In this document: in pieces, positions 1 through 64,000 of the stretch
How positions within the stretch are numbered: position 1 is the first letter of the stretch
Layout of the letters: every line of letters begins with the position of its first letter
Origin: Escherichia coli
Lineage (GTDB): Bacteria; Pseudomonadota; Gammaproteobacteria; Enterobacterales; Enterobacteriaceae
Length of the DNA stretch: 64,000 nt
Reading direction: 5' to 3' (one strand)
NCBI RefSeq assembly: GCF_003018235.1
Contig: NZ_CP027437.1
The notes under the pieces: generated by a model
The model's database searches: none
The model's input: only the letters and a program-made list of their open reading frames with translations
Told to the model about the DNA's origin: nothing
Made by a program: the position numbers and the translations under genes

Positions 1-1
1 T

Positions 2-940
2 ACTGCACGCAAAAATCCAAAGTACCGCGATGCGCAACATACAGTATTGCAACAGGTTGAGTATCTGGCGCTGGATAATTCGGTCACCGGCTATAACCGC
101 TATCGCGCGGGAGAGGTCGATCTCACCTGGGTTCCGGCGCAGCAAATTCCCACCATTGAAAAATCACTGCCTGGCGAGCTACGAATTATCCCGCGTCTGA
201 ACAGCGAATATTACAACTTTAACCTTGAGAAACCGCCATTTAACGATGTGCGGGTGCGTCGGGCGCTATATCTTACGGTTGATCGACAGCTTATTGCGCA
301 AAAGGTACTGGGGTTGAGAACGCCCGCAACCACGCTGACGCCGCCAGAGGTAAAAGGCTTTAGCGCGACGACGTTCGATGAACTGCAAAAGCCAATGAGT
401 GAGCGTGTCGCGATGGCAAAAGCCTTGCTGAAACAGGCGGGATACGACGCCTCTCATCCGCTACGCTTTGAGCTGTTCTACAACAAGTACGATCTGCATG
501 AAAAAACCGCGATAGCGTTGTCTTCCGAATGGAAAAAATGGCTGGGTGCACAGGTGACGCTGCGCACAATGGAGTGGAAAACTTATCTTGATGCCCGACG
601 AGCCGGTGATTTCATGCTGTCGCGGCAGTCGTGGGATGCGACGTATAATGATGCTTCCAGCTTCCTGAACACGCTCAAAAGCGATAGTGAAGAAAACGTC
701 GGTCACTGGAAAAATGCGCAGTATGACGCCTTACTAAACCAGGCCACGCAGATCACTGATGCGACAAAGCGTAATGCGTTGTATCAGCAGGCAGAAGTGA
801 TCATCAACCAACAGGCACCGCTGATTCCTATCTACTATCAGCCGTTAATCAAACTGCTTAAACCCTACGTTGGCGGTTTTCCGCTGCATAATCCCCAGGA
901 TTATGTCTACAGCAAAGAGTTGTATATCAAGGCACATTGA
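2..940 (+). CDS. ygiS: Periplasmic solute-binding protein of an ABC transporter (oligopeptide-type), C-terminal part; 5' end lies upstream of the window
   Basis: Frame is open from base 2 with no start; translation resembles family-5 SBPs; position upstream of parC matches E. coli synteny. Confidence 0.7.
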   Translation, partial: TARKNPKYRDAQHTVLQQVEYLALDNSVTGYNRYRAGEVDLTWVPAQQIPTIEKSLPGELRIIPRLNSEYYNFNLEKPPFNDVRVRRALYLTVDRQLIAQKVLGLRTPATTLTPPEVKGFSATTFDELQKPMSERVAMAKALLKQAGYDASHPLRFELFYNKYDLHEKTAIALSSEWKKWLGAQVTLRTMEWKTYLDARRAGDFMLSRQSWDATYNDASSFLNTLKSDSEENVGHWKNAQYDALLNQATQITDATKRNALYQQAEVIINQQAPLIPIYYQPLIKLLKPYVGGFPLHNPQDYVYSKELYIKAH

Positions 941-1077
941 TGCCTTTATCGCCGTCGGAGCACGTCCGGCGGCGCTATTCACGCTGATCTCCTGTGACTC
1001 GACGCGGCAGATAATGTAGTATCTCCGGCAATATTGCCCCTTTGAAGGCTGGCGAATAAGTTGAGGAATCAGAATTA

Positions 1078-3336
1078 ATGAGCGATATGGCAGAGCGCCT
1101 TGCGCTACATGAATTTACGGAAAACGCCTATTTAAACTACTCCATGTACGTGATCATGGACCGCGCGTTGCCGTTTATTGGTGATGGTCTGAAACCTGTT
1201 CAGCGCCGCATTGTGTATGCGATGTCTGAGCTGGGCCTGAATGCCAGCGCCAAATTTAAAAAATCGGCCCGTACCGTCGGTGACGTACTGGGTAAATACC
1301 ATCCGCACGGCGATAGCGCCTGTTATGAAGCGATGGTCCTGATGGCGCAGCCGTTCTCTTACCGTTATCCGCTGGTTGATGGTCAGGGGAACTGGGGCGC
1401 GCCGGACGATCCGAAATCGTTCGCGGCAATGCGTTACACCGAATCCCGGTTGTCGAAATATTCCGAGCTGCTATTGAGCGAGCTGGGGCAGGGGACGGCT
1501 GACTGGGTACCAAACTTCGACGGCACTTTGCAGGAGCCGAAAATGCTACCTGCCCGTCTGCCAAACATTTTGCTTAACGGCACCACCGGTATTGCCGTCG
1601 GCATGGCGACCGATATTCCACCGCATAACCTGCGTGAAGTGGCTCAGGCGGCAATCGCATTAATCGACCAGCCGAAAACCACGCTCGACCAGCTGCTGGA
1701 TATCGTGCAGGGGCCGGATTATCCGACTGAAGCGGAAATTATCACTTCGCGCGCCGAGATCCGTAAAATCTACGAGAACGGACGTGGTTCAGTGCGTATG
1801 CGCGCGGTGTGGAAGAAAGAAGATGGCGCGGTGGTTATCAGCGCATTGCCGCATCAGGTTTCAGGTGCGCGCGTACTGGAGCAAATTGCTGCGCAAATGC
1901 GCAACAAAAAGCTGCCGATGGTTGACGATCTGCGCGATGAATCTGACCACGAGAACCCGACTCGTCTGGTGATTGTGCCGCGTTCCAACCGCGTGGATAT
2001 GGATCAGGTGATGAACCACCTCTTCGCAACCACCGATCTGGAAAAGAGCTATCGTATTAACCTCAATATGATCGGTCTGGATGGTCGTCCGGCGGTGAAA
2101 AACCTGCTGGAAATTCTCTCCGAATGGCTGGTGTTCCGCCGCGATACCGTGCGCCGCCGACTGAACTATCGTCTGGAGAAAGTCCTCAAGCGCCTGCATA
2201 TCCTCGAAGGTTTGCTGGTGGCGTTTCTCAATATCGACGAAGTGATTGAGATCATTCGTAATGAAGATGAACCGAAACCGGCGCTGATGTCGCGGTTTGG
2301 CCTTACGGAAACCCAGGCGGAAGCGATCCTCGAACTGAAACTGCGTCATCTTGCCAAACTGGAAGAGATGAAGATTCGCGGTGAGCAGAGTGAGCTGGAA
2401 AAAGAGCGCGACCAGTTGCAGGGCATTTTGGCTTCCGAGCGTAAAATGAATAACCTGCTGAAGAAAGAACTGCAGGCAGACGCGCAAGCCTACGGTGACG
2501 AACGTCGTTCGCCGTTGCAGGAACGCGAAGAAGCGAAAGCGATGAGCGAGCACGACATGCTGCCGTCTGAACCTGTCACCATTGTGCTGTCGCAGATGGG
2601 CTGGGTACGCAGCGCTAAAGGCCATGATATCGACGCGCCGGGCCTGAATTATAAAGCGGGCGATAGCTTCAAAGCGGCGGTGAAAGGTAAGAGCAACCAA
2701 CCGGTAGTGTTTGTTGATTCCACCGGTCGTAGCTATGCCATCGACCCGATTACGCTGCCGTCGGCGCGTGGTCAGGGCGAGCCGCTCACCGGCAAATTAA
2801 CGTTGCCGCCTGGAGCGACCGTTGACCATATGCTGATGGAAAGCGACGATCAGAAACTGCTGATGGCTTCCGATGCGGGTTACGGTTTCGTCTGCACTTT
2901 TAACGATCTGGTGGCGCGTAACCGTGCAGGTAAGGCTTTGATCACCTTACCGGAAAATGCCCATGTTATGCCGCCGGTGGTGATTGAAGATGCTTCTGAT
3001 ATGCTGCTGGCAATCACTCAGGCAGGCCGTATGTTGATGTTCCCGGTAAGCGATCTGCCGCAGCTGTCGAAGGGCAAAGGCAACAAGATTATCAACATTC
3101 CATCGGCAGAAGCCGCGCGTGGAGAAGATGGTCTGGCGCAACTGTACGTTCTGCCGCCGCAAAGCACGCTGACCATTCATGTTGGGAAACGCAAAATTAA
3201 ACTGCGTCCGGAAGAGCTACAGAAAGTCACTGGCGAACGTGGACGCCGCGGTACGTTGATGCGCGGTTTGCAGCGTATCGATCGTGTTGAGATCGACTCT
3301 CCTCGCCGTGCCAGCAGCGGTGATAGCGAAGAGTAA
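1078..3336 (+). CDS. parC: DNA topoisomerase IV subunit A
   Basis: 752-aa ORF; GyrA/ParC N-terminal motifs (AMSELGL, YHPHGD); length matches E. coli ParC. Confidence 0.95.
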
Positions 3337-3377
3337 TATGCCGGGGAGGGCGCTGTTTCCTCCCGCTTGCAAGGAAC

Positions 3378-3407
3378 GCCGGATGAAACGTTAAGTCGTC
3401 ATCCGGC
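3378..3407. repeat. REP-like palindromic hairpin (gccggatga...tcatccggc) downstream of parC; likely terminator/REP
   Basis: Inverted repeat with 9-bp arms read directly from sequence. Confidence 0.5.
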
Positions 3408-3569
3408 AGCGTATTCAACCCCCGGAAACGATAAAAATTCCCTTGAAACCGTTGTTTATTCATGCGTTGCGATTAACAATACGCTTTTCCAGAGAGCGGC
3501 TTTTAACAATGCCCTAACCTGATTTCAGGTGACGTACAATGCCAGTCTCTCAGACCTTCAGAGGGTGTT

Positions 3570-4307
3570 ATGCTATATATCTTTCGTCTTATTATTACCG
3601 TGATTTACAGCATCTTAGTCTGTGTATTCGGCTCCATTTACTGCCTTTTCAGCCCGCGTAACCCGAAACATGTGGCCACCTTTGGGCATATGTTTGGTCG
3701 TCTTGCACCGCTGTTCGGCCTGAAAGTTGAGTGCCGCAAACCTGCGGATGCTGAAAGCTACGGCAATGCTATTTATATCGCTAACCACCAGAACAACTAT
3801 GACATGGTGACAGCATCGAACATTGTGCAACCGCCGACGGTGACGGTAGGTAAAAAGAGCTTGCTGTGGATCCCCTTCTTCGGGCAGTTGTACTGGTTAA
3901 CCGGCAACTTATTGATCGACAGAAACAATCGCACTAAAGCTCACGGCACTATTGCGGAAGTCGTGAATCACTTCAAAAAACGCCGCATTTCCATCTGGAT
4001 GTTCCCGGAAGGAACTCGCAGCCGTGGTCGCGGCCTGCTACCGTTCAAGACCGGGGCATTTCACGCGGCAATTGCGGCGGGCGTCCCGATTATTCCCGTG
4101 TGCGTCTCTACAACTTCGAATAAGATTAATCTTAATCGTCTACACAACGGTCTGGTGATTGTCGAAATGCTGCCACCAATTGACGTCAGTCAGTATGGCA
4201 AAGATCAGGTTCGCGAGTTGGCTGCCCATTGTCGTTCGATAATGGAACAAAAAATCGCTGAGCTCGATAAAGAAGTCGCAGAGCGCGAAGCCGCCGGAAA
4301 AGTTTAA
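3570..4307 (+). CDS. plsC: 1-acyl-sn-glycerol-3-phosphate acyltransferase
   Basis: 245-aa ORF with acyltransferase HxxxxD motif (NHQNNYD) and FPEGTR motif. Confidence 0.9.
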   Translation: MLYIFRLIITVIYSILVCVFGSIYCLFSPRNPKHVATFGHMFGRLAPLFGLKVECRKPADAESYGNAIYIANHQNNYDMVTASNIVQPPTVTVGKKSLLWIPFFGQLYWLTGNLLIDRNNRTKAHGTIAEVVNHFKKRRISIWMFPEGTRSRGRGLLPFKTGAFHAAIAAGVPIIPVCVSTTSNKINLNRLHNGLVIVEMLPPIDVSQYGKDQVRELAAHCRSIMEQKIAELDKEVAEREAAGKV

Positions 4308-4381
4308 GTCGGCAATCTGTATTTTTGCGGGGAACACTTTCCTGCACGGTATTACTTTAGCCAGTTTTACATGGAGCAAAT

Positions 4382-5794
4382 ATGTCACTCAGTCGGCGTC
4401 AGTTCATTCAGGCATCGGGGATTGCACTTTGTGCAGGCGCTGTTCCCCTGAAGGCCAGCGGAGCCGGGCAACAGCAACCGCTACCCGTTCCGCCGCTGCT
4501 TGAATCTCGCCGTGGGCAACCGCTGTTTATGACTGTACAACGTGCGCACTGGTCATTTACGCCAGGGACACGCGCGTCGGTTTGGGGAATCAATGGTCGT
4601 TACCTGGGGCCGACTATCCGCGTCTGGAAGGGCGACGATGTTAAGCTTATTTACAGCAACCGCCTGACAGAAAATGTCTCAATGACGGTGGCCGGGCTAC
4701 AGGTACCTGGCCCGCTGATGGGCGGTCCGGCACGCATGATGTCGCCAAACGCTGACTGGGCACCCGTACTGCCTATTCGCCAGAACGCAGCTACTCTGTG
4801 GTATCACGCCAATACTCCCAACCGCACGGCTCAGCAGGTCTATAACGGCCTTGCCGGAATGTGGCTGGTGGAAGATGAAGTCAGCAAGTCGCTGCCTATC
4901 CCCAACCATTATGGTGTGGATGATTTTCCGGTCATTATCCAGGATAAACGGCTGGACAACTTTGGTACGCCAGAATACAACGAACCGGGAAGCGGCGGCT
5001 TTGTTGGTGACACACTGCTGGTTAACGGTGTACAAAGCCCGTACGTTGAAGTCTCGCGTGGCTGGGTGCGCTTGCGTCTGTTGAACGCGTCGAACTCTCG
5101 ACGCTATCAACTACAGATGAGCGATGGTCGCCCGTTACATGTGATTTCTGGCGATCAGGGATTCCTGCCCGCTCCTGTATCGGTGAAGCAACTTTCGCTA
5201 GCACCGGGCGAGCGTCGTGAGATTCTGGTGGATATGAGCAACGGTGATGAAGTGTCGATCACCTGTGGCGAAGCGGCGAGCATTGTTGATCGTATTCGTG
5301 GCTTCTTTGAGCCATCCAGCATTCTGGTTTCTACGCTGGTGCTAACGCTGCGCCCAACCGGCCTTCTGCCGCTGGTCACAGACAGTCTTCCGATGCGCTT
5401 GCTGCCAACTGAAATCATGGCTGGTTCGCCGATTCGCAGTCGTGATATCAGTCTGGGTGATGACCCGGGTATTAATGGACAACTGTGGGACGTTAACCGT
5501 ATTGATGTCACCGCGCAGCAAGGAACGTGGGAACGCTGGACGGTACGCGCGGACGAGCCGCAAGCGTTCCATATTGAAGGCGTGATGTTCCAGATCCGTA
5601 ACGTGAATGGCGCGATGCCGTTCCCGGAGGACAGAGGCTGGAAAGATACCGTTTGGGTTGACGGACAAGTGGAGCTGCTGGTTTATTTCGGTCAGCCTTC
5701 CTGGGCGCACTTCCCGTTCTACTTCAACAGTCAGACGCTGGAAATGGCGGACCGTGGCTCGATAGGGCAACTGTTGGTCAATCCGGTACCGTAA
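4382..5794 (+). CDS. ftsP: Cell division protein FtsP (SufI), multicopper-oxidase fold, Tat-exported
   Basis: 470-aa ORF; twin-arginine signal MSLSRRQFIQASG; synteny after plsC. Confidence 0.9.
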   Translation: MSLSRRQFIQASGIALCAGAVPLKASGAGQQQPLPVPPLLESRRGQPLFMTVQRAHWSFTPGTRASVWGINGRYLGPTIRVWKGDDVKLIYSNRLTENVSMTVAGLQVPGPLMGGPARMMSPNADWAPVLPIRQNAATLWYHANTPNRTAQQVYNGLAGMWLVEDEVSKSLPIPNHYGVDDFPVIIQDKRLDNFGTPEYNEPGSGGFVGDTLLVNGVQSPYVEVSRGWVRLRLLNASNSRRYQLQMSDGRPLHVISGDQGFLPAPVSVKQLSLAPGERREILVDMSNGDEVSITCGEAASIVDRIRGFFEPSSILVSTLVLTLRPTGLLPLVTDSLPMRLLPTEIMAGSPIRSRDISLGDDPGINGQLWDVNRIDVTAQQGTWERWTVRADEPQAFHIEGVMFQIRNVNGAMPFPEDRGWKDTVWVDGQVELLVYFGQPSWAHFPFYFNSQTLEMADRGSIGQLLVNPVP

Positions 5795-5799
5795 TCTTC

Positions 5800-5824
5800 A
5801 TACTCGCCCGAGGAGGGCGAGTAT
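5800..5824 (+). terminator. Stem-loop after ftsP (tactcgccc-gagga-gggcgagta)
   Basis: 9-bp perfect stem immediately 3' of the ftsP stop; T-rich tail is weak. Confidence 0.45.
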
Positions 5825-5904
5825 GGAATACCTTTCGATTTCTCTTTCGTTCCGGCTTATAATCCCCGGCCTTTGATTATTTTTTTATCATTTCTGGAAG
5901 CAAA

Positions 5905-8124
5905 ATGAGCTCTATCTCCCTGATCCAACCGGATCGCGACCTGTTCTCCTGGCCGCAGTACTGGGCCGCCTGTTTTGGACCGGCACCGTTTTTGCCGATG
6001 TCTCGTGAAGAGATGGATCAACTTGGCTGGGATAGCTGCGACATCATTTTGGTTACTGGCGACGCGTATGTCGATCACCCAAGCTTCGGGATGGCGATTT
6101 GCGGTCGTATGCTGGAAGCGCAGGGCTTTCGCGTCGGGATCATCGCCCAGCCGGACTGGAGCAGCAAAGACGACTTTATGCGTCTGGGTAAACCGAATCT
6201 GTTTTTTGGTGTTACTGCTGGCAACATGGATTCGATGATCAACCGCTATACCGCCGATCGCCGTTTACGTCATGACGATGCCTACACGCCGGATAACGTC
6301 GCGGGTAAGCGACCGGATCGCGCCACACTGGTTTATACCCAGCGTTGTAAAGAGGCGTGGAAAGATGTGCCGGTGATCCTCGGCGGTATTGAGGCTAGTC
6401 TGCGCCGTACCGCGCATTATGATTACTGGTCCGATACCGTGCGCCGTTCCGTGCTGGTGGATTCCAAAGCCGACATGCTGATGTTCGGTAACGGTGAGCG
6501 TCCGTTGGTGGAGGTGGCGCACCGTCTGGCGATGGGCGAGCCGATTAGTGAAATCCGCGATGTGCGTAATACTGCGATTATCGTAAAAGAGGCGTTGCCA
6601 GGCTGGAGCGGCGTGGATTCCACCCGTCTCGATACCCCAGGGAAAATCGACCCGATCCCGCATCCGTATGGCGAAGATCTGCCGTGCGCGGATAACAAAC
6701 CTGTTGCGCCGAAAAAGCAGGAAGCGAAAGCCGTAACCGTGCAGCCGCCGCGCCCGAAACCGTGGGAAAAAACCTACGTATTGCTGCCTTCTTTCGAGAA
6801 AGTGAAGGGCGATAAAGTGCTGTACGCCCATGCTTCGCGTATTCTGCACCACGAAACTAACCCAGGCTGCGCCCGCGCATTGATGCAAAAACATGGCGAC
6901 CGCTATGTGTGGATCAACCCGCCTGCTATTCCGCTCTCTACCGAAGAGATGGACAGCGTTTTTGCGCTGCCGTACAAGCGCGTGCCGCATCCGGCCTATG
7001 GCAATGCTCGTATTCCGGCTTACGAAATGATCCGTTTCTCGGTCAACATTATGCGTGGCTGCTTTGGCGGCTGCTCTTTCTGTTCTATCACCGAGCACGA
7101 AGGGCGCATTATTCAGAGCCGTTCGGAAGATTCGATCATCAATGAGATCGAAGCGATCCGCGACACCGTTCCAGGTTTTACGGGCGTAATTTCCGATCTC
7201 GGTGGGCCAACTGCCAACATGTATATGTTGCGCTGCAAATCGCCACGCGCTGAGCAAACCTGCCGTCGTTTGTCGTGCGTTTATCCGGATATTTGTCCGC
7301 ATATGGACACTAACCACGAACCGACGATCAACCTCTATCGCCGTGCGCGTGATCTGAAAGGCATTAAAAAGATCCTGATCGCTTCCGGCGTACGTTATGA
7401 CATAGCCGTGGAAGATCCGCGCTATATCAAAGAGCTGGCGACCCATCACGTCGGCGGTTATCTGAAGATTGCCCCGGAACATACCGAAGAAGGGCCGTTG
7501 TCGAAGATGATGAAGCCGGGTATGGGCAGCTATGACCGCTTTAAAGAGTTGTTCGATACCTACTCGAAACAGGCAGGTAAAGAGCAGTATTTGATCCCGT
7601 ATTTCATCTCGGCACACCCCGGTACGCGCGATGAAGATATGGTGAATCTGGCGCTGTGGCTGAAAAAGCACCGCTTCCGCCTCGACCAGGTACAGAACTT
7701 CTACCCGTCGCCGCTGGCTAACTCGACCACTATGTATTACACCGGCAAAAACCCGCTGGCGAAGATTGGTTATAAAAGTGAAGACGTCTTTGTACCGAAG
7801 GGCGACAAGCAGCGTCGCCTGCATAAAGCGTTGTTGCGTTACCACGATCCGGCAAACTGGCCGTTAATCCGCCAGGCGCTAGAAGCGATGGGCAAAAAGC
7901 ATCTGATTGGCAGCCGTCGCGATTGCTTAGTGCCTGCGCCAACCATTGAAGAGATGCGTGAGGCTCGTCGCCAGAACCGCAATACCCGTCCGGCGTTGAC
8001 TAAACATACGCCGATGGCGACCCAGCGTCAGACGCCTGCTACGGCAAAAAAAGCGTCGTCTACGCAATCTCGTCCGGTGAATGCTGGTGTGAAGAAACGC
8101 CCTAAAGCGGCGGTTGGACGTTAA
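5905..8124 (+). CDS. ygiQ: UPF0313-family radical SAM protein
   Basis: 739-aa ORF; CxxxCxxC cluster (CFGGCSFCS); length and synteny match E. coli YgiQ. Confidence 0.85.
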
Positions 8125-8130
8125 AAAATA

Positions 8131-8165
8131 TCCCCGGTAACAGAATGCTACCGGGAATTTTTTTA
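8131..8165. terminator. Bidirectional rho-independent terminator between convergent ygiQ and yqhH
   Basis: Hairpin cccggta-N9-taccggg flanked by an A-run upstream and a T-run (aattttttt) downstream. Confidence 0.7.
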
Positions 8166-8423
8166 TCATTCTGCGTACATACGCAAGCAGCGCAGGCAAT
8201 CAAAATAGTCCTGAGCATCAAGACGCGTATTGGCTCTGTTAGCGTCGGATTTGGCAGCATAGATTTGTGGGCGTAATGCTTTCATATCCTGCTCAAGCCG
8301 GGCGATTTTGGCATTTAATGTTTGCACATTGCTCGCCAGCTGATTGACCTTTTGCTCATTGACGCAGCCACTGAGCAAGCAGGTTGCCAGAACAACAGCT
8401 CCCACGGTGAAAATCGTTTTCAT
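8166..8423 (-). CDS. yqhH: Small lipoprotein, Lpp paralogue
   Basis: 85-aa ORF with lipobox LLSGC and coiled-coil-like repeats resembling Braun lipoprotein. Confidence 0.8.
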
Positions 8424-8473
8424 ATAGTGTTCCCTTTTATTTATTGTTCCGGCTAATTGTTATTTAACTCAGC

Positions 8474-9400
8474 TCATTGTTTTAATCTGGCGGCGGTTTT
8501 TGCCTCAATCTGCTTAAGTAGGCTGCCGCTGTTCGGGCGGATAAAATCAGCGATTTCCCACTTACCTTCGCGCCGCTGTAAAATCAGTTCTTGCTCTTCG
8601 TTGTTGCCATTGGTCAGCGTAAAACGAACATGAATGCGGGCGGAATCGGTGGTTTTCTCCAGGACTCGAATTTCATCAACGCGGGAAAATAACGACTCTT
8701 CGCCAAAACAGATCGGATTGTCGTAAATAAATTGCCGTTCTATTTGCATATCTTCATCGGGATTGTTGGCAGTCTTGAAGGTGGTTTTATAGAAGGCATT
8801 GACCGCCTGGCGGTAAGAGTCGGAAACCACCCACGTCCACGGCCAGCTATAATCAGCAATATGTTCAAAGAGTTCGGCAACAAAGGCTTCCGGCTGTTCT
8901 TTTTGCAACGAAGCTATAGCGGCCAGCGTTTTTTCATTCTCGCTATTAACTGCTTGTAAGACGCTGCCATGATTGCTGACAATATCGTCAATGACCCAAC
9001 GACCATTTTCCGCCACCATTTTCAGTGTCTGCATGGTCTTTTCTTTGTCGTCTTTAAAGATACGAAAGCGCACAACGGCATCGGCATGATCGGCGTCAGG
9101 TTGTGTTATCGCTACGCTTTCTAACACCAGATCGCCAAAATCCTGACAATCACAAACCGGATCATAATCCAGCCAGCCAATATTGCCCGGTAGTGTAAGA
9201 TTGTCGTTCAGCGTAAGCGCCTGTTGAATACGCGCAGAAGTTATCGCTCGCTCCCCGGTTTCACCAAAATAAGGCGTACTGGCATCTGATTTATAGTTCT
9301 GATAAATCTGCCGGACTGTTTGTTCTACGGTCTGTGAAGGAGGCTGCGCCTGTACGGTAAAACTTGCCAGGGCTGCTAAAAACAGAAGTATTATTTTCAT
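8474..9400 (-). CDS. yqhG: Secreted protein of unknown function (DUF3828-like)
   Basis: 308-aa ORF with N-terminal signal peptide; synteny next to yqhH and dkgA. Confidence 0.75.
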   Translation of the reverse strand: MKIILLFLAALASFTVQAQPPSQTVEQTVRQIYQNYKSDASTPYFGETGERAITSARIQQALTLNDNLTLPGNIGWLDYDPVCDCQDFGDLVLESVAITQPDADHADAVVRFRIFKDDKEKTMQTLKMVAENGRWVIDDIVSNHGSVLQAVNSENEKTLAAIASLQKEQPEAFVAELFEHIADYSWPWTWVVSDSYRQAVNAFYKTTFKTANNPDEDMQIERQFIYDNPICFGEESLFSRVDEIRVLEKTTDSARIHVRFTLTNGNNEEQELILQRREGKWEIADFIRPNSGSLLKQIEAKTAARLKQ

Positions 9401-9599
9401 CTGTTTTTCACCTCTCCGTTGCGTTTATCCCGGGTGTAGATGAATTGTTCCTTTAAGAGCTTCCGGCTCTGCATGATGATATCCTTATATTTGGCATTCC
9501 TGAACAAGGAAGAGTAACAATGGGCAGGACGCGAGGGGAATAAATGATTTCTGAAAAGTCCGGTAGCGGAACATTACCGCCACCGGGAGAATTTGCACG

Positions 9600-10427
9600 T
9601 TAGCCGCCAAACTGGTCAGGATCGGGACCGAGACGCTTGCCCTGATCGAGTTTTGCAATTTCGCCGAGTTCGTCTTTGTCGAGACGGAAATCCCAGACAT
9701 CAAAGTTTTCGGCAATACGTGAAGGTGTGACCGATTTCGGGATCACCACCAGGCCGCTATCCAGATGCCAGCGGATAACAATCTGCGCCGGGGTTTTGCC
9801 GTATTTATCTGCCAGATCGCGAATGACTTTCTGATCGAAAACGCCTTTCCCTCCTTGCGCTAATGGGCTCCAGGATTCGGTCTGGATTTTGTGTGTCGCG
9901 TTCCAGGCATGTAGCTGGCGTTGTTGCATCAGCGGGTGAAGTTCGATCTGGTTTATCACAGGCGTCACGCCAGTTTCATCAATCAGGCGTTGCAAGTGAT
10001 GGATCTGGAAGTTGCACACGCCGATGCTTTTGATTAATCCCTCTTTTTGCAATTCGATCATGCCTTTCCATGCTTCGACATAATGGTCGATAGCGGGAAC
10101 GGGCCAGTGCATTAAGTAGAGGTCGATATAATCAAGCTGGAGTTTTTTCAGGCTGTCGAGCAGGGCTTCGCGGGGGCGCTTGTGGTCGTCGTTCCACAGT
10201 TTAGTGGTGATGAACAGTTCTTCTCTGTTGACTGAGGCATTTTTCAGGGCTTTGCCGACACCTTCTTCGTTCTTATAGGCCGCGGCGGTATCAATCGAGC
10301 GATAACCCACGTCTAACGCTTTTTGAATGGCGGTGATTACTTCCTCATTACTTGCTTGCCAGACGCCCAGTCCCAACTGGGGCATGACATTGCCATCCTG
10401 TAGCTTAATAACGGTTGGATTAGCCAT
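9600..10427 (-). CDS. dkgA: 2,5-diketo-D-gluconate reductase A / methylglyoxal reductase (aldo-keto reductase)
   Basis: 275-aa ORF of the AKR family; synteny with yqhD and yqhC. Confidence 0.9.
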   Translation of the reverse strand: MANPTVIKLQDGNVMPQLGLGVWQASNEEVITAIQKALDVGYRSIDTAAAYKNEEGVGKALKNASVNREELFITTKLWNDDHKRPREALLDSLKKLQLDYIDLYLMHWPVPAIDHYVEAWKGMIELQKEGLIKSIGVCNFQIHHLQRLIDETGVTPVINQIELHPLMQQRQLHAWNATHKIQTESWSPLAQGGKGVFDQKVIRDLADKYGKTPAQIVIRWHLDSGLVVIPKSVTPSRIAENFDVWDFRLDKDELGEIAKLDQGKRLGPDPDQFGG

Positions 10428-10531
10428 ACGTTCCTCCTTTATATGAACTCACCGGAGCAGGCTCCGGTGAGGTGTTGTGAACTTAAGTCTGGACGAAATG
10501 CCCGAAAACGAAAGTTTGAGGCGTAAAAAGC

Positions 10532-11695
10532 TTAGCGGGCGGCTTCGTATATACGGCGGCTGACATCCAGCGTAATGTCATGATTTTCGCCCAGTTGGGT
10601 CATACCGTGCTCTTCCAGTTTTTTCAACAAAGCCGGGATGGAGCTGCCGTCCAGACCGTAGTCGGAGAGGTGGGTCGGCACGCCTAATTGCTCAAAGAAA
10701 TTGCGGGTTGCGGCAATCGCGGCGTCAATACGCTCATCGTCGGAACCTTCTGTGATGTTCCAGACGCGTTCAGCATATTGCAGCAGCTTAGCGCGCTTGG
10801 TATCGCGTTTTTCATTCCACAGTGCAGGCAGGACGATAGCCAGTGTTTGTGCGTGATCCAGACCGTGCATCGCAGTCAGTTCGTGGCCTAGCATATGCGT
10901 TGCCCAGTCCTGCGGTACGCCAGCGCCAATCAAACCGTTCAGCGCCTGAGTCGCCGCCCACATAACGTTGGCGCGCACATCGTAGTTTTCTGGCTCTTTC
11001 AGGGCTTTCGGACCATCTTCGATCAGCGTCAACAAAATGCCTTCTGCGAAACGGTCCTGAATTTTGGCATCAACCGGTTTGGTAACATACTGTTCCACGG
11101 TGTGCACAAAGGCATCCACTACACCGTTAGCCACCTGACGCGGCGGCAGAGTGTAGGTATAAACCGGATCGAGCACGGCAAATACGGGTTGAACATGGGC
11201 AGAATGGAATGCCTGCTTGTCGCCTGTGGTTTTACGGGAGATCACCGCGCCTGCGTTGGATTCTGAACCGGTTGCTGGCAGCGTCAGCACACAGCCCATC
11301 GGGATGGCGCTTTTAATTTCTTTACCGCCCGTTTGTAGAATGTGCCACGGATCGATATTTTCCGGATAATTAGCCGCTGCGGCGATAAATTTGGTGCCGT
11401 CCAGTACAGAACCGCCGCCAACCGCCAGCAGGAAAGTCACTTTTTGTTCGCGAACCAGTTTCACGGCGTTCATCAGCGTTTCATAAGCCGGGTTTGGCTC
11501 AATACCGCCAAATTCCAGCACGTCCATGCCTTTCAGGGCATCCAGAACTTGATCGAGAACGCCGGTTTTTTTCACGCTGCCGCCGCCGTAGGTAATCAAT
11601 ACGCGAGCATCGTGAGGAATTTGTTCGCGTAAACCAGCGATTGCGCCTTTACCAAAAAGAATGCGGGTTGGGGTGTGCAGATTAAAGTTGTTCAT
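10532..11695 (-). CDS. yqhD: NADPH-dependent aldehyde reductase (iron-containing alcohol dehydrogenase family)
   Basis: 387 aa from ATG at 11695 ([17 protein letters not shown]); the longer ORF upstream is an in-frame extension. Confidence 0.9.
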
Positions 11696-11831
11696 TACTT
11701 GCTCCCTTTGCTGGGTCAATATGAGGGCAGAGAACGATCTGCCTGATGTTTTTCATTGTGGTCGCCAGCGCCGTACCTCTCAATGCTCATTTCTGCCAAT
11801 GTCTTGCCTATTTCTCCAGAGTGCTGGAGAA

Positions 11832-12788
11832 ATGCTACAAAATTGCGCACAATCAAATTGCCGCATTATTCCTAAGAAATTACGCGATATGAAACGTGAA
11901 GAGATTTGCCGCTTGCTGGCGGATAAAGTTAATAAACTGAAAAATAAAGAAAATGAATTGTCAGAGCTGTTGCCCGATGTGCGTTTGTTGTATGGCGAGA
12001 CGCCTTTCGCACGTACACCGGTAATGTACGAGCCTGGCATCATAATTCTCTTTTCCGGGCATAAAATCGGTTATATCAATGAACGCGTGTTTCGTTATGA
12101 TGCCAATGAATACCTGCTGCTGACGGTGCCGTTGCCGTTTGAGTGCGAAACCTATGCCACGTCAGAGGTGCCGCTGGCAGGGTTGCGTCTCAATGTCGAT
12201 ATTTTGCAGTTACAGGAACTGTTGATGGACATTGGCGAAGATGAGCATTTCCAGCCGTCGATGGCAGCCAGCGGGATTAACTCCGCCACGTTATCAGAAG
12301 AGATTTTATGCGCGGCGGAGCGGTTACTCGACGTGATGGAGCGACCACTGGATGCGCGTATTCTCGGCAAACAGATCATCCGTGAAATTCTGTACTACGT
12401 GCTGATCGGACCTTGCGGCGGCGCGTTACTGGCGCTGGTCAGTCGCCAGACTCACTTCAGCCTGATTAGCCGCGTGCTGAAACGGATTGAGAATAAATAC
12501 ACCGAAAACCTGAGCGTCGAGCAACTGGCGGCAGAAGCCAACATGAGCGTATCGGCGTTCCACCATAATTTTAAGTCTGTCACTAGCACCTCGCCGTTGC
12601 AGTATTTGAAGAATTACCGTCTGCATAAGGCGCGGATGATGATTATCCACGACGGCATGAAAGCCAGTGCGGCAGCGATGCGCGTCGGTTACGAAAGCGC
12701 ATCGCAATTTAGCCGTGAGTTTAAACGTTACTTTGGTGTGACGCCGGGGGAAGATGCGGCAAGAATGCGGGCGATGCAGGGGAATTAA
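11832..12788 (+). CDS. yqhC: AraC-family transcriptional activator of yqhD-dkgA
   Basis: 318 aa from internal ATG at 11832; C-terminal AraC HTH; divergent from yqhD. Confidence 0.85.
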
Positions 12789-12792
12789 ATAC

Positions 12793-12816
12793 GTTCCCGG
12801 TACAGCAACCGGGAAC
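12793..12816 (+). terminator. Stem-loop after yqhC (gttcccgg-N8-ccgggaac)
   Basis: 8-bp perfect inverted repeat directly 3' of the yqhC stop. Confidence 0.5.
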
Positions 12817-12834
12817 GGGGAAAATCGTCAGGCG

Positions 12835-13488
12835 TTACAGTATTTTTTTTTTAATCACCACAAACAGCGTGCCTAACAAGCCAGCGGTTAACAAGGCAAT
12901 TGGCAGGATCATCAGGAACGTCATTACCTGATCTTCATGGCGTTTAACGAACGGAATCATACTTAAGGCATAGCCGAAACTGGTTACCACGCTGACCCAC
13001 AGCAATCCGCTTAACCAGTTGAAAAACTGGAAACGGCGGTTTGGCAAACCGGAAATTCCCGCCATGGTTGGCAGCAGCGTACGGACAAATGCAAGAAAAC
13101 GTCCAGCCAGCAGCGCCAACAGACCGTGGCGGTCAAACATGCAGGTGGCGCGCTGGTGATATTTAGCGGGAAGCTGTGCCAGCCAGCCTTTCACCGTTTT
13201 GGTATTCCCTAACCAGCGCCCCTGAATATAACTTAACCAGCAGCCCAGACTTGCTGCGGCGGTCAGAATCGCAATCGTAGGCAGAAAATCCATAACCCCC
13301 TGGGCAATCAATGCGCCAGCCAATATCAACAAGCTGTCGCCTGGCAAAAATGAGGCGGGCAGCAGGCCGTTTTCTAAAAACAGCGTGGCAAACATGACAA
13401 AGTAAACAACGCTAACAATATGAGGATCCGCCAGCGCGGCAAAGTCGTGTTGCCAGAGCGCAGCGATGATATCTTGAATAACAGCCAT
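12835..13488 (-). CDS. yghB: DedA-family inner-membrane protein; C-terminus altered relative to the expected form (see findings)
   Basis: 217-aa ORF ending KKKIL; a 10-nt homopolymer lies at the 3' end and the adjacent frame gives KKKYCNA-stop (219 aa). Confidence 0.85.
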
Positions 13489-13627
13489 GGACTTTCCTGT
13501 GGAACAGCGTTTAAGCCTTTATCTGCCTATTGTACTCCTGAATCGTCCGGGACGCCTTGATCCCGGACGCAACAATTTAAGACTTTTCACAATAAAATGT
13601 CTGCAAAATTGTCCAAAAGTGGCAATG

Positions 13628-14815
13628 TTATACAATTCGCGCAAAACCGGCGTCCAGATCGGCAATCAGATCGTCGACATCTTCCAGACCAATATGCAGG
13701 CGAATCAAGGTCCCGCTAAAATCGATCTCGCCTTGCGGGCGAATGGCGGCGATATGTTCTGGTTGATTTGCCAGGATCAACGATTCATAACCGCCCCACG
13801 AGTAGGCCATGCTGAATAAACTGAAGTTATCCAGATAGTTCGCCAGCTCTTCATCATTGAGCTTTTTCTTAAGCACAAAGGAAAATAGCCCGCTGCTACC
13901 TGTAAAGTCTCGTTTCCAGAATTCGTGGCCTTTACTGCCAGGCAGAGCAGGGTGGTTAACTCGCGCTACTTGCGGATGTTCTGCCAGCCATTTGGCCACT
14001 TTCAGACTGCTTTCATGATGTTGACGCAAACGCACACCTAATGTGCGCAGGCCACGGCTGGTTATATAGGCGGTATCGGCATCGACCATCTGGCCCATCA
14101 GGTAGGCATTCTCCCGTAGTTGCTCCCAGCAACGGGCATTGCACACCGCAGTGCCAATCATCGCATCTGAATGCCCAACCAGATATTTGGTGGCGGCCTG
14201 AATAGAAACATCGATGCCAAAATCCAGCGCCTTAAACAGCACACCGGCTGCCCAGGTGTTGTCGATCATAATGATGGCATCCGGCACCACACTGCGTACG
14301 GCGGCAACAATCGCCGGAACGTCGTGGACTTCCATGGTGATGGATCCTGGGGATTCCAGAAATACGATTTTGGTGTTTGGCTGTAGATACTTAACGATAT
14401 CGGCACCAATCAGCGGATCAAACCATGATGTCGTTACGCCCAGTTTGCTGAGGATTTTGCTACAGAAATCCTGGCTCGGTTCGTAGGCGGTATTGGTCAT
14501 CAACACATGATCGCCCTGTTCAACAAAAGCAAGAATGGAATTGGCAACCGCAGCCGCCCCGCAAGGAAACAGCACGCAACCTGCGCCACCTTCCAGTTCG
14601 CACATCGCTTCTTGTAATGAGAAGTGCGTTAGCGTTCCGCGCCGTCCATAGAACAACTCGCCATTGGCGCGATTGCGCGTCGCATGTTTTTTGGCTTCCA
14701 CACTGTCAAAGACCAGCGAAGAGGCGCGCTGAATCACGCTATTTACCGCGCCGAGAGTGTATTTTTTGCTGCGTCCTGCATTGACCAGTTGAGTATCAAG
14801 TTGTTTGTCTGCCAT
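13628..14815 (-). CDS. metC: Cystathionine beta-lyase (PLP-dependent)
   Basis: 395 aa from ATG at 14815 ([15 protein letters not shown]); PLP-enzyme motifs. Confidence 0.9.
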
Positions 14816-14833
14816 GTTGGGATTCCTGTTTTT

Positions 14834-14857
14834 ATACGTCTGGATGTCTAAACTAGC
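14834..14857 (-). promoter_or_regulatory. Putative MetJ operator (tandem met boxes) upstream of metC
   Basis: Minus strand reads agacatcc agacgtat, two tandem 8-mers near the AGACGTCT consensus; metC is known to be MetJ-regulated. Confidence 0.45.
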
Positions 14858-14977
14858 ACGAATGAGGTCATGCGCATCCTGAAGAATTGGCATAAAGCAG
14901 AAAAATTTCGCAAAAGGTGTACTGGTGACTTTTTTACTGCGTAAACGCAAAGAAAAGAAAGCAAAGGTACGGCAGTA

Positions 14978-15006
14978 TGCAAATAGTAATGAGAACGACT
15001 ATCAAT
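14978..15006 (+). promoter_or_regulatory. Possible Fur box in the exbB promoter
   Basis: aaatagtaatgagaacgactatc loosely resembles GATAATGATAATCATTATC; exbBD is known to be Fur-regulated. Confidence 0.3.
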
Positions 15007-15066
15007 TCGACGTCGTTTTGATATTATTGTGCGCAGATTTTGTGACTTGCGTCCTGGAGATACACA

Positions 15067-15801
15067 GTGGGTAATAATTTAATGCAGACGGACCTTTCCG
15101 TCTGGGGTATGTATCAGCACGCCGATATTGTTGTTAAGTGCGTGATGATTGGGCTGATTCTGGCCTCCGTAGTCACCTGGGCAATCTTCTTCAGTAAGAG
15201 CGTAGAGTTCTTCAACCAGAAGCGTCGCCTGAAGCGCGAACAGCAACTTCTGGCTGAAGCACGCTCCTTAAACCAGGCCAATGATATCGCCGCTGATTTT
15301 GGTAGCAAAAGCTTAAGCCTGCATTTGCTCAATGAAGCGCAGAATGAGCTGGAACTGTCAGAAGGCAGCGACGATAACGAAGGTATTAAAGAACGTACCA
15401 GCTTCCGTCTGGAGCGTCGGGTCGCCGCAGTAGGTCGTCAAATGGGCCGCGGTAACGGTTATCTGGCAACCATCGGCGCGATTTCGCCGTTCGTTGGTCT
15501 GTTTGGTACGGTCTGGGGCATCATGAACAGCTTTATTGGTATCGCGCAAACGCAGACCACTAACCTGGCAGTCGTTGCGCCGGGTATTGCAGAAGCTCTG
15601 TTAGCAACGGCAATCGGCCTCGTGGCAGCGATTCCGGCGGTCGTTATCTATAACGTATTTGCACGTCAGATTGGCGGCTTTAAAGCGATGCTGGGTGATG
15701 TCGCAGCGCAGGTATTGTTGCTGCAAAGCCGTGACCTGGATCTGGAAGCCAGCGCCGCTGCGCATCCGGTTCGTGTCGCACAAAAATTACGCGCAGGATA
15801 A
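15067..15801 (+). CDS. exbB: Biopolymer transport protein ExbB (TonB energising complex)
   Basis: 244-aa ORF, GTG start, MotA/TolQ/ExbB family. Confidence 0.9.
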   Translation: MGNNLMQTDLSVWGMYQHADIVVKCVMIGLILASVVTWAIFFSKSVEFFNQKRRLKREQQLLAEARSLNQANDIAADFGSKSLSLHLLNEAQNELELSEGSDDNEGIKERTSFRLERRVAAVGRQMGRGNGYLATIGAISPFVGLFGTVWGIMNSFIGIAQTQTTNLAVVAPGIAEALLATAIGLVAAIPAVVIYNVFARQIGGFKAMLGDVAAQVLLLQSRDLDLEASAAAHPVRVAQKLRAG

Positions 15802-15807
15802 TGTCCG

Positions 15808-16233
15808 ATGGCAATGCATCTTAACGAAAACCTCGACGATAACGGCGAAATGCATGATATCAACGTGACGCCGTTTATCGACGTGATGTTGGTTTTGCTG
15901 ATTATCTTTATGGTGGCGGCACCGTTAGCGACGGTAGATGTGAAGGTGAATTTGCCTGCTTCTACCAGCACGCCGCAGCCGCGCCCGGAAAAACCGGTTT
16001 ATCTGTCGGTGAAAGCAGACAACTCGATGTTTATTGGTAACGATCCGGTCACCGATGAAACAATGATTACGGCGTTGAATGCGTTAACCGAAGGCAAGAA
16101 AGACACCACCATCTTCTTCCGAGCGGACAAAACCGTCGATTACGAGACGTTGATGAAGGTAATGGATACGCTGCATCAGGCGGGTTACCTGAAAATAGGT
16201 CTGGTCGGCGAAGAAACTGCGAAAGCGAAATAA
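15808..16233 (+). CDS. exbD: Biopolymer transport protein ExbD
   Basis: 141-aa ORF immediately downstream of exbB. Confidence 0.9.
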   Translation: MAMHLNENLDDNGEMHDINVTPFIDVMLVLLIIFMVAAPLATVDVKVNLPASTSTPQPRPEKPVYLSVKADNSMFIGNDPVTDETMITALNALTEGKKDTTIFFRADKTVDYETLMKVMDTLHQAGYLKIGLVGEETAKAK

Positions 16234-16237
16234 AAAT

Positions 16238-16273
16238 GATGCCCGGTTGCTTTTCACAACCGGGCATTTTTTT
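16238..16273. terminator. Bidirectional rho-independent terminator between exbD and yghA
   Basis: atgcccggttg-N7-caaccgggcat followed by ttttttt. Confidence 0.75.
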
Positions 16274-17156
16274 AACCTAAATGCTCGCCGCCGCAGACAC
16301 CGTGCACTTCTGCGGTGACGTAGCTCGACTCCTGACTTGCCAGGTAAACATATACAGGGGCCAGTTCCGCCGGTTGCCCCGCACGCTTCATCGGCGTTTT
16401 CTGACCAAACTGCGGGATCTTATCCTGCGTCTGTCCGCCGGAAATTTGCAGTGCTGTCCAGATCGGCCCTGGCGCAACAATATTCACCCGAATACCTTTC
16501 TCTGCGACCTGTTTTGCCAGGCCACGGCTGTAGTTCAGAATCGCCGCCTTCGTAGCCGCATAGTCCAGTAAATGCGGGCTTGGCTGGTATGCCTGGATTG
16601 ACGAAGTGGTGATGATACTGGCACCTTTCGGTAGCAGGGGGATCGCTTCCTGGGTTAGCCAGAACAGCGCGAAAACGTTAATGGCAAAGGTCTTTTGAAA
16701 CTGTTCGCTGGTGAGGTCTGCAATATCAGGAATGGCAACCTGTTTCCCGGCGACCAGCACCATAATATCCAGCCCGCCTAACGCCTTGTGCGCTTCGTGA
16801 ACCAGCGAACGGGCGAATTTCTCATCGCTTAAATCGCCTGGCAGCAGGACGGCTTTGCGTCCGCATTCTTCAATGATCTTTTTCACATCCTGAGCGTCTT
16901 CTTCTTCCACGGGAAGATAACTGATCGCCACGTCAGCCCCTTCACGCGCGTAAGCAATGGCGGCAGCGCGACCGATTCCGGAATCGCCCCCTGTCACCAG
17001 GGCTTTACGATCTTTCAGGCGACCGCTACCAACATAGGTTTTCTCGCCGCAATCCGGCACCGGTGTCATTTTCGCCTGGATGCCTGGCGTCGGTTGTTTC
17101 TGTTTGGGATATTCACCAGTGTAATACTGCGTGGTCGGGTCTTTTAAATGAGACAT
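16272..17156 (-). CDS. yghA: NAD(P)-dependent short-chain dehydrogenase/reductase
   Basis: About 294 aa; SDR glycine motif TGGDSGIG. Confidence 0.85.
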
Positions 17157-17277
17157 CATTTTTCTCCCTTCAGGTTCAACGTCCTTTAAGGGTAGACGCT
17201 CTCGATGCGTTGATAAGGGAACCAGGAAGATCCCTAACCCTCAGAATTATGCGACAAAGGTTTAACGGATATGTTGA

Positions 17278-17841
<564 letters not shown>

Positions 17842-17849
17842 TCTGATTC

Positions 17850-17868
17850 GGGCGCGGTTCTCGCGCCC
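17850..17868. terminator. Stem-loop between convergent yqhA and yghZ (gggcgcg-gttct-cgcgccc)
   Basis: 7-bp GC-rich perfect stem. Confidence 0.5.
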
Positions 17869-17880
17869 GTTATTAACAGA

Positions 17881-18921
17881 TCATTTATCGGAAGACGCCT
17901 GCCACAGATTCAGCTCGCCATCGGCGATATGCTGATCAATCTGCGCCAGCTCCTCGGTGCTAAATGTCAGATTATTCAGCGCCTGCACGTTCTCCTCAAG
18001 TTGCTCCGCGCGGCTGGCACCAATCAATACCGACGTCACGCGATCATCTTTCAGCAACCAGCTTAACGCCATTTGCGCCATTGATTGTCCACGTTGCTGT
18101 GCCATTTCATTTAATAACCGCAGGCTGTTGAGGTTGGCTTCGGTGAGCATTTTCGGCGTCAGACCACGAACTTTATTCCCTTCACGATGCATCCGTGAAT
18201 CTTGCGGAATGCCGTTGAGATATTTCCCGGTCAGCAATCCCTGAGCCAGAGGAGTAAAGGCAATGCAGCCCACGCCGTTATTTTGCAGGGTATCCAGCAG
18301 GCCGCTTTTATCCACCCAGCGGTTCAGTAAATTGTAAGAAGGTTGATGAATTAACAGCGGAATTTTCCACTCGCGCAGTAACTCGACCATTTTTTGCGTC
18401 CGCTCTGGCGAGTAAGAGGAGATCCCGACATACAGCGCCTTACCGCTTTGTACCGCATGGGCCAGCGCAGAGGCGGTTTCTTCCATCGGCGTATTTTCAT
18501 CGACGCGATGAGAGTAAAAGATATCGACATACTCAAGCCCCATACGCTTCAGGCTTTGGTCGAGGCTGGCGAGCAGGTATTTACGTGAACCGCCAGAGCC
18601 GTAAGGGCCGGGCCACATATCGTAGCCAGCCTTGGTAGAGATAATCAGTTCATCGCGATAAGCGGCAAAATCCTCCCGCAGCAGGCGACCAAAGTTCTCT
18701 TCTGCGCTTCCTGGAGGCGGCCCGTAATTGTTGGCTAAATCAAAGTGCGTAATGCCTAAATCAAACGCTTTACGCAGGATCGCACGCTGTGATTCCAGCG
18801 CGTTAACGTGACCGAAATTGTGCCATAAACCGAGCGATAACGCGGGCAGGCGTAAACCGCTTTTTCCGCAATAACGGTACTGCATCTGCCCGTAACGCTC
18901 GGGATTCGCTAACCAGACCAT
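17881..18921 (-). CDS. gpr: L-glyceraldehyde-3-phosphate reductase (aldo-keto reductase)
   Basis: 346-aa ORF of the AKR family (yghZ). Confidence 0.85.
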   Translation of the reverse strand: MVWLANPERYGQMQYRYCGKSGLRLPALSLGLWHNFGHVNALESQRAILRKAFDLGITHFDLANNYGPPPGSAEENFGRLLREDFAAYRDELIISTKAGYDMWPGPYGSGGSRKYLLASLDQSLKRMGLEYVDIFYSHRVDENTPMEETASALAHAVQSGKALYVGISSYSPERTQKMVELLREWKIPLLIHQPSYNLLNRWVDKSGLLDTLQNNGVGCIAFTPLAQGLLTGKYLNGIPQDSRMHREGNKVRGLTPKMLTEANLNSLRLLNEMAQQRGQSMAQMALSWLLKDDRVTSVLIGASRAEQLEENVQALNNLTFSTEELAQIDQHIADGELNLWQASSDK

Positions 18922-19074
18922 GACCTCTCCTTTCCACCGTTCAATTTCGAAACAATGTTTCTAGTTTAGCGATTCATCAGCGCGTATCCCGTAGTCTGGC
19001 TCACAGAGTGACGAAAAACTGGGCAAAAACACGTGCTTATGCTTTGCTTAAAAAAACACCAATTGAGGAGTGCA

Positions 19075-19965
19075 ATGATGCCGCGTCTGACCGCTAAAGA
19101 TTTCCCACAAGAGTTGCTGGATTACTACGACTATTACGCTCACGGGAAAATTTCGAAACGTGAGTTCCTCAACCTTGCGGCGAAGTATGCGGTAGGCGGG
19201 ATGACGGCATTAGCGTTGTTTGATTTGCTCAAGCCAAATTATGCGCTGGCGACTCAGGTAGAGTTTACCGACCCGGAAATTGTTGCTGAGTACATCACGT
19301 ATTCTTCACCAAATGGTCACGGCGAGGTGCGGGGTTATCTGGTGAAGCCCGCAAAGATGAGCGGCAAAACGCCAGCCGTAGTGGTGGTGCATGAGAATCG
19401 TGGACTGAATCCGTATATCGAAGATGTGGCACGGCGAGTGGCGAAGGCGGGGTATATCGCCCTGGCACCTGACGGCTTAAGTTCCGTTGGAGGTTATCCG
19501 GGTAATGATGATAAAGGTCGTGAGCTGCAACAGCAGGTTGATCCAACCAAACTGATGAATGATTTCTTTGCCGCAATTGAGTTTATGCAACGCTATCCGC
19601 AAGCGACAGGCAAAGTGGGTATTACCGGATTTTGCTATGGCGGTGGCGTATCGAACGCGGCGGCTGTCGCGTATCCGGAACTGGCCTGCGCGGTGCCGTT
19701 TTATGGTCGACAGGCACCCACCGCCGATGTGGCGAAGATTGAAGCGCCTTTACTGCTGCACTACGCGGAACTGGATACCCGAATCAACGAGGGCTGGCCC
19801 GCTTACGAGGCGGCGTTGAAAGCCAATAATAAGGTCTATGAGGCGTATATCTATCCGGGGGTTAATCACGGATTCCATAATGATTCCACGCCCCGTTATG
19901 ACAAATCTGCCGCCGATCTTGCCTGGCAAAGGACGCTGAAATGGTTCGATAAATATCTCTCCTGA
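19075..19965 (+). CDS. yghX: Dienelactone hydrolase-family protein, intact
   Basis: 296 aa from ATG at 19075, preceded by RBS gaggag; alpha/beta-hydrolase motif GFCYGG. Confidence 0.75.
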   Translation: MMPRLTAKDFPQELLDYYDYYAHGKISKREFLNLAAKYAVGGMTALALFDLLKPNYALATQVEFTDPEIVAEYITYSSPNGHGEVRGYLVKPAKMSGKTPAVVVVHENRGLNPYIEDVARRVAKAGYIALAPDGLSSVGGYPGNDDKGRELQQQVDPTKLMNDFFAAIEFMQRYPQATGKVGITGFCYGGGVSNAAAVAYPELACAVPFYGRQAPTADVAKIEAPLLLHYAELDTRINEGWPAYEAALKANNKVYEAYIYPGVNHGFHNDSTPRYDKSAADLAWQRTLKWFDKYLS

Positions 19966-20046
19966 TAGGTTTATCTCTTACGGGATTACGTCTTAAACAA
20001 GCATGAAAAAATAGCGTGCGCAAAAGTCGTTCTTTGCCTAAAATAT

Positions 20047-20070
20047 CGCTATATATGGCAATATATAGCG
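20047..20070. promoter_or_regulatory. Perfect 24-bp palindrome (cgctatatat-ggca-atatatagcg) 14 bp upstream of yghW
   Basis: 10-bp arms with a 4-bp spacer read directly; the location suggests an operator. Confidence 0.4.
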
Positions 20071-20083
20071 AATGAGGTGAACG

Positions 20084-20371
20084 ATGAATAACCATTTTGG
20101 TAAAGGCTTAATGGCGGGATTAAAAGCAACGCATGCCGACAGTGCGGTTAATGTGACAAAATACTGTGCCGATTATAAACGCGGTTTTGTATTAGGCTAC
20201 TCACACCGGATGTACGAAAAGACCGGAGATCGCCAGCTTAGCGCCTGGGAAGCGGGTATTCTGACGCGCCGCTATGGACTGGATAAAGAGATGGTAATGG
20301 ATTTCTTTCGTGAGAATAATTCCTGTTCTACGTTGCGCTTTTTTATGGCCGGTTATCGCCTCGAAAATTGA
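20084..20371 (+). CDS. yghW: Small protein of unknown function (DUF2623-like)
   Basis: 95-aa ORF; position between yghX and hybO. Confidence 0.7.
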
Positions 20372-20559
20372 TCAAACATACGTATTATCTTGCTTTAATT
20401 AATTACACTAATGCTTCTTCCCTTCGTTTTAGCGCCCCGCCGCAGTATCATGATATCGATAACCATAATAAATGTGTGGTAAATGGCGCATCGATCGCAT
20501 TATTGATTTTGCGATTGAGGCAAAATATATGCCAGGTCTTCGCAACGGAATAACTATAA

Positions 20560-21678
20560 ATGACTGGAGATAACACCCTCATCCATTCTCACGGCATTAA
20601 CCGTCGTGATTTCATGAAGCTTTGTGCAGCATTAGCCGCCACCATGGGGTTAAGTAGCAAAGCCGCGGCAGAGATGGCCGAATCGGTTACTAACCCGCAG
20701 CGTCCGCCAGTTATCTGGATTGGCGCGCAGGAGTGTACCGGTTGTACGGAATCTCTGCTTCGTGCAACGCATCCAACGGTAGAAAACCTCGTGCTGGAGA
20801 CTATCTCTCTGGAATATCACGAAGTGCTTTCCGCCGCCTTCGGTCATCAGGTCGAAGAGAACAAACATAACGCTCTCGAGAAGTACAAAGGGCAGTATGT
20901 GTTAGTGGTGGATGGTTCCATCCCATTAAAAGATAATGGTATTTATTGCATGGTTGCCGGTGAGCCGATTGTGGATCACATCCGCAAAGCGGCGGAAGGC
21001 GCAGCAGCCATTATCGCTATCGGTTCCTGCTCTGCGTGGGGCGGTGTTGCCGCGGCTGGGGTTAACCCAACTGGCGCAGTCAGCCTGCAAGAAGTTCTGC
21101 CTGGCAAAACCGTTATCAACATTCCGGGCTGCCCGCCGAACCCGCACAACTTCCTCGCGACCGTTGCGCACATTATCACTTACGGCAAGCCGCCGAAACT
21201 GGATGACAAAAACCGTCCGACCTTCGCCTATGGCCGTCTGATTCACGAACACTGTGAACGTCGCCCGCACTTCGATGCTGGTCGCTTTGCGAAAGAGTTC
21301 GGCGACGAAGGCCACCGTGAAGGCTGGTGCCTGTACCACCTCGGCTGTAAAGGGCCAGAAACTTACGGCAACTGCTCAACGCTGCAATTCTGCGACGTTG
21401 GCGGCGTGTGGCCGGTGGCGATTGGTCACCCGTGCTATGGCTGTAACGAAGAAGGTATCGGCTTCCATAAAGGCATCCATCAGCTTGCCAACGTCGAAAA
21501 TCAGACTCCGCGTTCACAGAAACCGGACGTTAACGCTAAAGAAGGCGGCAACGTCTCTGCGGGCGCTATTGGTTTGCTCGGCGGTGTGGTTGGGCTGGTT
21601 GCCGGTGTCAGCGTGATGGCGGTGCGTGAACTGGGTCGTCAGCAAAAGAAAGATAACGCTGACTCACGGGGAGAATAA
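20560..21678 (+). CDS. hybO: Hydrogenase-2 small subunit (NiFe), Tat signal
   Basis: 372-aa ORF; RRDFMK twin-arginine signal and Cys-rich Fe-S motifs. Confidence 0.95.
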
Positions 21679-21680
21679 CC

Positions 21681-22667
21681 GTGAACAGACGTAATTTTAT
21701 TAAAGCAGCCTCCTGCGGGGCATTGCTGACGGGCGCGTTGCCGTCTGTCAGTCATGCGGCTGCTGAAAACCGCCCGCCAATTCCGGGATCGCTGGGGATG
21801 TTGTACGACTCGACCTTGTGCGTAGGCTGCCAGGCTTGCGTCACCAAGTGTCAGGATATCAACTTCCCTGAACGTAACCCGCAAGGGGAACAGACCTGGT
21901 CGAACAACGACAAACTGTCGCCGTATACCAATAACATCATTCAGGTGTGGACCAGCGGCACGGGTGTCAACAAAGACCAGGAAGAGAACGGCTACGCGTA
22001 CATTAAGAAACAGTGTATGCACTGCGTCGATCCGAACTGTGTCTCCGTGTGTCCGGTCTCTGCGCTGAAAAAAGATCCGAAAACCGGCATTGTCCATTAC
22101 GACAAAGATGTGTGCACTGGCTGCCGTTACTGCATGGTCGCCTGCCCATACAACGTGCCGAAGTACGACTACAACAACCCATTTGGTGCGCTGCATAAGT
22201 GTGAACTGTGCAACCAGAAAGGTGTGGAACGTCTTGATAAAGGCGGTCTGCCTGGCTGCGTAGAAGTGTGCCCGGCGGGCGCGGTGATTTTTGGTACGCG
22301 TGAAGAGCTGATGGCTGAGGCGAAAAAACGTCTGGCGCTGAAGCCAGGCAGCGAATACCACTATCCGCGTCAGACGCTGAAATCTGGCGACACTTACCTG
22401 CATACGGTGCCGAAATATTATCCGCATCTGTACGGCGAGAAAGAGGGCGGCGGTACTCAGGTTCTGGTACTGACCGGTGTGCCTTACGAAAATCTCGACC
22501 TGCCGAAACTGGACGATCTTTCTACCGGTGCGCGTTCCGAAAATATTCAACACACCCTGTATAAAGGCATGATGCTACCACTGGCTGTGCTGGCGGGCTT
22601 AACCGTGCTGGTTCGTCGCAACACCAAAAACGACCATCACGACGGAGGAGACGATCATGAGTCATGA
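21681..22667 (+). CDS. hybA: Hydrogenase-2 ferredoxin-type Fe-S subunit
   Basis: 328-aa ORF; Tat signal [11 protein letters not shown]; several CxxCxxC motifs. Confidence 0.95.
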
Positions 22668-23835
22668 TCCACAACCGCTGGGCGGCAAAATCATCAGTAA
22701 ACCGGTCATGATTTTTGGACCGTTAATCGTCATCTGTATGCTCCTGATTGTGAAGCGTCTGGTGTTCGGTCTGGGCTCTGTCTCTGACCTGAACGGCGGC
22801 TTCCCGTGGGGCGTGTGGATCGCGTTTGACCTGCTGATTGGCACCGGCTTTGCCTGTGGCGGCTGGGCGCTGGCGTGGGCGGTATACGTCTTTAACCGTG
22901 GGCAATACCATCCGCTGGTGCGTCCGGCGCTGTTGGCGAGTCTGTTTGGTTACTCACTGGGTGGCTTGTCGATCACTATCGACGTGGGTCGCTACTGGAA
23001 CCTGCCGTACTTCTACATTCCGGGTCACTTCAACGTGAACTCGGTACTGTTCGAGACGGCGGTCTGTATGACCATCTATATCGGCGTGATGGCACTGGAG
23101 TTTGCTCCGGCACTGTTTGAACGTCTGGGCTGGAAGGTGTCGCTACAGCGTCTGAACAAGGTGATGTTCTTCATCATTGCACTTGGCGCGCTGCTGCCGA
23201 CTATGCACCAGTCTTCAATGGGGTCGCTGATGATCTCGGCGGGCTACAAGGTGCATCCGCTGTGGCAGAGCTATGAAATGTTGCCGCTGTTCTCGCTGCT
23301 GACGGCGTTCATAATGGGCTTCTCGATTGTCATCTTTGAAGGTTCGCTGGTGCAGGCGGGTCTGCGTGGCAACGGTCCGGATGAAAAGAGTCTGTTCGTT
23401 AAGCTGACCAACACCATCAGTGTGTTGCTGGCGATTTTCATCGTGCTGCGCTTTGGCGAGCTTATCTATCGCGACAAGCTGTCGTTAGCGTTTGCCGGTG
23501 ACTTCTATTCCGTGATGTTCTGGATTGAAGTCCTGCTGATGCTCTTCCCGCTGGTCGTTCTGCGTGTGGCGAAGCTGCGTAATGATTCCCGCATGCTGTT
23601 CCTGTCAGCACTGAGCGCGCTGTTAGGTTGTGCAACCTGGCGTCTGACCTATTCGCTGGTGGCATTCAACCCGGGCGGCGGTTACGCCTACTTCCCGACC
23701 TGGGAAGAACTGTTGATTTCTATTGGTTTTGTGGCTATTGAGATTTGCGCTTACATCGTACTCATTCGTCTACTGCCGATACTTCCTCCTTTAAAACAAA
23801 ACGATCATAATCGTCATGAGGCGAGCAAAGCATGA
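22657..23835 (+). CDS. hybB: Hydrogenase-2 integral membrane subunit
   Basis: 392-aa hydrophobic ORF overlapping the hybA stop. Confidence 0.9.
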
Positions 23836-25535
23836 GCCAGAGAATTACTATTGATCCGGTAACCCGTATTGAGGGGCATTTACGCATCGATTGCGAAATC
23901 GAAAATGGCGTCGTTTCGAAAGCATGGGCTTCCGGTACCATGTGGCGCGGCATGGAAGAGATCGTGAAAAACCGCGATCCGCGCGATGCATGGATGATTG
24001 TGCAACGTATCTGTGGCGTATGTACTACCACTCACGCGCTGTCTTCCGTTCGTGCGGCAGAGAGTGCGCTGAATATCGACGTTCCGGTTAACGCGCAATA
24101 CATCCGTAACATCATTCTGGCTGCGCACACCACGCATGACCATATCGTTCATTTCTATCAACTTTCGGCGCTGGACTGGGTGGACATCACTTCTGCACTG
24201 CAAGCTGACCCAACCAAAGCCTCCGAAATGCTGAAAGGCGTTTCGACCTGGCATCTGAACAGTCCGGAAGAGTTCACTAAAGTTCAGAACAAGATCAAAG
24301 ATCTGGTTGCCAGCGGTCAGTTGGGAATTTTCGCCAATGGCTACTGGGGTCACCCGGCGATGAAACTGCCGCCGGAAGTGAACCTGATTGCGGTAGCGCA
24401 CTACCTGCAGGCGCTGGAGTGCCAGCGTGACGCTAACCGCGTCGTGGCGCTGCTGGGCGGTAAAACGCCGCACATTCAGAACCTGGCAGTAGGTGGGGTC
24501 GCTAACCCGATCAACCTCGACGGTCTGGGCGTGCTGAATCTTGAGCGTCTGATGTACATCAAGTCCTTCATCGACAAGCTGAGCGACTTTGTTGAGCAGG
24601 TTTATAAGGTTGATACCGCGGTTATCGCCGCGTTCTACCCGGAATGGCTGACGCGCGGTAAAGGTGCGGTGAACTACCTGAGCGTGCCGGAATTCCCGAC
24701 CGACAGTAAAAACGGCAGCTTCCTGTTCCCGGGCGGCTACATTGAGAATGCGGATCTGTCCTCGTATCGTCCGATCACTTCTCATTCCGATGAATACCTG
24801 ATCAAAGGCATTCAGGAAAGCGCGAAGCACTCCTGGTATAAAGACGAAGCGCCGCAGGCACCGTGGGAAGGCACCACCATTCCGGCTTATGATGGTTGGT
24901 CTGACGACGGGAAATATTCCTGGGTGAAATCACCGACTTTCTACGGCAAAACGGTAGAAGTGGGTCCGCTGGCTAATATGCTGGTGAAACTGGCGGCAGG
25001 TCGCGAATCTACCCAGAATAAACTGAATGAAATCGTTGCGATTTATCAGAAACTGACTGGCAACACGCTGGAAGTGGCGCAGCTGCACTCCACGCTGGGC
25101 CGTATTATTGGTCGTACCGTTCACTGCTGCGAATTGCAGGATATCCTGCAAAATCAATACAGTGCACTGATCACCAATATCGGCAAAGGCGATCACACCA
25201 CCTTTGTTAAGCCGAACATTCCGGCAACGGGTGAGTTCAAAGGTGTTGGCTTCCTCGAAGCGCCGCGCGGTATGCTCTCTCACTGGATGGTGATCAAAGA
25301 CGGTATTATCAGTAACTACCAGGCAGTTGTTCCATCAACCTGGAACTCTGGCCCGCGTAACTTCAATGATGACGTCGGTCCTTACGAGCAGTCGCTGGTG
25401 GGTACACCGGTTGCCGATCCGAATAAACCGCTGGAAGTGGTGCGTACCATTCACTCCTTCGACCCGTGCATGGCCTGTGCGGTACACGTAGTGGATGCCG
25501 ACGGCAACGAAGTGGTTTCAGTGAAGGTTCTGTAA
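23832..25535 (+). CDS. hybC: Hydrogenase-2 large subunit (NiFe)
   Basis: 567-aa ORF; N-terminal RICGVC and C-terminal DPCMACAVH nickel-binding motifs. Confidence 0.95.
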   Translation: MSQRITIDPVTRIEGHLRIDCEIENGVVSKAWASGTMWRGMEEIVKNRDPRDAWMIVQRICGVCTTTHALSSVRAAESALNIDVPVNAQYIRNIILAAHTTHDHIVHFYQLSALDWVDITSALQADPTKASEMLKGVSTWHLNSPEEFTKVQNKIKDLVASGQLGIFANGYWGHPAMKLPPEVNLIAVAHYLQALECQRDANRVVALLGGKTPHIQNLAVGGVANPINLDGLGVLNLERLMYIKSFIDKLSDFVEQVYKVDTAVIAAFYPEWLTRGKGAVNYLSVPEFPTDSKNGSFLFPGGYIENADLSSYRPITSHSDEYLIKGIQESAKHSWYKDEAPQAPWEGTTIPAYDGWSDDGKYSWVKSPTFYGKTVEVGPLANMLVKLAAGRESTQNKLNEIVAIYQKLTGNTLEVAQLHSTLGRIIGRTVHCCELQDILQNQYSALITNIGKGDHTTFVKPNIPATGEFKGVGFLEAPRGMLSHWMVIKDGIISNYQAVVPSTWNSGPRNFNDDVGPYEQSLVGTPVADPNKPLEVVRTIHSFDPCMACAVHVVDADGNEVVSVKVL

Positions 25536-26029
25536 TGCGTATTTTAGTCTTAGGGGTCGGCAATATTTTGCTGACCGATGAAGCCATCGGCGTGCGGATT
25601 GTCGAAGCGTTAGAGCAACGATACATTCTGCCGGATTATGTTGAGATCCTCGATGGCGGCACGGCGGGAATGGAGCTGCTTGGCGACATGGCAAATCGCG
25701 ATCATCTGATTATTGCGGATGCCATTGTGTCGAAAAAGAACGCGCCGGGAACGATGATGATCCTGCGGGATGAAGAAGTTCCGGCGTTGTTTACCAACAA
25801 AATCTCTCCGCATCAGCTTGGCCTGGCCGACGTATTGTCGGCCCTGCGCTTCACCGGTGAGTTTCCGAAAAAGCTGACGCTGGTCGGCGTGATCCCGGAA
25901 TCGCTGGAGCCGCACATCGGCTTAACGCCGACGGTCGAAGCGATGATTGAACCTGCGCTTGAGCAGGTTCTGGCTGCGCTGCGCGAATCAGGCGTGGAAG
26001 CCATCCCACGGGAGGCGACTCATGACTGA
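25535..26029 (+). CDS. hybD: Hydrogenase-2 maturation endopeptidase
   Basis: 164 aa from ATG at 25535 (MRILVLGVGN), overlapping the hybC stop (TAATG). Confidence 0.9.
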   Translation: MRILVLGVGNILLTDEAIGVRIVEALEQRYILPDYVEILDGGTAGMELLGDMANRDHLIIADAIVSKKNAPGTMMILRDEEVPALFTNKISPHQLGLADVLSALRFTGEFPKKLTLVGVIPESLEPHIGLTPTVEAMIEPALEQVLAALRESGVEAIPREATHD

Positions 26030-26510
26030 AGAGATAGCAGGTTTCCAGACCTCCCCGAAGGCGCAAGTACAGGCAGCTTTTGAAGAAATTGCCCGGCGTT
26101 CGATGCATGATCTCTCTTTTCTGCATCCTTCAATGCCGGTGTATGTTTCTGACTTTACGCTGTTCGAAGGTCAGTGGACGGGGTGTGTGATCACCCCGTG
26201 GATGCTGAGTGCAGTTATCTTCCCCGGCCCGGATCAACTCTGGCCGCTGCGCAAAGTGAGTGAAAAAATTGGTCTGCAACTGCCGTATGGCACCATGACC
26301 TTTACCGTTGGCGAACTGGACGGTGTTTCGCAATACCTCTCCTGCTCGCTGATGTCGCCGCTTTCGCACAGCATGTCGATTGAAGAGGGCCAACGCCTGA
26401 CGGATGACTGCGCACGAATGATCCTTTCGCTGCCAGTCACGAATCCGGATGTACCACACGCAGGGCGTCGCGCCCTGCTGTTTGGCCGCAGGAGTGGCGA
26501 AAATGCATGA
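26022..26510 (+). CDS. hybE: Hydrogenase-2 operon chaperone
   Basis: 162 aa from ATG at 26022 (MTEEIAGFQ). Confidence 0.85.
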   Translation: MTEEIAGFQTSPKAQVQAAFEEIARRSMHDLSFLHPSMPVYVSDFTLFEGQWTGCVITPWMLSAVIFPGPDQLWPLRKVSEKIGLQLPYGTMTFTVGELDGVSQYLSCSLMSPLSHSMSIEEGQRLTDDCARMILSLPVTNPDVPHAGRRALLFGRRSGENA

Positions 26511-26844
26511 GTTGTCGCTTTGCCAGAGCGCCGTTGAAATTATCCAACGGCAGGCGGAGCAGCACGATGTTAAGCGCGTCACCGCCGTGTGGCTGGAAAT
26601 TGGCGCGCTCTCCTGCGTTGAGGAGAGCGCCGTCCGTTTTAGTTTTGAAATTGTCTGCCACGGAACGGTGGCGCAAGGGTGCGATTTACATATCGTCTAT
26701 AAACCCGCCCAGGCCTGGTGCTGGGATTGCAGCCAGGTGGTGGAGATTCATCAGCACGATGCGCAGTGTCCGCTCTGTCATGGCGAGCGGTTGCGTGTCG
26801 ATACCGGCGATTCGCTGATCGTCAAAAGTATTGAAGTTGAATAA
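26503..26844 (+). CDS. hybF: Hydrogenase nickel-incorporation protein (HypA paralogue)
   Basis: 113 aa from ATG at 26503; CxxC...CxxC zinc motif. Confidence 0.9.
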   Translation: MHELSLCQSAVEIIQRQAEQHDVKRVTAVWLEIGALSCVEESAVRFSFEIVCHGTVAQGCDLHIVYKPAQAWCWDCSQVVEIHQHDAQCPLCHGERLRVDTGDSLIVKSIEVE

Positions 26845-26856
26845 CCGGAGTTAACA

Positions 26857-27105
26857 ATGTGTATTGGCGTTCCAGGCCAGGTGCTGGCTGTCGGTGAAGA
26901 TATTCACCAGCTTGCGCAGGTTGAAGTATGTGGTATCAAGCGCGACGTGAATATCGCCCTGATTTGTGAAGGTAACCCTGCCGATCTGCTGGGCCAGTGG
27001 GTGCTGGTACACGTCGGATTTGCCATGAGCATCATCGACGAAGATGAAGCCAAAGCCACATTAGACGCGCTGCGCCAAATGGATTACGACATTACCAGCG
27101 CGTGA
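26857..27105 (+). CDS. hybG: Hydrogenase maturation factor (HypC paralogue)
   Basis: 82-aa ORF beginning MCIGVPGQV, the HypC-family signature. Confidence 0.9.
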
Positions 27106-27113
27106 TGATTAAA

Positions 27114-27130
27114 GCCGGATGCGGCGTAAA
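27114..27130. repeat. Left half of a REP palindromic unit (gccggatgcggcgtaaa) split by the IS insertion
   Basis: Matches the first half of the E. coli REP consensus; the complementary half (gctttatccggctaca) lies at 28568-28583 beyond the IS. Confidence 0.7.
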
Positions 27131-27655
27131 TTGAACTGCACCCCAAATGTTGGACACAATCTGACATCTGAAGGTGCAGTTTATGAAACATTCATTTGAA
27201 GTAAAACTTGCCGCTGTAAATCATTACCTGGCCGGTCATGCAGGCATCATTTCTACGGCAAAACTCTTTCAACTTTCTCACACCAGCCTCTCACACTGGA
27301 TTAATCTTTTTCTTCTTCACGGTCCTCAGGCACTGGATTGCAGACACAAGCGTAGCTATTCTCCTGAAGATAAACTTTGCGTGGTTCTTTATGCTCTCGG
27401 GCATTCTGAGTCTCTACCCCGGGTAGCTGCCCGGTTTAACATTCCCAGCCACAACACGGTTAAAAACTGGATAAAAGGCTACCGCAAATCTGGTAATGAG
27501 GCCTTTATCAGGCGCAGGAAGGAGAAAAGCATGACCCGTTCTGATGATACCCATGAAAACGAGGCAAACATGACGCCGGAAGAGATGAAGAATGAGCTGC
27601 GTTATCTTCGCGCAGAAAATGCATATCTGAAAGCCATGCAGGAGCATCTCCTGGA

Positions 27656-28563
<908 letters not shown>

Positions 28564-28610
28564 AAATGCTTTATCCGGCTACATAGCGATAAGCCTGCCA
28601 ATGTTGCGAC

Positions 28611-29477
28611 TTACCCCTGACGCTTATCTTCCGTATTCGTCTCGAAATCACTGGCGTCATGGCGTTCATGCAACTGCTCGTTCAGCGGTCCGTTGGTGCG
28701 GTTAACAATACGCCCACGCTTCACCGCCGGACGTTCGCCCACTTCTTTCGCCCAGCGTTGTACGTGTTTATAACTACCTGCATCAAGAAACTCTGCGGCA
28801 TCATACACGCCGCCTAACACCACGTTGCCAAACCACGGCCAAATCGCCATATCCGCAATGGTGTACTCATCGCCCGCAACAAACTTATGCTGCGCCAGTT
28901 GCTTATCCAGCACGTCGAGCAGGCGCTTGGCTTCCATAGTAAAGCGGTTGATGGCGTACTCAATTTTCACCGGCGCGTAATGGTAAAAGTGACCAAAACC
29001 ACCGCCGAGGAACGGCGCGGCACCCTGTAACCAGAACAGCCAGTTCAGCGTTTCAGTCCGTTTTGCCAGATCCTGCGGCAGGAAGTAGCCAAATTTCTCC
29101 GCCAGATAAAGCAGAATCGATCCAGACTCAAACACGCGGATCGGCGGAGTATGGGTATGGTCGCGCAGCGCCGGGATCTTCGAGTTTGGGTTCACTTCGA
29201 CAAAGCCGCTGGAGAATTGATCGCCATCGCCAATACGAATCAGCCAGGCGTCGTACTCTGCACCAGTAACGCCCAGCGCCAGCAGCTCCTCAAGCATAAT
29301 CGTTACTTTCTGACCGTTCGGCGTTCCCAGTGAATAGAGTTGCAGCGGATGTTTGCCCACCGGCAGCGTTTTTTCATGCGTCGGACCAGAAACCGGGCGA
29401 TTGATATTGGCGAACGCGCCGCCAGCGGATTTATCCCACGTCCAGACTTTCGCGGGCTGATAAGTATTGTCTGTCAT
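28611..29477 (-). CDS. yghU: Glutathione S-transferase-like protein
   Basis: 288 aa from ATG at 29477 (MTDNTYQPAKVW). Confidence 0.85.
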   Translation of the reverse strand: MTDNTYQPAKVWTWDKSAGGAFANINRPVSGPTHEKTLPVGKHPLQLYSLGTPNGQKVTIMLEELLALGVTGAEYDAWLIRIGDGDQFSSGFVEVNPNSKIPALRDHTHTPPIRVFESGSILLYLAEKFGYFLPQDLAKRTETLNWLFWLQGAAPFLGGGFGHFYHYAPVKIEYAINRFTMEAKRLLDVLDKQLAQHKFVAGDEYTIADMAIWPWFGNVVLGGVYDAAEFLDAGSYKHVQRWAKEVGERPAVKRGRIVNRTNGPLNEQLHERHDASDFETNTEDKRQG

Positions 29478-29681
29478 AGTGAGTTGCCTTCTCAGTGGTA
29501 GTGTTGAAGCAGTGTAGCAGGTCACTTGCTGTACAGAATGTGAATTTTTTAACCCTTTGCGCCAGCCGCTGCGATGAGGTGTATGATTAGTCTGACCTCT
29601 GTCCGGTTAATGTCGCTGAGCAGGTAATCAGAGCACAACAATTACGCCAACTGCTTAGGTTGTATTGTTAAAGGTAAAGTG

Positions 29682-31541
29682 ATGAGCAAAGGAACGACCA
29701 GCCAGGATGCCCCGTTCGGGACATTATTGGGCTACGCCCCAGGTGGGGTAGCAATCTACTCTTCAGATTACAGTTCTCTCGATCCGCAGGAATACGAAGA
29801 TGACGCCGTATTCCGTAGCTATATCGACGACGAATATATGGGCCACAAATGGCAATGCGTTGAATTTGCTCGCCGTTTTCTCTTTCTGAATTACGGTGTG
29901 GTCTTCACTGACGTGGGTATGGCGTGGGAGATTTTCTCGCTGCGCTTCCTGCGTGAAGTGGTTAATGACAACATCCTGCCATTGCAGGCATTTCCTAATG
30001 GCTCGCCGCGTGCACCGGTCGCGGGCGCGCTTCTTATCTGGGATAAAGGCGGTGAATTTAAAGACACTGGCCATGTCGCCATCATTACCCAATTGCATGG
30101 CAACAAAGTCCGTATTGCGGAACAGAACGTGATTCATTCCCCGTTACCGCAAGGGCAACAGTGGACACGCGAGCTGGAGATGGTGGTCGAAAACGGCTGC
30201 TATACCCTTAAAGACACGTTTGATGACACCACCATTCTCGGCTGGATGATCCAGACGGAAGATACTGAATACAGCTTACCGCAGCCGGAAATTGCAGGCG
30301 AGCTGCTGAAAATCAGCGGAGCGCGCCTGGAAAACAAAGGTCAGTTTGACGGTAAATGGCTGGATGAAAAAGATCCGCTACAAAACGCCTATGTGCAGGC
30401 CAACGGTCAGGTGATCAATCAGGATCCGTATCATTACTACACCATTACCGAGAGTGCCGAGCAGGAGCTGATTAAAGCCACCAACGAGCTGCACCTGATG
30501 TATCTTCACGCCACCGACAAGGTGCTGAAAGATGACAACCTGCTGGCGCTGTTCGACATCCCAAAAATCCTCTGGCCACGTTTGCGTCTCTCCTGGCAGC
30601 GTCGCCGTCACCATATGATCACCGGTCGTATGGATTTCTGTATGGACGAACGTGGCCTGAAGGTCTACGAATACAACGCCGATTCCGCCTCCTGTCATAC
30701 CGAAGCGGGCTTGATCCTCGAACGTTGGGCGGAGCAGGGCTATAAAGGCAACGGCTTCAATCCGGCGGAAGGGCTGATTAACGAACTGGCTGGTGCCTGG
30801 AAACACAGTCGTGCACGTCCGTTTGTCCATATCATGCAGGACAAAGATATCGAGGAAAACTATCACGCGCAGTTTATGGAGCAGGCGCTGCACCAGGCGG
30901 GCTTTGAAACGCGTATCTTGCGCGGGCTGGATGAACTGGGCTGGGATGCTGCCGGGCAACTGATTGATGGGGAAGGGCGACTGGTTAACTGCGTGTGGAA
31001 AACCTGGGCGTGGGAAACCGCGTTTGATCAGATTCGTGAAGTTAGCGACCGTGAGTTTGCTGCGGTGCCGATCCGTACCGGTCATCCGCAAAATGAAGTG
31101 CGTCTTATCGACGTATTGCTGCGCCCGGAAGTGCTGGTCTTTGAACCTCTGTGGACAGTGATCCCCGGCAACAAAGCGATTCTGCCGATCCTCTGGTCGC
31201 TGTTCCCGCACCATCGTTACCTGCTGGATACCGATTTCACTGTTAATGATGAACTGGTAAAAACAGGTTACGCAGTGAAACCGATCGCCGGTCGCTGTGG
31301 CAGTAACATCGACCTCGTCAGCCATCATGAAGAGGTGCTGGACAAAACCAGCGGTAAATTTGCCGAGCAGAAAAACATCTATCAGCAACTGTGGTGTTTG
31401 CCGAAAGTGGACGGTAAATACATTCAGGTATGTACCTTCACCGTTGGCGGCAACTACGGTGGGACGTGTTTGCGCGGTGATGAATCACTGGTCATTAAAA
31501 AAGAGAGTGATATTGAACCGTTAATTGTGGTGAAAGAGTAA
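29682..31541 (+). CDS. gss: Bifunctional glutathionylspermidine synthetase/amidase
   Basis: 619 aa; N-terminal CHAP amidase and C-terminal ATP-grasp synthetase; MSKGTTSQDAPFGTLLGY. Confidence 0.9.
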   Translation: MSKGTTSQDAPFGTLLGYAPGGVAIYSSDYSSLDPQEYEDDAVFRSYIDDEYMGHKWQCVEFARRFLFLNYGVVFTDVGMAWEIFSLRFLREVVNDNILPLQAFPNGSPRAPVAGALLIWDKGGEFKDTGHVAIITQLHGNKVRIAEQNVIHSPLPQGQQWTRELEMVVENGCYTLKDTFDDTTILGWMIQTEDTEYSLPQPEIAGELLKISGARLENKGQFDGKWLDEKDPLQNAYVQANGQVINQDPYHYYTITESAEQELIKATNELHLMYLHATDKVLKDDNLLALFDIPKILWPRLRLSWQRRRHHMITGRMDFCMDERGLKVYEYNADSASCHTEAGLILERWAEQGYKGNGFNPAEGLINELAGAWKHSRARPFVHIMQDKDIEENYHAQFMEQALHQAGFETRILRGLDELGWDAAGQLIDGEGRLVNCVWKTWAWETAFDQIREVSDREFAAVPIRTGHPQNEVRLIDVLLRPEVLVFEPLWTVIPGNKAILPILWSLFPHHRYLLDTDFTVNDELVKTGYAVKPIAGRCGSNIDLVSHHEEVLDKTSGKFAEQKNIYQQLWCLPKVDGKYIQVCTFTVGGNYGGTCLRGDESLVIKKESDIEPLIVVKE

Positions 31542-31556
31542 TACATGTTGTAGCAA

Positions 31557-31591
31557 CCCTGCACTGATTATGAAGAATAATCAGTGCAGGG
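31557..31591 (+). terminator. Perfect 15-bp-stem hairpin after gss (ccctgcactgattat-gaaga-ataatcagtgcaggg)
   Basis: Read directly; no U-tract follows, so it may be a terminator or an RNA-stability element. Confidence 0.5.
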
Positions 31592-31832
31592 ATTAATCAA
31601 AATATTCAATATTTATATATTCCAATATTTATTCATTTCATATGTGAATGTATTAACCAGTGGAATACCTGTGTTTTGATTATTTCTAAAGGTTTTGAAT
31701 GAATGCTTATTATCTGATACACAAGAAATAACACTCTTTTTATCGTTAAAAAATGATATTTCACTTTGCCCACGCCGTTAAAGTCACTGATAATGCGTCC
31801 GTTCGTAAATTCAAAATGGCGTAATCTAATAT

Positions 31833-33332
31833 ATGCTAAATTTATTTGTTGGCCTTGATATATACACAGGGTTTTTGTTATTACTTGCTCTGGCATTTGT
31901 GTTGTTCTACGAAGCAATCAATGGTTTTCATGACACGGCGAATGCGGTGGCAACCGTTATTTATACTCGTGCCATGCAGCCACAGCTTGCCGTGGTGATG
32001 GCGGCATTTTTTAACTTTTTTGGCGTATTGCTAGGCGGACTTAGCGTTGCCTATGCCATTGTCCATATGTTGCCAACCGATTTGTTGCTGAATATGGGGT
32101 CAACTCACGGCCTGGCGATGGTCTTTTCCATGCTGCTGGCGGCGATTATCTGGAACCTGGGAACGTGGTTCTTTGGTTTACCGGCCTCCAGTTCGCATAC
32201 CTTGATTGGTGCGATTATCGGCATCGGTTTAACCAACGCGCTGTTAACCGGCTCATCGGTGATGGATGCGTTAAACCTGCGTGAAGTGACCAAAATTTTC
32301 TCCTCGCTGATTGTTTCCCCTATCGTCGGCCTGGTCATTGCGGGAGGCCTGATATTCCTGCTGCGCCGCTACTGGAGCGGGACGAAAAAGCGTGACCGTA
32401 TTCACCGCATTCCGGAAGATCGCAAAAAGAAAAAAGGCAAACGTAAGCCACCATTCTGGACGCGTATTGCGCTGATTGTTTCCGCTGCGGGCGTGGCGTT
32501 TTCGCACGGCGCGAACGACGGGCAGAAAGGGATCGGCCTGGTGATGCTGGTACTGGTGGGGATTGCCCCTGCTGGTTTCGTCGTCAATATGAATGCGTCC
32601 GGCTATGAAATTACCCGTACCCGCGATGCCGTCACCAACTTTGAACACTATCTGCAACAGCATCCTGAACTGCCGCAGAAGTTGATTGCGATGGAACCTC
32701 CATTGCCTGCGGCATCGACTGATGGCACGCAAGTAACGGAGTTTCACTGTCATCCGGCAAATACCTTTGATGCGATTGCGCGCGTTAAAACGATGCTGCC
32801 AGGCAATATGGAAAGTTACGAGCCGTTAAGCGTGAGTCAGCGCAGCCAGCTGCGCCGCATTATGCTGTGCATCTCTGATACCTCCGCGAAGCTGGCGAAA
32901 CTGCCAGGCGTCAGTAAAGAAGACCAGAACCTGCTGAAAAAACTGCGCAGCGATATGTTAAGCACCATTGAGTACGCTCCGGTGTGGATCATCATGGCAG
33001 TAGCTCTGGCGCTCGGCATTGGCACCATGATTGGCTGGCGTCGTGTAGCGATGACCATCGGTGAGAAGATTGGTAAGCGCGGCATGACGTATGCGCAAGG
33101 CATGGCGGCACAAATGACGGCGGCAGTGTCTATCGGCCTTGCCAGTTATATTGGGATGCCCGTCTCCACAACACACGTCCTCTCGTCTGCGGTAGCAGGG
33201 ACGATGGTGGTGGACGGCGGTGGGTTACAGCGTAAAACGGTAACCAGCATCCTGATGGCGTGGGTGTTTACTTTACCGGCGGCGATTTTTCTTTCTGGTG
33301 GGTTGTACTGGATAGCATTGCAGTTGATTTAA
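31833..33332 (+). CDS. pitB: Low-affinity inorganic phosphate transporter
   Basis: 499-aa hydrophobic ORF of the PiT family; synteny. Confidence 0.9.
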
Positions 33333-33342
33333 TCTTCCTGAA

Positions 33343-33370
33343 AATGCCCGGTCCTGGCGATCGGGCATTT
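33343..33370. terminator. Stem-loop between convergent pitB and yghT (aatgcccg-N12-cgggcatt)
   Basis: 8-bp perfect stem followed by tccattttt. Confidence 0.55.
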
Positions 33371-33380
33371 CCATTTTTGA

Positions 33381-34073
33381 CTAGTGATACCCACGCGCGG
33401 TCATAAAATCCGTAATCGCTTTTTCTGCATCAACCAGTACCTTTTCCAGTGGCTGATTGGCGTCGATATCAACCAGTTGTGCACCACCAAAGGTTAACTG
33501 TGGCGTTATGGCTATCTTTCTTGCCAGCGATTCCCTTTTGTGGTCAGGCTTACGCGCGCAGGCCACGTCTAGATCGACATTGAGTTTGATGACCAGATCA
33601 GGTTTATGGCTCGCCATCCAGTGAAACGCTTTACGTTCCTGGCTTGCCAGCCATGAGACAAAACGACCACCTTCAATGTTAGGTGGGAACACTGTACCAT
33701 CGTAAGCGCCAGGAATTTGGTCCTGAGGATAACGGTCGGTTAGAACAATTAACCCGCGACGACGACAGGCAAGCATATGACGAAAGCGCAGTAAGCGACG
33801 GGCGACAAACGCTGTAATTACCAGCGCCGGAACAGGGCCAGGCAATTTTTTTGCTGTTTTCACCTGATTTCGTTCAATTGTTTTATGTAAGGATTTTCCC
33901 ATCAACGGTAATTTTGTCACTGCACGACCGACATTTCCGGCCTGTTTTCCTAAATGAACTCTTTCGGCTGCACCATATTTTTCGACAACGGTAATGAGAT
34001 GTTCACACACCGTTGACTTGCCTGAACCATCGCTACCAATAACGGCAATTAATGGAGGTGTTATTGACTGCAT
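33381..34073 (-). CDS. yghT: P-loop NTPase, kinase-like; paralogue of YghS and YghR
   Basis: 230-aa ORF; Walker [10 protein letters not shown]; shared C-terminal motif RKPDH with YghS/YghR. Confidence 0.8.
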
Positions 34074-34246
34074 GAATATATCCTTTAATTTAAATATCCA
34101 TTAAAAATATTTATTTGGTTAATATGTTTTTATGAAAGCGTAATTCAGGTCAATGTCACAATTAACCATTGTCACAATAAGGTTGAACGGATATTCTGAG
34201 CACGGACCACGTAATATTCAATACATTATTTGCTGCCGGGTTTTTC

Positions 34247-34960
34247 GTGAATCAACGTAATATGTCAATAATTAATTCCACGCCAGTGCGTGTTATTGCC
34301 ATTGTAGGATGTGATGGTTCAGGTAAATCGACCCTCACGGCAAGCCTGGTAAATGAACTGGCAGCAAGAATGCCAACAGAACACATTTATCTCGGGCAAT
34401 CGTCCGGGCGAATTGGCGAATGGATTTCACAGCTCCCTGTTATTGGCGCACCTTTTGGGCGTTATTTGCGAAGTAAAGCGGCACATGTGCACGAAAAGCC
34501 CTCAGCACCGCCTGGCAATATTACTGCGCTGGTTATCTATCTGCTTTCCTGCTGGCGGGCGTACAAGTTTCGCAAAATGTTGTGTAAAAGCCAGCAAGGC
34601 TATCTGCTCATCACCGACCGCTACCCGCAGGTTGAAGTGCCGGGTTTTCGCTTTGATGGCCCGCAATTGGCAAAAACCACGGGCGGTAACGGTTGGATAA
34701 AAATGTTAAGGCAGCGCGAGCTGAAGCTGTACCAATGGATGGCGTCTTATTTGCCCGTATTGTTGATTCGTCTTGGCATTGATGAACAAACCGCGTTTGC
34801 GCGTAAACCTGACCACCAACTGGCAGCGTTACAGGAAAAAATCGCCGTTACGCCGCAACTGACATTCAATGGCGCAAAGATCCTTGAACTGGATGGTCGG
34901 CAACCAGCCGATGAAATTATGCAAGCGTCACTACGCGCAATTCACGCCGCGCTTTCCTGA
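34247..34960 (+). CDS. yghS: P-loop NTPase, kinase-like; paralogue of YghT and YghR
   Basis: 237-aa ORF; Walker A GCDGSGKST. Confidence 0.8.
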   Translation: MNQRNMSIINSTPVRVIAIVGCDGSGKSTLTASLVNELAARMPTEHIYLGQSSGRIGEWISQLPVIGAPFGRYLRSKAAHVHEKPSAPPGNITALVIYLLSCWRAYKFRKMLCKSQQGYLLITDRYPQVEVPGFRFDGPQLAKTTGGNGWIKMLRQRELKLYQWMASYLPVLLIRLGIDEQTAFARKPDHQLAALQEKIAVTPQLTFNGAKILELDGRQPADEIMQASLRAIHAALS

Positions 34961-34991
34961 TCACCAAAATGGATAGGGGATGATTTAACGA

Positions 34992-35748
34992 ATGGATGCA
35001 CTACAAACACAAACTGTTAAGAGTACAACCGCGCCGCAGCCCAACTACATTCCGGGGCTGATTGCGGTGGTCGGGTGTGATGGCACCGGTAAATCCACGC
35101 TGACCACCGACCTGGTGAAATCGCTGCAACAACACTGGCAAACCGAGCGGCGCTATCTGGGGCTGCTCTCCGGCGAAGACGGCGACAAAATCAAACGATT
35201 GCCGTTGGTTGGCGTCTGGCTGGAACGGCGGCTGGCGGCCAAATCCTCGAAAACCCAAAGCATGAAAACCAAATTTCCAGCGCTATGGGCGGCGGTGATT
35301 ATGTACTGCTTCTCGCTGCGAAGAATGGCGAATCTACGCAAGGTTCAGCGACTGGCGCAAAGTGGCGTTCTGGTGGTCAGCGATCGCTTCCCGCAGGCTG
35401 AAATTTCGGGCTTTTATTATGACGGACCGGGGATCGGCGTCGAACGTGCGACCGGGAAAATCAGCATGTTTCTGGCGCAGCGCGAACGGCGTTTATACCA
35501 ACAAATGGCGCTACCGTCCTGAATTAATCATTCGCCTGGGCATTGATATTGATACTGCCATCTCCCGCAAGCCTGACCATGACTATGCCGAGCTGCAGGA
35601 CAAAATCGGCGTCATGTCGACGATTGGCTATAACGGCACAAAAATTCTTGAGATTGATTCCAGAGCGCCTTACAGCGAGGTGCTGGAACAGGCACAGAAG
35701 GCGGTTTCTCTGGTTGCCATCGTTTCTGACCGCCGAAGTTTAACTTAA
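34992..35748 (+). pseudogene. yghR: P-loop NTPase YghR interrupted by a frameshift near 35511 (two ORF pieces, 34992-35522 and frame +1 to 35748)
   Basis: Alignment to YghS/YghT (…LYQWMASYLP… / …FHWMASHKP…) shows the frame changing after QQMA; the repaired product would be 252 aa. Confidence 0.7.
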
Positions 35749-35793
35749 GGCAGGCGGGATACTTTTTACTATCAACGATAAGGTCAGGCTGAA

Positions 35794-37143
35794 TTGGCGG
35801 GTTTTAACATCAAACATTGGTTTGCAGATGGCGCGTTTCGCACCATTATTCGCAATAGCGCCTGGTTAGGCTCCAGTAATGTCGTGAGCGCCTTGCTGGG
35901 TCTGTTGGCGCTCTCGTGTGCCGGTAAAGGGATGACGCCCGCCATGTTTGGCGTACTGGTGATTGTGCAATCGTACGCCAAGTCGATCAGCGATTTTATT
36001 AAGTTTCAGACATGGCAGCTGGTGGTTCAGTACGGAACGCCAGCCTTGACCAACAATAATCCGCAGCAATTTCGCAATGTTGTCTCATTTTCCTTCTCGC
36101 TGGATATCGTCAGCGGCGCGGTGGCGATTGTCGGCGGCATTGCCTTACTGCCATTCCTTTCCCATTCATTAGGTCTGGATGACCAAAGCTTTTGGCTGGC
36201 GGCGCTCTATTGCACGCTCATTCCTTCAATGGCTTCCTCCACGCCGACCGGCATTCTGCGTGCGGTAGATCGCTTTGATTTGATTGCTGTACAGCAGGCG
36301 ACGAAACCTTTTCTGCGCGCAGCGGGGAGCGTCGTAGCCTGGTATTTTGACTTTGGTTTTGCGGGTTTTGTTATTGCCTGGTACGTGTCGAATCTGGTTG
36401 GCGGCACCATGTACTGGTGGTTTGCCGCGCGCGAATTACGCCGCAGAAATATCCATAACACCTTCAAATTGAATCTGTTTGAGTCTGCCCGACACATTAA
36501 AGGCGCGTGGAGTTTTGTCTGGTCAACCAACATTGCCCACTCCATCTGGTCGGCACGTAACTCGTGCAGCACAGTGCTGGTGGGGATCGTGTTAGGACCC
36601 GCTGCCGCCGGGTTATTTAAAATCGCCATGACATTCTTCGACGCCGCCGGAACGCCAGCGGGTTTACTGGGTAAAAGTTTTTACCCAGAGGTGATGCGTT
36701 TAGATCCGCGCACCACCAGACCGTGGTTGTTAGGCGTGAAGTCCGGTTTACTGGCGGGCGGAATCGGTATTCTGGTGGCGCTCGCGGTGTTGATCGTCGG
36801 CAAGCCGCTCATTTCGCTGGTGTTTGGCGTTAAGTATCTCGAAGCGTATGACCTGATTCAGGTGATGCTGGGCGCAATTGTGATTTCGATGCTGGGCTTC
36901 CCACAGGAGTCATTGCTATTGATGGCGGGAAAACAGCGCGCTTTTCTCGTGGCGCAAACCATCGCCTCAATCGGCTACATCGTATTGCTGTTCATGTTCT
37001 GTCATCTGTTTGGCGTGCTGGGGGCTGCATTTGCTTACTTCGCTGGGCAATGTCTGGATGTGGTGTTCTCGCTAATTCCAACCTTAAAGGCATTTTTTCA
37101 GCGCCATTCCTTGCTTTATAACGCAGCCGGAGAGAAATCCTGA
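35794..37143 (+). CDS. yghQ: Multi-pass membrane protein of the MOP/Wzx-like flippase superfamily; start codon uncertain
   Basis: 449-aa ORF (maximal), highly hydrophobic; K-12 annotation is shorter, to my recollection. Confidence 0.7.
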   Translation: MAGFNIKHWFADGAFRTIIRNSAWLGSSNVVSALLGLLALSCAGKGMTPAMFGVLVIVQSYAKSISDFIKFQTWQLVVQYGTPALTNNNPQQFRNVVSFSFSLDIVSGAVAIVGGIALLPFLSHSLGLDDQSFWLAALYCTLIPSMASSTPTGILRAVDRFDLIAVQQATKPFLRAAGSVVAWYFDFGFAGFVIAWYVSNLVGGTMYWWFAARELRRRNIHNTFKLNLFESARHIKGAWSFVWSTNIAHSIWSARNSCSTVLVGIVLGPAAAGLFKIAMTFFDAAGTPAGLLGKSFYPEVMRLDPRTTRPWLLGVKSGLLAGGIGILVALAVLIVGKPLISLVFGVKYLEAYDLIQVMLGAIVISMLGFPQESLLLMAGKQRAFLVAQTIASIGYIVLLFMFCHLFGVLGAAFAYFAGQCLDVVFSLIPTLKAFFQRHSLLYNAAGEKS

Positions 37144-37967
37144 TGATGAGAAAATATTTCCCGCTTGAGGCTAGCGAGCGTCTATTTGTTGCGATTGAAG
37201 AAGATGATGTCGTTGATGCACAGGTCAGTTTGCCGCCGACTATCGCACTAAGTTGTACCACCGAAATCATCCATGATAATTACGCGTTATGCCTGAAATT
37301 CTGGCTGGATGGTGTTAATCGTCAGGAGCTACTGCGTTTAATCCGCAAACAGGCGAAAGGCGATGAGCTGACGACAGACGAGCGCAAAAAGTATAAATAC
37401 ATGCGAGCGCGCTACAAGCATCTGCGCTTTGCGCAACGGCTGTATTTAAAGAAGCATCAGGCCGGATTTTTATTCGGCAAAACGACCGTTTTTTTGGGGC
37501 GTTTTCAGGACGGCTTTCGTAACGGTAAGAAAAATATTGTGTCGTATTACGGCAACCTGTTACGGGTTTATTTAAGCTCTCCGGTCTGGTCGTTGGTGAA
37601 CTATTCATTACGCCATAGCCAGTTAGAAAGCGTAAGCGGTTTTATTGCCTATCGGCAAAAGCAAATGCATACCCTGAAAGAGATAATTGCCAAACCGCGA
37701 CTAACTGGCAGGGAATTTCATGATGTGCGAAAAATCATCAGCCAGCAGGTTTCTTATTACGACACCCTAAGATCGCTTGATCCTGAAAATAAAGAGGCGT
37801 TACAGATTTCCCGCTTCCTCGCCGCCATTAATGGCCTGATGGGGGATAAACACGACGACATGGTGGCGGATGATATGGAAAACCGCCAGTCGTATGATGC
37901 ACCGGTGGCGCTGGATAGCGATATTCGCCAGCGCTTAGAGCTGCTGATTTCGCGTTTTCCGCTATAA
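37143..37967 (+). CDS. Hypothetical protein, 274 aa, no recognisable domain
   Basis: Start overlaps the yghQ stop (TGATG); charged, non-membrane. Confidence 0.55.
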   Translation: MMRKYFPLEASERLFVAIEEDDVVDAQVSLPPTIALSCTTEIIHDNYALCLKFWLDGVNRQELLRLIRKQAKGDELTTDERKKYKYMRARYKHLRFAQRLYLKKHQAGFLFGKTTVFLGRFQDGFRNGKKNIVSYYGNLLRVYLSSPVWSLVNYSLRHSQLESVSGFIAYRQKQMHTLKEIIAKPRLTGREFHDVRKIISQQVSYYDTLRSLDPENKEALQISRFLAAINGLMGDKHDDMVADDMENRQSYDAPVALDSDIRQRLELLISRFPL

Positions 37968-37975
37968 CCGGAGCA

Positions 37976-38539
37976 ATGATGTCATCTCGTTTGATTATTG
38001 CGCTGATTATCATGCTCTTAGCCCCGGGTGTGCAGGCACACAATTTCGTCACTGGCAAAACGGTTACCCCTGTTTATATCCAGGAAGGCGGCGAGCTGCT
38101 TCTGAATAGCGACGACGAAATTCACTACCAAAAGTGGAACAGCACACAGCTGGCGGGAAAAGTTCGCATTATTCAGTATATCGCCGGGCGTAAGTCGGCG
38201 AAGAAAAAGAACTCACTGTTAATTAAAGCGGTTGAAGCGGCAAACTTTCCGCAGGATCGTTTTCAGCCCACCACCATTGTGAACACCGATGATGCCATTT
38301 TTGGTACTGGCTATTTTGTCGTTGGCAAAATCGAAAAAAATAAACGCCGCTATCCGTGGGCGCAATTCGTTATTGACGGCAATGGACAGGGACGCGTTGC
38401 CTGGCGGTTGCCGGAGCAGAGTTCAACCATTCTGGTGCTGAATAAAGCCGGGCAAATTCAGTGGGCAAAGGACGGCAGCCTGACGCCGGAAGAGGTAGAA
38501 CATGTCATTGCGCTGGCGCAGAAACTGATCAATGAATAA
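37976..38539 (+). CDS. YtfJ-family periplasmic protein
   Basis: 187-aa ORF; signal peptide MMSSRLIIALIIMLLAPGVQA; conserved TTIVNTDDAI and WAKDGSLTPEEV blocks recalled from E. coli YtfJ. Confidence 0.55.
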   Translation: MMSSRLIIALIIMLLAPGVQAHNFVTGKTVTPVYIQEGGELLLNSDDEIHYQKWNSTQLAGKVRIIQYIAGRKSAKKKNSLLIKAVEAANFPQDRFQPTTIVNTDDAIFGTGYFVVGKIEKNKRRYPWAQFVIDGNGQGRVAWRLPEQSSTILVLNKAGQIQWAKDGSLTPEEVEHVIALAQKLINE

Positions 38540-38569
38540 AAAATTCAAAGGATTGAGGGCGTTAGTGAG

Positions 38570-39640
38570 ATGAAGCTGGTTGAACACTACATCATGCGTG
38601 GTACGCGCCGTCTGGTGCTGATTATCGTCGGTTTTCTGATCTTTATTTTCGCCAGCTACTCCGCACAGCGTTATCTGACCGAAGCGGCAAATGGGACATT
38701 AGCTCTTGATGTTGTGCTGGATATTGTTTTCTACAAGGTGCTGATTGCACTGGAGATGTTGTTACCTGTTGGACTGTATGTGTCAGTTGGCGTGACGCTA
38801 GGGCAGATGTATACCGACTCGGAAATTACCGCTATTTCTGCGGCGGGGGGCAGTCCGGGACGCTTGTACAAAGCCGTTCTTTATCTGGCGATACCGCTAA
38901 GTATTTTTGTCACCCTTCTGTCGATGTATGGTCGTCCGTGGGCTTATGCGCAGATTTATCAACTGGAGCAACAGTCACAGTCGGAGCTGGATGTTCGCCA
39001 GTTGCGGGCAAAGAAATTTAACACTAACGATAACGGACGAATGATCCTTTCGCAGACGGTTGATCAGGATAATAATCGCCTGACTGACGCGCTGATTTAT
39101 ACTTCTACTGCCAATCGAACCCGCATTTTCCGCGCCCGTTCGGTTGATGTGGTTGACCCATCACCTGAGAAACCGACCGTTATGTTGCATAACGGGACCG
39201 CCTATCTTCTCGATCATCAGGGGCGTGACGACAACGAACAGATCTACCGTAATCTGCAATTACATCTGAATCCGCTGGATCAAAGCCCTAACGTCAAACG
39301 CAAAGCAAAATCGGTCACGGAGCTGGCGCGCTCCGCCTTTCCTGCCGATCATGCCGAACTGCAATGGCGACAAAGCCGTGGCCTGACAGCATTGTTGATG
39401 GCGCTGCTGGCCATTTCATTAAGTCGGGTAAAACCGCGGCAAGGGCGATTTTCAACGTTATTGCCACTGACGTTGCTGTTTATTGCCATTTTTTATGGCG
39501 GCGACGTCTGCCGTACGCTGGTGGCTAACGGCGCGATTCCCCTCATTCCTGGTTTGTGGTTAGTACCCGGACTCATGCTAATGGGCCTGCTGATGCTGGT
39601 CGCACGCGACTTCTCATTGCTGCAGAAATTTTCCCGATGA
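38570..39640 (+). CDS. LptF-like permease (YjgP/YjgQ family)
   Basis: 356-aa ORF; N-terminal TM helices, periplasmic beta-jellyroll-like insert, C-terminal TM helices. Confidence 0.65.
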   Translation: MKLVEHYIMRGTRRLVLIIVGFLIFIFASYSAQRYLTEAANGTLALDVVLDIVFYKVLIALEMLLPVGLYVSVGVTLGQMYTDSEITAISAAGGSPGRLYKAVLYLAIPLSIFVTLLSMYGRPWAYAQIYQLEQQSQSELDVRQLRAKKFNTNDNGRMILSQTVDQDNNRLTDALIYTSTANRTRIFRARSVDVVDPSPEKPTVMLHNGTAYLLDHQGRDDNEQIYRNLQLHLNPLDQSPNVKRKAKSVTELARSAFPADHAELQWRQSRGLTALLMALLAISLSRVKPRQGRFSTLLPLTLLFIAIFYGGDVCRTLVANGAIPLIPGLWLVPGLMLMGLLMLVARDFSLLQKFSR

Positions 39641-40716
39641 ATGTTTTCAGTCGCTATTTAATCCGTCATCTCTTTCTCGGTTTTGCCGCCGCCGCAGGGC
39701 TATTGCTGCCGCTTTTTACCACCTTCAACCTGATTAACGAACTGGATGATGTCAGCCCGGGCGGTTATCGCTGGACTCAGGCGGTGCTGGTGGTGCTGAT
39801 GACCTTACCGCGTACACTGGTCGAACTTTCGCCGTTTATCGCATTATTGGGAGGGATTGTTGGCCTGGGGCAGTTATCGAAAAACAGTGAGCTTACCGCC
39901 ATTCGCAGCACGGGGTTTTCTATCTTCCGTATTGCACTAGTGGCGCTGGTTGCCGGGATATTGTGGACTGTTTCGTTAGGCGCGATAGATGAGTGGGTGG
40001 CGTCGCCATTGCAGCAACAGGCGCTGCAAATCAAATCGACTGCCACCGCGTTGGGGGAGGACGATGACATTACCGGCAATATGCTTTGGGCCAGGCGCGG
40101 TAATGAATTTGTGACGGTGAAATCGCTGAACGAGCAGGGCCAGCCTGTGGGCGTGGAGATATTTCATTATCGCGACGATCTCTCGCTCGAATCCTACATT
40201 TTTGCACGCAGTGCCTCCATTGAAGACGACAAAACATGGATCCTGCATGGTGTGAATCATAAAAAATGGTTGAATGGCAAGGAAACGCTGGAAACATCAG
40301 ATAATCTTGCCTGGCAATCGGCCTTCACCAGTATGAATCTTGAAGAGTTATCGATGCCGGGAAATACTTTTTCTGTCCGTCAACTTAATCATTACATCCA
40401 TTATTTGCAGGAAACTGGGCAACCCAGCAGCGAATACCGCCTTGCACTGTGGGAAAAACTGGGACAACCCATCCTGACCCTGGCGATGATTTTGCTGGCT
40501 GTGCCGTTTACCTTTAGTGCCCCGCGTTCGCCTGGGATGGGTAGCCGTCTCGCTGTAGGCGTCATCGTGGGCTTACTTACCTGGATCAGCTATCAAATCA
40601 TGGTCAATCTGGGATTGCTATTTGCGTTGAGCGCACCTGTTACCGCGCTCGGTTTACCGGTAGCGTTTGTGCTGGTGGCGTTGAGCCTGGTGTATTGGTA
40701 TGACAGACAACATTAA
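39637..40716 (+). CDS. LptG-like permease (YjgP/YjgQ family), paired with the upstream gene
   Basis: 359 aa from ATG at 39637 (MNVFSRYLIRHLF), overlapping the upstream stop (ATGA). Confidence 0.65.
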   Translation: MNVFSRYLIRHLFLGFAAAAGLLLPLFTTFNLINELDDVSPGGYRWTQAVLVVLMTLPRTLVELSPFIALLGGIVGLGQLSKNSELTAIRSTGFSIFRIALVALVAGILWTVSLGAIDEWVASPLQQQALQIKSTATALGEDDDITGNMLWARRGNEFVTVKSLNEQGQPVGVEIFHYRDDLSLESYIFARSASIEDDKTWILHGVNHKKWLNGKETLETSDNLAWQSAFTSMNLEELSMPGNTFSVRQLNHYIHYLQETGQPSSEYRLALWEKLGQPILTLAMILLAVPFTFSAPRSPGMGSRLAVGVIVGLLTWISYQIMVNLGLLFALSAPVTALGLPVAFVLVALSLVYWYDRQH

Positions 40717-40746
40717 ACCCGCCGTGGCGCAACACCACAGCGGGCT
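40717..40746. terminator. Hairpin between the convergent permease and lipid-synthesis operons
   Basis: cccgccgtgg-N7-ccacagcggg, 10-bp stem with one mismatch. Confidence 0.4.
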
Positions 40747-40750
40747 CACA

Positions 40751-41923
40751 TTACTGCTTCAGAGTAGCGAACGCTTGAATGATGGCATCAATTTGCTCAC
40801 GACTGTGGGCAGCGTTTACGCTACAGCGCAGCAGCGTGATGCCTGCAGGCGCGGCAGGTGGCAGGATAAGATTCACATAAACGCCCAGCGAAATAAGCTC
40901 GCGCCAGATGCGTAAACCTTCCTCTTTCGAACCGATTATTACTGGCACTACCGGGCTAATATGTGAACTTAACTCATAATCCAGTTTTTGCAGACCGTCA
41001 TACAGATGGTTGGCATTATCCATCAGCTTTTGCCGCAACTCTGGTTGTGAGACAATGGTTCTTAACGACGAGCGCACGGTCGCAATGCAGGACGGAGAAG
41101 GAGAGGCGGTAAAAATATACGGGCGGCTGCCGTAGCGCAACACTTCCATCGCTTCCGAACCGACAGCAAAACCGCCAATCGAGGCCAGGCTTTTACTGAA
41201 GGTACCAACGATAATATCCACATCATCTTCAACGCCAACGGCTTCAGCCAGTCCGCGCCCCGTTGCGCCTAACACGCCAAACGAATGCGCTTCATCGACA
41301 ATCAAATAACCACCGAGACGACGTTTGATATCAACAATTTCCGCCAGCGGCGCAACGTCACCGAGCATACTGTAGATGCCTTCAACGATGATAATCGCCT
41401 CTTTTGCCCGTTCACCGAGGCGAACCATGCGCCGTTCCAGATCTTTAGCATCGTTATGGCGGAAACGAATAATTTCCGCGCCACCGAGAGAACAGGCGTC
41501 ATAAATACTGGCGTGGCTGTCGGCATCCAGTAACACCACGGCGTTATGGTCGGCAAGTGCGCTGATGACGCCTAAATTAGCGGTATAACCGGTTGAAAAA
41601 ACGATAGCGGTAGGGCGATTAAAAAACTCGGCGATCTCTTTCTCTAACGCCAGATGCGGCGCATAACTGCCGTTTGCCATACGAGAACCGGTGGTGCCGG
41701 TGCCTTGGGCCGCTAACGCTGCCTGACCTTCGGCGATGGCATCATGATTAAAGGTTAAACCGAGATAATTATTGGTCCCGGCCAGAATCACTTTTTTATT
41801 GCCGATCCGACCTTCGGTGGCGGAATACACTTCATCAATACAGGTGCCAAACGGTGTTAACCCGTTGTCACTAAATTGCAGTCGCTCGCCAGCAAGGCGC
41901 GCATATTTATCGTATAGCCCCAT
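40751..41923 (-). CDS. PLP-dependent alpha-oxoamine synthase, serine palmitoyltransferase-like
   Basis: 390-aa ORF; PLP-lysine motif GTFSKSLASIGG (SPT-like rather than BioF GTFGKA or Kbl GTLGKA) and DADSHAS histidine motif. Confidence 0.75.
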   Translation of the reverse strand: MGLYDKYARLAGERLQFSDNGLTPFGTCIDEVYSATEGRIGNKKVILAGTNNYLGLTFNHDAIAEGQAALAAQGTGTTGSRMANGSYAPHLALEKEIAEFFNRPTAIVFSTGYTANLGVISALADHNAVVLLDADSHASIYDACSLGGAEIIRFRHNDAKDLERRMVRLGERAKEAIIIVEGIYSMLGDVAPLAEIVDIKRRLGGYLIVDEAHSFGVLGATGRGLAEAVGVEDDVDIIVGTFSKSLASIGGFAVGSEAMEVLRYGSRPYIFTASPSPSCIATVRSSLRTIVSQPELRQKLMDNANHLYDGLQKLDYELSSHISPVVPVIIGSKEEGLRIWRELISLGVYVNLILPPAAPAGITLLRCSVNAAHSREQIDAIIQAFATLKQ

Positions 41924-42171
41924 TATTTATTCTCCAGCCATGGAAGTAGTGTTTCCATTAATTGCGCAGGGGTTTTGACATCCAGCAGAATATTAATAGG
42001 AATGGAAATATCGAATCTGTCTTCCAGCATCATTAAGAGATCCATCACTTTGATCGACTCCAGGCCAAGATCGTTGACGAGATCGCTGTCGGGCTTAATT
42101 TCCACACCGTTTTCGACCAAATCCTGTAAACAGGAAAGGATGTAATCCATTACTATTTCACGATTTACCAT
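41923..42171 (-). CDS. Dedicated acyl carrier protein
   Basis: 82-aa acidic ORF with phosphopantetheine-site-like DLGLESIKVMDL; stop overlaps the downstream start. Confidence 0.7.
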   Translation of the reverse strand: MVNREIVMDYILSCLQDLVENGVEIKPDSDLVNDLGLESIKVMDLLMMLEDRFDISIPINILLDVKTPAQLMETLLPWLENK

Positions 42172-42202
42172 AGAAACGTTAACACACCTTTAAACAAGAC
42201 AA

Positions 42203-43117
42203 TCAAAATAGCCCGTTGCGTAATGCGTGTTCCAGGCTAATCCCGGGAAACCAATTAATATCTTCAGAAATACGGTTATTACTTGCCGACCAGTCGGCAT
42301 GAGTTAATTCACGGATTTTCGAACGAGTCAGCATCGGTTCTTTACCCGCCAGACGGCTCAACGCGGTACTGATATCCGCAAGGCAGGTGAGTAGCGGCAG
42401 AGGAATACCGACCATCCGCACGGAACCGCAACGGGCGTCGGCGGCAAGCTGTCTTACGCGTTGCCAGTCATAGCCTCCGGCGACGCCATCGCATAATTCA
42501 TAGGTTTGCGTCTGTACAGTTTCGGCGCTTAACCACTGACCCACTGCTTGCGCAAAATCGGTGACGTGAAGAAAAGAGAGCTGTGTCTCTGGCGTGCCAA
42601 GTCGTGGCAGCAGGCCGCGCAGCATCCAGTCAAACAGCGGTTTTAACTCTTTATCGCCGGGACCATACACGGCTGTCGGGCGAAAAACGCCCAGCGTAAT
42701 TTCATCAGCCATTGCAGTCAGCCGTTGTTCGGCGACGTGTTTGGAATTTGCGTACCAGGAGAGTTCGGGATGGCGCGCCGCCAGCGAAGAGATAAACAGA
42801 AAACGTTGGCAAAAGCCGCTCTCTTTTGCCGCTTGCATCAGGCGCAGGCTGCCGTCAACGTTACAGCGGGTAAAAATCTCTTCTTTGTGTCCGCGCACTT
42901 GTCCGGCGCAATGGACCACCGCGCTGGCTCCGGCAACCAGTTCGCTAAGCGAATGTGTATCTTCCAGCGAACCGCGCACCCAGATGAGATTATCATTGAC
43001 GTGAGCGCGGGCAGTACGCGTCAATGCGCGAACGTGAAAGCCGCGGGCGAGCAGGTTATCGATAATATATTTACCGATAAACCCGGTAGCGCCCGTCACC
43101 GCGACAGTTTGATTCAT
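42203..43117 (-). CDS. NAD(P)-dependent epimerase/dehydratase-fold reductase (extended SDR)
   Basis: 304-aa ORF; Rossmann motif GATGFIG; catalytic YANSK (YxxxK). Confidence 0.7.
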   Translation of the reverse strand: MNQTVAVTGATGFIGKYIIDNLLARGFHVRALTRTARAHVNDNLIWVRGSLEDTHSLSELVAGASAVVHCAGQVRGHKEEIFTRCNVDGSLRLMQAAKESGFCQRFLFISSLAARHPELSWYANSKHVAEQRLTAMADEITLGVFRPTAVYGPGDKELKPLFDWMLRGLLPRLGTPETQLSFLHVTDFAQAVGQWLSAETVQTQTYELCDGVAGGYDWQRVRQLAADARCGSVRMVGIPLPLLTCLADISTALSRLAGKEPMLTRSKIRELTHADWSASNNRISEDINWFPGISLEHALRNGLF

Positions 43118-44850
43118 GCCAGGGATTCCTGCACATGAAGGCTTGCAGCATAACGTTTTTTCGCTTCCGCACGGGCAGGCTTGCCGGAGGACGTTCGGGG
43201 AATACTGTGGGGCGGCAACAGATCGATAGCCGCTGTTACGCCAAATTCGCTTTGGATCCGTGCTACCAGTGCGTGGATAAGCTGCCCACGACGTTCTTCG
43301 TCGCTGATCCTACACTGGATCTGCAGAATGATTTTTTCCTGGGCGGTAACAAAAGCAATCGCATCGCCAGAATGAATTTCCGGTTCCTGTTCCGCAATAT
43401 ATTCAATATCCTGCGGCCAGATATTACGGCCACGAATAATAATCAGATCTTTAATGCGTCCGGTGACATACAGATAACCGTCCAGCAGATAACCGAGGTC
43501 GCCGGTGTCTAACCAGCCCGTCGCGGCAATCTCGTCTTGTGAAATCTGGTCGCCAAAGTAACCGCTCATCAGGCTAGGGCCGGAGATGCAAATATGGCCT
43601 ACCACACGTTCCGCGACAGGTATACCTGCTTCATTGCGGATTTCAATGCCATGTTCCGGCAACGCTTTACCGCAGTTGACGAAAGTCGATACGGCGCGTG
43701 TTTCAGCATCCGGCGCGACGGCTTTGCCCTGATATTCGAGGATGTCGCGATCCACTTCGTTAACCACAACCCCGGAAGCTTCATCAGAGAAGCTGACAGC
43801 CAGCGCATTTTCTGCCAGTCCGTAGCACGGCATGAAAGTTTTATCGTCAAAGTTGACCTGACGGAAACATTCAGCGAATTGATGGAGTTGTTCTGCGGAG
43901 ATGGGTTCTGCACCAATACCAGCGACGCGCCAGCAGGAAAGATCCAGTTCAGCGAGATCTTTTTCATTCACGCGGCGCTGGCACAATTCATAGCCAAACG
44001 GCGGCGCAACGGAAACGGTGCCGCGATTTTTACTGATCAATTTAAGCCATTGCAGAGGACGCATGGCAAAATCCTGAGTGCGCAAATAATCTACTGAAAG
44101 CTGCGTGGCGACGGGGGGCAGGAGAAAGCCGACCAGTCCCATATCATGGTAGAAAGGCAGCCAGGAGACGCAGCGGTCGCCAGGGCGTAATTTAATGCCA
44201 TCGTGGCTTATAGCACGTAGATTAGCCATCACTTCGCGATGGGTGATAATGACGCCACGGGGAAAACGGGTGCTGCCGGAGGTGTACTGGAGGTAGGCGA
44301 TATCGTTCGGAACTGGACGCTGGAGCGCAACATCGGCTTCCGGTAATGCCTTAAACCAGGCGTGGCTTAAAACATGTAATTCGGGGTTGTTATGCGTAGC
44401 GGCATTGACCAGTGGCAACCACTCATCACCAGTGATAATGGCTGCGGGCTGGCAACTTGCCAGTAAACCCTGCAGTTTGGCGCTCCAGGAATCCCGCTGA
44501 CCGACGCCCATTGGAATCGCCAACGGGACGGCGACTAAGCCGGCATACTGGCAGGAAAAAAAAGCCTCTACGAACCCGCTACTGGTTTCGGCAATCAGCG
44601 CCACGCGATCGCCTTTTTTCAGGTTCAGCGATAACAACCGCTTCGCACCAGCTTCGGCACGCGCTTTTAACGTCTGATATTCCAGTTGATCTTCAAGTTG
44701 GCAACGTCTGTCATAAAAATTCATTCCGGCGCTACTCAGAGCGGCGTAGTCCAAAGCATCAACCAGCGTTGGAAAATCGGCATAGCGCATAGGTAGGGAA
44801 TGCGTAAAGATTTTATTAGACATATACACCACGAAAAAATTGGATATCAA
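43114..44850 (-). CDS. Adenylate-forming acyl-AMP ligase / acyl-ACP synthetase-like enzyme; start uncertain
   Basis: 578-aa ORF; AMP-binding motif YTSGSTRFPRG; 4-nt overlap with the downstream reductase gene. Confidence 0.7.
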   Translation of the reverse strand: MISNFFVVYMSNKIFTHSLPMRYADFPTLVDALDYAALSSAGMNFYDRRCQLEDQLEYQTLKARAEAGAKRLLSLNLKKGDRVALIAETSSGFVEAFFSCQYAGLVAVPLAIPMGVGQRDSWSAKLQGLLASCQPAAIITGDEWLPLVNAATHNNPELHVLSHAWFKALPEADVALQRPVPNDIAYLQYTSGSTRFPRGVIITHREVMANLRAISHDGIKLRPGDRCVSWLPFYHDMGLVGFLLPPVATQLSVDYLRTQDFAMRPLQWLKLISKNRGTVSVAPPFGYELCQRRVNEKDLAELDLSCWRVAGIGAEPISAEQLHQFAECFRQVNFDDKTFMPCYGLAENALAVSFSDEASGVVVNEVDRDILEYQGKAVAPDAETRAVSTFVNCGKALPEHGIEIRNEAGIPVAERVVGHICISGPSLMSGYFGDQISQDEIAATGWLDTGDLGYLLDGYLYVTGRIKDLIIIRGRNIWPQDIEYIAEQEPEIHSGDAIAFVTAQEKIILQIQCRISDEERRGQLIHALVARIQSEFGVTAAIDLLPPHSIPRTSSGKPARAEAKKRYAASLHVQESLA

Positions 44851-45194
44851 AAATAAAATGACAATAATGCGGTGGATTATATAGGCATAAAAGATAAATG
44901 AGATAGTATTTTCATCAGTGTGAAAATGAACATTGATTTAAATAATGAGTTTGAGTTTTTTTGTTTTTATTGTGAATGATATTTAATTTATGAATGTATT
45001 AAGAAGAAGCCTTGTCCGGTCGCCTTAAATCGACAAAAGGCATTGTGGCGCTTCTGTGTAGTCTCTGACCTTATCGTAATCATTAATAAATGCTATTTAT
45101 TCGTCGTTTGTATTCATTGGGTTGATTATTAAGGTGCCGTTCGTTGCTGTTGCAACCTGTTTGTCACCGTTAATTATTTGTTACCCACAGAACT

Positions 45195-46337
45195 ATGGAA
45201 TGCGATCTGCTGATGATTAAAATTGAAAAAGTAATTAATAAAAATGACCTTAAGGCATTTATCGCTTTTCCGTCATCACTTTATCCCGACGATCCAAACT
45301 GGATACCCCCTTTATTCATTGAACGCAACGAGCATTTGTCTGCGAAAAATCCGGGGACGGACCATATCATCTGGCAGGCGTGGGTGGCAAAAAAAGCCGG
45401 GCAGATAGTTGGGCGAATTACCGCGCAAATCGATACCTTGCACCGTGAGCGTTACGGTGAAGATACCGGTCATTTCGGCATGATTGACGCCATTGATGAT
45501 CCGCAGGTTTTTGCCGCGTTGTTTGGCGCAGCGGAAGCGTGGTTGAAGTCACAAGGAGCAAGTAAGATCAGCGGGCCTTTCAGCCTGAATATCAATCAGG
45601 AAAGCGGATTACTGATTGAAGGTTTCGATACACCACCCTGTGCGATGATGCCGCACGGTAAACCGTGGTATGCCGCGCATATTGAACAATTGGGTTATCA
45701 CAAAGGCATTGATTTACTGGCGTGGTGGATGCAGCGAACCGATCTCACTTTCTCTCCGGCGCTAAAAAAACTGATGGATCAGGTGCGTAAGAAGGTGACC
45801 ATTCGCTGCATCAATCGCCAGCGGTTTGCCGAAGAGATGCAGATCCTGCGTGAGATTTTCAACTCTGGCTGGCAGCACAACTGGGGATTTGTGCCGTTTA
45901 CCGAACATGAATTCGCGACCATGGGCGATCAACTTAAATATCTGGTGCCGGACGATATGATCTACATCGCTGAGATTGATTCTGCACCCTGCGCGTTTAT
46001 TGTCGGCTTGCCAAACATCAACGAGGCGATTGCCGATCTGAACGGATCGCTCTTTCCCTTCGGCTGGGCAAAATTGCTGTGGCGTTTAAAAGTCAGCGGT
46101 GTGCGAACTGCGCGAGTACCGCTGATGGGCGTGCGGGACGAGTATCAGTTTAGCCGCATCGGCCCGGTGATTGCGCTGTTATTGATTGAAGCCTTACGCG
46201 ATCCGTTTGCCCGCCGGAAGATCGATGCGCTGGAAATGTCATGGATCCTCGAAACCAATACAGGCATGAATAACATGCTGGAACGCATTGGGGCGGAGCC
46301 GTACAAGCGTTACCGATTGTATGAAAAGCAGATTTAA
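45195..46337 (+). CDS. yghO: GNAT-fold acyltransferase-like protein, intact
   Basis: 380-aa ORF, divergent from the lipid operon across an AT-rich region; GNAT assignment is from recollection of this family, not a motif scan. Confidence 0.6.
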   Translation: MECDLLMIKIEKVINKNDLKAFIAFPSSLYPDDPNWIPPLFIERNEHLSAKNPGTDHIIWQAWVAKKAGQIVGRITAQIDTLHRERYGEDTGHFGMIDAIDDPQVFAALFGAAEAWLKSQGASKISGPFSLNINQESGLLIEGFDTPPCAMMPHGKPWYAAHIEQLGYHKGIDLLAWWMQRTDLTFSPALKKLMDQVRKKVTIRCINRQRFAEEMQILREIFNSGWQHNWGFVPFTEHEFATMGDQLKYLVPDDMIYIAEIDSAPCAFIVGLPNINEAIADLNGSLFPFGWAKLLWRLKVSGVRTARVPLMGVRDEYQFSRIGPVIALLLIEALRDPFARRKIDALEMSWILETNTGMNNMLERIGAEPYKRYRLYEKQI

Positions 46338-46343
46338 TACCAG

Positions 46344-47108
46344 CTAACTCTGGTTCATCTCCAGCGGCACCGCCGAGCGAATCAAATGGTGGCCTTCCAG
46401 CTCGATATCGTGGAGATTCTTTTTCACGGTCCGCACATGATCGCGTGCTGCGCGCTGGGCGACGTGCGGCAGCCGCTGCAACACCGCGTTGTAGATCCGC
46501 GCATGCTGGCGATCGATCTGCTTTTTTTGCTGTGGTCGATGGTAGAGATTATTTACGCTGGCAAACACTGAATTAAACATCAGGTCGGTCAATGATTGCA
46601 GTGTAAACACCAACACCTGATTGTGAGAAGCCTGACAAATGGCGAGATGGAAAGCGTGATCCAACTGCGCATGTTCGATCAGCGAAATCTCTTTGTTGTT
46701 CTCACTGGCGGCGAGCATTTTTTCATAACAGCGGGTTATCACAACAAAATCAGCCTGCGTTCCCAGCGTTGCCGCCAGCCTTGCCGATTCGCCCTCCAGC
46801 AATGCGCGAACGTCGAGCAGATCATACAGCGTTCGCGGCTGCGTACTGAACAGATGGATCAGCGGGCTGGTGTCCTGCACCCGATTAAGCCGTGCGACAC
46901 GAGAATCGCGACCCTGCGCCGTTTCAATAATCCCGCGCCCGCGCAGCACGGTCAGCCCTTCACGCAGTGCGGAGCGTGAGAAGCCGAGCTTTTCACACAG
47001 TCGACGTTCCGAGGGAAGCGGCTGACCGACCTTCAGTACGCCGTCGATAATTAACCGTTCGATACTCTCTGCAACCACTTCGCAAATAGGGCGACGTTCA
47101 TCTTTCAT
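46344..47108 (-). CDS. glcC: GntR/FadR-family transcriptional activator of the glc operon
   Basis: 254 aa from ATG at 47108 (MKDERRPICEVVAESIE); divergent from glcD. Confidence 0.9.
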   Translation of the reverse strand: MKDERRPICEVVAESIERLIIDGVLKVGQPLPSERRLCEKLGFSRSALREGLTVLRGRGIIETAQGRDSRVARLNRVQDTSPLIHLFSTQPRTLYDLLDVRALLEGESARLAATLGTQADFVVITRCYEKMLAASENNKEISLIEHAQLDHAFHLAICQASHNQVLVFTLQSLTDLMFNSVFASVNNLYHRPQQKKQIDRQHARIYNAVLQRLPHVAQRAARDHVRTVKKNLHDIELEGHHLIRSAVPLEMNQS

Positions 47109-47358
47109 TCCCGGACCTCGTGCACAGGTAGGACCAATTTTTCTGTTCTTGACTCGCAAAACACGCACATCACGTAAGTGATTATGTTACATCAATTTAA
47201 CATTAAGTTAACCAAGACAAGGTCACAGAGCTGGAAAAAAAATGGTCTGACCGGTAGCTAAAGAGATAGACGAAAACGAAAAGCCCGCTTAATAACTGTT
47301 CACAGAAGCAGCGCGCAAAAATCAGCTGCCACACAACACAACAAAGCGAAGCCTACTC

Positions 47359-48858
47359 ATGAGCATCTTGTACGAAGAGCGTCTTGATGGCGCTTTACCC
47401 GATGTCGACCGCACATCGGTACTGATGGCACTGCGTGAGCATGTCCCTGGACTGGAGATCCTGCATACCGATGAGGAGATCATTCCTTACGAGTGTGACG
47501 GGTTGAGCGCGTATCGCACGCGTCCATTACTGGTTGTTCTGCCTAAGCAAATGGAACAGGTGACAGCGATTCTGGCTGTTTGTCACCGCCTGCGTGTACC
47601 GGTGGTGACCCGTGGTGCAGGCACCGGGCTTTCTGGTGGCGCGCTGCCGCTGGAAAAAGGTGTGTTGTTGGTGATGGCGCGCTTTAAAGAGATCCTCGAC
47701 ATTAACCCCGTTGGTCGCCGCGCGCGCGCGCAGCCGGGCGTGCGTAACCTGGCGATCTCCCAGGCCGTTGCGCCGCATAATCTCTATTACGCGCCGGATC
47801 CTTCCTCACAAATCGCCTGTTCAATTGGCGGCAATGTGGCGGAAAATGCCGGTGGCGTCCACTGCCTGAAATATGGTCTGACCGTACATAACCTGCTGAA
47901 AATTGAAGTGCAAACGCTGGACGGCGAGGCGCTGACGCTGGGATCGGACGCGCTGGATTCGCCTGGTTTTGACCTGCTGGCGCTGTTCACCGGATCGGAA
48001 GGTATGCTCGGCGTGACCACCGAAGTAACGGTGAAGCTGTTGCCGAAGCCGCCCGTGGCGCGGGTTCTGTTAGCCAGCTTTGACTCGGTAGAAAAAGCCG
48101 GACTTGCAGTTGGTGACATCATCGCCAATGGCATTATCCCCGGCGGGCTGGAGATGATGGATAACCTGTCGATCCGCGCGGCGGAAGATTTTATTCATGC
48201 CGGTTATCCCGTCGACGCCGAAGCGATTTTGTTATGCGAGCTGGACGGCGTGGAGTCTGACGTACAGGAAGACTGCGAGCGGGTTAACGACATCTTGTTA
48301 AAAGCGGGCGCGACTGACGTCCGTCTGGCACAGGACGAAGCAGAGCGCGTACGTTTCTGGGCCGGTCGCAAAAATGCGTTCCCTGCGGTAGGACGAATCT
48401 CCCCGGATTACTACTGCATGGATGGCACCATCCCGCGCCGTGCCCTGCCTGGCGTACTGGAAGGCATTGCCCGTTTATCGCAGCAATATGATTTACGTGT
48501 TGCTAACGTCTTTCATGCCGGAGACGGCAACATGCACCCGTTAATCCTTTTCGATGCCAACGAACCCGGTGAATTTGCCCGCGCGGAAGAGCTGGGCGGG
48601 AAGATCCTCGAACTCTGCGTTGAAGTTGGCGGCAGCATCAGTGGGGAACATGGCATCGGGCGAGAAAAAATCAATCAAATGTGCGCCCAGTTCAACAGCG
48701 ATGAAATCACGACCTTCCATGCGGTCAAGGCGGCGTTTGACCCCGATGGTTTGCTGAACCCTGGGAAAAACATTCCCACGCTACACCGCTGTGCTGAATT
48801 TGGTGCCATGCATGTGCATCACGGTCATTTACCTTTCCCTGAACTGGAGCGTTTCTGA
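47359..48858 (+). CDS. glcD: Glycolate oxidase FAD-binding subunit
   Basis: 499-aa ORF; FAD-binding PCMH fold. Confidence 0.9.
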   Translation: MSILYEERLDGALPDVDRTSVLMALREHVPGLEILHTDEEIIPYECDGLSAYRTRPLLVVLPKQMEQVTAILAVCHRLRVPVVTRGAGTGLSGGALPLEKGVLLVMARFKEILDINPVGRRARAQPGVRNLAISQAVAPHNLYYAPDPSSQIACSIGGNVAENAGGVHCLKYGLTVHNLLKIEVQTLDGEALTLGSDALDSPGFDLLALFTGSEGMLGVTTEVTVKLLPKPPVARVLLASFDSVEKAGLAVGDIIANGIIPGGLEMMDNLSIRAAEDFIHAGYPVDAEAILLCELDGVESDVQEDCERVNDILLKAGATDVRLAQDEAERVRFWAGRKNAFPAVGRISPDYYCMDGTIPRRALPGVLEGIARLSQQYDLRVANVFHAGDGNMHPLILFDANEPGEFARAEELGGKILELCVEVGGSISGEHGIGREKINQMCAQFNSDEITTFHAVKAAFDPDGLLNPGKNIPTLHRCAEFGAMHVHHGHLPFPELERF

Positions 48859-49910
48859 TGCTACGCGAGTGTGATTACAGCCAGGCGCTGCTGGAGCAGG
48901 TGAATCAGGCGATTAGCGATAAAACGCCGCTGGTGATTCAGGGCAGCAATAGCAAAGCCTTTTTAGGTCGTCCTGTCACCGGGCAAACGCTGGATGTGCG
49001 TTGTCATCGCGGCATTGTTAATTACGACCCGACCGAGCTGGTGATAACCGCTCGTGCCGGAACGCCGCTGGTGGCGATTGAAGCGGCGCTGGAGAGCGCC
49101 GGGCAAATGCTCCCCTGCGAGCCGCCACATTATGGTGAAGAAGCCACCTGGGGCGGGATGGTCGCCTGCGGGCTGGCGGGGCCGCGTCGCCCGTGGAGCG
49201 GTTCGATCCGCGATTTTGTCCTCGGCACGCGCATCATTACCGGCACTGGAAAACATCTGCGTTTTGGTGGCGAAGTGATGAAAAACGTTGCTGGATACGA
49301 CCTCTCACGGTTAATGGCCGGAAGCTACGGTTGTCTGGGTGTGCTCACTGAAATCTCGATGAAAGTGTTACCGCTACCACGCGCCACCCTGAGTCTGCGT
49401 CGGGAAATCAGCCTGCAAGAAGCCATGAATGAAATCGCCCAGTGGCAACTCCAACCATTACCCATTAGTGGCTTATGTTACTTCGACAATGCGTTGTGGA
49501 TCCGCCTTGAGGGCGGCGAAGGATCGGTAAAAGCAGCGCGTGAACTGCTGGGGGGCGAAGAGGTTGCGGGTCAGTTCTGGCAGCAATTGCGTGAACAACA
49601 ACTGTCGTTCTTCTCGTTACCAGGTACCTTATGGCGCATTTCCTTACCCAGCGATGCGCCGATGATAGTTTTACCCGGCGAGCAACTGATCGACTGGGGC
49701 GGGGCGCTACGCTGGCTGAAATCGACAGCCGAGGACAATCAAATCCATCGCATCGCCCGCAACGCTGGCGGTCATGCGACCCGCTTTAGTGCCGGAGATG
49801 GTGGTTTTGCCCCGCTACCGGCTCCTTTATTCCGCTATCACCAGCAGCTTAAACAGCAGCTCGACCCTTGCGGCGTGTTTAATCCCGGTCGCATGTACGC
49901 GGAGCTTTAA
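48858..49910 (+). CDS. glcE: Glycolate oxidase FAD-binding subunit
   Basis: 350-aa ORF; start overlaps the glcD stop. Confidence 0.9.
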   Translation: MLRECDYSQALLEQVNQAISDKTPLVIQGSNSKAFLGRPVTGQTLDVRCHRGIVNYDPTELVITARAGTPLVAIEAALESAGQMLPCEPPHYGEEATWGGMVACGLAGPRRPWSGSIRDFVLGTRIITGTGKHLRFGGEVMKNVAGYDLSRLMAGSYGCLGVLTEISMKVLPLPRATLSLRREISLQEAMNEIAQWQLQPLPISGLCYFDNALWIRLEGGEGSVKAARELLGGEEVAGQFWQQLREQQLSFFSLPGTLWRISLPSDAPMIVLPGEQLIDWGGALRWLKSTAEDNQIHRIARNAGGHATRFSAGDGGFAPLPAPLFRYHQQLKQQLDPCGVFNPGRMYAEL

Positions 49911-49920
49911 GGAGCAGGCT

Positions 49921-51144
49921 ATGCAAACCCAATTAACCGAAGAGATGCGGCAGAACGCGCGGGCGCTGGAAGCCGACAGCATCCTGCGCGCCTGTGTTCA
50001 CTGCGGATTTTGTACCGCAACCTGCCCAACCTATCAGCTTCTGGGCGATGAACTGGACGGGCCGCGCGGGCGCATCTATCTGATTAAACAGGTGCTGGAA
50101 GGCAACGAAGTCACGCTTAAAACACAGGAGCATCTCGATCGCTGTCTCACTTGCCGCAATTGTGAAACCACCTGTCCTTCTGGTGTGCGCTATCACAATT
50201 TGCTGGATATCGGGCGTGATATTGTCGAGCAGAAAGTGAAACGCCCACTGCCGGAGCGAATGCTGCGCGAAGGATTGCGCCAGGTAGTGCCGCGTCCGGC
50301 GGTCTTCCGTGCGCTGACGCAGGTAGGGCTGGTGCTGCGACCGTTTTTACCGGAACAGGTCAGAGCAAAACTGCCTGCTGAAACCGTGAAAGCTAAACCG
50401 CGTCCACCGCTGCGCCATAAGCGTCGGGTTTTAATGCTGGAAGGCTGCGCCCAGCCTACGCTTTCGCCCAACACCAACGCGGCAACTGCGCGAGTGCTGG
50501 ATCGTCTGGGGATCAGCGTCATGCCAGCTAACGAAGCAGGCTGTTGTGGCGCGGTGGACTATCATCTTAATGCGCAAGAGAAAGGGTTAGCGCGGGCGCG
50601 CAATAATATTGATGCCTGGTGGCCCGCGATTGAAGCAGGTGCCGAGGCAATTTTGCAAACCGCCAGCGGTTGCGGCGCGTTCGTTAAAGAGTATGGGCAG
50701 ATGCTGAAAAACGATGCGTTGTATGCCGATAAAGCGCGTCAGGTCAGTGAACTGGCGGTCGATTTAGTCGAACTTCTGCGCAAGGAACCGCTGGAAAAAC
50801 TGGCAATTCGCGGCGATAAAAAACTGGCCTTCCACTGCCCGTGTACCCTGCAACATGCGCAAAAGCTGAACGGCGAAGTGGAAAAAGTGTTACTTCGTCT
50901 TGGATTTACCTTAACGGACGTTCCCGACAGCCATCTGTGCTGCGGTTCAGCGGGAACATATGCGTTAACGCATCCCGATCTGGCACGCCAGCTGCGGGAT
51001 AACAAAATGAATGCGCTGGAAAGCGGCAAACCGGAAATGATCGTCACCGCCAACATTGGTTGCCAGACGCAGCTGGCGAGCGCCGGTCGTACCTCTGTGC
51101 GTCACTGGATTGAAATTGTAGAACAAGCCCTTGAAAAGGAATAA
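49921..51144 (+). CDS. glcF: Glycolate oxidase iron-sulfur subunit
   Basis: 407 aa from ATG at 49921; motifs CxxCxxCxxxCP (CVHCGFCTATCP, CLTCRNCETTCP). Confidence 0.9.
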   Translation: MQTQLTEEMRQNARALEADSILRACVHCGFCTATCPTYQLLGDELDGPRGRIYLIKQVLEGNEVTLKTQEHLDRCLTCRNCETTCPSGVRYHNLLDIGRDIVEQKVKRPLPERMLREGLRQVVPRPAVFRALTQVGLVLRPFLPEQVRAKLPAETVKAKPRPPLRHKRRVLMLEGCAQPTLSPNTNAATARVLDRLGISVMPANEAGCCGAVDYHLNAQEKGLARARNNIDAWWPAIEAGAEAILQTASGCGAFVKEYGQMLKNDALYADKARQVSELAVDLVELLRKEPLEKLAIRGDKKLAFHCPCTLQHAQKLNGEVEKVLLRLGFTLTDVPDSHLCCGSAGTYALTHPDLARQLRDNKMNALESGKPEMIVTANIGCQTQLASAGRTSVRHWIEIVEQALEKE

Positions 51145-51148
51145 CAAA

Positions 51149-51553
51149 ATGAAAACTAAAGTCATTCTTAGCCAGCAAATGGCGAGTGCAATTATTGCCG
51201 CAGGTCAGGAAGAGGCGCAGAAAAATAACTGGTCTGTTTCCATTGCTGTTGCCGATGACGGCGGTCATCTGCTGGCGTTAAGTCGCATGGACGATTGCGC
51301 GCCGATTGCGGCTTACATCTCCCAGGAGAAAGCGCGTACCGCCGCGCTGGGGCGTCGTGAAACTAAGGGCTATGAAGAGATGGTGAACAACGGACGTACC
51401 GCGTTCGTGACTGCGCCGTTATTAACGTCGCTGGAAGGCGGCGTACCGGTTGTTGTGGATGGGCAAATTATTGGTGCCGTGGGCGTTTCTGGTTTAACCG
51501 GAGTACAGGATGCGCAGGTCGCGAAAGCGGCAGCAGCGGTGTTGGCGAAATAA
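51149..51553 (+). CDS. glcG: GlcG (heme-binding-like, DUF336)
   Basis: 134 aa from ATG at 51149 (MKTKVILSQQ). Confidence 0.85.
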   Translation: MKTKVILSQQMASAIIAAGQEEAQKNNWSVSIAVADDGGHLLALSRMDDCAPIAAYISQEKARTAALGRRETKGYEEMVNNGRTAFVTAPLLTSLEGGVPVVVDGQIIGAVGVSGLTGVQDAQVAKAAAAVLAK

Positions 51554-51574
51554 GCGAAAACGAGGAGATAAACA

Positions 51575-53746
51575 ATGAGTCAAACCATAACCCAGGGCCG
51601 TTTACGCATTGACGCCAATTTTAAACGTTTTGTGGATGAAGAAGTTTTACCGGGAACAGGGCTGGACGCTGCGGCGTTCTGGCGCAATTTTGATGAGATC
51701 GTTCACGATCTGGCACCAGAAAATCGTCAGTTGCTGGCAGAACGCGATCGCATTCAGGCGGCGCTTGATGAGTGGCATCGCAGCAATCCGGGGCCGGTAA
51801 AAGATAAAGCGGCCTATAAATCTTTCCTGCGTGAACTGGGCTATCTCGTGCCGCAGCCTGACCACGTTACGGTGGAAACCACGGGCATCGACAGCGAAAT
51901 CACCAGTCAGGCGGGGCCACAGCTGGTGGTTCCGGCAATGAATGCCCGCTACGCGCTGAACGCGGCGAACGCTCGCTGGGGCTCACTGTACGATGCGTTA
52001 TACGGCAGCGACATCATCCCGCAGGAAGGGGCGATGGTCAGCGGCTACGATCCGCAGCGCGGTGAGCAGGTTATCGCCTGGGTTCGGCGTTTCCTCGATG
52101 AATCTCTACCGCTGGAAAACGGCAGCTATCAGGATGTCGTGGCGTTTAAGGTGGTCGACAAACAATTACGTATCCAGTTGAAAAATGGTAAAGAAACCAC
52201 GTTACGTACCCCGGCACAGTTTGTCGGTTATCGTGGCGATGCTGCTGCGCCGACCTGCATTTTGCTGAAAAATAACGGCCTGCATATTGAGCTACAAATC
52301 GATGCCAACGGGCGGATTGGTAAAGACGATCCGGCGCATATCAACGACGTAATCGTCGAAGCTGCCATCAGTACCATTCTCGACTGCGAAGATTCGGTCG
52401 CTGCGGTTGATGCGGAAGATAAAATCCTGCTGTACCGCAACCTTCTGGGCCTGATGCAGGGGACTCTGCAAGAGAAAATGGAGAAAAACGGTCGGCAAAT
52501 CGTGCGTAAACTGAATGACGATCGTCAGTACACCGCCGCCGATGGCTCTGAAATTTCTCTGCACGGACGCTCGTTGCTGTTTATCCGCAACGTGGGTCAT
52601 TTGATGACCATTCCTGTGATTTGGGACAGCGAAGGCAATGAAATCCCGGAAGGCATTCTTGATGGCGTCATGACTGGCGCGATTGCCCTCTATGATTTAA
52701 AAGTGCAGAAAAACTCGCGCACTGGCAGCGTCTATATTGTGAAACCGAAAATGCACGGTCCGCAGGAAGTGGCGTTCGCCAACAAACTGTTTACCCGCGT
52801 TGAGACAATGCTCGGCATGGCGCCGAATACCCTGAAAATGGGCATAATGGATGAAGAACGCCGGACCTCGCTGAACTTGCGTAGCTGTATCGCTCAGGCG
52901 CGCAACCGCGTGGCGTTCATCAATACCGGTTTCCTCGACCGTACCGGCGATGAAATGCATTCGGTGATGGAAGCGGGCCCGATGCTGCGTAAAAACCAGA
53001 TGAAATCGACGCCGTGGATCAAAGCCTACGAGCGTAATAACGTGCTTTCCGGTCTGTTCTGTGGGCTGCGTGGCAAAGCGCAAATCGGTAAAGGCATGTG
53101 GGCAATGCCGGATCTGATGGCAGACATGTACAGCCAGAAGGGCGACCAACTGCGTGCCGGGGCAAACACGGCCTGGGTTCCGTCGCCAACTGCCGCTACG
53201 CTCCATGCGCTGCACTACCACCAAACCAACGTACAGAGCGTGCAGGCCAACATTGCCCAGAGCGAGTTCAATGCTGAATTTGAACCGCTGCTGGACGATC
53301 TGCTGACTATTCCGGTGGCTGAAAACGCTAACTGGTCGGTGGAAGAGATCCAACAAGAGCTGGATAACAACGTGCAGGGGATTCTGGGGTACGTGGTGCG
53401 TTGGGTGGAGCAGGGGATTGGTTGTTCAAAAGTGCCGGATATTCACAACGTGGCGCTGATGGAAGACCGCGCAACGCTGCGCATCTCCAGCCAGCATATC
53501 GCCAACTGGTTACGTCACGGTATTCTGACCAAAGAACAGGTGCAGGCGTCGCTGGAGAATATGGCGAAAGTGGTTGATCAGCAAAACGCTGGCGATCCGG
53601 CTTATCGTCCGATGGCGGGGAATTTCGCTAACTCGTGTGCTTTTAAAGCTGCCAGCGATTTAATCTTCCTCGGCGTGAAACAGCCAAACGGCTATACCGA
53701 ACCGCTATTACACGCCTGGCGTTTACGCGAAAAAGAAAGTCATTAA
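51575..53746 (+). CDS. glcB: Malate synthase G
   Basis: 723-aa ORF; size and synteny. Confidence 0.95.
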
Positions 53747-53758
53747 TAGCGTCAAAAA

Positions 53759-64000: not shown

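What the first reader, a model, noticed from the sequence alone, without database searches (positions are those of the whole stretch)
34154..34179. Direct repeat TGTCACAAT(T/A) in the yghT-yghS divergent control region
Two copies of tgtcacaat, 16 bp apart, lie in the AT-rich region between the divergently transcribed yghT and yghS. Repeated half-sites at this spacing in a bidirectional promoter suggest a regulator site controlling entry into the yghS-yghR-yghQ transcription unit.
Basis: seen in the sequence. Interest (0 to 1): 0.3.

Follow-up and report, generated by a model that had tools for sequence, protein, structure and literature searches.

The report
Repeat overlapping the yghS promoter
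The two TGTCACAAT copies are really there, but cross-genus comparison shows that what is preserved is an ordinary promoter for yghS, whose -35 box lies inside the second copy, plus a short neighbouring block, not a pair of repeated regulator half-sites.

Summary
TGTCACAAT occurs exactly twice in the window, at 34154-34162 and 34170-34178, 16 bp start to start, in the 173-bp, 30% GC gap between yghT (-) and yghS (+). As a repeat it is statistically weak: the window has 12 such close 9-mer repeats, and 4% of shuffles of this gap produce one.

Orthologous yghT-yghS gaps from Citrobacter, Pseudocitrobacter, Hafnia and Shimwellia do not keep the direct repeat. Copy 1's TGTCA is no better conserved than flanking DNA. 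ATTGTCAC (the start of copy 2) is invariant in four genera.

ATTGTCAC contains TTGTCA, which lies exactly 17 bp from an invariant TATTCT. That is a sigma-70-type promoter whose spacer sequence varies. The 3' part of copy 1 (CAAT+TA) is also conserved and forms an imperfect dyad, SACAAT-N5-ATTGTC, across the -35 box. This may be a site for a dimeric regulator, or a -35 box read on both strands.

No known regulator consensus fits and no publication describes a site here. The motif does not recur in a conserved way at 44851-45194.

Verdict: an unannotated but ordinary promoter region. The half-site reading is only partly supported. Interest is low.

The parts
34154..34162 (+). Copy 1 of TGTCACAAT. 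The 5' TGTCA is not conserved outside Escherichia; the 3' CAAT plus the following TA is conserved.
   Evidence: Exact match. Per-column conservation is 0.67 for TGTCA and 0.86 for CAAT. E. whittamii has TGCCACAAT.
34170..34178 (+). Copy 2 of TGTCACAAT. TGTCAC is invariant across four genera; the trailing AAT varies (AAC, GAC, ATT).
   Evidence: Exact match. Conservation is 0.98 for TGTCAC and 0.78 for AAT. Alignments.
34169..34174 (+). Predicted -35 hexamer TTGTCA of the yghS promoter P1. On the - strand the same bases read GTGACA.
   Evidence: Promoter scan gives TTGTCA-17-TATTCT, 9 of 12. The same hexamers and 17-bp spacing occur in Hafnia (2 lineages), Citrobacter (3) and Pseudocitrobacter (4).
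34192..34197 (+). Predicted -10 hexamer TATTCT of P1, inside conserved block B (ATATTCTGRGYAC, 34191-34203). The predicted transcription start is about 34203-34205.
   Evidence: block B conservation 0.84. The start position is inferred from hexamer geometry and has not been measured.
34157..34175 (.). Conserved block A, SACAWTTARNYATTGTCAC. It contains the imperfect dyad SACAAT-N5-ATTGTC, centred at about 34165, roughly -39 from the predicted P1 start.
   Evidence: Alignments. Six-bp arm complementarity is 5/6 in E. coli and 6/6 in three Citrobacter lineages, and at least 4/6 in 10 of 11 lineages. No SNP fell within 34157-34181 in the seven Escherichia sequences that could be compared base by base.
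34212..34222 (+). Conserved block C, TAATAT(T/A)CAAT. It holds the alternative -10 hexamer of candidate promoter P2: TACAAT in most genera, TTCAAT in E. coli. The matching weak -35, TTCTGA, is at 34194-34199.
   Evidence: (conservation 0.85). Serratia and Raoultella have only a promoter at this position, TTGAAC-16-TACAAT or TAAAAT.
34247..34960 (+). yghS coding sequence. The GTG start at 34247 is conserved across genera (ATG in Pseudocitrobacter) and is preceded by the conserved TGGRTTTTYC.
33381..34073 (-). yghT coding sequence, divergent from yghS.

Best explanation
The repeat sits on the core and upstream region of the yghS promoter. Copy 2 overlaps the -35 hexamer TTGTCA (34169-34174) of a sigma-70-type promoter, TTGTCA-17 bp-TATTCT. 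The predicted start is near 34203-34205, about 43 nt before the GTG start of yghS, and the promoter drives yghS-yghR-yghQ and the genes downstream. Copy 1 lies at roughly -50 to -42. Only its 3' CAAT(TA) is under constraint, and this forms with ATTGTC an imperfect dyad, SACAAT-N5-ATTGTC, across the -35 box. The perfect 9-mer duplication belongs to the Escherichia lineage and is probably fortuitous, helped by the internal palindrome TGT-C-ACA, rather than being two half-sites. Shown here: the sequence, the hexamer matches and spacing, and the cross-genus invariance. Inferred: promoter activity, the start site, and any protein binding. Published data place yghS among H-NS-associated operons and report 3.1-fold higher transcript on SlyA overproduction, so this promoter is probably largely silent in laboratory K-12.
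For: The promoter scan finds TTGTCA-17-TATTCT as the only hit in 33900-34400. Both hexamers and the 17-bp spacing are identical in Escherichia, Hafnia (2 lineages), Citrobacter (3) and Pseudocitrobacter (4), while the spacer and flanks diverge; Shimwellia has TTATCA-16-TATCCT at the same place. Conservation by segment is AT+TGTCAC 0.98-1.00, block B 0.84, copy 1 TGTCA 0.67, far flank 0.57. The direct-repeat score falls to background outside Escherichia and H. paralvei. Among the Escherichia sequences compared, SNPs cluster at 34086-34141, with one in copy 1 and none in copy 2. The alternative promoter P2 has lost the essential A at position 2 of its -10 in E. coli (TTCAAT) and is degraded in C. 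amalonaticus and C. farmeri, where P1 is intact. yghS transcript rises 3.1-fold on SlyA overproduction and is listed with H-NS-bound operons (PMC5797941).
Against: No mapped transcription start was found. Supplement look-ups in two genome-wide start-site papers returned nothing, and the files may be truncated. A 9-of-12 hexamer match alone is not significant: 1 found against 1.7 expected in shuffles. Block B is conserved over 13 nt, longer than a -10 hexamer needs. Block C (TACAAT) is the most widely conserved -10-like element, including in Serratia, Raoultella and Mangrovibacter, which lack blocks A and B, so P2 could be the main promoter and blocks A and B could be upstream regulatory sites. 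Conservation of CAATTA upstream of the -35 box is not explained by a bare promoter.
Confidence: 0.55

Rival explanations
1. Block A is the operator of an unidentified dimeric helix-turn-helix regulator. The protein would bind the dyad SACAAT-N5-ATTGTC, whose half-site centres are 11 bp apart. From about -39 it would repress yghS by occluding the -35 box or activate it as a class-II-type activator, and it might also affect divergent yghT. This is compatible with the best explanation and adds a protein to it.
For: Arm complementarity is 5/6 in E. coli, 6/6 in three Citrobacter lineages, and at least 4/6 in 10 of 11 lineages. CAAT+TA upstream of the -35 box is conserved (0.86) although a bare promoter does not need it. 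The block lies midway between the two divergent genes. The full pattern has a zero-mismatch match only here in the window.
Against: No regulator gene is conserved next to the cluster, and the genes flanking it differ between genera. In the window the dyad pattern with up to 2 mismatches is not enriched: 24 matches against 35.6 expected. No known consensus I tested fits (CRP, FNR, Pho box, lacO, LexA, DnaA). The right arm is invariant, so there is no covariation, and the symmetry could simply be inherited. Left-arm conservation could instead reflect an UP-like element or the spacer of a yghT promoter.
Confidence: 0.25
2. One reading: two direct TGTCACAAT half-sites 16 bp apart are bound by one regulator, for example a response regulator or two dimers on opposite DNA faces, which controls the bidirectional promoter.
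For: The exact 9-mer occurs twice and only here. Units match 11/12 in register. Escherichia, H. paralvei and Shimwellia keep a (G)YCACAA element 16 bp upstream of the -35 box. Erwinia persicina has AATGCCAC and AATGTCAC 26 bp apart (start to start) upstream of its yghS. A similar TGTCAC/TGTTAC pair lies before yghO.
Against: Copy 1's TGTCA is at background conservation and is replaced by AGCCA, ACGAC or CTGAC in other genera, and by TGCCA in E. whittamii. The repeat score is at background in 8 of 11 lineages. The 16-bp period does not match the 10-11-bp phasing of OmpR/PhoB-type sites or the 21-bp phasing of LytTR sites (my own knowledge). The yghO-upstream pair is not conserved. Such 9-mer repeats are common in this window, 12 of them.
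Confidence: 0.08
3. The repeat has no sequence-specific role. It is chance similarity in AT-rich, H-NS-coated intergenic DNA. The real yghS promoter is P2 at block C, and blocks A and B are conserved for another reason, for example a yghT promoter read on the other strand.
For: The local chance probability is about 0.04, with 12 comparable repeats in the window. P2's -10 (TACAAT) is the most widely conserved element and the only one present in Serratia, Raoultella and Mangrovibacter. On the - strand GTGACA-17-TATTTT or TAGTAT is conserved in position in Hafnia and Citrobacter, ending 72-73 nt before the yghT start. The gap is 30% GC and the operon is H-NS associated.
Against: ATTGTCAC and TATTCT are invariant at fixed spacing in four genera. 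E. coli's P2 -10 lacks the A at position 2. E. coli has no usable -10 after GTGACA on the - strand (TGACCT).
Confidence: 0.12

Closest known systems
Sigma-70 promoters of H-NS-silenced, SlyA/LeuO-relieved operons in E. coli
   Same: A near-consensus -35 box (TTGTCA) and a weak -10 (TATTCT) with a 17-bp spacer in a 30% GC divergent gap. yghS is listed among H-NS-associated operons and rises 3.1-fold on SlyA overproduction.
   Different: SlyA binding at yghS was not tested in that paper. The only TTA-N6-TAA motif in the gap is at 34111-34122, outside the repeat. The promoter itself has never been mapped.
Pho box (PhoB): direct repeats of CTGTCAT at an 11-bp period replacing the -35 box
   Same: Both copies begin with TGTCAC, which resembles the PhoB half-site. 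The second repeat of the phoA Pho box, as I recall it, is TTGTCAC. The phosphate transporter gene pitB is adjacent to yghT in four genera.
   Different: The period is 16 bp, not 11. The best match to the 18-bp Pho box consensus in the gap has 7 mismatches. The upstream TGTCA is not conserved. The distance to the -10 is a normal 17 bp from TTGTCA, not the Pho-box geometry.
Dyad operators overlapping the -35 box (class II CRP/FNR-type activator sites near -41.5, or repressor operators)
   Same: An imperfect inverted repeat with half-sites one helical turn apart, centred about -39 and overlapping the -35 hexamer.
   Different: The sequence does not match CRP or FNR; the best matches have 3 mismatches in the 10 specified bases. 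No cognate protein is known, and the arms are only 5-6 bp.
Bidirectional promoters arising from sequence symmetry (my own knowledge of the published idea that symmetric promoter elements fire in both directions)
   Same: TGTCACA is palindromic, so it reads TTGTCA on the + strand and GTGACA on the - strand. In Hafnia and Citrobacter each reading is followed at 17 bp by a -10-like hexamer.
   Different: Here the shared element would be the -35 box, not the -10. E. coli itself lacks the - strand -10. No transcription data are available.

Membership tests
Sigma-70 promoter | -35 hexamer resembling TTGACA | tested here: met
   TTGTCA at 34169-34174, 5 of 6.
Sigma-70 promoter | -10 hexamer resembling TATAAT, with A at position 2 and T at position 6, 16-18 bp downstream | tested here: met
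   TATTCT at 34192-34197, 4 of 6, with A2 and T6 present and a 17-bp spacer.
Sigma-70 promoter | Hexamers and spacing conserved in orthologous regions while the spacer sequence drifts | tested here: met
   Identical hexamers and spacing in Escherichia, Hafnia, Citrobacter and Pseudocitrobacter; Shimwellia has TTATCA-16-TATCCT.
Sigma-70 promoter | Experimentally mapped transcription start 6-8 nt downstream of the -10 | not testable with these tools
   Supplement look-ups in two start-site papers found nothing; a further paper holds no supplements as text and another is not held.
Direct-repeat response-regulator site (OmpR/PhoB type) | Two or more direct half-sites phased at about 10-11 bp | tested here: not met
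   The period is 16 bp. The best Pho-box match has 7 mismatches.
Direct-repeat response-regulator site (OmpR/PhoB type) | Both half-sites conserved in orthologous promoters | tested here: not met
   Copy 1 TGTCA conservation is 0.67, equal to the flanks; the repeat score is at background in 8 of 11 lineages.
Dimeric HTH operator (dyad) | Inverted-repeat half-sites about one helical turn apart | tested here: met
   CACAAT-N5-ATTGTC is 5/6 complementary in E. coli and GACAAT-N5-ATTGTC is 6/6 in Citrobacter; arm centres are 11 bp apart.
Dimeric HTH operator (dyad) | Symmetry maintained by selection (covariation, or recurrence at co-regulated promoters) | tested here: inconclusive
   The right arm is invariant, so no covariation is possible. 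There is no recurrence in the window. The look-alike upstream of yghO is not conserved.
Dimeric HTH operator (dyad) | A cognate DNA-binding protein | not testable with these tools
   No regulator gene is conserved beside the cluster, and no literature reports one.
CRP / FNR site | TGTGA-N6-TCACA or TTGAT-N4-ATCAA | tested here: not met
   The best matches have 3 mismatches among the 10 specified bases.
SlyA site | TTA-N6-TAA (PMC5797941) | tested here: not met
   The only match in the gap is TTATTTGGTTAA at 34111-34122, outside the repeat. It may still matter for the SlyA response of yghS.
Known structured RNA element | Match to an Rfam family, or a stable conserved hairpin | tested here: not met
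   No Rfam match approaches its family's gathering score. The hairpin is -3.1 to -4.3 kcal/mol, z-scores -0.8 and -2.1.

The most novel reading that the evidence does not exclude
The conserved 19-bp block SACAWTTARNYATTGTCAC may be a dedicated control element for a cryptic, H-NS-silenced lipid biosynthesis and export cluster. That cluster comprises yghS, yghR, the yghQ flippase, LptF/G paralogues, and a fatty acyl-AMP ligase, acyl carrier protein, serine-palmitoyltransferase-like enzyme and reductase, and it is spread across Enterobacterales. The element would be either the operator of an unidentified regulator, or a palindromic -35 box shared by back-to-back yghS and yghT promoters so that RNA polymerase can engage only one direction at a time.
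Probability: 0.3. Interest if true: 0.4.

Novelty: new member of a known kind. Interest (0 to 1): 0.2.

Why it matters
It matters modestly. The yghT/yghS control region has no described promoter or regulator. It gates a poorly understood gene cluster that is truncated by IS5 in K-12 but intact in this strain and in many Enterobacterales. Locating the likely promoter and the truly conserved bases gives precise targets for reporter mutagenesis and protein pull-down. It also shows that the eye-catching 9-mer repeat should not be used as the motif for a regulon search. The conserved core to use instead is ATTGTCAC with the upstream CAWTTA.

Tried and rejected
1. PhoB / Pho box. I considered it because of the TGTCAC half-sites and the neighbouring pitB. 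I rejected it on the 16-bp period, 7 mismatches to the 18-mer consensus, and the unconserved upstream copy.

2. CRP, FNR, LexA, lacO and DnaA box. The consensus strings came from my own knowledge. None matched well. Copy 1 with the following T (TGTCACAATT) matches the lac operator right half as I recall it (GCTCACAATT) at 8 of 10 positions, with no inverted partner.

3. SlyA. The only TTA-N6-TAA motif lies outside the repeat, and yghS was not among the EMSA targets.

4. FlhDC. The gSELEX peak at yghS/yghT is weak (intensity 11), and the box sequence the authors list lies inside the yghT coding region near 33911-33955, not at the repeat.

5. Sigma-E, sigma-54 and sigma-28 readings of blocks A and B. 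By eye, TCTGA in block B resembles a sigma-E -10, but the -35 position reads CACAAT rather than GAACTT. This was not pursued.

6. RNA element. No Rfam match and only a weak hairpin.

7. Recurrence of the motif. There is no enrichment of ATTGTCAC, ATTGTCACAAT or the dyad in the window. The local enrichment upstream of yghO is not conserved in six other lineages.

8. Adjacent regulator. The genes flanking the cluster differ between genera: an IclR-family gene in Citrobacter only, a LacI-family gene in H. alvei, none elsewhere.

9. Transcription start data. Look-ups in the supplements of PMC3415461 and PMC4782308 found nothing, PMC4161252 holds no supplements as text, and PMC4288677 is not held.

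10. yghT promoter. No convincing sigma-70 match exists in E. coli; the best is TTGACC-18-AAACAT, 8 of 12, and its -35 box is altered in Escherichia sp. E1V33.

Full report
**Observation.** TGTCACAAT occurs exactly twice in the window, at 34154-34162 and 34170-34178 on the + strand. The copies are 16 bp apart start to start. In register they extend to 12-nt units, CAATGTCACAAT and CATTGTCACAAT.

The window is a non-K-12 E. coli; the best match is 99.5% identity to strain M114. RefSeq annotation of matching records places the repeat in the 173-bp gap between yghT (33381-34073, -) and yghS (34247-34960, +). The gap is 30% GC.

As a repeat it is not rare. The window contains 12 exact direct repeats of 9 nt or more at 9-30 bp spacing, against 5.3 +/- 2.2 in shuffles, and 4.3% of shuffles of this gap alone produce one. 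Each copy contains the small palindrome TGT-C-ACA, so the pair is also an inverted repeat with 8 of 9 positions complementary.

The 66-mer around the repeat is identical in 4404 of 4685 E. coli genomes that carry the locus, including K-12. The conversion to K-12 is coordinate = 3168204 minus window coordinate.

**Orthologous regions.** I collected yghT-yghS gaps in three ways.
- A species-level genome scan with YghS.
- A metagenome scan with a promoter pattern designed to exclude Escherichia.
- Whole clusters fetched through homologues of the LptF paralogue.

These cover the following lineages.
- Several Escherichia lineages and E. whittamii.
- Two Hafnia, three or four Citrobacter and four Pseudocitrobacter lineages.
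- Shimwellia and two Erwinia.
- Serratia, Mangrovibacter and Raoultella.

YghS is about 75% identical between genera. The far upstream part of the gap has diverged to a majority-base fraction of 0.57, so there has been enough divergence for footprinting.

In Escherichia, Citrobacter, Pseudocitrobacter and Hafnia the gap has an almost constant length, and four blocks stand out.
- Block A: SACAWTTARNYATTGTCAC, 34157-34175.
- Block B: ATATTCTGRGYAC, 34191-34203.
- Block C: TAATAT(T/A)CAAT, 34212-34222.
- Block D: TGGRTTTTYC followed by the start codon, GTG at 34247. This supports the annotated start.

**What is and is not conserved in the repeat.**

| Segment | Majority-base fraction |
|---|---|
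| AT before copy 2 | 1.00 |
| Copy 2 TGTCAC | 0.98 |
| Copy 2 AAT | 0.78 |
| Copy 1 TGTCA | 0.67 |
| Copy 1 CAAT | 0.86 |
| Flanks upstream of copy 1 | 0.57-0.69 |

The direct-repeat score at offset 16 is 10/12 in E. coli, 9 in E. whittamii and 8 in H. paralvei. It is 1-6 in the other eight lineages, which equals the range at control offsets. Even within Escherichia, E. whittamii has TGCCACAAT in copy 1.

The direct repeat as such is an Escherichia-lineage feature.

**What the conserved bases are.**
- The only sigma-70-like match in 33900-34400 is TTGTCA (34169-34174), 17 bp, TATTCT (34192-34197).
- Alone it is not significant: 1 hit against 1.7 expected in shuffles.
- However, both hexamers and the 17-bp spacing are identical in four genera while the spacer sequence varies. 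Shimwellia has TTATCA-16-TATCCT at the same position.

This is the classic footprint of a promoter, which I call P1. Its predicted start is near 34203-34205, about 43 nt before the yghS GTG. Copy 2 therefore overlaps the -35 box, and copy 1 lies at about -50 to -42.

A second candidate, P2, uses block C as its -10 hexamer (TACAAT) and TTCTGA as a weak -35 box.
- Its -10 is the most widespread element. It is the only one in Serratia and Raoultella, where it is paired with TTGAAC.
- In E. coli it reads TTCAAT, which lacks the A at position 2.
- It is degraded in two Citrobacter lineages that keep P1.

I therefore favour P1 in E. coli but cannot exclude P2 or tandem use of both. No mapped start site could be retrieved.

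**The upstream half of block A.** CAAT+TA (34159-34164) is conserved, although a bare promoter does not need it. Together with ATTGTC it forms the dyad SACAAT-N5-ATTGTC. Complementarity is 5/6 in E. coli and 6/6 in Citrobacter, and at least 4/6 in 10 of 11 lineages. The arm centres are 11 bp apart and the dyad centre is near -39. This could be the site of a dimeric regulator.

Another reading follows from the palindrome in TGTCACA. The invariant bases read GTGACA on the - strand. In both Hafnia and two Citrobacter lineages that hexamer is followed at 17 bp by TATTTT or TAGTAT, ending 72-73 nt before the yghT start. That would make it a shared, back-to-back -35 box for the two divergent genes. 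E. coli itself lacks a usable -10 there (TGACCT), and its yghT promoter remains unresolved.

**Search for a regulator or a regulon.**
- No regulator gene is conserved next to the cluster.
- None of the consensus sequences I tested fits: CRP, FNR, Pho box, lacO, LexA, DnaA (my own knowledge of the strings).
- The motif, its palindromic form and the dyad are not enriched in the window.
A look-alike pair, TTTGTCACC/TTTGTTACC, lies 17 bp apart before yghO. Locally the half-motif is enriched (3 hits against 0.38 expected, P about 0.007, post hoc). The region is not conserved in six other lineages, so I treat this as chance.
- Rfam and folding show no RNA element.

**Literature.** No paper describes a promoter or binding site here.
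- yghS transcript rises 3.1-fold on SlyA overproduction and is listed among H-NS-associated operons, but it was not tested by EMSA (PMC5797941).
- The single TTA-N6-TAA motif in the gap is at 34111-34122, outside the repeat.
- A weak FlhDC gSELEX peak is reported between yghS and yghT, but the box sequence listed lies inside yghT (PMC9962212).

**Verdict.** It is an undescribed but ordinary promoter region. The open question is whether the conserved dyad binds a protein.

Noticed in passing
window 34992-35750: yghR carries a 2-bp deletion near 35512 relative to strains M114 and MC4100. This splits it into ORFs of 176 and 128 aa, so it is probably a pseudogene in this strain.
   Followed up: yes
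window 34247-46337: Downstream of yghS this strain has an intact cluster that K-12 has lost to an IS5-associated deletion. It holds full-length YghQ (449 aa, polysaccharide-synthesis/flippase family), a 274-aa protein with no Pfam match, a YtfJ-family protein and LptF and LptG paralogues. On the opposite strand are a serine-palmitoyltransferase-like aminotransferase, an acyl carrier protein, an NAD-dependent epimerase/reductase and a fatty acyl-AMP ligase, followed by yghO. The same gene set occurs in Citrobacter, Hafnia, Pseudocitrobacter, Shimwellia, Erwinia, Serratia, Mangrovibacter, Raoultella and Sodalis. One literature search found no description of it. It looks like a pathway for making and exporting an amino-lipid.
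   Followed up: partly
window 34078-34088 and 34094-34104: There is a second direct repeat with the same 16-bp period in the same gap, ATATCCTTTAA and ATATCCATTAA, next to the yghT start. On the - strand the proximal copy carries the yghT ribosome-binding site (AAAGGATAT). ATATCCA is partly conserved in Pseudocitrobacter and one Citrobacter-like lineage.
   Followed up: partly
window 45157-45190: Upstream of yghO lies an imperfect palindrome and direct repeat, CTGTTTGTCACCGTTAATTATTTGTTACCCACAG, with TTTGTCACC and TTTGTTACC 17 bp apart. It is not conserved in the yghO-upstream regions of six other lineages.
   Followed up: yes
window 44908-44927: A perfect 7-bp inverted repeat, ATTTTCA-TCAGTG-TGAAAAT, lies in the gap between the fatty acyl-AMP ligase gene and yghO. 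It was not examined further.
   Followed up: no
loci L007, L008, L011, L038, L039, L043 versus L034, L036, L037, L042: pitB (499 aa, PHO4 family) is always immediately beside yghT in Escherichia, Citrobacter, Hafnia and Pseudocitrobacter, although the genes beyond it differ. It is absent from that position in Shimwellia, Erwinia and Serratia. pitB may therefore travel with this cluster in one clade.
   Followed up: partly
L034 16342-17035, L037 16278-16915, L042 16295-17111, L038 16323-16714: The gap between the fatty acyl-AMP ligase gene and yghO in Shimwellia, two Erwinia species and, in part, C. farmeri shares a conserved stretch (…AAAGTGTAT… then …GCATTWASTGGTAAAAATAGCC…). I did not see it in E. 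coli. It is a possible regulatory or small-RNA element in those genera.
   Followed up: no
L021 (250-bp contig in an Alkalicoccobacillus porphyridii assembly): This contig is 99% identical to E. coli yghS at the protein level. It is most likely E. coli contamination of that assembly.
   Followed up: no
window 34111-34122: TTATTTGGTTAA is the only match in the gap to the published SlyA motif TTA-N6-TAA. It might underlie the reported 3.1-fold SlyA response of yghS.
   Followed up: partly

What the first reader, a model, noticed from the sequence alone, without database searches (positions are those of the whole stretch)
35505..35522. Frameshift splits yghR, probably a 2-nt deletion in a Ser codon
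The yghR frame reads …RERRLYQQMA then LPS-stop, while the +1 frame continues …YRPELIIRLGIDIDTAISRKPDH…, which aligns with YghS (…MASYLPVLLIRLG…) and YghT (…[13 protein letters not shown]…). A single c at 35511 sits where a Ser codon is expected. The repaired protein would be 252 aa. This is either a real pseudogene in this strain or an assembly error.
Basis: seen in the sequence. Interest (0 to 1): 0.5.

Follow-up and report, generated by a model that had tools for sequence, protein, structure and literature searches.

The report
Lineage-specific 2-bp deletion pseudogene of yghR
One of three paralogous, uncharacterised kinase-like genes of E. coli (yghR) has been knocked out by a real, clonally inherited two-base deletion in this strain's lineage; this is an ordinary young pseudogene and not an assembly error.

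Summary
The yghR frame (34992..) ends ...QQMA-LPS-TGA at 35520-35522, and the +1 frame carries the rest of YghR to the normal stop at 35746-35748.

Against intact 759-nt alleles, the window lacks exactly the two A's of codon 174, CAA (Gln). The residual C is 35511 and the repaired protein is 252 aa.

The lesion is real. The identical junction was read in six other public assemblies, three from SRA runs and three NCBI drafts. They carry different private SNPs elsewhere. The exact 176-aa product is recorded on 15-17 contigs. None of 5,426 complete RefSeq E. coli genomes has the deleted junction, and no intact copy of this exact allele is known. The site is not a homopolymer or repeat, and yghR is the only frame-breaking lesion among 40 genes compared.

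A confident AlphaFold model (pLDDT 89, thymidylate-kinase-like fold) shows what the truncation removes:
- strands β4 and β5;
- the invariant Arg193 (RKPDH motif);
- the C-terminal helix.

The product should therefore be inactive. yghR is dispensable, being absent from about 15% of genomes, deleted in strain DGF-298 and broken independently elsewhere. Paralogues yghS and yghT are intact. Verdict: ordinary, low interest.

The parts
34992..35522 (+). Truncated yghR ORF: 173 native residues (P-loop GCDGTGKS, DRF motif), then the aberrant residues Leu-Pro-Ser and a premature TGA.
   Evidence: The exact 176-aa product is on 15-17 public contigs.
35511..35512 (+). Deletion junction. C35511 is the first base of the former CAA (Gln174) codon. 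T35512 is the first base of the former TAC (Tyr175). The two A's between them are missing.
   Evidence: DNA alignment with intact alleles. Identical junction in L004-L006 and L008-L011. No tandem repeat or flanking repeat at the site.
35520..35522 (+). Premature TGA stop codon created by the frameshift.
35512..35748 (+). Out-of-frame 3' remnant of yghR (former codons 175-252 plus the original stop). It encodes β4, the RKPDH motif with invariant Arg193, β5 and the C-terminal helix, and has no additional lesions.
34247..34960 (+). yghS, an intact paralogue 40% identical to YghR, immediately upstream. Context and possible redundancy.
33381..34073 (-). yghT, an intact paralogue 33% identical to YghR. 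Context and possible redundancy.
35794..37143 (+). yghQ-like polysaccharide/lipid flippase-family gene (449 aa), 46 nt downstream of the original yghR stop and intact. It is the gene that could suffer polarity from the premature stop; that effect is inferred only.

Best explanation
yghR in this E. coli lineage is a young pseudogene, made by a spontaneous deletion of the two adenines of codon 174 (CAA, Gln).

Translation shifts frame after Ala173, adds Leu-Pro-Ser, and stops at TGA 35520-35522. The 176-aa product keeps the Walker-A P-loop and the DRF motif. It loses two of the five core β-strands (β4, β5), the helix carrying the family-invariant Arg193 (RKPDH, inferred to be LID-like), and the C-terminal helix. 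It therefore cannot complete the thymidylate-kinase-like fold and is inferred to be inactive.

The mutation arose once and is inherited clonally in a small lineage of roughly 20-40 public assemblies. The loss is probably tolerated because yghR is dispensable and two paralogues (yghS, yghT) remain intact.

Shown here: the deletion, its exact position, its reproducibility across independent assemblies, and which structural elements are lost. Inferred: loss of function, and a neutral or nearly neutral fitness effect.
For: **The lesion**
- There is one 2-nt gap against intact alleles, in codon CAA174.

**Reproducibility across assemblies**
- The identical junction was read base by base in six other assemblies: SRR11357309, SRR21813801, SRR22548703, GCA_025590685.1, GCA_026700625.1 and GCA_012128275.1.
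- These assemblies differ from the window and from each other by private SNPs or a private pitB indel.
- The exact truncated protein is on 15-17 contigs, including a 5,012,557-bp chromosome.
- All four distinct places shown that carry the window's exact YghQ allele have the deleted junction and none has the intact one.

**Not an artefact-prone site**
- There is no tandem repeat at the site, no repeat flanks it, and the run is only AA.
- Among 40 CDSs in about 44 kb compared with a reference, yghR is the only frame-breaking lesion.
- The one homopolymer difference, in yghB, is a shared natural allele.

**A young lesion**
- The repaired allele differs from the nearest intact one by 5 nt (4 synonymous plus S95F).
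- There is no second lesion downstream.

**Structure**
- The AF2 model has pLDDT 89.2 and pTM 0.86, with β4 at 176-184, β5 at 219-223 and a final helix at 228-251.
- R193 is invariant and P177, L183, A190, P195 and D223 are nearly invariant among 48 homologues.
- The fold matches thymidylate kinases, Foldseek E about 1e-7, probability 1.0.

**Dispensability**
- 802 of 5,426 genomes have no yghR match.
- O103:H2 strain CEC12044 has an independent frameshift.
- Many other broken fragments exist in public data.
- The whole yghQRST block is deleted in the viable genome-reduced strain DGF-298 (PMC10652928).
Against: - No raw reads, transcript data or protein data were available, so loss of function is inferred from structure only.
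- The 13+1 and 17+2+1 'similar places not shown' were not read base by base.
- Some Logan run assemblies and NCBI draft assemblies may be the same isolate. L005 and L009 share the same two SNPs.
- The function of YghR is unknown, so 'dispensable' refers to laboratory growth and to gene presence or absence across genomes.
Confidence: 0.9

Rival explanations
1. Assembly or sequencing error: the strain really has an intact yghR and two bases were dropped during base-calling or consensus.
For: The finding rests on a single window. No complete RefSeq E. coli genome shares the junction, as would also be expected for an error.
Against: - The same junction is present in six other assemblies made from different runs by different pipelines (Logan contigs and NCBI drafts), each with private SNPs elsewhere.
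- The site is not a homopolymer or repeat.
- The rest of the 44-kb region has no other frame-breaking indel.
Confidence: 0.02
2. Functional split or recoded gene: full-length YghR is restored by a +1 ribosomal frameshift near UCC-UGA, or the two halves are made as separate peptides that reassemble.
For: - The downstream frame is still fully open and undecayed.
- A stop codon directly follows the shift site, as at the prfB frameshift site (own knowledge).
Against: - More than 4,600 E. coli genomes encode the gene as one uninterrupted ORF, so the break is not a conserved feature.
- No Shine-Dalgarno-like stimulator or slippery codon is visible upstream of the stop (by inspection).
- The only ORF covering the remnant starts at a GTG 160 nt upstream in the wrong frame and adds 50 unrelated residues.
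- The break lies immediately before core strand β4, at the end of a helix, so the two pieces would not be independent domains.
- The undecayed remnant is explained just as well by the youth of the lesion.
Confidence: 0.03
3. Selected (adaptive) inactivation: loss of YghR, or Rho-dependent polarity of the premature stop on the downstream yghQ lipid/polysaccharide cluster, was favoured in this lineage.
For: - yghR is lost or broken repeatedly and independently in E. coli.
- The deletion is fixed in every member of the lineage examined.
- The premature stop leaves 226 nt of untranslated mRNA before yghQ.
- No promoter-like site was found in the yghR-yghQ spacer (a weak test).
Against: - Repeated loss is equally what neutral decay of a dispensable, paralogue-backed gene predicts.
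- Fixation in a clonal lineage needs no selection.
- There is no phenotype or expression data.
- The downstream genes are all intact.
Confidence: 0.05

Closest known systems
E. coli K-12 YghR (b2984; 'uncharacterized ATP-binding protein YghR', 252 aa), annotated by NCBI as 'nucleoside/nucleotide kinase family protein'
   Same: The window gene is its orthologue. It has the same position between yghS and yghQ. The repaired product is 252 aa, about 98-99% identical to intact alleles and in the same 90% cluster as YGHR_ECOLI.
   Different: The window allele lacks the AA of codon 174 and encodes only 173 native residues. It also carries a private S95F substitution.
Thymidylate (dTMP) kinase family (TIGR00041 / Pfam PF02223; e.g. 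S. aureus TMK, PDB 4qgh)
   Same: The model has the same P-loop NMP-kinase fold: Foldseek E 1.4e-7, probability 1.0, TM 0.53/0.65. It has a Walker A motif, a DR(F) motif after β3, and a conserved Arg after β4.
   Different: - Identity is only 16-19%.
- HMM scores are far below the family thresholds: 30.9 bits against a cut-off of 83.25, and Pfam E 0.18.
- YghR has an extra helical insertion at about residues 60-125.
- The RefSeq label 'dTMP kinase' on YghS and YghT is not supported as an equivalog.
Other strain-specific yghR pseudogenes, e.g. the O103:H2 CEC12044 yghR annotated 'frameshifted'
   Same: The same gene is inactivated by a small frameshifting indel, and PGAP flags such cases as pseudogenes.
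   Different: They are independent events with different lesions. CEC12044 is 758 nt long, consistent with a net 1-nt loss whose position was not located, and it has the intact CAA174.

Membership tests
Frameshift pseudogene (unitary, lineage-specific) | Intact orthologues with one uninterrupted ORF exist. | tested here: met
   4,611 complete E. coli genomes hold a near-full-length match. All listed span 759 nt apart from one of 758 nt and three of 774 nt. The 759-nt copies checked carry an annotated CDS of 252 aa.
Frameshift pseudogene (unitary, lineage-specific) | An indel whose length is not a multiple of three, creating a premature stop that removes conserved parts. | tested here: met
   A 2-nt gap in codon 174 gives TGA three codons later. 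It removes β4, invariant R193, β5 and the C-terminal helix.
Frameshift pseudogene (unitary, lineage-specific) | The lesion is reproducible in independent sequence data, so it is not an artefact. | tested here: met
   The identical junction is in six other assemblies with private SNPs. The exact product is on 15-17 contigs.
Frameshift pseudogene (unitary, lineage-specific) | No functional product is made. | not testable with these tools
   This needs proteomics or a complementation assay. It is inferred from the structure model only.
dTMP kinase (TIGR00041 / PF02223) | Profile-HMM score above the curated family threshold. | tested here: not met
   TIGR00041 scores 30.9 bits against a cut-off of 83.25. 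Pfam Thymidylate_kin gives E 0.18-0.29.
dTMP kinase (TIGR00041 / PF02223) | P-loop NMP-kinase fold with a Walker A motif and a DR(Y/H/F) motif. | tested here: met
   The AF2 model matches many TMK structures. GCDGTGKS lies at residues 28-35, and D131 (nearly invariant) and R132 (invariant) are conserved.
dTMP kinase (TIGR00041 / PF02223) | Catalyses dTMP + ATP -> dTDP + ADP. | not testable with these tools
   No biochemical study of YghR, YghS or YghT was found.
Programmed +1 ribosomal frameshift (prfB type) | The frameshift site is conserved among orthologues. | tested here: not met
   No complete RefSeq E. coli genome has the junction. All have the in-frame CAA.
Programmed +1 ribosomal frameshift (prfB type) | A slippery codon before the stop, plus an upstream Shine-Dalgarno-like stimulator. 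| tested here: not met
   By inspection, the sequence ...CAACAAATGGCGCTACCGTCCTGA has no GGAGG-like element and no CUU-type slippery codon.
Phase-variable contingency locus (slipped-strand mispairing) | The indel lies in a homopolymer or short tandem repeat tract. | tested here: not met
   The intact site is GCGC-AA-TACC. Tandem Repeats Finder found nothing in 35300-35750, and no repeat flanks the site.

The most novel reading that the evidence does not exclude
The truncation is not neutral. One possibility is that the P-loop-only 176-aa fragment has acquired a new or dominant role. The other is that the premature stop lowers expression, through polarity, of the downstream yghQ / lptFG-paralogue / serine-palmitoyltransferase lipid cluster. 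In either case the repeated breakage of yghR across E. coli would reflect selection acting on envelope-lipid production.
Probability: 0.04. Interest if true: 0.3.

Novelty: already known. Interest (0 to 1): 0.05.

Why it matters
It matters little. The work corrects an annotation detail: the damaged codon is Gln174, not Ser, and the lesion is a real allele rather than an assembly error. The junction could serve as a marker for a small E. coli lineage that is not closely represented among complete RefSeq genomes. It adds one more case to the repeated loss of the uncharacterised yghR gene, which supports the view that yghR is dispensable and probably redundant with yghS and yghT. It opens no new biological question.

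Tried and rejected
- **Assembly error.** Rejected after finding the same junction in independent assemblies and no other frame-breaking lesion in 40 neighbouring genes.
- **yghB homopolymer difference.** The yghB A10 versus A9 difference looked like a possible sign of poor assembly. A10 proved to be a shared natural allele, 100% identical in other complete genomes.
- **Ser-codon hypothesis.** Rejected. All intact alleles have CAA, Gln.
- **Phase variation or slippage.** Rejected, because there is no repeat at the site.
- **Programmed frameshift or split gene.** Rejected, because the break is not conserved and no signals are present.
- **Naming the lineage.** This failed. A scan of the GTDB species representatives for the junction found nothing. 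The SRA run numbers appear in no searchable paper. The best complete-genome identity is only 98.3-99.0%.
- **Intact ancestor of the allele.** The repaired F95 protein is not in the 15-billion-protein collection.
- **Function from sequence.** The sequence search of solved structures gave no meaningful hit. Only the fold comparison was informative.
- **Function from the literature.** Only list entries were found.
- **Promoter and terminator scan.** The scan around yghR-yghQ found nothing above chance.

Full report
**1. Observation**

The window ORF 34992..35522 (+) encodes 176 aa ending ...RERRLYQQMALPS, followed by TGA at 35520-35522. The +1 frame reads ...RYRPELIIRLGIDIDTAISRKPDHDYAELQ... without a stop until 35746-35748. 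In window coordinates:
- ATG 35505-35507 is Met172.
- GCG 35508-35510 is Ala173.
- C35511 is the single base left from the next codon.
- The shifted reading is CTA-CCG-TCC-TGA.

**2. What the lesion is**

A megablast of 34992-35748 against 5,426 complete RefSeq E. coli genomes found a near-full-length match in 4,611. The 757 query bases align to 759 bases in almost all of them. I fetched three loci: L001 (strain 382634_2f, the closest allele at 99.1%), L002 (N2250) and L003 (CEC12044). All were aligned around the site.

The only gap at the break site is two bases wide: GCG CAA TAC CGT in the intact alleles against GCG C--TA CCG in the window. Only removal of 'AA' reproduces the window sequence. 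The damaged codon is therefore CAA, Gln174.

All 14 intact members of the 90% protein cluster that I read have MAQYRP.

**3. Real allele or assembly error**

Evidence from independent assemblies:
- The exact 176-aa product is present in the public protein collection on 15 contigs, the longest 5,012,557 bp. The contig look-up read 17 contigs that carry it.
- Three Logan assemblies of different SRA runs (SRR11357309, SRR21813801, SRR22548703) have the identical junction.
- Those three differ from the window by 1 SNP, 2 SNPs, and a private 1-nt deletion in pitB respectively.
- I then asked which contigs carry the window's exact YghQ allele, from the gene next door. This brought in three NCBI draft assemblies: GCA_025590685.1, GCA_026700625.1 and GCA_012128275.1.
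- All three have the deleted junction and none has the intact one. Two of them carry private SNPs and the third is identical to the window over the stretch read.
- In the NCBI drafts no gene is called between yghS and yghQ, as would be the case for a locus treated as a pseudogene.

Evidence on rarity and sequence context:
- None of the 5,426 complete RefSeq genomes has the deleted junction. The best 91-nt match is 95.7% and spans 93 nt.
- The repaired F95 protein is not in the collection at all.
- The site is not a homopolymer or repeat.

Evidence on assembly quality:
- I compared 40 annotated CDSs of strain FDAARGOS_448 with the window. yghR is the only frame-breaking lesion.
- A 1-nt difference in yghB, A10 against A9 at the extreme 3' end, is a common natural allele that is 100% identical in other complete genomes.

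The deletion is therefore a genuine mutation that arose once and is inherited clonally in a small lineage.

**4. Age of the lesion**

The repaired allele differs from the nearest intact allele by five substitutions, four synonymous plus S95F. Only two of them lie downstream of the break, and there is no second stop or indel. This is the signature of a recent inactivation.

**5. What is lost**

YghR is uncharacterised. The literature gives only list entries:
- a transposon-mutant table (PMC9278758);
- a computational GalR-motif hit (PMC5110547);
- an inversion inventory in Shigella sonnei (PMC12795559);
- the 24-kb deletion that removes yghQ, yghR, yghS and yghT in the viable genome-reduced strain DGF-298 (PMC10652928).

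Profile searches give only a P-loop and sub-threshold similarity to dTMP kinase. TIGR00041 scores 30.9 bits against a cut-off of 83.25, and Pfam Thymidylate_kin gives E 0.18.

I collected homologues from the 1.84-billion-protein representative library, where 1,365 score at E≤1e-3. I aligned 48 full-length ones and predicted the structure, which came out at pLDDT 89.2 and pTM 0.86. Foldseek against the PDB returns thymidylate kinases as the top 50 hits, the best being S. aureus TMK 4qgh_B at E 1.4e-7, probability 1.0 and 16-19% identity.

The order of elements in the model is:
- β1 19-28, followed by the P-loop
- α 34-45
- β2 51-55
- a helical insertion at 62-123
- β3 127-131, followed by DRF
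- α 156-173
- β4 176-184
- α 187-193, with Arg193 at its end in the RKPDH motif
- α 199-209
- β5 219-223
- α 228-251

The frameshift falls exactly at the end of helix 156-173. It removes β4, β5, the invariant Arg193, the nearly invariant P177, L183, A190, P195 and D223, and the terminal helix. A five-stranded P-loop sheet that has lost two strands, together with the conserved arginine (inferred to be LID-like), should not fold or catalyse. This step is inference.

**6. Why the loss is tolerated**

- yghS (40% identity) and yghT (33%) are intact in the window.
- 802 of 5,426 genomes have no yghR match.
- An O103:H2 strain carries an independent frameshift that PGAP annotates as a pseudogene.
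- The representative library holds many other fragments 78-99% identical to parts of YghR. They break near codons 53, 55, 77, 83, 92, 116 and 229, and one has an internal deletion. Some of these may be assembly errors.
- The whole block is deleted in DGF-298.

**7. Rivals**

- *Assembly error.* Effectively excluded by section 3.
- *Programmed +1 frameshift or two-peptide expression.* The break is not conserved. No stimulatory signal is visible. The only ORF covering the remnant begins 160 nt upstream in another frame. The cut falls just before a core strand and not between domains.
- *Phase variation.* Excluded by the lack of any repeat.
- *Adaptive loss or polarity on yghQ.* This cannot be excluded, but nothing supports it. 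The promoter and terminator scan was uninformative.

**8. Provenance**

NCBI labels the assemblies that carry the same neighbouring alleles as E. coli. The lineage is not closely represented among complete RefSeq genomes. The best identity is 98.3% over 16 kb around yghR and 99.0% over the first 20 kb. Per-gene identity to one of the best-matching genomes ranges from 94.8% to 100%, a mosaic typical of recombination. I could not name the lineage.

**9. Verdict**

The open question is settled: this is a real, young, lineage-specific pseudogene of a dispensable paralogue. It is an ordinary, already-known kind of feature of low interest.

Noticed in passing
window 12835-12870 (- strand), 3' end of yghB: The window has an A10 run where strain FDAARGOS_448 has A9. 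This changes the last residues from ...KKKYCNA to ...KKKIL (217 aa against 219 aa). The A10 version is 100% identical in other complete E. coli genomes, where it is annotated as an intact yghB. It is therefore a natural length polymorphism at a homopolymer and not an error.
   Followed up: yes
P0075 and many other ~470-530-aa homologues: Many of the listed distant homologues carry the YghR-like P-loop domain at the C-terminus (about residues 270-490), behind an N-terminal extension of about 250-270 aa. In P0075, the one checked, that extension is a Pfam NTP_transf_5 (uncharacterised nucleotidyltransferase) domain. This hints that the family works together with a nucleotidyltransferase, for example phosphorylating and then nucleotidylating a small molecule. 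It does not look like a dTMP kinase role.
   Followed up: partly
window 35794-46335: Downstream of the yghT/yghS/yghR trio lies a conserved cluster: a yghQ-like MOP-family flippase, a 274-aa hypothetical protein, a YtfJ-family protein, second copies of lptF and lptG, serine palmitoyltransferase (spt), an acyl carrier protein, an epimerase/dehydratase, a fatty acyl-AMP ligase and yghO. It looks like a sphingolipid-like lipid synthesis and export cluster. To my knowledge it is largely missing from K-12.
   Followed up: no
L006 (SRR22548703), equivalent to window 32436: One sister isolate has a private 1-nt deletion in pitB (AAAAAAGG becomes AAAAAAG). It splits pitB into products of 213 and 279 aa. 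This is either a second pseudogene in that isolate or a short-read assembly error next to a homopolymer.
   Followed up: partly
L003 (E. coli O103:H2 CEC12044) 1001-1758; proteins P0017-P0086: There are independent yghR lesions elsewhere. CEC12044 has a 758-nt allele annotated 'frameshifted'. Many truncated or fused fragments 78-99% identical to YghR break at other codons. Three genomes carry a 774-nt allele, a 15-nt in-frame insertion.
   Followed up: partly
window 27174-28531: An IS3-family insertion sequence lies between hybG and yghU: orfA of 176 aa at 27174-27704 and orfB of 240 aa at 27809-28531. It sits where FDAARGOS_448 has an annotated IS1397-family transposase with a programmed frameshift.
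   Followed up: no
window 43114-44790 (- strand), fatty acyl-AMP ligase: There is a 12-nt in-frame length difference relative to FDAARGOS_448.
   Followed up: no
whole window: No complete RefSeq E. coli genome is closer than 98.3-99.0% over 16-20 kb. Per-gene identity to one of the best-matching genomes varies from 94.8% (YtfJ-family gene) to 100% (hypA, hybG, ACP). The window therefore comes from a sparsely sampled lineage with a recombination mosaic.
   Followed up: partly
window ~35115-35130, inside yghR: The sequence GTGAAATCGCTGCAAC is the reverse complement of the GalR-operator-like motif listed for yghR/b2984 in a computational table of PMC5110547. It is present and unchanged in the window.
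   Followed up: no

What the first reader, a model, noticed from the sequence alone, without database searches (positions are those of the whole stretch)
35794..40716. Putative export module: flippase-like YghQ, two unknown proteins and an LptF/LptG-like permease pair with no ATPase
Five co-directional, partly overlapping genes encode a MOP/Wzx-like flippase (YghQ), a 274-aa protein of unknown function, a YtfJ-family periplasmic protein, and a pair of YjgP/YjgQ-type permeases that look like paralogues of LptF/LptG. No LptB-like ATPase is encoded nearby. A second Lpt-like extractor next to a lipid-synthesis operon suggests a dedicated route moving a non-LPS lipid to the outer membrane.
Basis: partly seen in the sequence, partly recalled or inferred. 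Interest (0 to 1): 0.7.

Follow-up and report, generated by a model that had tools for sequence, protein, structure and literature searches.

The report
E. coli sphingolipid export genes
These five genes are the transport half of the accessory sphingolipid (ceramide) gene island that about three quarters of E. coli strains carry; its second LptF/LptG pair most likely borrows the cell's own LptB ATPase to move the sphingolipid outward, a model already shown for Caulobacter and already drawn for E. coli.

Summary
Five co-directional, tightly packed genes lie at 35794-40716: a distant MOP-type flippase (YghQ), a 274-aa protein, a YtfJ-family periplasmic protein, and an LptF-like/LptG-like pair. 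No ABC ATPase, LptA or LptC is encoded anywhere in the 64-kb window.

The neighbouring "lipid-synthesis operon" is the proteobacterial ceramide pathway (aasR, cerR, acpR, spt, plus yghO/bCerS). The pair therefore matches the sphingolipid "LptF2/LptG2" transporter. This was proposed in 2024 and tested in Caulobacter in an April 2026 preprint, where the pair forms a complex, binds the single LptB, and is essential only when anionic sphingolipid is made. That preprint's Figure 2B draws the E. coli UTI89 locus.

New details from this analysis:
- The LptB-coupling glutamates are conserved.
- Several LPS-phosphate and core contacts of LptG are replaced by acidic or neutral residues.
- LptF2 lacks the arginine (R212) whose loss makes LptC dispensable.
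- The 274-aa protein has a CHAD fold and always follows yghQ, including in Novosphingobium.
- The YtfJ paralogue has a thioredoxin fold with no conserved cysteines.
- Rhodanobacteraceae carry an RND pump where YtfJ2-LptF2-LptG2 would be.
- The head-group chemistry, with three P-loop kinase-like genes, is unknown.

The parts
33381..34073 (-). yghT: P-loop, dTMP-kinase-like protein. One of three paralogous kinase-like genes of the island, transcribed divergently.
   Evidence: ORF and Walker A motif. Weak dTMP-kinase match of 24 bits, well below cut-off. Conserved with the island in Enterobacterales, Rhodanobacteraceae and Novosphingobium.
34247..34960 (+). yghS: P-loop kinase-like protein. Probable first gene of the plus-strand operon.
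   Evidence: Only the P-loop matches in Pfam, and there is no ABC signature motif.
34992..35748 (+). yghR: P-loop kinase-like gene, disrupted in this strain by a 2-bp deletion.
   Evidence: Alignment to the intact yghR of L001 shows a 2-bp gap. The result is a stop at 35522, giving 176 aa instead of 252 aa.
35794..37143 (+). yghQ: distant MOP/Wzx-type (Polysacc_synt) membrane protein. Candidate flippase for the sphingolipid across the inner membrane.
   Evidence: Pfam PF01943, E = 1e-8, and PF13440. Several hydrophobic segments. Always immediately upstream of the CHAD-fold gene in the 44 loci where it was detected. The Caulobacter locus has a protein of the same Pfam family, CC_1166, proposed as a flippase.
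37143..37967 (+). 274-aa cytoplasmic all-helical protein with a CHAD-like fold. Its start overlaps the yghQ stop.
37979..38539 (+). ytfJ2: periplasmic YtfJ-family protein with a thioredoxin-like fold and no conserved cysteines. A paralogue of the core gene ytfJ.
38570..39640 (+). lptF2: LptF paralogue. One transmembrane half of the putative sphingolipid extractor.
   Evidence: TIGR04407, 319 bits. 29% identity to K-12 LptF. Full-length matches to all solved LptF chains. Coupling-helix Glu85 conserved in 39 of 39 orthologues. The position equivalent to R212 is A, S, G or T.
39637..40716 (+). lptG2: LptG paralogue, translationally coupled to lptF2.
   Evidence: TIGR04408, 304 bits. 28% identity to K-12 LptG over 350 residues. 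Full-length matches to solved LptG chains. Glu85, equivalent to E88, conserved in 38 of 39. K34, K40, K41 and R133 are replaced by N, D/E, D and L. ATGA overlap with lptF2.
40714..40748 (.). 16-bp-stem GC-rich hairpin that fills the gap between the convergent lptG2 and spt genes. Probable bidirectional terminator.
   Evidence: Terminator scan and the sequence itself.
40751..41923 (-). spt: serine palmitoyltransferase.
   Evidence: NF047599 equivalog, 595 bits against a cut-off of 500. RefSeq annotation. The E. coli BL21 orthologue was assayed in PMC9386255.
41923..42171 (-). acpR: specialised acyl carrier protein for Spt.
   Evidence: RefSeq annotation. PMC9386255.
42203..43117 (-). cerR/epi: NAD-dependent reductase of the ceramide pathway.
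   Evidence: PMC9386255 Fig. 9 legend.
43114..44850 (-). aasR: fatty acyl-AMP ligase / acyl-AcpR synthetase. The RefSeq start corresponds to window position 44835.
   Evidence: NF006624, 867 bits..
45195..46337 (+). yghO: N-acyltransferase (bacterial ceramide synthase, 'aca').
   Evidence: Listed as the CC_1154 orthologue in PMC9386255. Conserved in all complete loci.

Best explanation
The five genes are the transport end of a 13-gene accessory sphingolipid island (yghT, yghS-yghR-yghQ-CHAD-ytfJ2-lptF2-lptG2, spt-acpR-cerR-aasR, yghO).

Proposed pathway:
1. Ceramide is made on the cytoplasmic side by AasR, AcpR, Spt, YghO and CerR.
2. Its head group is probably modified by the YghR/S/T kinase-like proteins. 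These are P-loop proteins.
3. YghQ flips the lipid across the inner membrane, perhaps helped by its cytoplasmic CHAD-fold partner.
4. LptF2 and LptG2 form a heterodimer that docks two copies of the housekeeping LptB through their conserved coupling helices.
5. [quoted passage not shown]

What is shown here:
- Gene content.
- Homology.
- Conserved coupling residues.
- An altered substrate-binding rim.
- Conserved linkage to spt.
- Absence of any ATPase in the window.

What is shown elsewhere, in Caulobacter only:
- F2-G2 complex formation.
- LptB binding.
- Lethality of deleting the transporter genes when anionic sphingolipid is made.

What is inferred:
- Every step in E. coli.
- The flippase role of YghQ.
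- The roles of the CHAD-fold protein and YtfJ2.
- The use of the Lpt bridge.
For: 1. Family. TIGR04407 and TIGR04408 score above cut-off. Both proteins align over their full length to all solved LptF and LptG chains. Hydropathy gives three N-terminal and three C-terminal hydrophobic regions around a hydrophilic middle of about 160 residues.

2. Coupling to LptB.
- The glutamates equivalent to LptF E84 and LptG E88 are kept in 39/39 and 38/39 enterobacterial orthologues. They are also kept in 31/31 wider LptF2-like representatives.
- The coupling-helix stretch is the most conserved, or joint most conserved, 21-residue window between paralogue and canonical protein: 57% against 28% overall.

3. 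No ATPase, LptA or LptC in 64 kb.

4. Not a replacement for the canonical pair. Canonical lptFG is in 5425 of 5426 complete E. coli genomes. The island module is at >=80% coverage in 4091.

5. Substrate is not LPS. The LPS contacts are listed in PMC6744409.
- LptG K40 becomes D/E (39/39).
- LptG K41 becomes D (39/39).
- LptG K34 becomes N, D or T.
- LptG R133 becomes mostly L.
- LptG I66 becomes D, E or N.
- The same acidic pattern appears in four metagenomic LptG2-like partners.

6. Linkage. All 13 genes co-occur in about 20 genera of Enterobacterales in at least four gene orders.

7. Clade.
- The nearest non-enterobacterial LptF2 relatives (37-38% identity) score 163-182 bits against the window protein and 53-61 bits against K-12 LptF.
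- Two of them, L008 and L059, lie next to bCerS, aasR or spt.

8. Displacement. Rhodanobacter, Luteibacter and Dyella keep yghTSR, the ceramide genes, yghQ and the CHAD gene. They have a yghO-MdtA-MdtB-MdtC-OMF RND pump where ytfJ2-lptF2-lptG2 would be. This fits an export role.

9. Purifying selection on all five genes.

10. Experimental precedent in Caulobacter and the earlier proposal in PMC11324152.
Against: - No experiment exists for E. coli. No native E. coli sphingolipid turned up in the literature searches.
- The E. coli island lacks the Caulobacter head-group genes (cpgABC and others). The transported molecule is therefore unknown.
- yghR is frameshifted in this strain, so the final product may be altered or the pathway partly decayed here.
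- Binding of LptB was inferred from conserved residues only. No complex model could be computed.
- The whole genomes of the Rhodanobacteraceae were not searched, so lptF2G2 could lie elsewhere in them.
Confidence: 0.7

Rival explanations
1. The pair is a second LPS exporter, as RefSeq labels it. It would be a back-up, or a version specialised for a modified LPS, and would sit next to the ceramide genes by chance.
For: PGAP names both genes 'LPS export ABC transporter permease LptF/LptG', and both exceed the equivalog cut-offs. Some lipid-A-phosphate contacts are kept: LptF R33 and K317 (as R), LptG K62 (as R) and R136 (as K).
Against: - Linkage to spt survives repeated rearrangement across many genera.
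- LptG K40 and K41 show charge reversal, and K34, R133 and the inner-core contacts are lost.
- K34E alone is lethal in canonical LptG (PMC6744409).
- K-12 lost the pair through an IS5-associated deletion yet keeps its canonical lptFG; it is the standard viable laboratory strain (general knowledge).
- Relatives outside the Enterobacterales also sit in sphingolipid loci.
Confidence: 0.07
2. The island is cryptic or decaying in E. coli. The genes would be inherited but rarely or never expressed, so the permease pair has no role under ordinary conditions, in this strain in particular.
For: yghR carries a 2-bp frameshift here. K-12 lost eight genes to an IS5-associated deletion. About 25% of complete E. 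coli genomes lack most of the module. No report of a native E. coli sphingolipid was found.
Against: dN/dS of 0.04-0.12 on all five genes. The full 13-gene set is retained in about 20 genera. The E. coli BL21 Spt, AcpR and AasR proteins are enzymatically active (PMC9386255).
Confidence: 0.13
3. The system works inwards. YtfJ2 would act as a periplasmic binding protein, and LptF2G2 would take up or retrieve sphingoid lipids, for example host-derived ones, into the inner membrane.
For: A soluble periplasmic protein (YtfJ2) co-occurs strictly with the permease pair and is lost with it. This resembles the binding-protein-plus-permease layout of importers.
Against: - All characterised LptFG-type transporters are extractors that work outwards.
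- The Caulobacter genetics point to export, since loss of the transporter is toxic only when the lipid is made.
- The island encodes complete de novo synthesis.
- In Rhodanobacteraceae the position is taken by an RND efflux pump.
Confidence: 0.04
4. The pair is energised by something other than LptB, for example one of the YghR/S/T proteins, or it acts as an ATP-independent scramblase or scaffold.
For: Three P-loop proteins are encoded in the same operon, and no ABC ATPase is nearby.
Against: - YghR/S/T have no ABC signature and resemble nucleotide or small-molecule kinases only weakly.
- The coupling-helix glutamates that dock into LptB are strictly conserved.
- A related metagenomic pair sits directly behind an LptB equivalog scoring 331 bits.
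- Caulobacter F2/G2 bind LptB.
- The kinases also occur without lptF2G2, in Rhodanobacteraceae and Novosphingobium.
Confidence: 0.04

Closest known systems
Caulobacter crescentus LptF2/LptG2 (CCNA_01214/CCNA_01213; CC_1156/CC_1155), the sphingolipid-locus paralogues of LptFG
   Same: - An LptF-like and an LptG-like gene lie side by side inside the spt/ceramide locus.
- There is no lptB copy in the locus.
- A Polysacc_synt-type putative flippase is in the same locus.
- The proposed mechanism is the same: an LptB2F2G2 extractor for a sphingolipid.
- The preprint draws the E. coli UTI89 locus beside the Caulobacter one.
   Different: - E. coli has no LptC2.
- It has none of the CPG2 head-group genes.
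- Instead it has three P-loop kinase-like genes, a CHAD-fold protein and a YtfJ paralogue.
- Nothing has been tested in E. coli.
Canonical LptB2FGC lipopolysaccharide extractor of E. coli and Shigella (PDB 6MHU, 6S8H and others)
   Same: - Same family and length.
- 3+3 transmembrane layout around a periplasmic domain.
- Conserved coupling-helix glutamates.
- Several cavity residues retained: LptF R33, F26 and K317 (as R); LptG L26, Y257 and R136 (as K).
   Different: - Only 28-29% identity.
- The LptG rim lysines K34, K40 and K41 are replaced by N, D/E and D, and R133 is lost.
- The inner-core contacts LptF K322, R263 and Q248 are not conserved.
- LptF R212 is replaced by A, S or G, the kind of change that bypasses LptC.
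- The pair is accessory rather than essential.
CHAD domains (polyphosphate-binding helical bundles: Ricinus CHAD 6qv5, Streptomyces PptA 6rn5, Chlorobium 3e0s)
   Different: - No Pfam CHAD match and no profile match to any PDB sequence.
- 8-18% identity to the solved CHAD domains.
- Always coupled to a MOP-type membrane protein in sphingolipid-related loci, a context not found described for CHAD domains in the papers read here.
- The ligand is unknown.
Wzx/MurJ-type MOP flippases
   Same: YghQ matches Pfam Polysacc_synt and Polysacc_synt_3 and is a polytopic membrane protein.
   Different: The match is weak: 34.6 bits against an equivalog cut-off of 273. The presumed substrate is a sphingolipid rather than an undecaprenyl-linked glycan. 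No experiment exists.

Membership tests
LptF/LptG permeases (PF03739; TIGR04407/TIGR04408) | Full-length sequence match above the curated cut-offs, LptF-type for one protein and LptG-type for the other | tested here: met
   319 bits (cut-off 230) and 304 bits (cut-off 240). The cross-matches are much weaker at 67 and 85 bits. Full-length phmmer hits to all solved LptF and LptG chains.
LptF/LptG permeases (PF03739; TIGR04407/TIGR04408) | Six transmembrane helices, with a periplasmic domain inserted between TM3 and TM4 | tested here: met
   Hydropathy gives hydrophobic segments within residues ~15-120 and ~275-350, flanking a hydrophilic stretch of about 160 residues. The alignments to solved chains span residues 4-353 and 3-351. 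The fold itself was not modelled here.
LptF/LptG permeases (PF03739; TIGR04407/TIGR04408) | Coupling helix carrying the conserved glutamate that docks into LptB (LptF E84, LptG E88) | tested here: met
   LptF2 E85 is kept in 39/39 and LptG2 E85 in 38/39 orthologues, and in 31/31 of the wider clade. This is the best, or joint best, conserved window between the paralogues. The role of E84 and E88 is taken from my own knowledge of the LptB2FG literature and was not re-read here.
LptF/LptG permeases (PF03739; TIGR04407/TIGR04408) | Basic residues that bind the lipid A phosphates and the inner core (LptG K34, K40, K41, K62, R133, R136; LptF R33, K317, K322, R263) | tested here: not met
   - LptG2: K34 becomes N, K40 becomes D/E, K41 becomes D and R133 becomes L.
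- LptF2: K322 becomes N and R263 is variable.
- Kept: LptF R33 and K317 (as R); LptG K62 (as R) and R136 (as K).
- So the pair belongs to the fold family, but the 'LPS export' label is doubtful.
LptF/LptG permeases (PF03739; TIGR04407/TIGR04408) | Physical complex with an LptB dimer, and ATP-driven extraction | not testable with these tools
   Shown only for the Caulobacter paralogues, by pull-down.
Sphingolipid-locus LptF2/LptG2 transporters (Caulobacter type) | Encoded within or next to the spt/ceramide synthesis locus, as a second pair alongside canonical lptFG | tested here: met
   34 nt separate lptG2 from the convergent spt gene. The linkage is conserved in about 20 genera. Canonical lptFG is present in 5425 of 5426 E. 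coli genomes.
Sphingolipid-locus LptF2/LptG2 transporters (Caulobacter type) | No dedicated lptB in the locus | tested here: met
Sphingolipid-locus LptF2/LptG2 transporters (Caulobacter type) | Closer in sequence to other sphingolipid-locus LptF2 proteins than to the host's canonical LptF | tested here: met
   The LptF2-like proteins of L006, L007 and L008 score 163-182 bits against the window LptF2 and 53-61 bits against K-12 LptF. L008 and L059 sit next to bCerS, aasR or spt. Direct comparison with the Caulobacter sequences was not done.
Sphingolipid-locus LptF2/LptG2 transporters (Caulobacter type) | Deletable only when the (anionic) sphingolipid is not made | not testable with these tools
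   Genetic result in Caulobacter only.
MOP (Wzx/MurJ/MATE) flippase superfamily: YghQ | Match to the Polysacc_synt profiles, and a polytopic membrane protein | tested here: met
   PF01943, E = 1e-8, and PF13440, E = 1e-7. Hydrophobic segments. The NCBIfam MOP equivalog is far below its cut-off, so YghQ belongs to the superfamily only.
CHAD domain: the 274-aa protein | Sequence match to the Pfam CHAD profile | tested here: not met
   No Pfam hit with E <= 0.001. No PDB sequence hit with a 22-sequence profile.
CHAD domain: the 274-aa protein | CHAD helical-bundle fold | tested here: met
CHAD domain: the 274-aa protein | Binds inorganic polyphosphate | not testable with these tools
   Only the invariant basic and His residues can be noted.
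YtfJ_HI0045 family (TIGR01626/PF09695) | Full-length match above cut-off, and a signal peptide | tested here: met
   212 bits against a cut-off of 151. Hydrophobic N-terminus. 55% identical to K-12 YtfJ.
Thiol-disulfide oxidoreductases (TlpA/DsbE/ResA) and peroxiredoxins | Catalytic CxxC motif or peroxidatic cysteine | tested here: not met

The most novel reading that the evidence does not exclude
The enterobacterial island may make and export a sphingolipid whose head group is not yet described. The head group would be built by three P-loop kinase-like enzymes rather than by the Caulobacter CpgABC route. Three components would be unrecognised.

1. A CHAD-fold cytoplasmic protein that works with the MOP flippase YghQ. 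This pair is conserved as far as Sphingomonadales.

2. An LptB2F2G2 extractor that is naturally independent of LptC. No member of the clade has Arg at the LptF R212 position, which is the LptC-bypass suppressor site.

3. A cysteine-free thioredoxin-fold periplasmic protein, YtfJ2, acting as an accessory of the extractor. By extension, the core protein YtfJ, whose function is unknown, would be an accessory factor of envelope lipid transport.
Probability: 0.2. Interest if true: 0.7.

Novelty: new member of a known kind. Interest (0 to 1): 0.4.

Why it matters
Most E. coli strains, including BL21 and the uropathogen UTI89 named in the cited papers, carry a full ceramide pathway. About three quarters of complete E. 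coli genomes also carry most of a dedicated second LptFG pair, which K-12 lost.

If the pair really shares LptB, and possibly the LptA/LptDE bridge, with LPS export, three things follow:
- Sphingolipid and LPS traffic compete for one motor in a major pathogen.
- Inhibitors aimed at LptB or LptFG might affect both routes.
- Studies of the K-12 outer membrane miss a lipid class present in wild strains.

The concept is already published for Caulobacter. The value here lies in the E. coli-specific details and the testable residues:
- The acidic rim of LptG2.
- The position in LptF2 equivalent to R212.
- The CHAD-fold partner of YghQ.
- The YtfJ paralogue.
- The unknown head-group chemistry.

Tried and rejected
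1. A scan of genome contigs with a 31-sequence LptF2 alignment failed, because no stretch was conserved enough. The scan was run with the alignment of the 274-aa protein instead.

2. The contigs carrying the best non-enterobacterial LptF2 representatives were mostly too short to show context. Only L008, L059 and L060 were informative.

3. Sequence searches of the PDB gave nothing significant for YtfJ2, the CHAD-fold family profile, YghR or YghT. Only fold comparison worked.

4. The promoter scan found no more sites than shuffled sequence does (14 against 15.5 ± 4.3). No promoter is claimed. Only the hairpin at 40714-40748 stands out.

5. I asked whether the 274-aa protein equals Caulobacter CC_1167, the gene next to that organism's flippase. 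This was rejected, because CC_1167 is a CDP-glycerol glycerophosphotransferase-type protein.

6. I asked whether YghR/S/T could be the missing ATPase. This was rejected: they have no ABC signature and only a P-loop.

7. Literature searches for yghQ, yghR, yghS, yghT and YtfJ returned no functional study relevant to sphingolipids. No report of a native E. coli sphingolipid was found.

8. Rare 553-aa YtfJ+LptF 'fusion' proteins in read-archive assemblies are singletons. They are probably stop-codon loss or assembly artefacts and were not pursued.

Full report
**1. The observation**

The window is Escherichia chromosome: hyb, gss and pitB on one side of the island, and glcC and glcDEFGB on the other.

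A megablast against 5,426 complete E. coli genomes finds the stretch in 4,633 of them. In 4,091 it is covered at >=80%, at 95-99% identity. RefSeq annotates it as 'lipopolysaccharide biosynthesis protein', 'hypothetical protein', 'YtfJ family protein', 'lptF' and 'lptG'.

The true start of the LptG-like gene is the ATG at 39637, which overlaps the lptF2 stop (ATGA). The start of the 274-aa gene overlaps the yghQ stop (TGATG).

Family assignments are solid for three of the five proteins:
- LptF-like: TIGR04407, 319 bits.
- LptG-like: TIGR04408, 304 bits.
- YtfJ family: TIGR01626, 212 bits.

YghQ is a distant Polysacc_synt/MOP member. The 274-aa protein matches nothing by sequence.

No ORF in the whole window carries an ABC signature motif. 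K-12 LptA, LptB and LptC find nothing by tblastn.

All five genes are under strong purifying selection, with dN/dS of 0.04-0.12 against E. whittamii.

**2. What the surroundings are**

Convergent with lptG2, after a 34-nt gap filled by a 16-bp-stem hairpin, lie four genes on the minus strand:
- spt (serine palmitoyltransferase equivalog, 595 bits).
- An acyl carrier protein.
- An NAD-dependent reductase.
- A fatty acyl-AMP ligase.

yghO follows on the plus strand.

Padilla-Gómez et al. (PMC9386255) showed that exactly these E. coli BL21 genes (spt, acpR, aasR) are active. The same paper lists the reductase and yghO as orthologues of the two further genes of the five-gene dihydroceramide pathway of Rhodobacteria.

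Upstream lie three paralogous P-loop genes: yghT (divergent), yghS and yghR. So the 'lipid-synthesis operon' is a sphingolipid pathway, and the finding is its transport side.

K-12 lacks the segment from the 3' end of yghQ to the 5' end of yghO; an IS5 element sits at that position. This explains why the system is unfamiliar from K-12 work.

**3. Is the pair truly LptFG-like, and can it couple to LptB?**

LptF2 is 29% identical to K-12 LptF, and LptG2 is 28% identical to K-12 LptG. Both align end to end with every solved LptF or LptG chain. Hydropathy gives three hydrophobic segments, a hydrophilic stretch of about 160 residues, then three more hydrophobic segments.

The glutamates that dock into LptB are present:
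- LptF2 has E85 in the motif 'DSEIT', equivalent to LptF E84.
- LptG2 has E85 in the motif 'NSELT', equivalent to LptG E88.
- They are kept in 39/39 and 38/39 enterobacterial orthologues.
- They are kept in 31/31 representatives of the wider LptF2-like clade.

The stretch around the coupling helix is the best, or joint best, conserved 21-residue window between each paralogue and its canonical counterpart. Identity there is 57%, against 28% overall.

**4. The substrate site differs from that of LPS exporters**

The LPS contacts come from the Shigella LptB2FG-LPS structure (PMC6744409).

| Canonical residue | In LptG2 or LptF2 | Reading |
|---|---|---|
| LptG K34 | N, D or T | lost |
| LptG K40 | D/E in 39/39 | charge reversed |
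| LptG K41 | D in 39/39 | charge reversed |
| LptG R133 | mostly L | lost |
| LptG I66 (acyl contact) | D, E or N | changed |
| LptF K322, R263, Q248 (inner-core contacts) | not conserved | lost |
| LptF R33 | R | kept |
| LptF K317 | R | kept |
| LptG K62 | R | kept |
| LptG R136 | K | kept |

K34E alone is lethal in canonical LptG. The same acidic pattern is seen in four LptG2-like partners from metagenomes.

This argues for a different and smaller head group that still carries some negative charge. It argues against the RefSeq 'LPS export' label.

The LptF2 position aligned with LptF R212 is A, S, G or T in all 39 enterobacterial orthologues, and it is never Arg in 31 wider representatives. 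Substitutions at R212, among them R212G, are the suppressor class that lets E. coli live without LptC by forming a six-protein bridge (PMC9972910). The island encodes no LptC2, so this fits an LptC-independent hand-off. This is an inference from one aligned position. The local motif is G-T-x-aromatic.

**5. Comparative genomics**

A scan of one genome per species, using the 274-aa family as query, returned 49 loci. A tblastn table across them shows the following.

- The 13 genes co-occur in Escherichia, Pseudocitrobacter, Citrobacter, Hafnia, Serratia, Sodalis, Pantoea, Erwinia, Pluralibacter, Mangrovibacter, Shimwellia, Klebsiella indica, Cedecea, Tatumella, Rosenbergiella, Rahnella and others.
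- They occur in at least four different arrangements. Conserved neighbourhood despite rearrangement is good evidence that the genes work together.
- yghQ and the 274-aa gene are always adjacent.
- In Rhodanobacter, Luteibacter and Dyella the kinases, the ceramide genes, yghQ and the 274-aa gene are present, but ytfJ2, lptF2 and lptG2 are not. In their place, in one operon with yghO, is a complete RND tripartite pump: MdtA-, MdtB- and MdtC-like proteins plus an outer-membrane factor. A transporter swapped for another transporter supports an export role. It also suggests that YtfJ2 belongs functionally with LptF2G2.
- In Novosphingobium, two kinase-like genes, yghQ and the 274-aa gene form a block next to a PmrAB-like two-component system.

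Outside the Enterobacterales, the nearest LptF2 relatives (37-38% identity) score about three times higher against LptF2 than against K-12 LptF. Where context is available they lie beside bCerS, aasR or spt (L008 and L059). One related pair follows an LptB equivalog and a sulfotransferase (L060).

**6. The two 'unknown' proteins**

*The 274-aa protein.*
- It is predicted with high confidence (pLDDT 93.7) as an all-helical bundle.
- AFDB neighbours at 26-42% identity are 'CHAD domain-containing' proteins of Sphingomonas, Zymomonas, Acetobacter, Gluconobacter, Komagataeibacter and some Pseudomonas. PMC9386255 lists Sphingomonas, Zymomonas and Gluconobacter among the SPT-containing Rhodobacteria.
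- It has no transmembrane segment and many invariant Arg, Lys and His residues.
- It is not one of the 17 Caulobacter locus genes.
- My reading, which is inference, is a cytoplasmic partner of YghQ that binds a phosphate-rich ligand or head group.

*YtfJ2.*
- It has no conserved cysteine. By my reading of the fold, a largely invariant basic segment (A69, G70, R71 and K75 are invariant) lies where the CxxC motif would be.
- It is 55% identical to the core protein YtfJ. No functional study of YtfJ turned up in the literature search.
- It is not an oxidoreductase. A periplasmic accessory or lipid-head-group binder is the best guess.

**7. Comparison with what is known**

Olea-Ozuna and co-workers (PMC11324152, 2024) named CC_1168, CC_1156 and CC_1155 as LptC2, LptF2 and LptG2, and CC_1166 as a putative flippase for phosphosphingolipids.

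Uchendu, Isom and Klein (bioRxiv 10.64898/2026.04.12.717747, April 2026) then reported the following:
- The three genes can be deleted only when spt or the ceramide kinase is absent.
- F2 and G2 co-purify.
- Both bind the sole LptB.
- lptF2/G2 occur in many alpha- and gammaproteobacterial sphingolipid loci.
- Their Figure 2B shows the E. coli UTI89 locus.

What is not in those papers, as far as I could read, is:
- The residue-level contrast with LPS exporters.
- The R212-type position.
- The CHAD-fold partner.
- The YtfJ paralogue.
- The P-loop kinase trio, in place of CpgABC.
- The RND displacement.

**8. Verdict**

The system is a new, experimentally untested member of a known kind. Interest is moderate.

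The open and potentially novel parts are the identity of the E. coli sphingolipid and the roles of the CHAD-fold and YtfJ-family proteins. In this strain yghR is frameshifted, so the product may differ from that of strains with an intact island.

Noticed in passing
window 34992-35748 (deletion near 35511): yghR carries a 2-bp deletion relative to the intact gene of E. coli WP8-S18-ESBL-07. This gives a premature stop at 35522, so the product is 176 aa instead of 252 aa. One of the island's three kinase-like genes is therefore a pseudogene in this strain.
   Followed up: yes
L009 (E. coli K-12 MG1655, 3127000-3137000): In K-12 an IS5 element sits between a truncated yghQ and yghO. The 274-aa gene, ytfJ2, lptF2, lptG2, spt, acpR, cerR and aasR are all missing. 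The laboratory reference strain therefore lacks the whole transport and synthesis core.
   Followed up: partly
L051, L052, L053, L055 (Rhodanobacter, Luteibacter, Dyella), about 10800-20750 in L051: An operon yghO-MdtA-MdtB-MdtC-outer-membrane factor (an RND tripartite pump) lies next to the yghQ/CHAD pair, in loci that lack ytfJ2, lptF2 and lptG2. The transporter appears to have been swapped within an otherwise conserved sphingolipid island. The four pump proteins were checked by family search only in L051.
   Followed up: partly
L057 (Novosphingobium profundi), 4888-10870: A PmrA/PmrB-like two-component system lies divergent from a block of two P-loop kinase-like genes, yghQ and the CHAD-fold gene. 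The kinase-flippase-CHAD sub-module thus exists apart from spt in a member of the Sphingomonadales.
   Followed up: partly
L060 (metagenome contig), 887-4746: The gene order is sulfotransferase, an LptB equivalog (331 bits), an LptF2-like gene and an LptG2-like gene. L059 also has a sulfotransferase just after its LptG2-like gene, and an MsbA-like ABC protein. Some relatives may carry their own LptB and make sulfated lipids.
   Followed up: partly
L025 and L033 (Pluralibacter gergoviae and an uncultured Pluralibacter): A second copy of the CHAD-fold gene (57-61% identity) stands alone, with none of the other island genes within 10 kb on either side.
   Followed up: no
window 38570-40716, and RefSeq records such as NZ_AP022261.1: The NCBI pipeline names the island genes 'lptF' and 'lptG: LPS export ABC transporter permease'. 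Most E. coli genomes therefore carry two genes with each name. The equivalog models do not separate the sphingolipid-locus paralogues from the true LPS exporters.
   Followed up: partly
proteins P0122, P0123, P0125, P0126 and P0131-P0133: There are rare 493-553-aa ORFs that fuse the YtfJ and LptF domains. Most are in E. coli read-archive assemblies, two are NCBI records, and each is a singleton. They are probably loss of the ytfJ2 stop codon across the 30-nt gap, or assembly errors.
   Followed up: no
L062 (K-12, 4436000-4443000): The core ytfJ gene, 55% identical to the island copy, lies about 3 kb from tamA. tamB, which follows tamA (from my own knowledge, outside the stretch read), is implicated in lipid transport to the outer membrane. 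ytfJ is not in the same operon as tamA. This may be coincidence.
   Followed up: no

What the first reader, a model, noticed from the sequence alone, without database searches (positions are those of the whole stretch)
35794..46337. Full-length form of a locus that is collapsed in K-12
From what I recall of K-12, yghQ and a yghO remnant flank an IS2 copy with none of the intervening genes. Here about 9 kb of coherent coding sequence (unknown protein through acyl-AMP ligase) lies between an intact yghQ and an intact yghO, and no IS2 is present. Intergenic regions are AT-rich but coding GC looks host-like, so this is likely an old, variably retained accessory locus.
Basis: partly seen in the sequence, partly recalled or inferred. 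Interest (0 to 1): 0.5.

Follow-up and report, generated by a model that had tools for sequence, protein, structure and literature searches.

The report
E. coli ceramide-lipid locus lost in K-12
This stretch is the intact form of a gene cluster for making and probably exporting a ceramide (sphingolipid) membrane lipid; about three quarters of sequenced E. coli carry it, and the laboratory strain K-12 lost it through IS5 insertion-sequence deletions, so it is real but its core is already described.

Summary
Window 35794-46337 carries ten intact genes and no insertion sequence. K-12 replaces 8,372 bp (36863-45234) with a single IS5, not IS2. In K-12, yghQ loses its last 94 codons and yghO only its first 13.

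The locus is the E. coli dihydroceramide cluster already described in strain B/BL21(DE3): aasR (a fatty acyl-AMP ligase, crystal structure 3PBK), cerR, acpR, spt and yghO. Next to it lie a flippase (yghQ) and second copies of LptF and LptG.

It is near-core rather than accessory. It is complete in 4,063 of 5,426 complete genomes, sits at the same site in E. whittamii, and has dN/dS of 0.04-0.15. Losses are independent and linked to insertion sequences: K-12, O157:H7 and scattered others. The early K-12 stock WG1 is an intermediate state.

I have not seen the following reported. The conserved unit is 13 genes and also includes yghT, yghS and yghR, which are kinases with the thymidylate-kinase fold. 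The "hypothetical" 274-aa protein has a CHAD-like fold. The operon kinase-kinase-YghQ-CHAD-like recurs in the same order in Sphingomonadales.

No native E. coli sphingolipid has been demonstrated.

The parts
33381..34073 (-). yghT: P-loop kinase with the thymidylate-kinase fold (T-type paralogue), divergently transcribed from yghS.
   Evidence: ORF. Travels with the module in at least 10 genera. 49-50% identical to the second kinase of the Sphingomonas/Novosphingobium operon. NCBIfam dTMP-kinase score is 24.4 against a cut-off of 83.25, so it is not a dTMP kinase.
34247..34960 (+). yghS: P-loop kinase with the thymidylate-kinase fold (S/R-type) and first gene of the 7-gene + strand operon.
34992..35748 (+). 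yghR: third paralogous kinase. It is frameshifted in this window by a 2-bp deletion after 35511.
   Evidence: Split ORFs 34992-35522 and 35362-35748. Alignment to the intact 759-bp gene of L001.
35794..37143 (+). yghQ: MOP-superfamily (Wzx/MurJ-like) flippase, the candidate inner-membrane flippase for the lipid. K-12 keeps only nt 1-1065.
   Evidence: NCBIfam MOP flippase hit, below the curated cut-off. Polysacc_synt Pfam on homologues. 49-51% identical to Sphingomonadales homologues in the same operon position. K-12 junction mapped.
37143..37967 (+). 274-aa 'hypothetical' protein (Ybl138) with a CHAD-like double four-helix-bundle fold. Many Arg/Lys/His residues are invariant.
37976..38539 (+). 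YtfJ-family protein with a predicted N-terminal signal peptide, so probably periplasmic (second copy, 'ytfJ2').
   Evidence: TIGR01626 score 212 against a cut-off of 151. N-terminal hydrophobic stretch ending ...VQA|HN read from the translation. Conserved in the module across Enterobacterales.
38570..39640 (+). lptF2: divergent second copy of the LPS-export permease LptF.
   Evidence: TIGR04407 score 319 against a cut-off of 230. E is only 1e-25 against housekeeping E. coli LptF 6MHU.
39637..40716 (+). lptG2: divergent second copy of LptG. Its start overlaps the lptF2 stop by 4 nt.
   Evidence: TIGR04408 score 304.7 against a cut-off of 240. PGAP coordinates in L001.
40714..40748 (.). 16-bp-stem hairpin between the convergent lptG2 and spt genes, a likely bidirectional terminator.
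   Evidence: Top terminator-like hit. This is a consensus match only.
40751..41923 (-). spt: serine palmitoyltransferase.
   Evidence: NF047599 equivalog score 594.9 against a cut-off of 500. Best PDB matches are Sphingomonas SPTs at E 1e-110. The E. coli B orthologue was shown to make 3-oxo-sphinganine from acyl-AcpR (PMC9386255).
41923..42171 (-). acpR: specialised acyl carrier protein directly upstream of spt.
   Evidence: PP-binding Pfam on homologues. The E. coli B AcpR carries 4'-phosphopantetheine and is acylated by its cognate AasR (PMC9386255).
42203..43117 (-). cerR/epi: NAD-dependent epimerase/dehydratase-family reductase, the putative ceramide (3-keto) reductase.
   Evidence: SDR/epimerase hits. 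34% identical to the gene beside spt in a Caulobacteraceae MAG. Assigned as 'epi' ECD_02852 in PMC9386255.
43114..44838 (-). aasR: fatty acyl-AMP ligase acting as the acyl-AcpR synthetase.
   Evidence: Matches PDB 3PBK 'Fatty Acyl-Adenylate Ligase' at E = 0, 1269 bits. E. coli B AasR acylates AcpR(Ec) (PMC9386255).
44839..45194 (.). AT-rich divergent intergenic region between aasR and yghO, presumed to hold both promoters. It is deleted in K-12.
   Evidence: GC 0.41-0.43. Lies inside the K-12 deletion. Promoters were not demonstrated; the scan is at background level.
45195..46337 (+). yghO: putative N-acyltransferase, the bacterial ceramide synthase (aca/bCerS) homologue.
   Evidence: Named 'aca: CC_1154, yghO ECD_02850' in PMC9386255. 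42% identical over 98% of its length to a gene 6 kb from spt in a Caulobacteraceae MAG. About 80% identical homologues always lie beside the cluster in other Enterobacterales. No Pfam or PDB sequence hit.
36863..45234 (.). Interval missing from MG1655-type K-12 (8,372 bp) and replaced by one IS5. The sequence flanking IS5 is TTAG on the left and TTAA on the right.
36863..38218 (.). Interval missing from the early K-12 stock WG1 (1,356 bp). It shares the MG1655 left junction but has a different right junction, also at TTAA.
41958..41961 (.). TTAA target of WG1's second IS5. This is a simple insertion with a duplicated TTAA in the 3' end of acpR.

Best explanation
The window holds the intact, ancestral Escherichia version of a sphingolipid island. 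Four genes on the minus strand (aasR, cerR, acpR, spt) and the divergent yghO make dihydroceramide.

The proposed pathway runs as follows. AasR adenylates a fatty acid and loads it on the dedicated carrier AcpR. Spt condenses acyl-AcpR with serine to give 3-oxo-sphinganine. YghO N-acylates it, and CerR reduces the 3-keto group.

The plus-strand operon is yghS-yghR-yghQ-(CHAD-like)-ytfJ2-lptF2-lptG2, with yghT alongside. It most likely modifies the head group with phosphate chemistry. It would then flip the lipid across the inner membrane through YghQ and pass it to an Lpt-type machine, LptF2G2, presumably borrowing LptB, for delivery to the outer membrane.

K-12 lacks all of this because an IS5 that landed in yghQ caused rightward deletions. 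In WG1 the deletion is 1.36 kb, with a second IS5 in acpR. In the EMG2/MG1655 lineage it is 8.37 kb, reaching codon 14 of yghO.

Status of each step:
- Shown by others in E. coli B: the AasR, AcpR and Spt steps.
- Shown here: gene identities, deletion junctions, prevalence, purifying selection and module conservation.
- Inferred: the order of YghO and CerR, every transport and head-group step, and that wild E. coli actually makes the lipid.
For: Gene identities:
- Spt passes its NCBIfam equivalog cut-off, and LptF and LptG pass theirs.
- Spt's nearest solved relatives are the Sphingomonas SPTs.
- AasR is PDB 3PBK.

Published biochemistry (PMC9386255):
- SPT(Ec) prefers acyl-AcpR, and AasR(Ec) acylates AcpR(Ec).
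- Five genes, including yghO, are assigned to dihydroceramide synthesis.
- Sphinganine- and ceramide-like spots appear in BL21 once 3-oxo-sphinganine is supplied.

Caulobacter parallel: its cluster holds a flippase plus LptC2, LptF2 and LptG2, proposed for sphingolipid transport (PMC11324152).

K-12 junctions:
- Mismatched TTAG/TTAA flanks in MG1655.
- WG1 is an intermediate, matching the report of an IS5-flanked extra block in WG1 (PMC9997739).

Census: 4,063 of 5,426 genomes are at least 80% complete, and 342 carry the K-12 junction.

Selection: dN/dS is 0.04-0.15 for the 12 genes that could be tested, against E. whittamii.

Module conservation:
- The 13-gene module is retained through at least 3 rearrangements in at least 10 genera.
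- The Pseudomonas variant substitutes an MsbA-like ABC flippase and adds a DAGK-type lipid kinase and a phosphoethanolamine transferase.
- The kinase-kinase-YghQ-CHAD-like operon is conserved in Sphingomonadales.
Against: - No sphingolipid has been reported from unmodified E. coli. BL21 carrying empty vectors shows an ordinary lipid profile (PMC9386255), so the cluster is silent under the conditions tried.
- YghO has no detectable Pfam domain or solved relative by sequence. Its acyltransferase role rests on homology to CC_1154 and on linkage.
- The cluster encodes no LptB- or LptC-like protein and no obvious head-group transferase.
- The roles of the three kinases, the CHAD-like protein and YtfJ2 rest only on linkage and fold.
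- yghR is frameshifted in this particular window.
Confidence: 0.8

Rival explanations
1. The block is a recently acquired, strain-specific genomic island in the window's strain, and K-12 shows the ancestral empty state.
For: The intergenic regions are AT-rich. The cluster is shared at 70-85% protein identity with distant Enterobacterales and with Pseudomonas in different genomic contexts, which shows it has moved horizontally at some time.
Against: - It is present at the same pitB...glcC site in 75% of complete E. coli genomes and in E. whittamii and cryptic-clade Escherichia.
- K-12 retains truncated yghQ and yghO ends abutting an IS5 with mismatched flanks. That is a deletion scar, not an empty site.
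- WG1 still holds most of the block.
- No integrase, tRNA or direct repeats bound the block.
Confidence: 0.02
2. The locus serves LPS or polysaccharide export, as the database names suggest ('lipopolysaccharide biosynthesis protein', LptF, LptG). On this view the aminotransferase, ligase and ACP genes make an acyl-amino decoration or a small signalling molecule of the CAI-1/LAI-1 type rather than a sphingolipid.
For: PGAP names. The LptF and LptG models pass their cut-offs. Alpha-oxoamine synthases also include the autoinducer synthase CqsA, which scores E 1e-34 against Spt. No native E. coli sphingolipid has been reported.
Against: - Spt scores far better on the SPT equivalog (595 bits, above cut-off) than on the CqsA-type model (218 bits against a cut-off of 428) or on BioF or Kbl.
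- E. coli B Spt makes 3-oxo-sphinganine in vivo and in extracts (PMC9386255).
- All five ceramide genes co-occur, as in Caulobacter.
- The yghQ and CHAD-like partners recur specifically in Sphingomonadales and Acetobacteraceae. By my own background knowledge these are sphingolipid producers.
Confidence: 0.07
3. The cluster is an evolutionary relic in E. coli: transcriptionally dead and on its way out, with K-12, O157:H7 and others simply further along.
For: It has been lost repeatedly and independently through IS elements: K-12 (IS5), O157:H7 (IS3/IS66 junction inside pitB), TUM1880 (IS1A) and ECCWS199 (IS1). It is silent in BL21 under laboratory conditions. yghR is frameshifted in this window.
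Against: - dN/dS is 0.04-0.15 for every gene tested over the E. coli-E. whittamii divergence, similar to glcC, glcD and pitB.
- The reading frames are intact in more than 4,000 genomes.
- The 13-gene set is kept together through several rearrangements across genera.
Confidence: 0.1

Closest known systems
E. coli B / BL21(DE3) sphingolipid genes ECD_02850-ECD_02854 (yghO/aca, aasR, epi, acpR, spt), Padilla-Gomez et al. 2022, PMC9386255
   Same: This is the same locus, orthologous at about 97% DNA identity (a B-strain derivative is row H17). It has the same five genes in the same order.
   Different: Only the five biosynthetic genes were discussed there. The eight neighbouring genes (yghT, yghS, yghR, yghQ, CHAD-like, ytfJ2, lptF2, lptG2), the prevalence across E. 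coli and the K-12 deletion mechanism were not treated in the sections I read.
Caulobacter crescentus sphingolipid region CC_1152-CC_1168 (Olea-Ozuna 2021; PMC11324152; Klein lab, PMC11087976)
   Same: It has Spt, AcpR, AasR, CerR and bCerS, plus a MOP-type flippase (CC_1166) and second copies of LptF and LptG in one neighbourhood. A Caulobacteraceae MAG shows 53%, 43%, 34%, 42% and 33% identity to Spt, AasR, CerR, YghO and YghQ.
   Different: Caulobacter adds LptC2 and the ceramide-phosphoglycerate genes, including a DAGK-family ceramide kinase. E. coli has none of these. Instead it has three kinases of the thymidylate-kinase fold, a CHAD-like protein and a YtfJ-family protein, none of which was found in the Caulobacteraceae locus.
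Extra IS5-flanked block in E. coli K-12 WG1 (Browning et al. 2023, PMC9997739)
   Same: This is the same DNA. WG1 keeps lptF2, lptG2, spt, acpR', cerR, aasR and yghO between and beside two IS5 copies.
   Different: That paper lists the genes as lptG, acpP and oleD and does not identify them as a sphingolipid cluster. The junction analysis here shows that WG1 is itself partly deleted.
CHAD domains, which are polyphosphate-binding modules (Lorenzo-Orts et al. 2019, PMC6537752)
   Different: There is no sequence-level match to Pfam CHAD. The protein is encoded in a lipid flippase operon rather than with polyphosphate kinases or phosphatases. Ligand binding is untested.

Membership tests
Proteobacterial ('Rhodobacteria'-type) dihydroceramide synthesis cluster | A serine palmitoyltransferase of the alpha-oxoamine synthase family | tested here: met
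   NF047599 equivalog 594.9 bits against a cut-off of 500. Sphingomonas SPT structures match at E 1e-110.
Proteobacterial ('Rhodobacteria'-type) dihydroceramide synthesis cluster | A dedicated ACP gene immediately upstream of spt in the same operon | tested here: met
   An 82-aa ORF at 41923-42171 whose stop overlaps the spt start by 1 nt. PP-binding Pfam on homologues.
Proteobacterial ('Rhodobacteria'-type) dihydroceramide synthesis cluster | A specialised acyl-ACP synthetase (AasR) of the FAAL type | tested here: met
   Matches the E. coli FAAL structure 3PBK at E = 0. Activity on AcpR(Ec) was shown by others (PMC9386255).
Proteobacterial ('Rhodobacteria'-type) dihydroceramide synthesis cluster | A CerR-type NAD-binding reductase and a bCerS-type N-acyltransferase | tested here: inconclusive
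   Homologues of both lie beside spt in a Caulobacteraceae MAG, at 34% and 42% identity. YghO has no recognisable domain by sequence. Enzyme activities were not tested.
Proteobacterial ('Rhodobacteria'-type) dihydroceramide synthesis cluster | The organism actually produces ceramide or another sphingolipid | not testable with these tools
   Only heterologous or over-expression data exist for E. coli B.
LptB2FG-type lipid extractor | A paired LptF and LptG permease | tested here: met
   TIGR04407 at 319 bits and TIGR04408 at 304.7 bits, both above their cut-offs. The two genes overlap by 4 nt.
LptB2FG-type lipid extractor | Its own LptB ATPase and LptC partner | tested here: not met
   No ABC ATPase or LptC-like ORF lies within 33381-46337. 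It would have to borrow the housekeeping LptB.
CHAD domain (Pfam PF05235) | A sequence match to the CHAD profile | tested here: not met
   No CHAD hit, even at E <= 10, for the protein or for any of the 13 homologues.
CHAD domain (Pfam PF05235) | A double four-helix-bundle fold | tested here: met
CHAD domain (Pfam PF05235) | Binds inorganic polyphosphate | not testable with these tools
   -
Thymidylate (dTMP) kinase, the name PGAP gives YghS and YghT | Score above the curated dTMP-kinase cut-off | tested here: not met
IS5-mediated adjacent deletion | A complete IS5 whose two flanks are different target-like tetranucleotides, with the host sequence between them missing | tested here: met
   A 1,195-bp IS5 with TTAG on the left and TTAA on the right. 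8,372 bp are missing in MG1655 and 1,356 bp in WG1. WG1's second IS5 has a normal TTAA duplication.

The most novel reading that the evidence does not exclude
The K-12 orphan genes yghQ, yghR, yghS and yghT, together with the gene K-12 lost (the CHAD-like Ybl138), would be the remains of an ancient operon specific to sphingolipid-producing bacteria. The operon order is kinase-kinase-MOP flippase-CHAD-like protein, conserved in the same order from Sphingomonadales to E. coli.

On this reading it builds and flips a phosphorylated, possibly pyro- or polyphosphorylated, ceramide head group. That would be the missing inner-membrane step of bacterial sphingolipid export, and LptF2G2 would then carry the lipid to the outer membrane.

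It implies that most wild E. coli can place a ceramide-based lipid in their outer membrane under conditions never met by K-12.
Probability: 0.3. Interest if true: 0.75.

Novelty: already known. Interest (0 to 1): 0.4.

Why it matters
K-12 is the reference for E. coli lipid biology, and it is one of the minority of strains that cannot make this lipid. The textbook statement that E. coli has only PE, PG and cardiolipin may therefore be partly an artefact of the strain used.

The intact locus is under purifying selection in about 4,000 sequenced strains. These include Nissle, LF82, ATCC 25922 and BL21.

The locus also offers a genetically easy host for an open question stated in 2024 by the Caulobacter field (PMC11087976): which proteins flip bacterial sphingolipids and carry them to the outer membrane. 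The conserved partners found here are concrete candidates: YghQ, LptF2G2, YtfJ2, the CHAD-like protein and three kinases of unknown substrate.

Tried and rejected
1. I first read the mismatched TTAG/TTAA flanks as recombination between two IS5 copies, one in yghQ and one in yghO. I searched for the predicted inner junction (IS5 right end + TTAG + window 36862 onward). No genome carries it.

2. I then expected WG1's 'IS5-flanked block' to be that ancestor. It is not. Its first IS5 already has a deleted right side, and its second IS5 sits in acpR, not yghO. MG1655 therefore cannot arise from simple recombination between WG1's two copies.

3. A single-base difference in the IS5 of ER1821R looked like a possible chimera mark. 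It is private to that strain; the MG1655 copy is identical to both WG1 copies.

4. I asked whether YghR, YghS and YghT could be the bacterial ceramide kinase. The Caulobacter kinase CpgB belongs to the DAGK/LCB5 family, which is unrelated.

6. Sequence searches for YghO and the 274-aa protein against Pfam, NCBIfam and PDB gave nothing.

7. Rfam found no RNA family in 31000-48000. The promoter scan was at background level.

8. Papers mentioning yghQ or yghO in K-12 (chlorhexidine adaptation, the silkworm screen) concern the truncated remnants and say nothing about function.

9. The report of Enterobacter 'SPT' and sphingosine (PMC11413220) identified its SPT genes only by BLASTP homology. I did not use it as support.

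10. Olea-Ozuna 2021 is not in the library.


Full report
**Observation**

The region 35794-46337 contains ten tightly packed ORFs on two strands and no insertion sequence. It is collinear at 98.4% identity with an 18.5-kb stretch of a wild E. coli chromosome. NCBI annotates that stretch, in order, as:
- pitB, yghT, yghS and a hypothetical gene (yghR);
- a 'lipopolysaccharide biosynthesis protein' (yghQ), a hypothetical protein and a YtfJ-family protein;
- lptF and lptG;
- spt, an acyl carrier protein, an NAD-dependent epimerase/dehydratase and a fatty acyl-AMP ligase;
- yghO, glcC and glcD.

A K-12 derivative aligns only to window 32000-36862 and 45235-50500. The missing 8,372 bp are replaced by one 1,195-bp IS5, not IS2. 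The IS5 is identical in MG1655. K-12 yghQ keeps 1,065 of 1,350 nt, and K-12 yghO loses only its first 40 nt.

**The deletion scar**

In K-12 the IS5 is flanked by TTAG on the yghQ side and TTAA on the yghO side. A simple IS5 insertion duplicates one 4-bp target, as WG1's second copy does with TTAA. The mismatch therefore marks a deletion next to the element.

Browning et al. (PMC9997739) noted that the early K-12 stock WG1 carries an extra block 'flanked by IS5 elements'. I fetched WG1 and mapped it.
- Its first IS5 has the same TTAG left junction as MG1655. Its right flank is TTAA at window 38219, inside the YtfJ-family gene, so 1,356 bp are missing.
- A second, identical IS5 is a clean insertion in the 3' end of the ACP gene.
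- lptF2, lptG2, spt, the reductase, the ligase and yghO are intact.

WG1 is thus an intermediate state. The MG1655 state is a larger rightward deletion from the same yghQ::IS5. It arose either independently or from a WG1-like state, and the data do not decide between these. Both right ends fall on TTAA. By my knowledge this fits the IS5 target YTAR; PMC11677980 cites CTAA and CTAG. That pattern points to transposase-mediated events. No complete genome retains the presumed simple insertion.

**Prevalence**

- The deleted block is at least 80% complete in 4,063 of 5,426 complete E. coli genomes, and some match exists in 4,276.
- The whole 24-kb neighbourhood is intact in 4,038.
- The K-12 junction is present in 342 genomes, and every listed one is a laboratory derivative.
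- The evenly spaced sample shows the locus in IAI39, ATCC 25922, Nissle, an APEC O2:K1 strain, an O145 strain and many commensal, animal and environmental isolates. One search adds LF82, NU14 and a B-strain derivative. By my own knowledge of these strains, that spans phylogroups A, B1, B2, D and F.
- O157:H7 genomes stop matching inside pitB, where an IS3/IS66 junction begins.
- Other strains show different, IS1-bounded deletions.
- The same genes sit between pitB and glcC in E. whittamii and two cryptic-clade Escherichia.

The locus is therefore ancestral to E. coli, near-core, and repeatedly lost through insertion sequences.

**What the genes are**

- Spt passes NCBI's curated equivalog cut-off for serine palmitoyltransferase (594.9 bits against 500). 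Its best solved relatives are the Sphingomonas SPTs (E 1e-110).
- The ligase is the protein crystallised as E. coli fatty acyl-adenylate ligase 3PBK.
- Padilla-Gomez et al. (PMC9386255) describe exactly this locus in BL21(DE3): ECD_02850 (yghO, 'aca'), ECD_02851 (aasR), ECD_02852 (epi), ECD_02853 (acpR) and ECD_02854 (spt).
- They showed that AcpR(Ec) carries phosphopantetheine and that AasR(Ec) acylates it. SPT(Ec) prefers acyl-AcpR and yields 3-oxo-sphinganine.
- Sphinganine- and ceramide-like spots then appear, 'possibly by intrinsic enzymes' of BL21.
- With empty vectors the lipid profile is ordinary, so the native cluster is silent in the laboratory.

The core identification is therefore already published.

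**Selection**

Nei-Gojobori dN/dS between the window and E. whittamii is 0.04-0.15 for yghT, yghS, yghQ, the 274-aa gene, ytfJ2, lptF2, lptG2, spt, acpR, cerR, aasR and yghO. The flanking genes pitB, glcC and glcD give 0.017-0.03. yghR could not be tested because it is frameshifted in the window. The tested genes are maintained by selection and are not decaying.

**The conserved unit is larger than the finding**

YghO has about 80% identical homologues in Serratia, Citrobacter, Pluralibacter, Pantoea, Erwinia and others. In every context examined they sit beside the same cluster.

A scan of one genome per species with Spt, followed by tblastn of all window proteins, identifies thirteen genes that stay together: yghT, yghS, yghR, yghQ, the 274-aa gene, ytfJ2, lptF2, lptG2, spt, acpR, cerR, aasR and yghO.
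- They occur together in Escherichia, Citrobacter, Pseudocitrobacter, Hafnia, Sodalis, Serratia, Mangrovibacter, Pluralibacter, Rosenbergiella and Pantoea.
- The surrounding genes differ between genera.
- The internal order of sub-blocks takes at least three different forms.

Retention through rearrangement argues that all thirteen work together. The functional unit in the window therefore starts at 33381, not 35794.

Pseudomonas carries a variant. It has lptF2G2, yghO, aasR-cerR-acpR-spt and two YghS/T-like genes, with three differences:
- an MsbA-like ABC exporter stands where YghQ would be;
- it adds a DAGK-family lipid kinase;
- it adds a CptA-like phosphoethanolamine transferase.

A different flippase type occupies the same slot, and head-group enzymes sit nearby. 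Both fit a pathway that makes a phospholipid-like ceramide and exports it.

**The unannotated members**

YghR, YghS and YghT are paralogues with invariant GxDGxGK(S/T), DRxPQ and RKPDH motifs.
- The proteins miss the dTMP-kinase cut-off by a wide margin (24.7 bits against 83.25), so the PGAP name is an over-call.

The 274-aa protein has no sequence match in Pfam, NCBIfam or PDB.
- It folds with high confidence (pLDDT 91, pTM 0.87) into a double four-helix bundle.
- CHAD domains are polyphosphate-binding modules (PMC6537752).
- Foldseek against AFDB finds 26-42% identical proteins annotated as CHAD in Sphingomonas, Zymomonas, Acetobacter, Komagataeibacter, Gluconobacter, Commensalibacter and Pseudomonas veronii. 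By my own knowledge these are largely sphingolipid-making lineages.
- The family is small: 323 cluster representatives out of 1.84 billion.

Genomic context ties these members together.
- In Sphingomonas aliaeris and Novosphingobium the genes lie in the order kinase, kinase, YghQ homologue (49-51% identical to E. coli YghQ), CHAD-like protein (37-39% identical). This matches E. coli's yghS-yghR-yghQ-274aa.
- In S. aliaeris the operon is followed by a PMT_2 glycosyltransferase, a DAGK-type kinase, a nucleotidyltransferase and a PHO4/Pit phosphate transporter with a PhoU-like gene.
- An Acetobacter-like contig has kinase, CHAD-like and YghQ-like genes next to a GT4 glycosyltransferase and a UDP-glucose dehydrogenase.
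- The Caulobacteraceae locus lacks both the kinases and the CHAD-like protein.

I found no paper linking CHAD domains or yghRST to sphingolipids.

**Proposed mechanism**

- Shown by others: fatty acid to acyl-AMP to acyl-AcpR (AasR). Acyl-AcpR plus serine gives 3-oxo-sphinganine (Spt).
- Inferred from homology to Caulobacter (PMC11087976): N-acylation by YghO in the cytoplasm, then reduction by CerR.
- Inferred from linkage and fold only: phosphate-based head-group chemistry by the three kinases with the CHAD-like protein; flipping by YghQ; extraction by LptF2G2 using the housekeeping LptB; and a role for YtfJ2 in the periplasm.
- The cluster has no LptB or LptC of its own. LptF2 is only distantly related to the housekeeping LptF (E 1e-25).

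**Verdict**

The finding is real and correctly located, but the insertion sequence was mis-remembered. Its main content is already in the literature: the E. coli B sphingolipid genes, and the extra block in K-12 WG1.

- exact junctions and the stepwise IS5 history;
- a census of 5,426 complete genomes;
- evidence of purifying selection;
- a 13-gene conserved module;
- a CHAD-like fold for the 'hypothetical' protein;
- a kinase-flippase-CHAD-like operon shared with Sphingomonadales, which I have not seen described.

Noticed in passing
window 34992-35748: yghR is split into two overlapping ORFs by a 2-bp deletion (AA) after position 35511, relative to the intact 759-bp gene in other E. coli. This is either a strain-specific pseudogene or a sequencing error.
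   Followed up: yes
window 31833-33332 (pitB); L013, L014, L015, L027 (about 18.6-20.5 kb); L023 2492-3985; L071 15169-16182: A Pit/PHO4-family phosphate transporter lies next to the module in several taxa. In Escherichia, two Citrobacter species, Pseudocitrobacter and Hafnia it is adjacent to yghT. In Pluralibacter it is on the other side, beside uspA/uspB. It also lies beside the Sphingomonas aliaeris operon. E. coli's second Pit gene, pitB, may have arrived with the cluster. The identity matrix is suggestive but not decisive.
   Followed up: partly
window 27174-28531: An IS3-family element (IS1397-like, two ORFs) sits between hybG and yghU. Most E. coli lack it there (query positions 1-610 are unmatched in most rows). 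TUM1880 has an IS621 in the same intergenic region.
   Followed up: no
window 33381-34960: RefSeq/PGAP names YghS and YghT 'dTMP kinase'. Their scores (24.7 and 24.4 bits) are far below the model's curated cut-off of 83.25.
   Followed up: yes
L009 and L010 against window 30763-51832: In Escherichia sp. E1V33 and E. whittamii the cluster part is about 90% identical to the window. The adjacent glc part is 96.6% and 93.8% identical. Synonymous divergence also varies widely between cluster genes, from 0.13 to 0.83. This may reflect recombination or older alleles inside the cluster.
   Followed up: no
L017 and L028 (Serratia sp. M24T3): This genome has two spt-acpR pairs. One lies in a full module. 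The other is a lone acpR-spt pair (79% identical) with none of the other module genes within 10 kb.
   Followed up: no
L007 11354-13325: In Serratia liquefaciens a DgkA-type diacylglycerol kinase gene and a MATE transporter gene directly follow yghO. They may be additional partners or a coincidence.
   Followed up: no
L011: The record titled 'Escherichia coli strain SCPM-O-B-8794' is only 91.3% identical to the window across 19.7 kb, similar to the cryptic-clade records. It may be misassigned to E. coli.
   Followed up: no

What the first reader, a model, noticed from the sequence alone, without database searches (positions are those of the whole stretch)
40751..44850. Four-gene operon for an acyl-ACP-dependent amino-lipid pathway: acyl-AMP ligase, SDR reductase, dedicated ACP and SPT-like synthase
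On the minus strand sit four tightly coupled genes, with 4-nt and 1-nt overlaps: an adenylating acyl-AMP ligase (YTSGSTRFPRG), an NAD(P)-dependent reductase (GATGFIG, YANSK), a small ACP, and a PLP-dependent alpha-oxoamine synthase. The synthase has a GTFSKS PLP-lysine motif, which looks like serine palmitoyltransferase rather than the housekeeping BioF or Kbl. This gene set is what bacteria such as Caulobacter and Bacteroides use to make sphingoid bases and ceramides; CqsA-type amino-ketone signals and capnine-type sulfonolipids are alternatives. E. coli is not regarded as making such lipids, and I know of no characterisation of this locus.
Basis: partly seen in the sequence, partly recalled or inferred. 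Interest (0 to 1): 0.85.

Follow-up and report, generated by a model that had tools for sequence, protein, structure and literature searches.

The report
Known E. coli sphingolipid (ceramide) gene cluster
These four genes are the already published and partly biochemically tested E. coli operon that loads a fatty acid onto a dedicated carrier protein and joins it to serine to start ceramide synthesis, so the reading is right but the locus is not new.

Summary
The four minus-strand genes are real and tightly coupled. The synthase is a serine palmitoyltransferase (SPT): NCBIfam NF047599 scores 595 bits against a cut-off of 500, while BioF, Kbl, ALAS and CqsA models all fall below their cut-offs.

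The statement that the locus is uncharacterised is wrong. The window proteins are 96-100% identical to E. coli BL21(DE3) ECD_02851-02854. Padilla-Gómez et al. 2022 (PMC9386255) studied these as AasR (acyl-ACP synthetase), Epi/CerR, AcpR and SPT. [quoted passage not shown] The ligase is also the crystallised "EcFAAL" (PDB 3PBK), which loads fatty acid onto its ACP and rejects CoA (PMC8460268). RefSeq already names the gene spt, and the locus is in 4059 of 5426 complete E. coli genomes. K-12 lost it through an IS5-associated deletion.

The functional unit is larger than four genes. The divergent yghO is the published ceramide-synthase homologue. The adjacent LptF/LptG paralogues match the sphingolipid exporters described in Caulobacter.

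Still open: no paper I could search reports a native E. coli sphingolipid, and several conserved neighbours have no known function.

Verdict: already known, low interest.

The parts
43114..44823 (-). aasR / EcFAAL: fatty acyl-AMP ligase that acts as a specialised acyl-ACP synthetase. The start is uncertain: ATG 44823 or ATG 44790. The finding used TTG 44850.
   Evidence: NF006624 scores 867 bits against a cut-off of 600. PDB 3PBK matches at 1268 bits over the full length. It is 97.7% identical to BL21 ECD_02851 and has a 4-aa deletion near the C-terminus. Published function: PMC9386255 and PMC8460268.
42203..43117 (-). epi / cerR: extended-SDR, NDUFA9-like reductase, the predicted 3-keto reductase of the pathway.
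   Evidence: Pfam Epimerase PF01370, E = 4e-23. The best PDB relatives include complex-I 39-kDa/NDUFA9 subunits. It carries GATGFIG and Y122-x3-K126. It is 96.4% identical to ECD_02852. ECD_02852 is 34% identical to Caulobacter CC_1164, E = 7e-38. Enzyme activity has not been shown for the E. coli protein.
41923..42171 (-). acpR: specialised acyl carrier protein, with Ser39 in DLGLES as the predicted 4'-phosphopantetheine site.
   Evidence: It gives only sub-threshold ACP model hits but is 100% identical to ECD_02853. That protein incorporated labelled beta-alanine and supported 3-oxo-sphinganine formation with its cognate AasR and SPT.
40751..41923 (-). spt: serine palmitoyltransferase, a soluble enzyme of the alpha/beta/gamma-proteobacterial type.
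   Evidence: NF047599 scores 594.9 bits against a cut-off of 500, and all other alpha-oxoamine-synthase models fall below their cut-offs. Sphingomonas SPT structures score 373 bits against at most 201 bits for any non-SPT. H137, D210, H213, K244 and R366 are conserved. It is 98.7% identical to the assayed ECD_02854.
40714..40748 (.). 16-bp hairpin with 9 G-C pairs in the 34-nt gap between the convergent lptG paralogue and spt. Probably a two-way terminator.
   Evidence: sequence. The scan as a whole found no more sites than shuffled sequence, so function is inferred from position and stem length only.
44824..45194 (.). AT-rich (32% G+C) divergent intergenic region between aasR and yghO. Presumed to hold the promoters and control region of both transcription units.
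   Evidence: No convincing sigma-70 consensus stands above the shuffled background. The role is inferred.
45195..46337 (+). yghO: homologue of the Caulobacter N-acyltransferase/bacterial ceramide synthase (CC_1154 = aca/bCerS), and the fifth dihydroceramide gene.
   Evidence: It is 99.7% identical to ECD_02850. ECD_02850 is 44% identical to CC_1154, E = 1e-107, and is drawn as part of the cluster in PMC9386255. It has no Pfam, NCBIfam or PDB sequence match. dN/dS is 0.04 against Citrobacter.
38570..40716 (+). lptF and lptG paralogues (38570-39640 and 39637-40716), the candidate sphingolipid-specific permease pair.
   Evidence: TIGR04407 scores 319 bits and TIGR04408 scores 304 bits. They are conserved next to spt in Hafnia and Citrobacter. 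The Caulobacter LptF2/G2 are required for sphingolipid transport and bind LptB (preprint 10.64898/2026.04.12.717747; PMC11324152). The role in E. coli is inferred.
35794..38539 (+). Three conserved neighbours: yghQ, a MOP-flippase-like membrane protein (35794-37143); a 274-aa soluble basic protein with no family (37143-37967); and a YtfJ-family protein (37976-38539).
   Evidence: NCBIfam and Pfam results; PDB search. The genes are syntenic with spt in Hafnia and Citrobacter, with dN/dS 0.09-0.16. Their membership of the pathway rests on conserved linkage only.

Best explanation
This is the E. coli copy of the proteobacterial ('rhodobacterial') sphingolipid pathway. Step 1: AasR/EcFAAL adenylates a free fatty acid and transfers it to the phosphopantetheine arm of the dedicated carrier AcpR, not to CoA. 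This has been shown for the E. coli proteins. Step 2: the PLP enzyme SPT condenses L-serine with acyl-AcpR, releasing CO2, to give 3-oxo-sphinganine. This was shown for the 98.7%-identical BL21 enzyme by co-migration on TLC. Step 3: the divergently encoded YghO adds the second acyl chain. This is inferred from 44% identity to the Caulobacter enzyme. Step 4: the NDUFA9-like SDR reduces the 3-keto group to give dihydroceramide. This is inferred from 34% identity. The order acylation-then-reduction is the Klein-lab model; reduction-then-acylation is the alternative. Step 5: the lipid is probably flipped and extracted by YghQ and the LptF/LptG paralogues, using the housekeeping LptB. This is inferred by analogy with Caulobacter. 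K-12 lacks the pathway because an IS5-associated deletion removed everything from the 3' part of yghQ to the start of yghO.
For: Family placement: NF047599 SPT scores 595 bits against a cut-off of 500, and NF006624 FAAL scores 867 against 600. In the PDB ranking, SPT scores 373 bits, cysteate acyltransferase 201, Kbl 199, BioF 182, ALAS 168 and CqsA 122. The catalytic residues are intact. Identity to the experimentally studied BL21(DE3) proteins: AcpR 100%, SPT 98.7%, AasR 97.7%, Epi 96.4%, YghO 99.7%. Published experiments on those proteins: AcpR carries 4'-phosphopantetheine. [quoted passage not shown] SPT_Ec prefers acyl-AcpR over acyl-CoA or acyl-AcpP (PMC9386255). EcFAAL has a crystal structure (3PBK), and EcFAAL loads C12 onto holo-EcACP (PMC8460268). 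RefSeq annotates the gene as spt. The module is conserved in Hafnia and Citrobacter under strong purifying selection, with dN/dS 0.03-0.20. The K-12 deletion is shown.
Against: No native sphingolipid, long-chain base or ceramide from E. coli turned up in the searchable literature. Extracts of BL21(DE3) carrying only an empty vector formed no 3-oxo-sphinganine. BL21(DE3) holds the chromosomal locus, so it appears to be silent or very weakly expressed in the laboratory. Product identity in the E. coli experiments rests on TLC co-migration. YghO and the reductase from E. coli have not been assayed. The chain length and head group of any final product are unknown.
Confidence: 0.9

Rival explanations
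1. The locus is a cryptic, transcriptionally silent relic in E. coli. The enzymes work when over-expressed, but wild cells never make the lipid in meaningful amounts.
For: Empty-vector BL21(DE3) extracts gave no 3-oxo-sphinganine although the strain has the chromosomal genes. The control region is AT-rich, 32% G+C, which is typical of H-NS-silenced DNA (inference). K-12 lost the locus without a known phenotype. The neighbouring yghR carries a 2-bp frameshift in this window.
Against: All the genes in the block except yghR are intact here. The block is present at 80% coverage or more in 4059 of 5426 complete genomes. The genes are conserved in Hafnia, Citrobacter, Pseudocitrobacter and E. albertii, with dN/dS 0.03-0.20 at near-saturated dS. 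That requires continued selection for function.
Confidence: 0.15
2. The synthase makes a different amino-lipid: a sulfonolipid precursor from cysteate, a 1-deoxy base from alanine or glycine, or a CqsA-type amino-ketone signal, rather than a sphingoid base.
For: Alpha-oxoamine synthases are promiscuous. PMC9386255 notes additional unidentified SPT-dependent products. The whole SPT subgroup has a hydrophobic residue where Sphingomonas SPT has Arg378, a residue that from memory contacts the serine carboxylate.
Against: The CqsA model scores 218 bits against a cut-off of 428. Cysteate acyltransferase and CqsA structures score 201 and 122 bits against 373 for SPT. The BL21 enzyme incorporated L-[14C]serine into a product migrating like 3-oxo-sphinganine. 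A ceramide-synthase homologue and a keto-reductase homologue are encoded alongside, as in proven ceramide producers.
Confidence: 0.04
3. The four genes are a housekeeping biotin or threonine-catabolism module, with a BioF- or Kbl-like synthase using pimeloyl or acetyl thioesters.
For: Older annotations call homologues '8-amino-7-oxononanoate synthase'.
Against: BioF TIGR00858 scores 332 bits against a cut-off of 426. Kbl NF005394 scores 294 against 460. The partner ligase is a long-chain fatty acyl-AMP ligase crystallised with lauroyl-adenylate.
Confidence: 0.01

Closest known systems
E. coli BL21(DE3) ECD_02850-ECD_02854 (yghO/aca, aasR, epi, acpR, spt), Padilla-Gómez et al. 2022, Front Microbiol, PMC9386255
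   Same: It is the same chromosomal locus between glcC and pitB, with the same gene order and overlaps. Protein identities are 96.4-100%.
   Different: There are only allelic differences: 5 substitutions in SPT, none at catalytic residues, and 11 in the reductase, with Y122 and K126 kept. The ligase has a 4-aa deletion (QKAY) near its C-terminus. The neighbouring yghR is frameshifted in this window.
Caulobacter crescentus sphingolipid locus CC_1152-CC_1168 (CCNA_01212-01226)
   Same: It has the five dihydroceramide genes (aasR, epi/cerR, acpR, spt, aca/bCerS), LptF/LptG paralogues and a putative flippase in one cluster.
   Different: Identities are only 34-53%. The E. coli block has no recognisable cpgABC head-group genes and no LptC paralogue. 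Instead it carries a YtfJ-family protein, a 274-aa orphan protein and three P-loop kinase-like proteins, YghR/S/T. Caulobacter demonstrably makes ceramide phosphoglycerate. No E. coli product is known.
EcFAAL, PDB 3PBK (Zhang et al. 2011; Patil et al. 2021, PMC8460268)
   Same: It is the same protein, matching over the full length at 1268 bits. It forms acyl-adenylate and transfers the acyl group to its ACP while rejecting CoA.
   Different: There are a few substitutions and the 4-aa C-terminal deletion. The FAAL passages read did not mention sphingolipid synthesis.
Sphingomonas paucimobilis and S. wittichii SPT (PDB 2JG2, 2X8U)
   Same: Both are soluble PLP-dependent SPTs. The match is 373 bits over the full length, with His, Asp, His, Lys and Arg390-equivalent residues conserved.
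   Different: The E. coli enzyme belongs to the NF047599 subgroup (595 bits) rather than the alphaproteobacterial model NF047603, where it scores 427 bits against a cut-off of 670. The position of Arg378 is Leu, as in the rest of that subgroup.
BioF, Kbl, ALAS, CqsA and Bacteroidetes cysteate acyltransferase (other alpha-oxoamine synthases)
   Same: They share the fold and the PLP chemistry.
   Different: All score well below SPT and below their curated cut-offs.

Membership tests
Proteobacterial serine palmitoyltransferase (NCBIfam NF047599) | Whole-protein score above the curated equivalog cut-off, and higher than for sister alpha-oxoamine synthase models. | tested here: met
   It scores 594.9 bits against a cut-off of 500. 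BioF scores 332 against 426, Kbl 294 against 460, CqsA 218 against 428 and ALAS 216 against 339.
Proteobacterial serine palmitoyltransferase (NCBIfam NF047599) | PLP Schiff-base lysine and the catalytic His/Asp/His/Arg set of bacterial SPT. | tested here: met
   H137, D210, H213, K244 and R366 align with S. paucimobilis H159, D231, H234, K265 and R390, and are invariant among nine subgroup members.
Proteobacterial serine palmitoyltransferase (NCBIfam NF047599) | Condenses L-serine with a long-chain acyl thioester to give 3-oxo-sphinganine. | not testable with these tools
   This is published for the 98.7%-identical BL21 enzyme, based on L-[14C]serine incorporation and TLC co-migration.
Proteobacterial serine palmitoyltransferase (NCBIfam NF047599) | The gene is immediately preceded by a dedicated acp gene (acpR-spt operon). 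| tested here: met
   The stop of acpR and the start of spt overlap by 1 nt. The same arrangement is found in Hafnia and Citrobacter.
Fatty acyl-AMP ligase / specialised acyl-ACP synthetase AasR | Score above the FAAL model cut-off and identity with a structurally defined FAAL. | tested here: met
   NF006624 scores 867 bits against a cut-off of 600. 3PBK matches at 1268 bits.
Fatty acyl-AMP ligase / specialised acyl-ACP synthetase AasR | Transfers the acyl group to holo-ACP and not to CoA. | not testable with these tools
   This is published for EcFAAL-EcACP. AasR_Ec together with AcpR_Ec and SPT_Ec gives 3-oxo-sphinganine in vivo.
Specialised acyl carrier protein AcpR | A small carrier protein with a conserved serine that carries 4'-phosphopantetheine. 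| tested here: met
   It has 82 aa and Ser39 in DLGLES. It is 100% identical to ECD_02853, which incorporated beta-alanine. Housekeeping ACP models score below their cut-offs, as expected for a specialised ACP.
Bacterial ceramide reductase CerR / Epi (NDUFA9-like extended SDR) | Rossmann TGxxGxxG and catalytic YxxxK motifs, with NDUFA9-like relatives. | tested here: met
   It has GATGFIG and Y122/K126, matches Pfam Epimerase, and NDUFA9 subunits are among its top PDB matches.
Bacterial ceramide reductase CerR / Epi (NDUFA9-like extended SDR) | Reduces the 3-keto group of oxo-ceramide or 3-oxo-sphinganine. | not testable with these tools
   There is only published orthology to CC_1164, at 34% identity and E = 7e-38. 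I found no assay of the E. coli protein.
CqsA-type autoinducer synthase | Score above the NF005526 cut-off. | tested here: not met
   It scores 217.9 bits against a cut-off of 428. CqsA structures score 122 bits.
Sulfonolipid (capnine) cysteate acyltransferase | Closer to cysteate-C-fatty acyltransferase than to SPT. | tested here: not met
   It scores 201 bits to PDB 28eh against 373 bits to SPT.

The most novel reading that the evidence does not exclude
Most wild E. coli, together with Hafnia, Citrobacter amalonaticus, Pseudocitrobacter and E. albertii, natively make an outer-membrane sphingolipid that has never been described. Its head group would be built by the conserved but unassigned neighbours: the 274-aa orphan protein, the YtfJ-like protein and the P-loop kinase-like YghR/S/T. 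The lipid would be exported by YghQ and an LptB2-LptF2G2 machine. The field has missed it because K-12 deleted the locus and because it is silent in standard culture.
Probability: 0.3. Interest if true: 0.6.

Novelty: already known. Interest (0 to 1): 0.12.

Why it matters
As a discovery it adds nothing. The genes are named in RefSeq, three of the four products have been assayed and one has been crystallised. One point is still worth keeping in view. Three quarters of sequenced E. coli carry an intact, selectively maintained ceramide pathway with its own Lpt-like exporter. Yet I found no report of the lipid in E. coli, nor of when the operon is expressed or what it does for the cell or its host. 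Several conserved genes in the same block have no assigned function.

Tried and rejected
- The Rfam scan of 33000-47500 found nothing.
- The promoter and terminator consensus scan found no more sites than shuffled sequence. Only the 16-bp hairpin between spt and lptG stands out.
- YghO has no Pfam, NCBIfam or PDB sequence match, so its assignment rests on published orthology. I ran no further search on it.
- The 274-aa neighbour has no family or structural relative by sequence.
- I asked whether YghR/S/T could be ceramide kinases. The Caulobacter ceramide kinase CpgB is an LCB5/DAG-kinase-type enzyme, a different family from these P-loop proteins, so the idea was dropped.
- I checked whether Leu at the position of Sphingomonas SPT Arg378 is an E. 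coli oddity. It is typical of the whole NF047599 subgroup.
- Literature searches for a native E. coli or enterobacterial sphingolipid found none. One apparent hit concerned Bacteroides SPT.
- The Nature Chemical Biology paper on bacterial ceramide synthesis is not held.
- I did not run the genome or metagenome collection scans. The published orthology tables and two cheap context look-ups already answered the question.

Full report
**Observation**

The window is E. coli chromosome in the pitB-yghT-...-yghO-glcC-glcDEF region.
- synthase, 40751-41923
- carrier protein, 41923-42171
- reductase, 42203-43117
- ligase, 43114-44850 as the longest ORF

The ligase and reductase overlap by 4 nt (ATGA). 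The carrier and synthase overlap by 1 nt (TAATG). A 31-nt gap precedes the carrier gene. All four quoted motifs are present in the translations.

The only correction concerns the ligase start. TTG 44850 is merely the longest ORF. ATG 44823 matches the N-terminus of the crystallised protein and the family model. RefSeq uses ATG 44790.

**What the proteins are**

- **Synthase.** It passes the curated NCBIfam equivalog for serine palmitoyltransferase (NF047599, 594.9 bits, cut-off 500). It fails the models for BioF, Kbl, CqsA and ALAS. Against solved structures, Sphingomonas SPTs score about 373 bits. The best non-SPT scores are cysteate acyltransferase 201, Kbl 199, BioF 182, ALAS 168 and CqsA 122. 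H137, D210, H213, K244 and R366 correspond to the catalytic H159, D231, H234, K265 and R390 of the S. paucimobilis enzyme. They are invariant among nine members of the subgroup.
- **Ligase.** It passes the fatty acyl-AMP ligase model (867 bits, cut-off 600). It is essentially the protein crystallised as 'EcFAAL', PDB 3PBK (1268 bits over the full length).
- **Reductase.** It is an extended SDR of the Epimerase family with GATGFIG and Y122-x3-K126. Complex-I NDUFA9 subunits are among its closest solved relatives. The same relationship is published for the bacterial ceramide reductase CerR (PMC11087976).

**The locus is already characterised**

Padilla-Gómez et al. 2022 (PMC9386255) worked on E. 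coli BL21(DE3) ECD_02850-02854. These are yghO/aca, aasR, epi, acpR and spt. I fetched that region and compared proteins:

| Protein | Identity to BL21(DE3) |
|---|---|
| AcpR | 100% |
| SPT | 98.7% |
| AasR | 97.7% |
| Epi | 96.4% |
| YghO | 99.7% |

The paper makes four points:
- AcpR_Ec carries 4'-phosphopantetheine.
- AasR_Ec works with its own AcpR but not with the Caulobacter one.
- SPT_Ec prefers acyl-AcpR over acyl-CoA or acyl-AcpP.

Its Table S2 gives the orthology to the genetically proven Caulobacter genes:
- spt: 53% identity
- aasR: 42% identity
- yghO versus CC_1154: 44% identity, E = 1e-107
- epi versus CC_1164: 34% identity, E = 7e-38

Independently, Patil et al. 2021 (PMC8460268) showed that EcFAAL loads fatty acid onto holo-EcACP and rejects CoA. 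RefSeq already names the gene spt. The 8.5-kb block is present at 80% coverage or more in 4059 of 5426 complete E. coli genomes. Homologues annotated as SPT occur in E. albertii, Pseudocitrobacter, Citrobacter amalonaticus and Hafnia.

**Why E. coli is 'not regarded' as a sphingolipid producer**

In a K-12-type genome an IS5 element sits between a truncated yghQ and yghO. Everything between them is missing, including all four genes of the finding. In addition, BL21(DE3) extracts with an empty vector made no 3-oxo-sphinganine, so the chromosomal copy appears silent in laboratory culture. The divergent control region, 44824-45194, is only 32% G+C. I found no paper reporting a native E. coli sphingolipid.

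**The real unit is larger than the finding**

yghO, transcribed divergently, is the published fifth dihydroceramide gene. Convergent with spt, and separated from it by a 16-bp hairpin, lie more genes:
- LptF and LptG paralogues (319 and 304 bits)
- a YtfJ-family protein
- a 274-aa protein with no family
- the flippase-like YghQ
- three P-loop proteins, YghR, YghS and YghT

The whole block from yghO to yghT, followed by a pitB-type phosphate-transporter gene, keeps its order in Hafnia and Citrobacter amalonaticus. The genes beyond yghO differ between the two. Every gene shows strong purifying selection, with dN/dS 0.03-0.20 at near-saturated dS.

The Caulobacter sphingolipid locus likewise contains LptF2, LptG2 and a flippase (PMC11324152). 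A 2026 preprint shows that LptF2/G2 are needed for sphingolipid transport, bind the housekeeping LptB, and are common in alpha- and gammaproteobacterial sphingolipid loci. So this linkage is also already described.

**Mechanism and level of proof**

- **Shown for the E. coli proteins:** fatty acid to acyl-AMP to acyl-AcpR by AasR, then acyl-AcpR plus L-serine to 3-oxo-sphinganine by SPT. Product identity rests on TLC.
- **Inferred from orthology:** N-acylation by YghO and keto-reduction by the SDR, in an order still debated.
- **Inferred by analogy:** flipping and export by YghQ and LptB2F2G2.
- **Unknown:** chain length in vivo, head group, regulation and physiological role.

**Verdict**

The biochemical interpretation is correct. 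The claim of novelty is not. This is an annotated, published and partly assayed locus, so it scores low. The residual interest lies in the missing native product and in the unassigned conserved neighbours. Both are known open questions rather than discoveries made here.

Noticed in passing
window 34992-35748 (indel at 35511/35512): yghR, a P-loop 'ATP-binding protein' of 252 aa in BL21, carries a 2-bp deletion here relative to BL21(DE3) and strain 300444. The deletion splits it into two overlapping ORFs. It is either a pseudogene in this strain or a sequencing error.
   Followed up: yes
L004 3738-7103 (K-12-type strain gb37) versus window about 36860-45235: In the K-12 lineage an IS5 element lies between a C-terminally truncated yghQ and yghO. 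The whole sphingolipid and Lpt-paralogue segment is absent, which explains why the model strain lacks the pathway.
   Followed up: partly
L005 4570-5226 (Hafnia): In Hafnia a 4'-phosphopantetheinyl transferase gene (PF17837 + PF01648) lies about 240 bp from yghO at the edge of the conserved block. It is a candidate dedicated activator of AcpR. There is no such gene at the equivalent place in E. coli or Citrobacter.
   Followed up: no
window 33381-34073 (yghT) and 34247-34960 (yghS); L003 29889-30647 (yghR): RefSeq calls YghS and YghT 'dTMP kinase', but their matches to the dTMP kinase models score only 24-32 bits against cut-offs of 83-193. The name looks like over-annotation of a divergent P-loop kinase-like family that is syntenic with the sphingolipid genes in three genera.
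   Followed up: partly
window 37143-37967: A 274-aa soluble, basic protein has no Pfam, NCBIfam or PDB sequence relative. It is nevertheless conserved in position between yghQ and the YtfJ-like gene in E. coli, Hafnia and Citrobacter, with dN/dS about 0.1. It is an unassigned member of the block.
   Followed up: partly
window 43114-43160 (C-terminus of the ligase): The ligase lacks four residues (QKAY) near its C-terminus compared with BL21 and the 3PBK construct. The deletion is in frame and lies outside the catalytic core.
   Followed up: no
window 40751-41923, residue 354 of SPT: The position of Arg378 in Sphingomonas SPT is Leu here. From memory, Arg378 contacts the serine carboxylate. This position is hydrophobic in all nine aligned sequences, seven of which (incl. 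this one) pass the NF047599 cut-off; two representatives score just below it. Arg390 (R366 here) is invariant. The difference may relate to use of acyl-ACP rather than acyl-CoA.
   Followed up: partly
proteins P0047 and P0126: A 'eukaryotic' database entry (P0047, 443 aa, PP-binding + aminotransferase domains) is 98% identical to this SPT. It is probably E. coli contamination with the ACP and SPT genes merged. Separately, a 794-aa representative (P0126) has a 53%-identical SPT domain in its C-terminal half, suggesting natural fusion proteins elsewhere.
   Followed up: no
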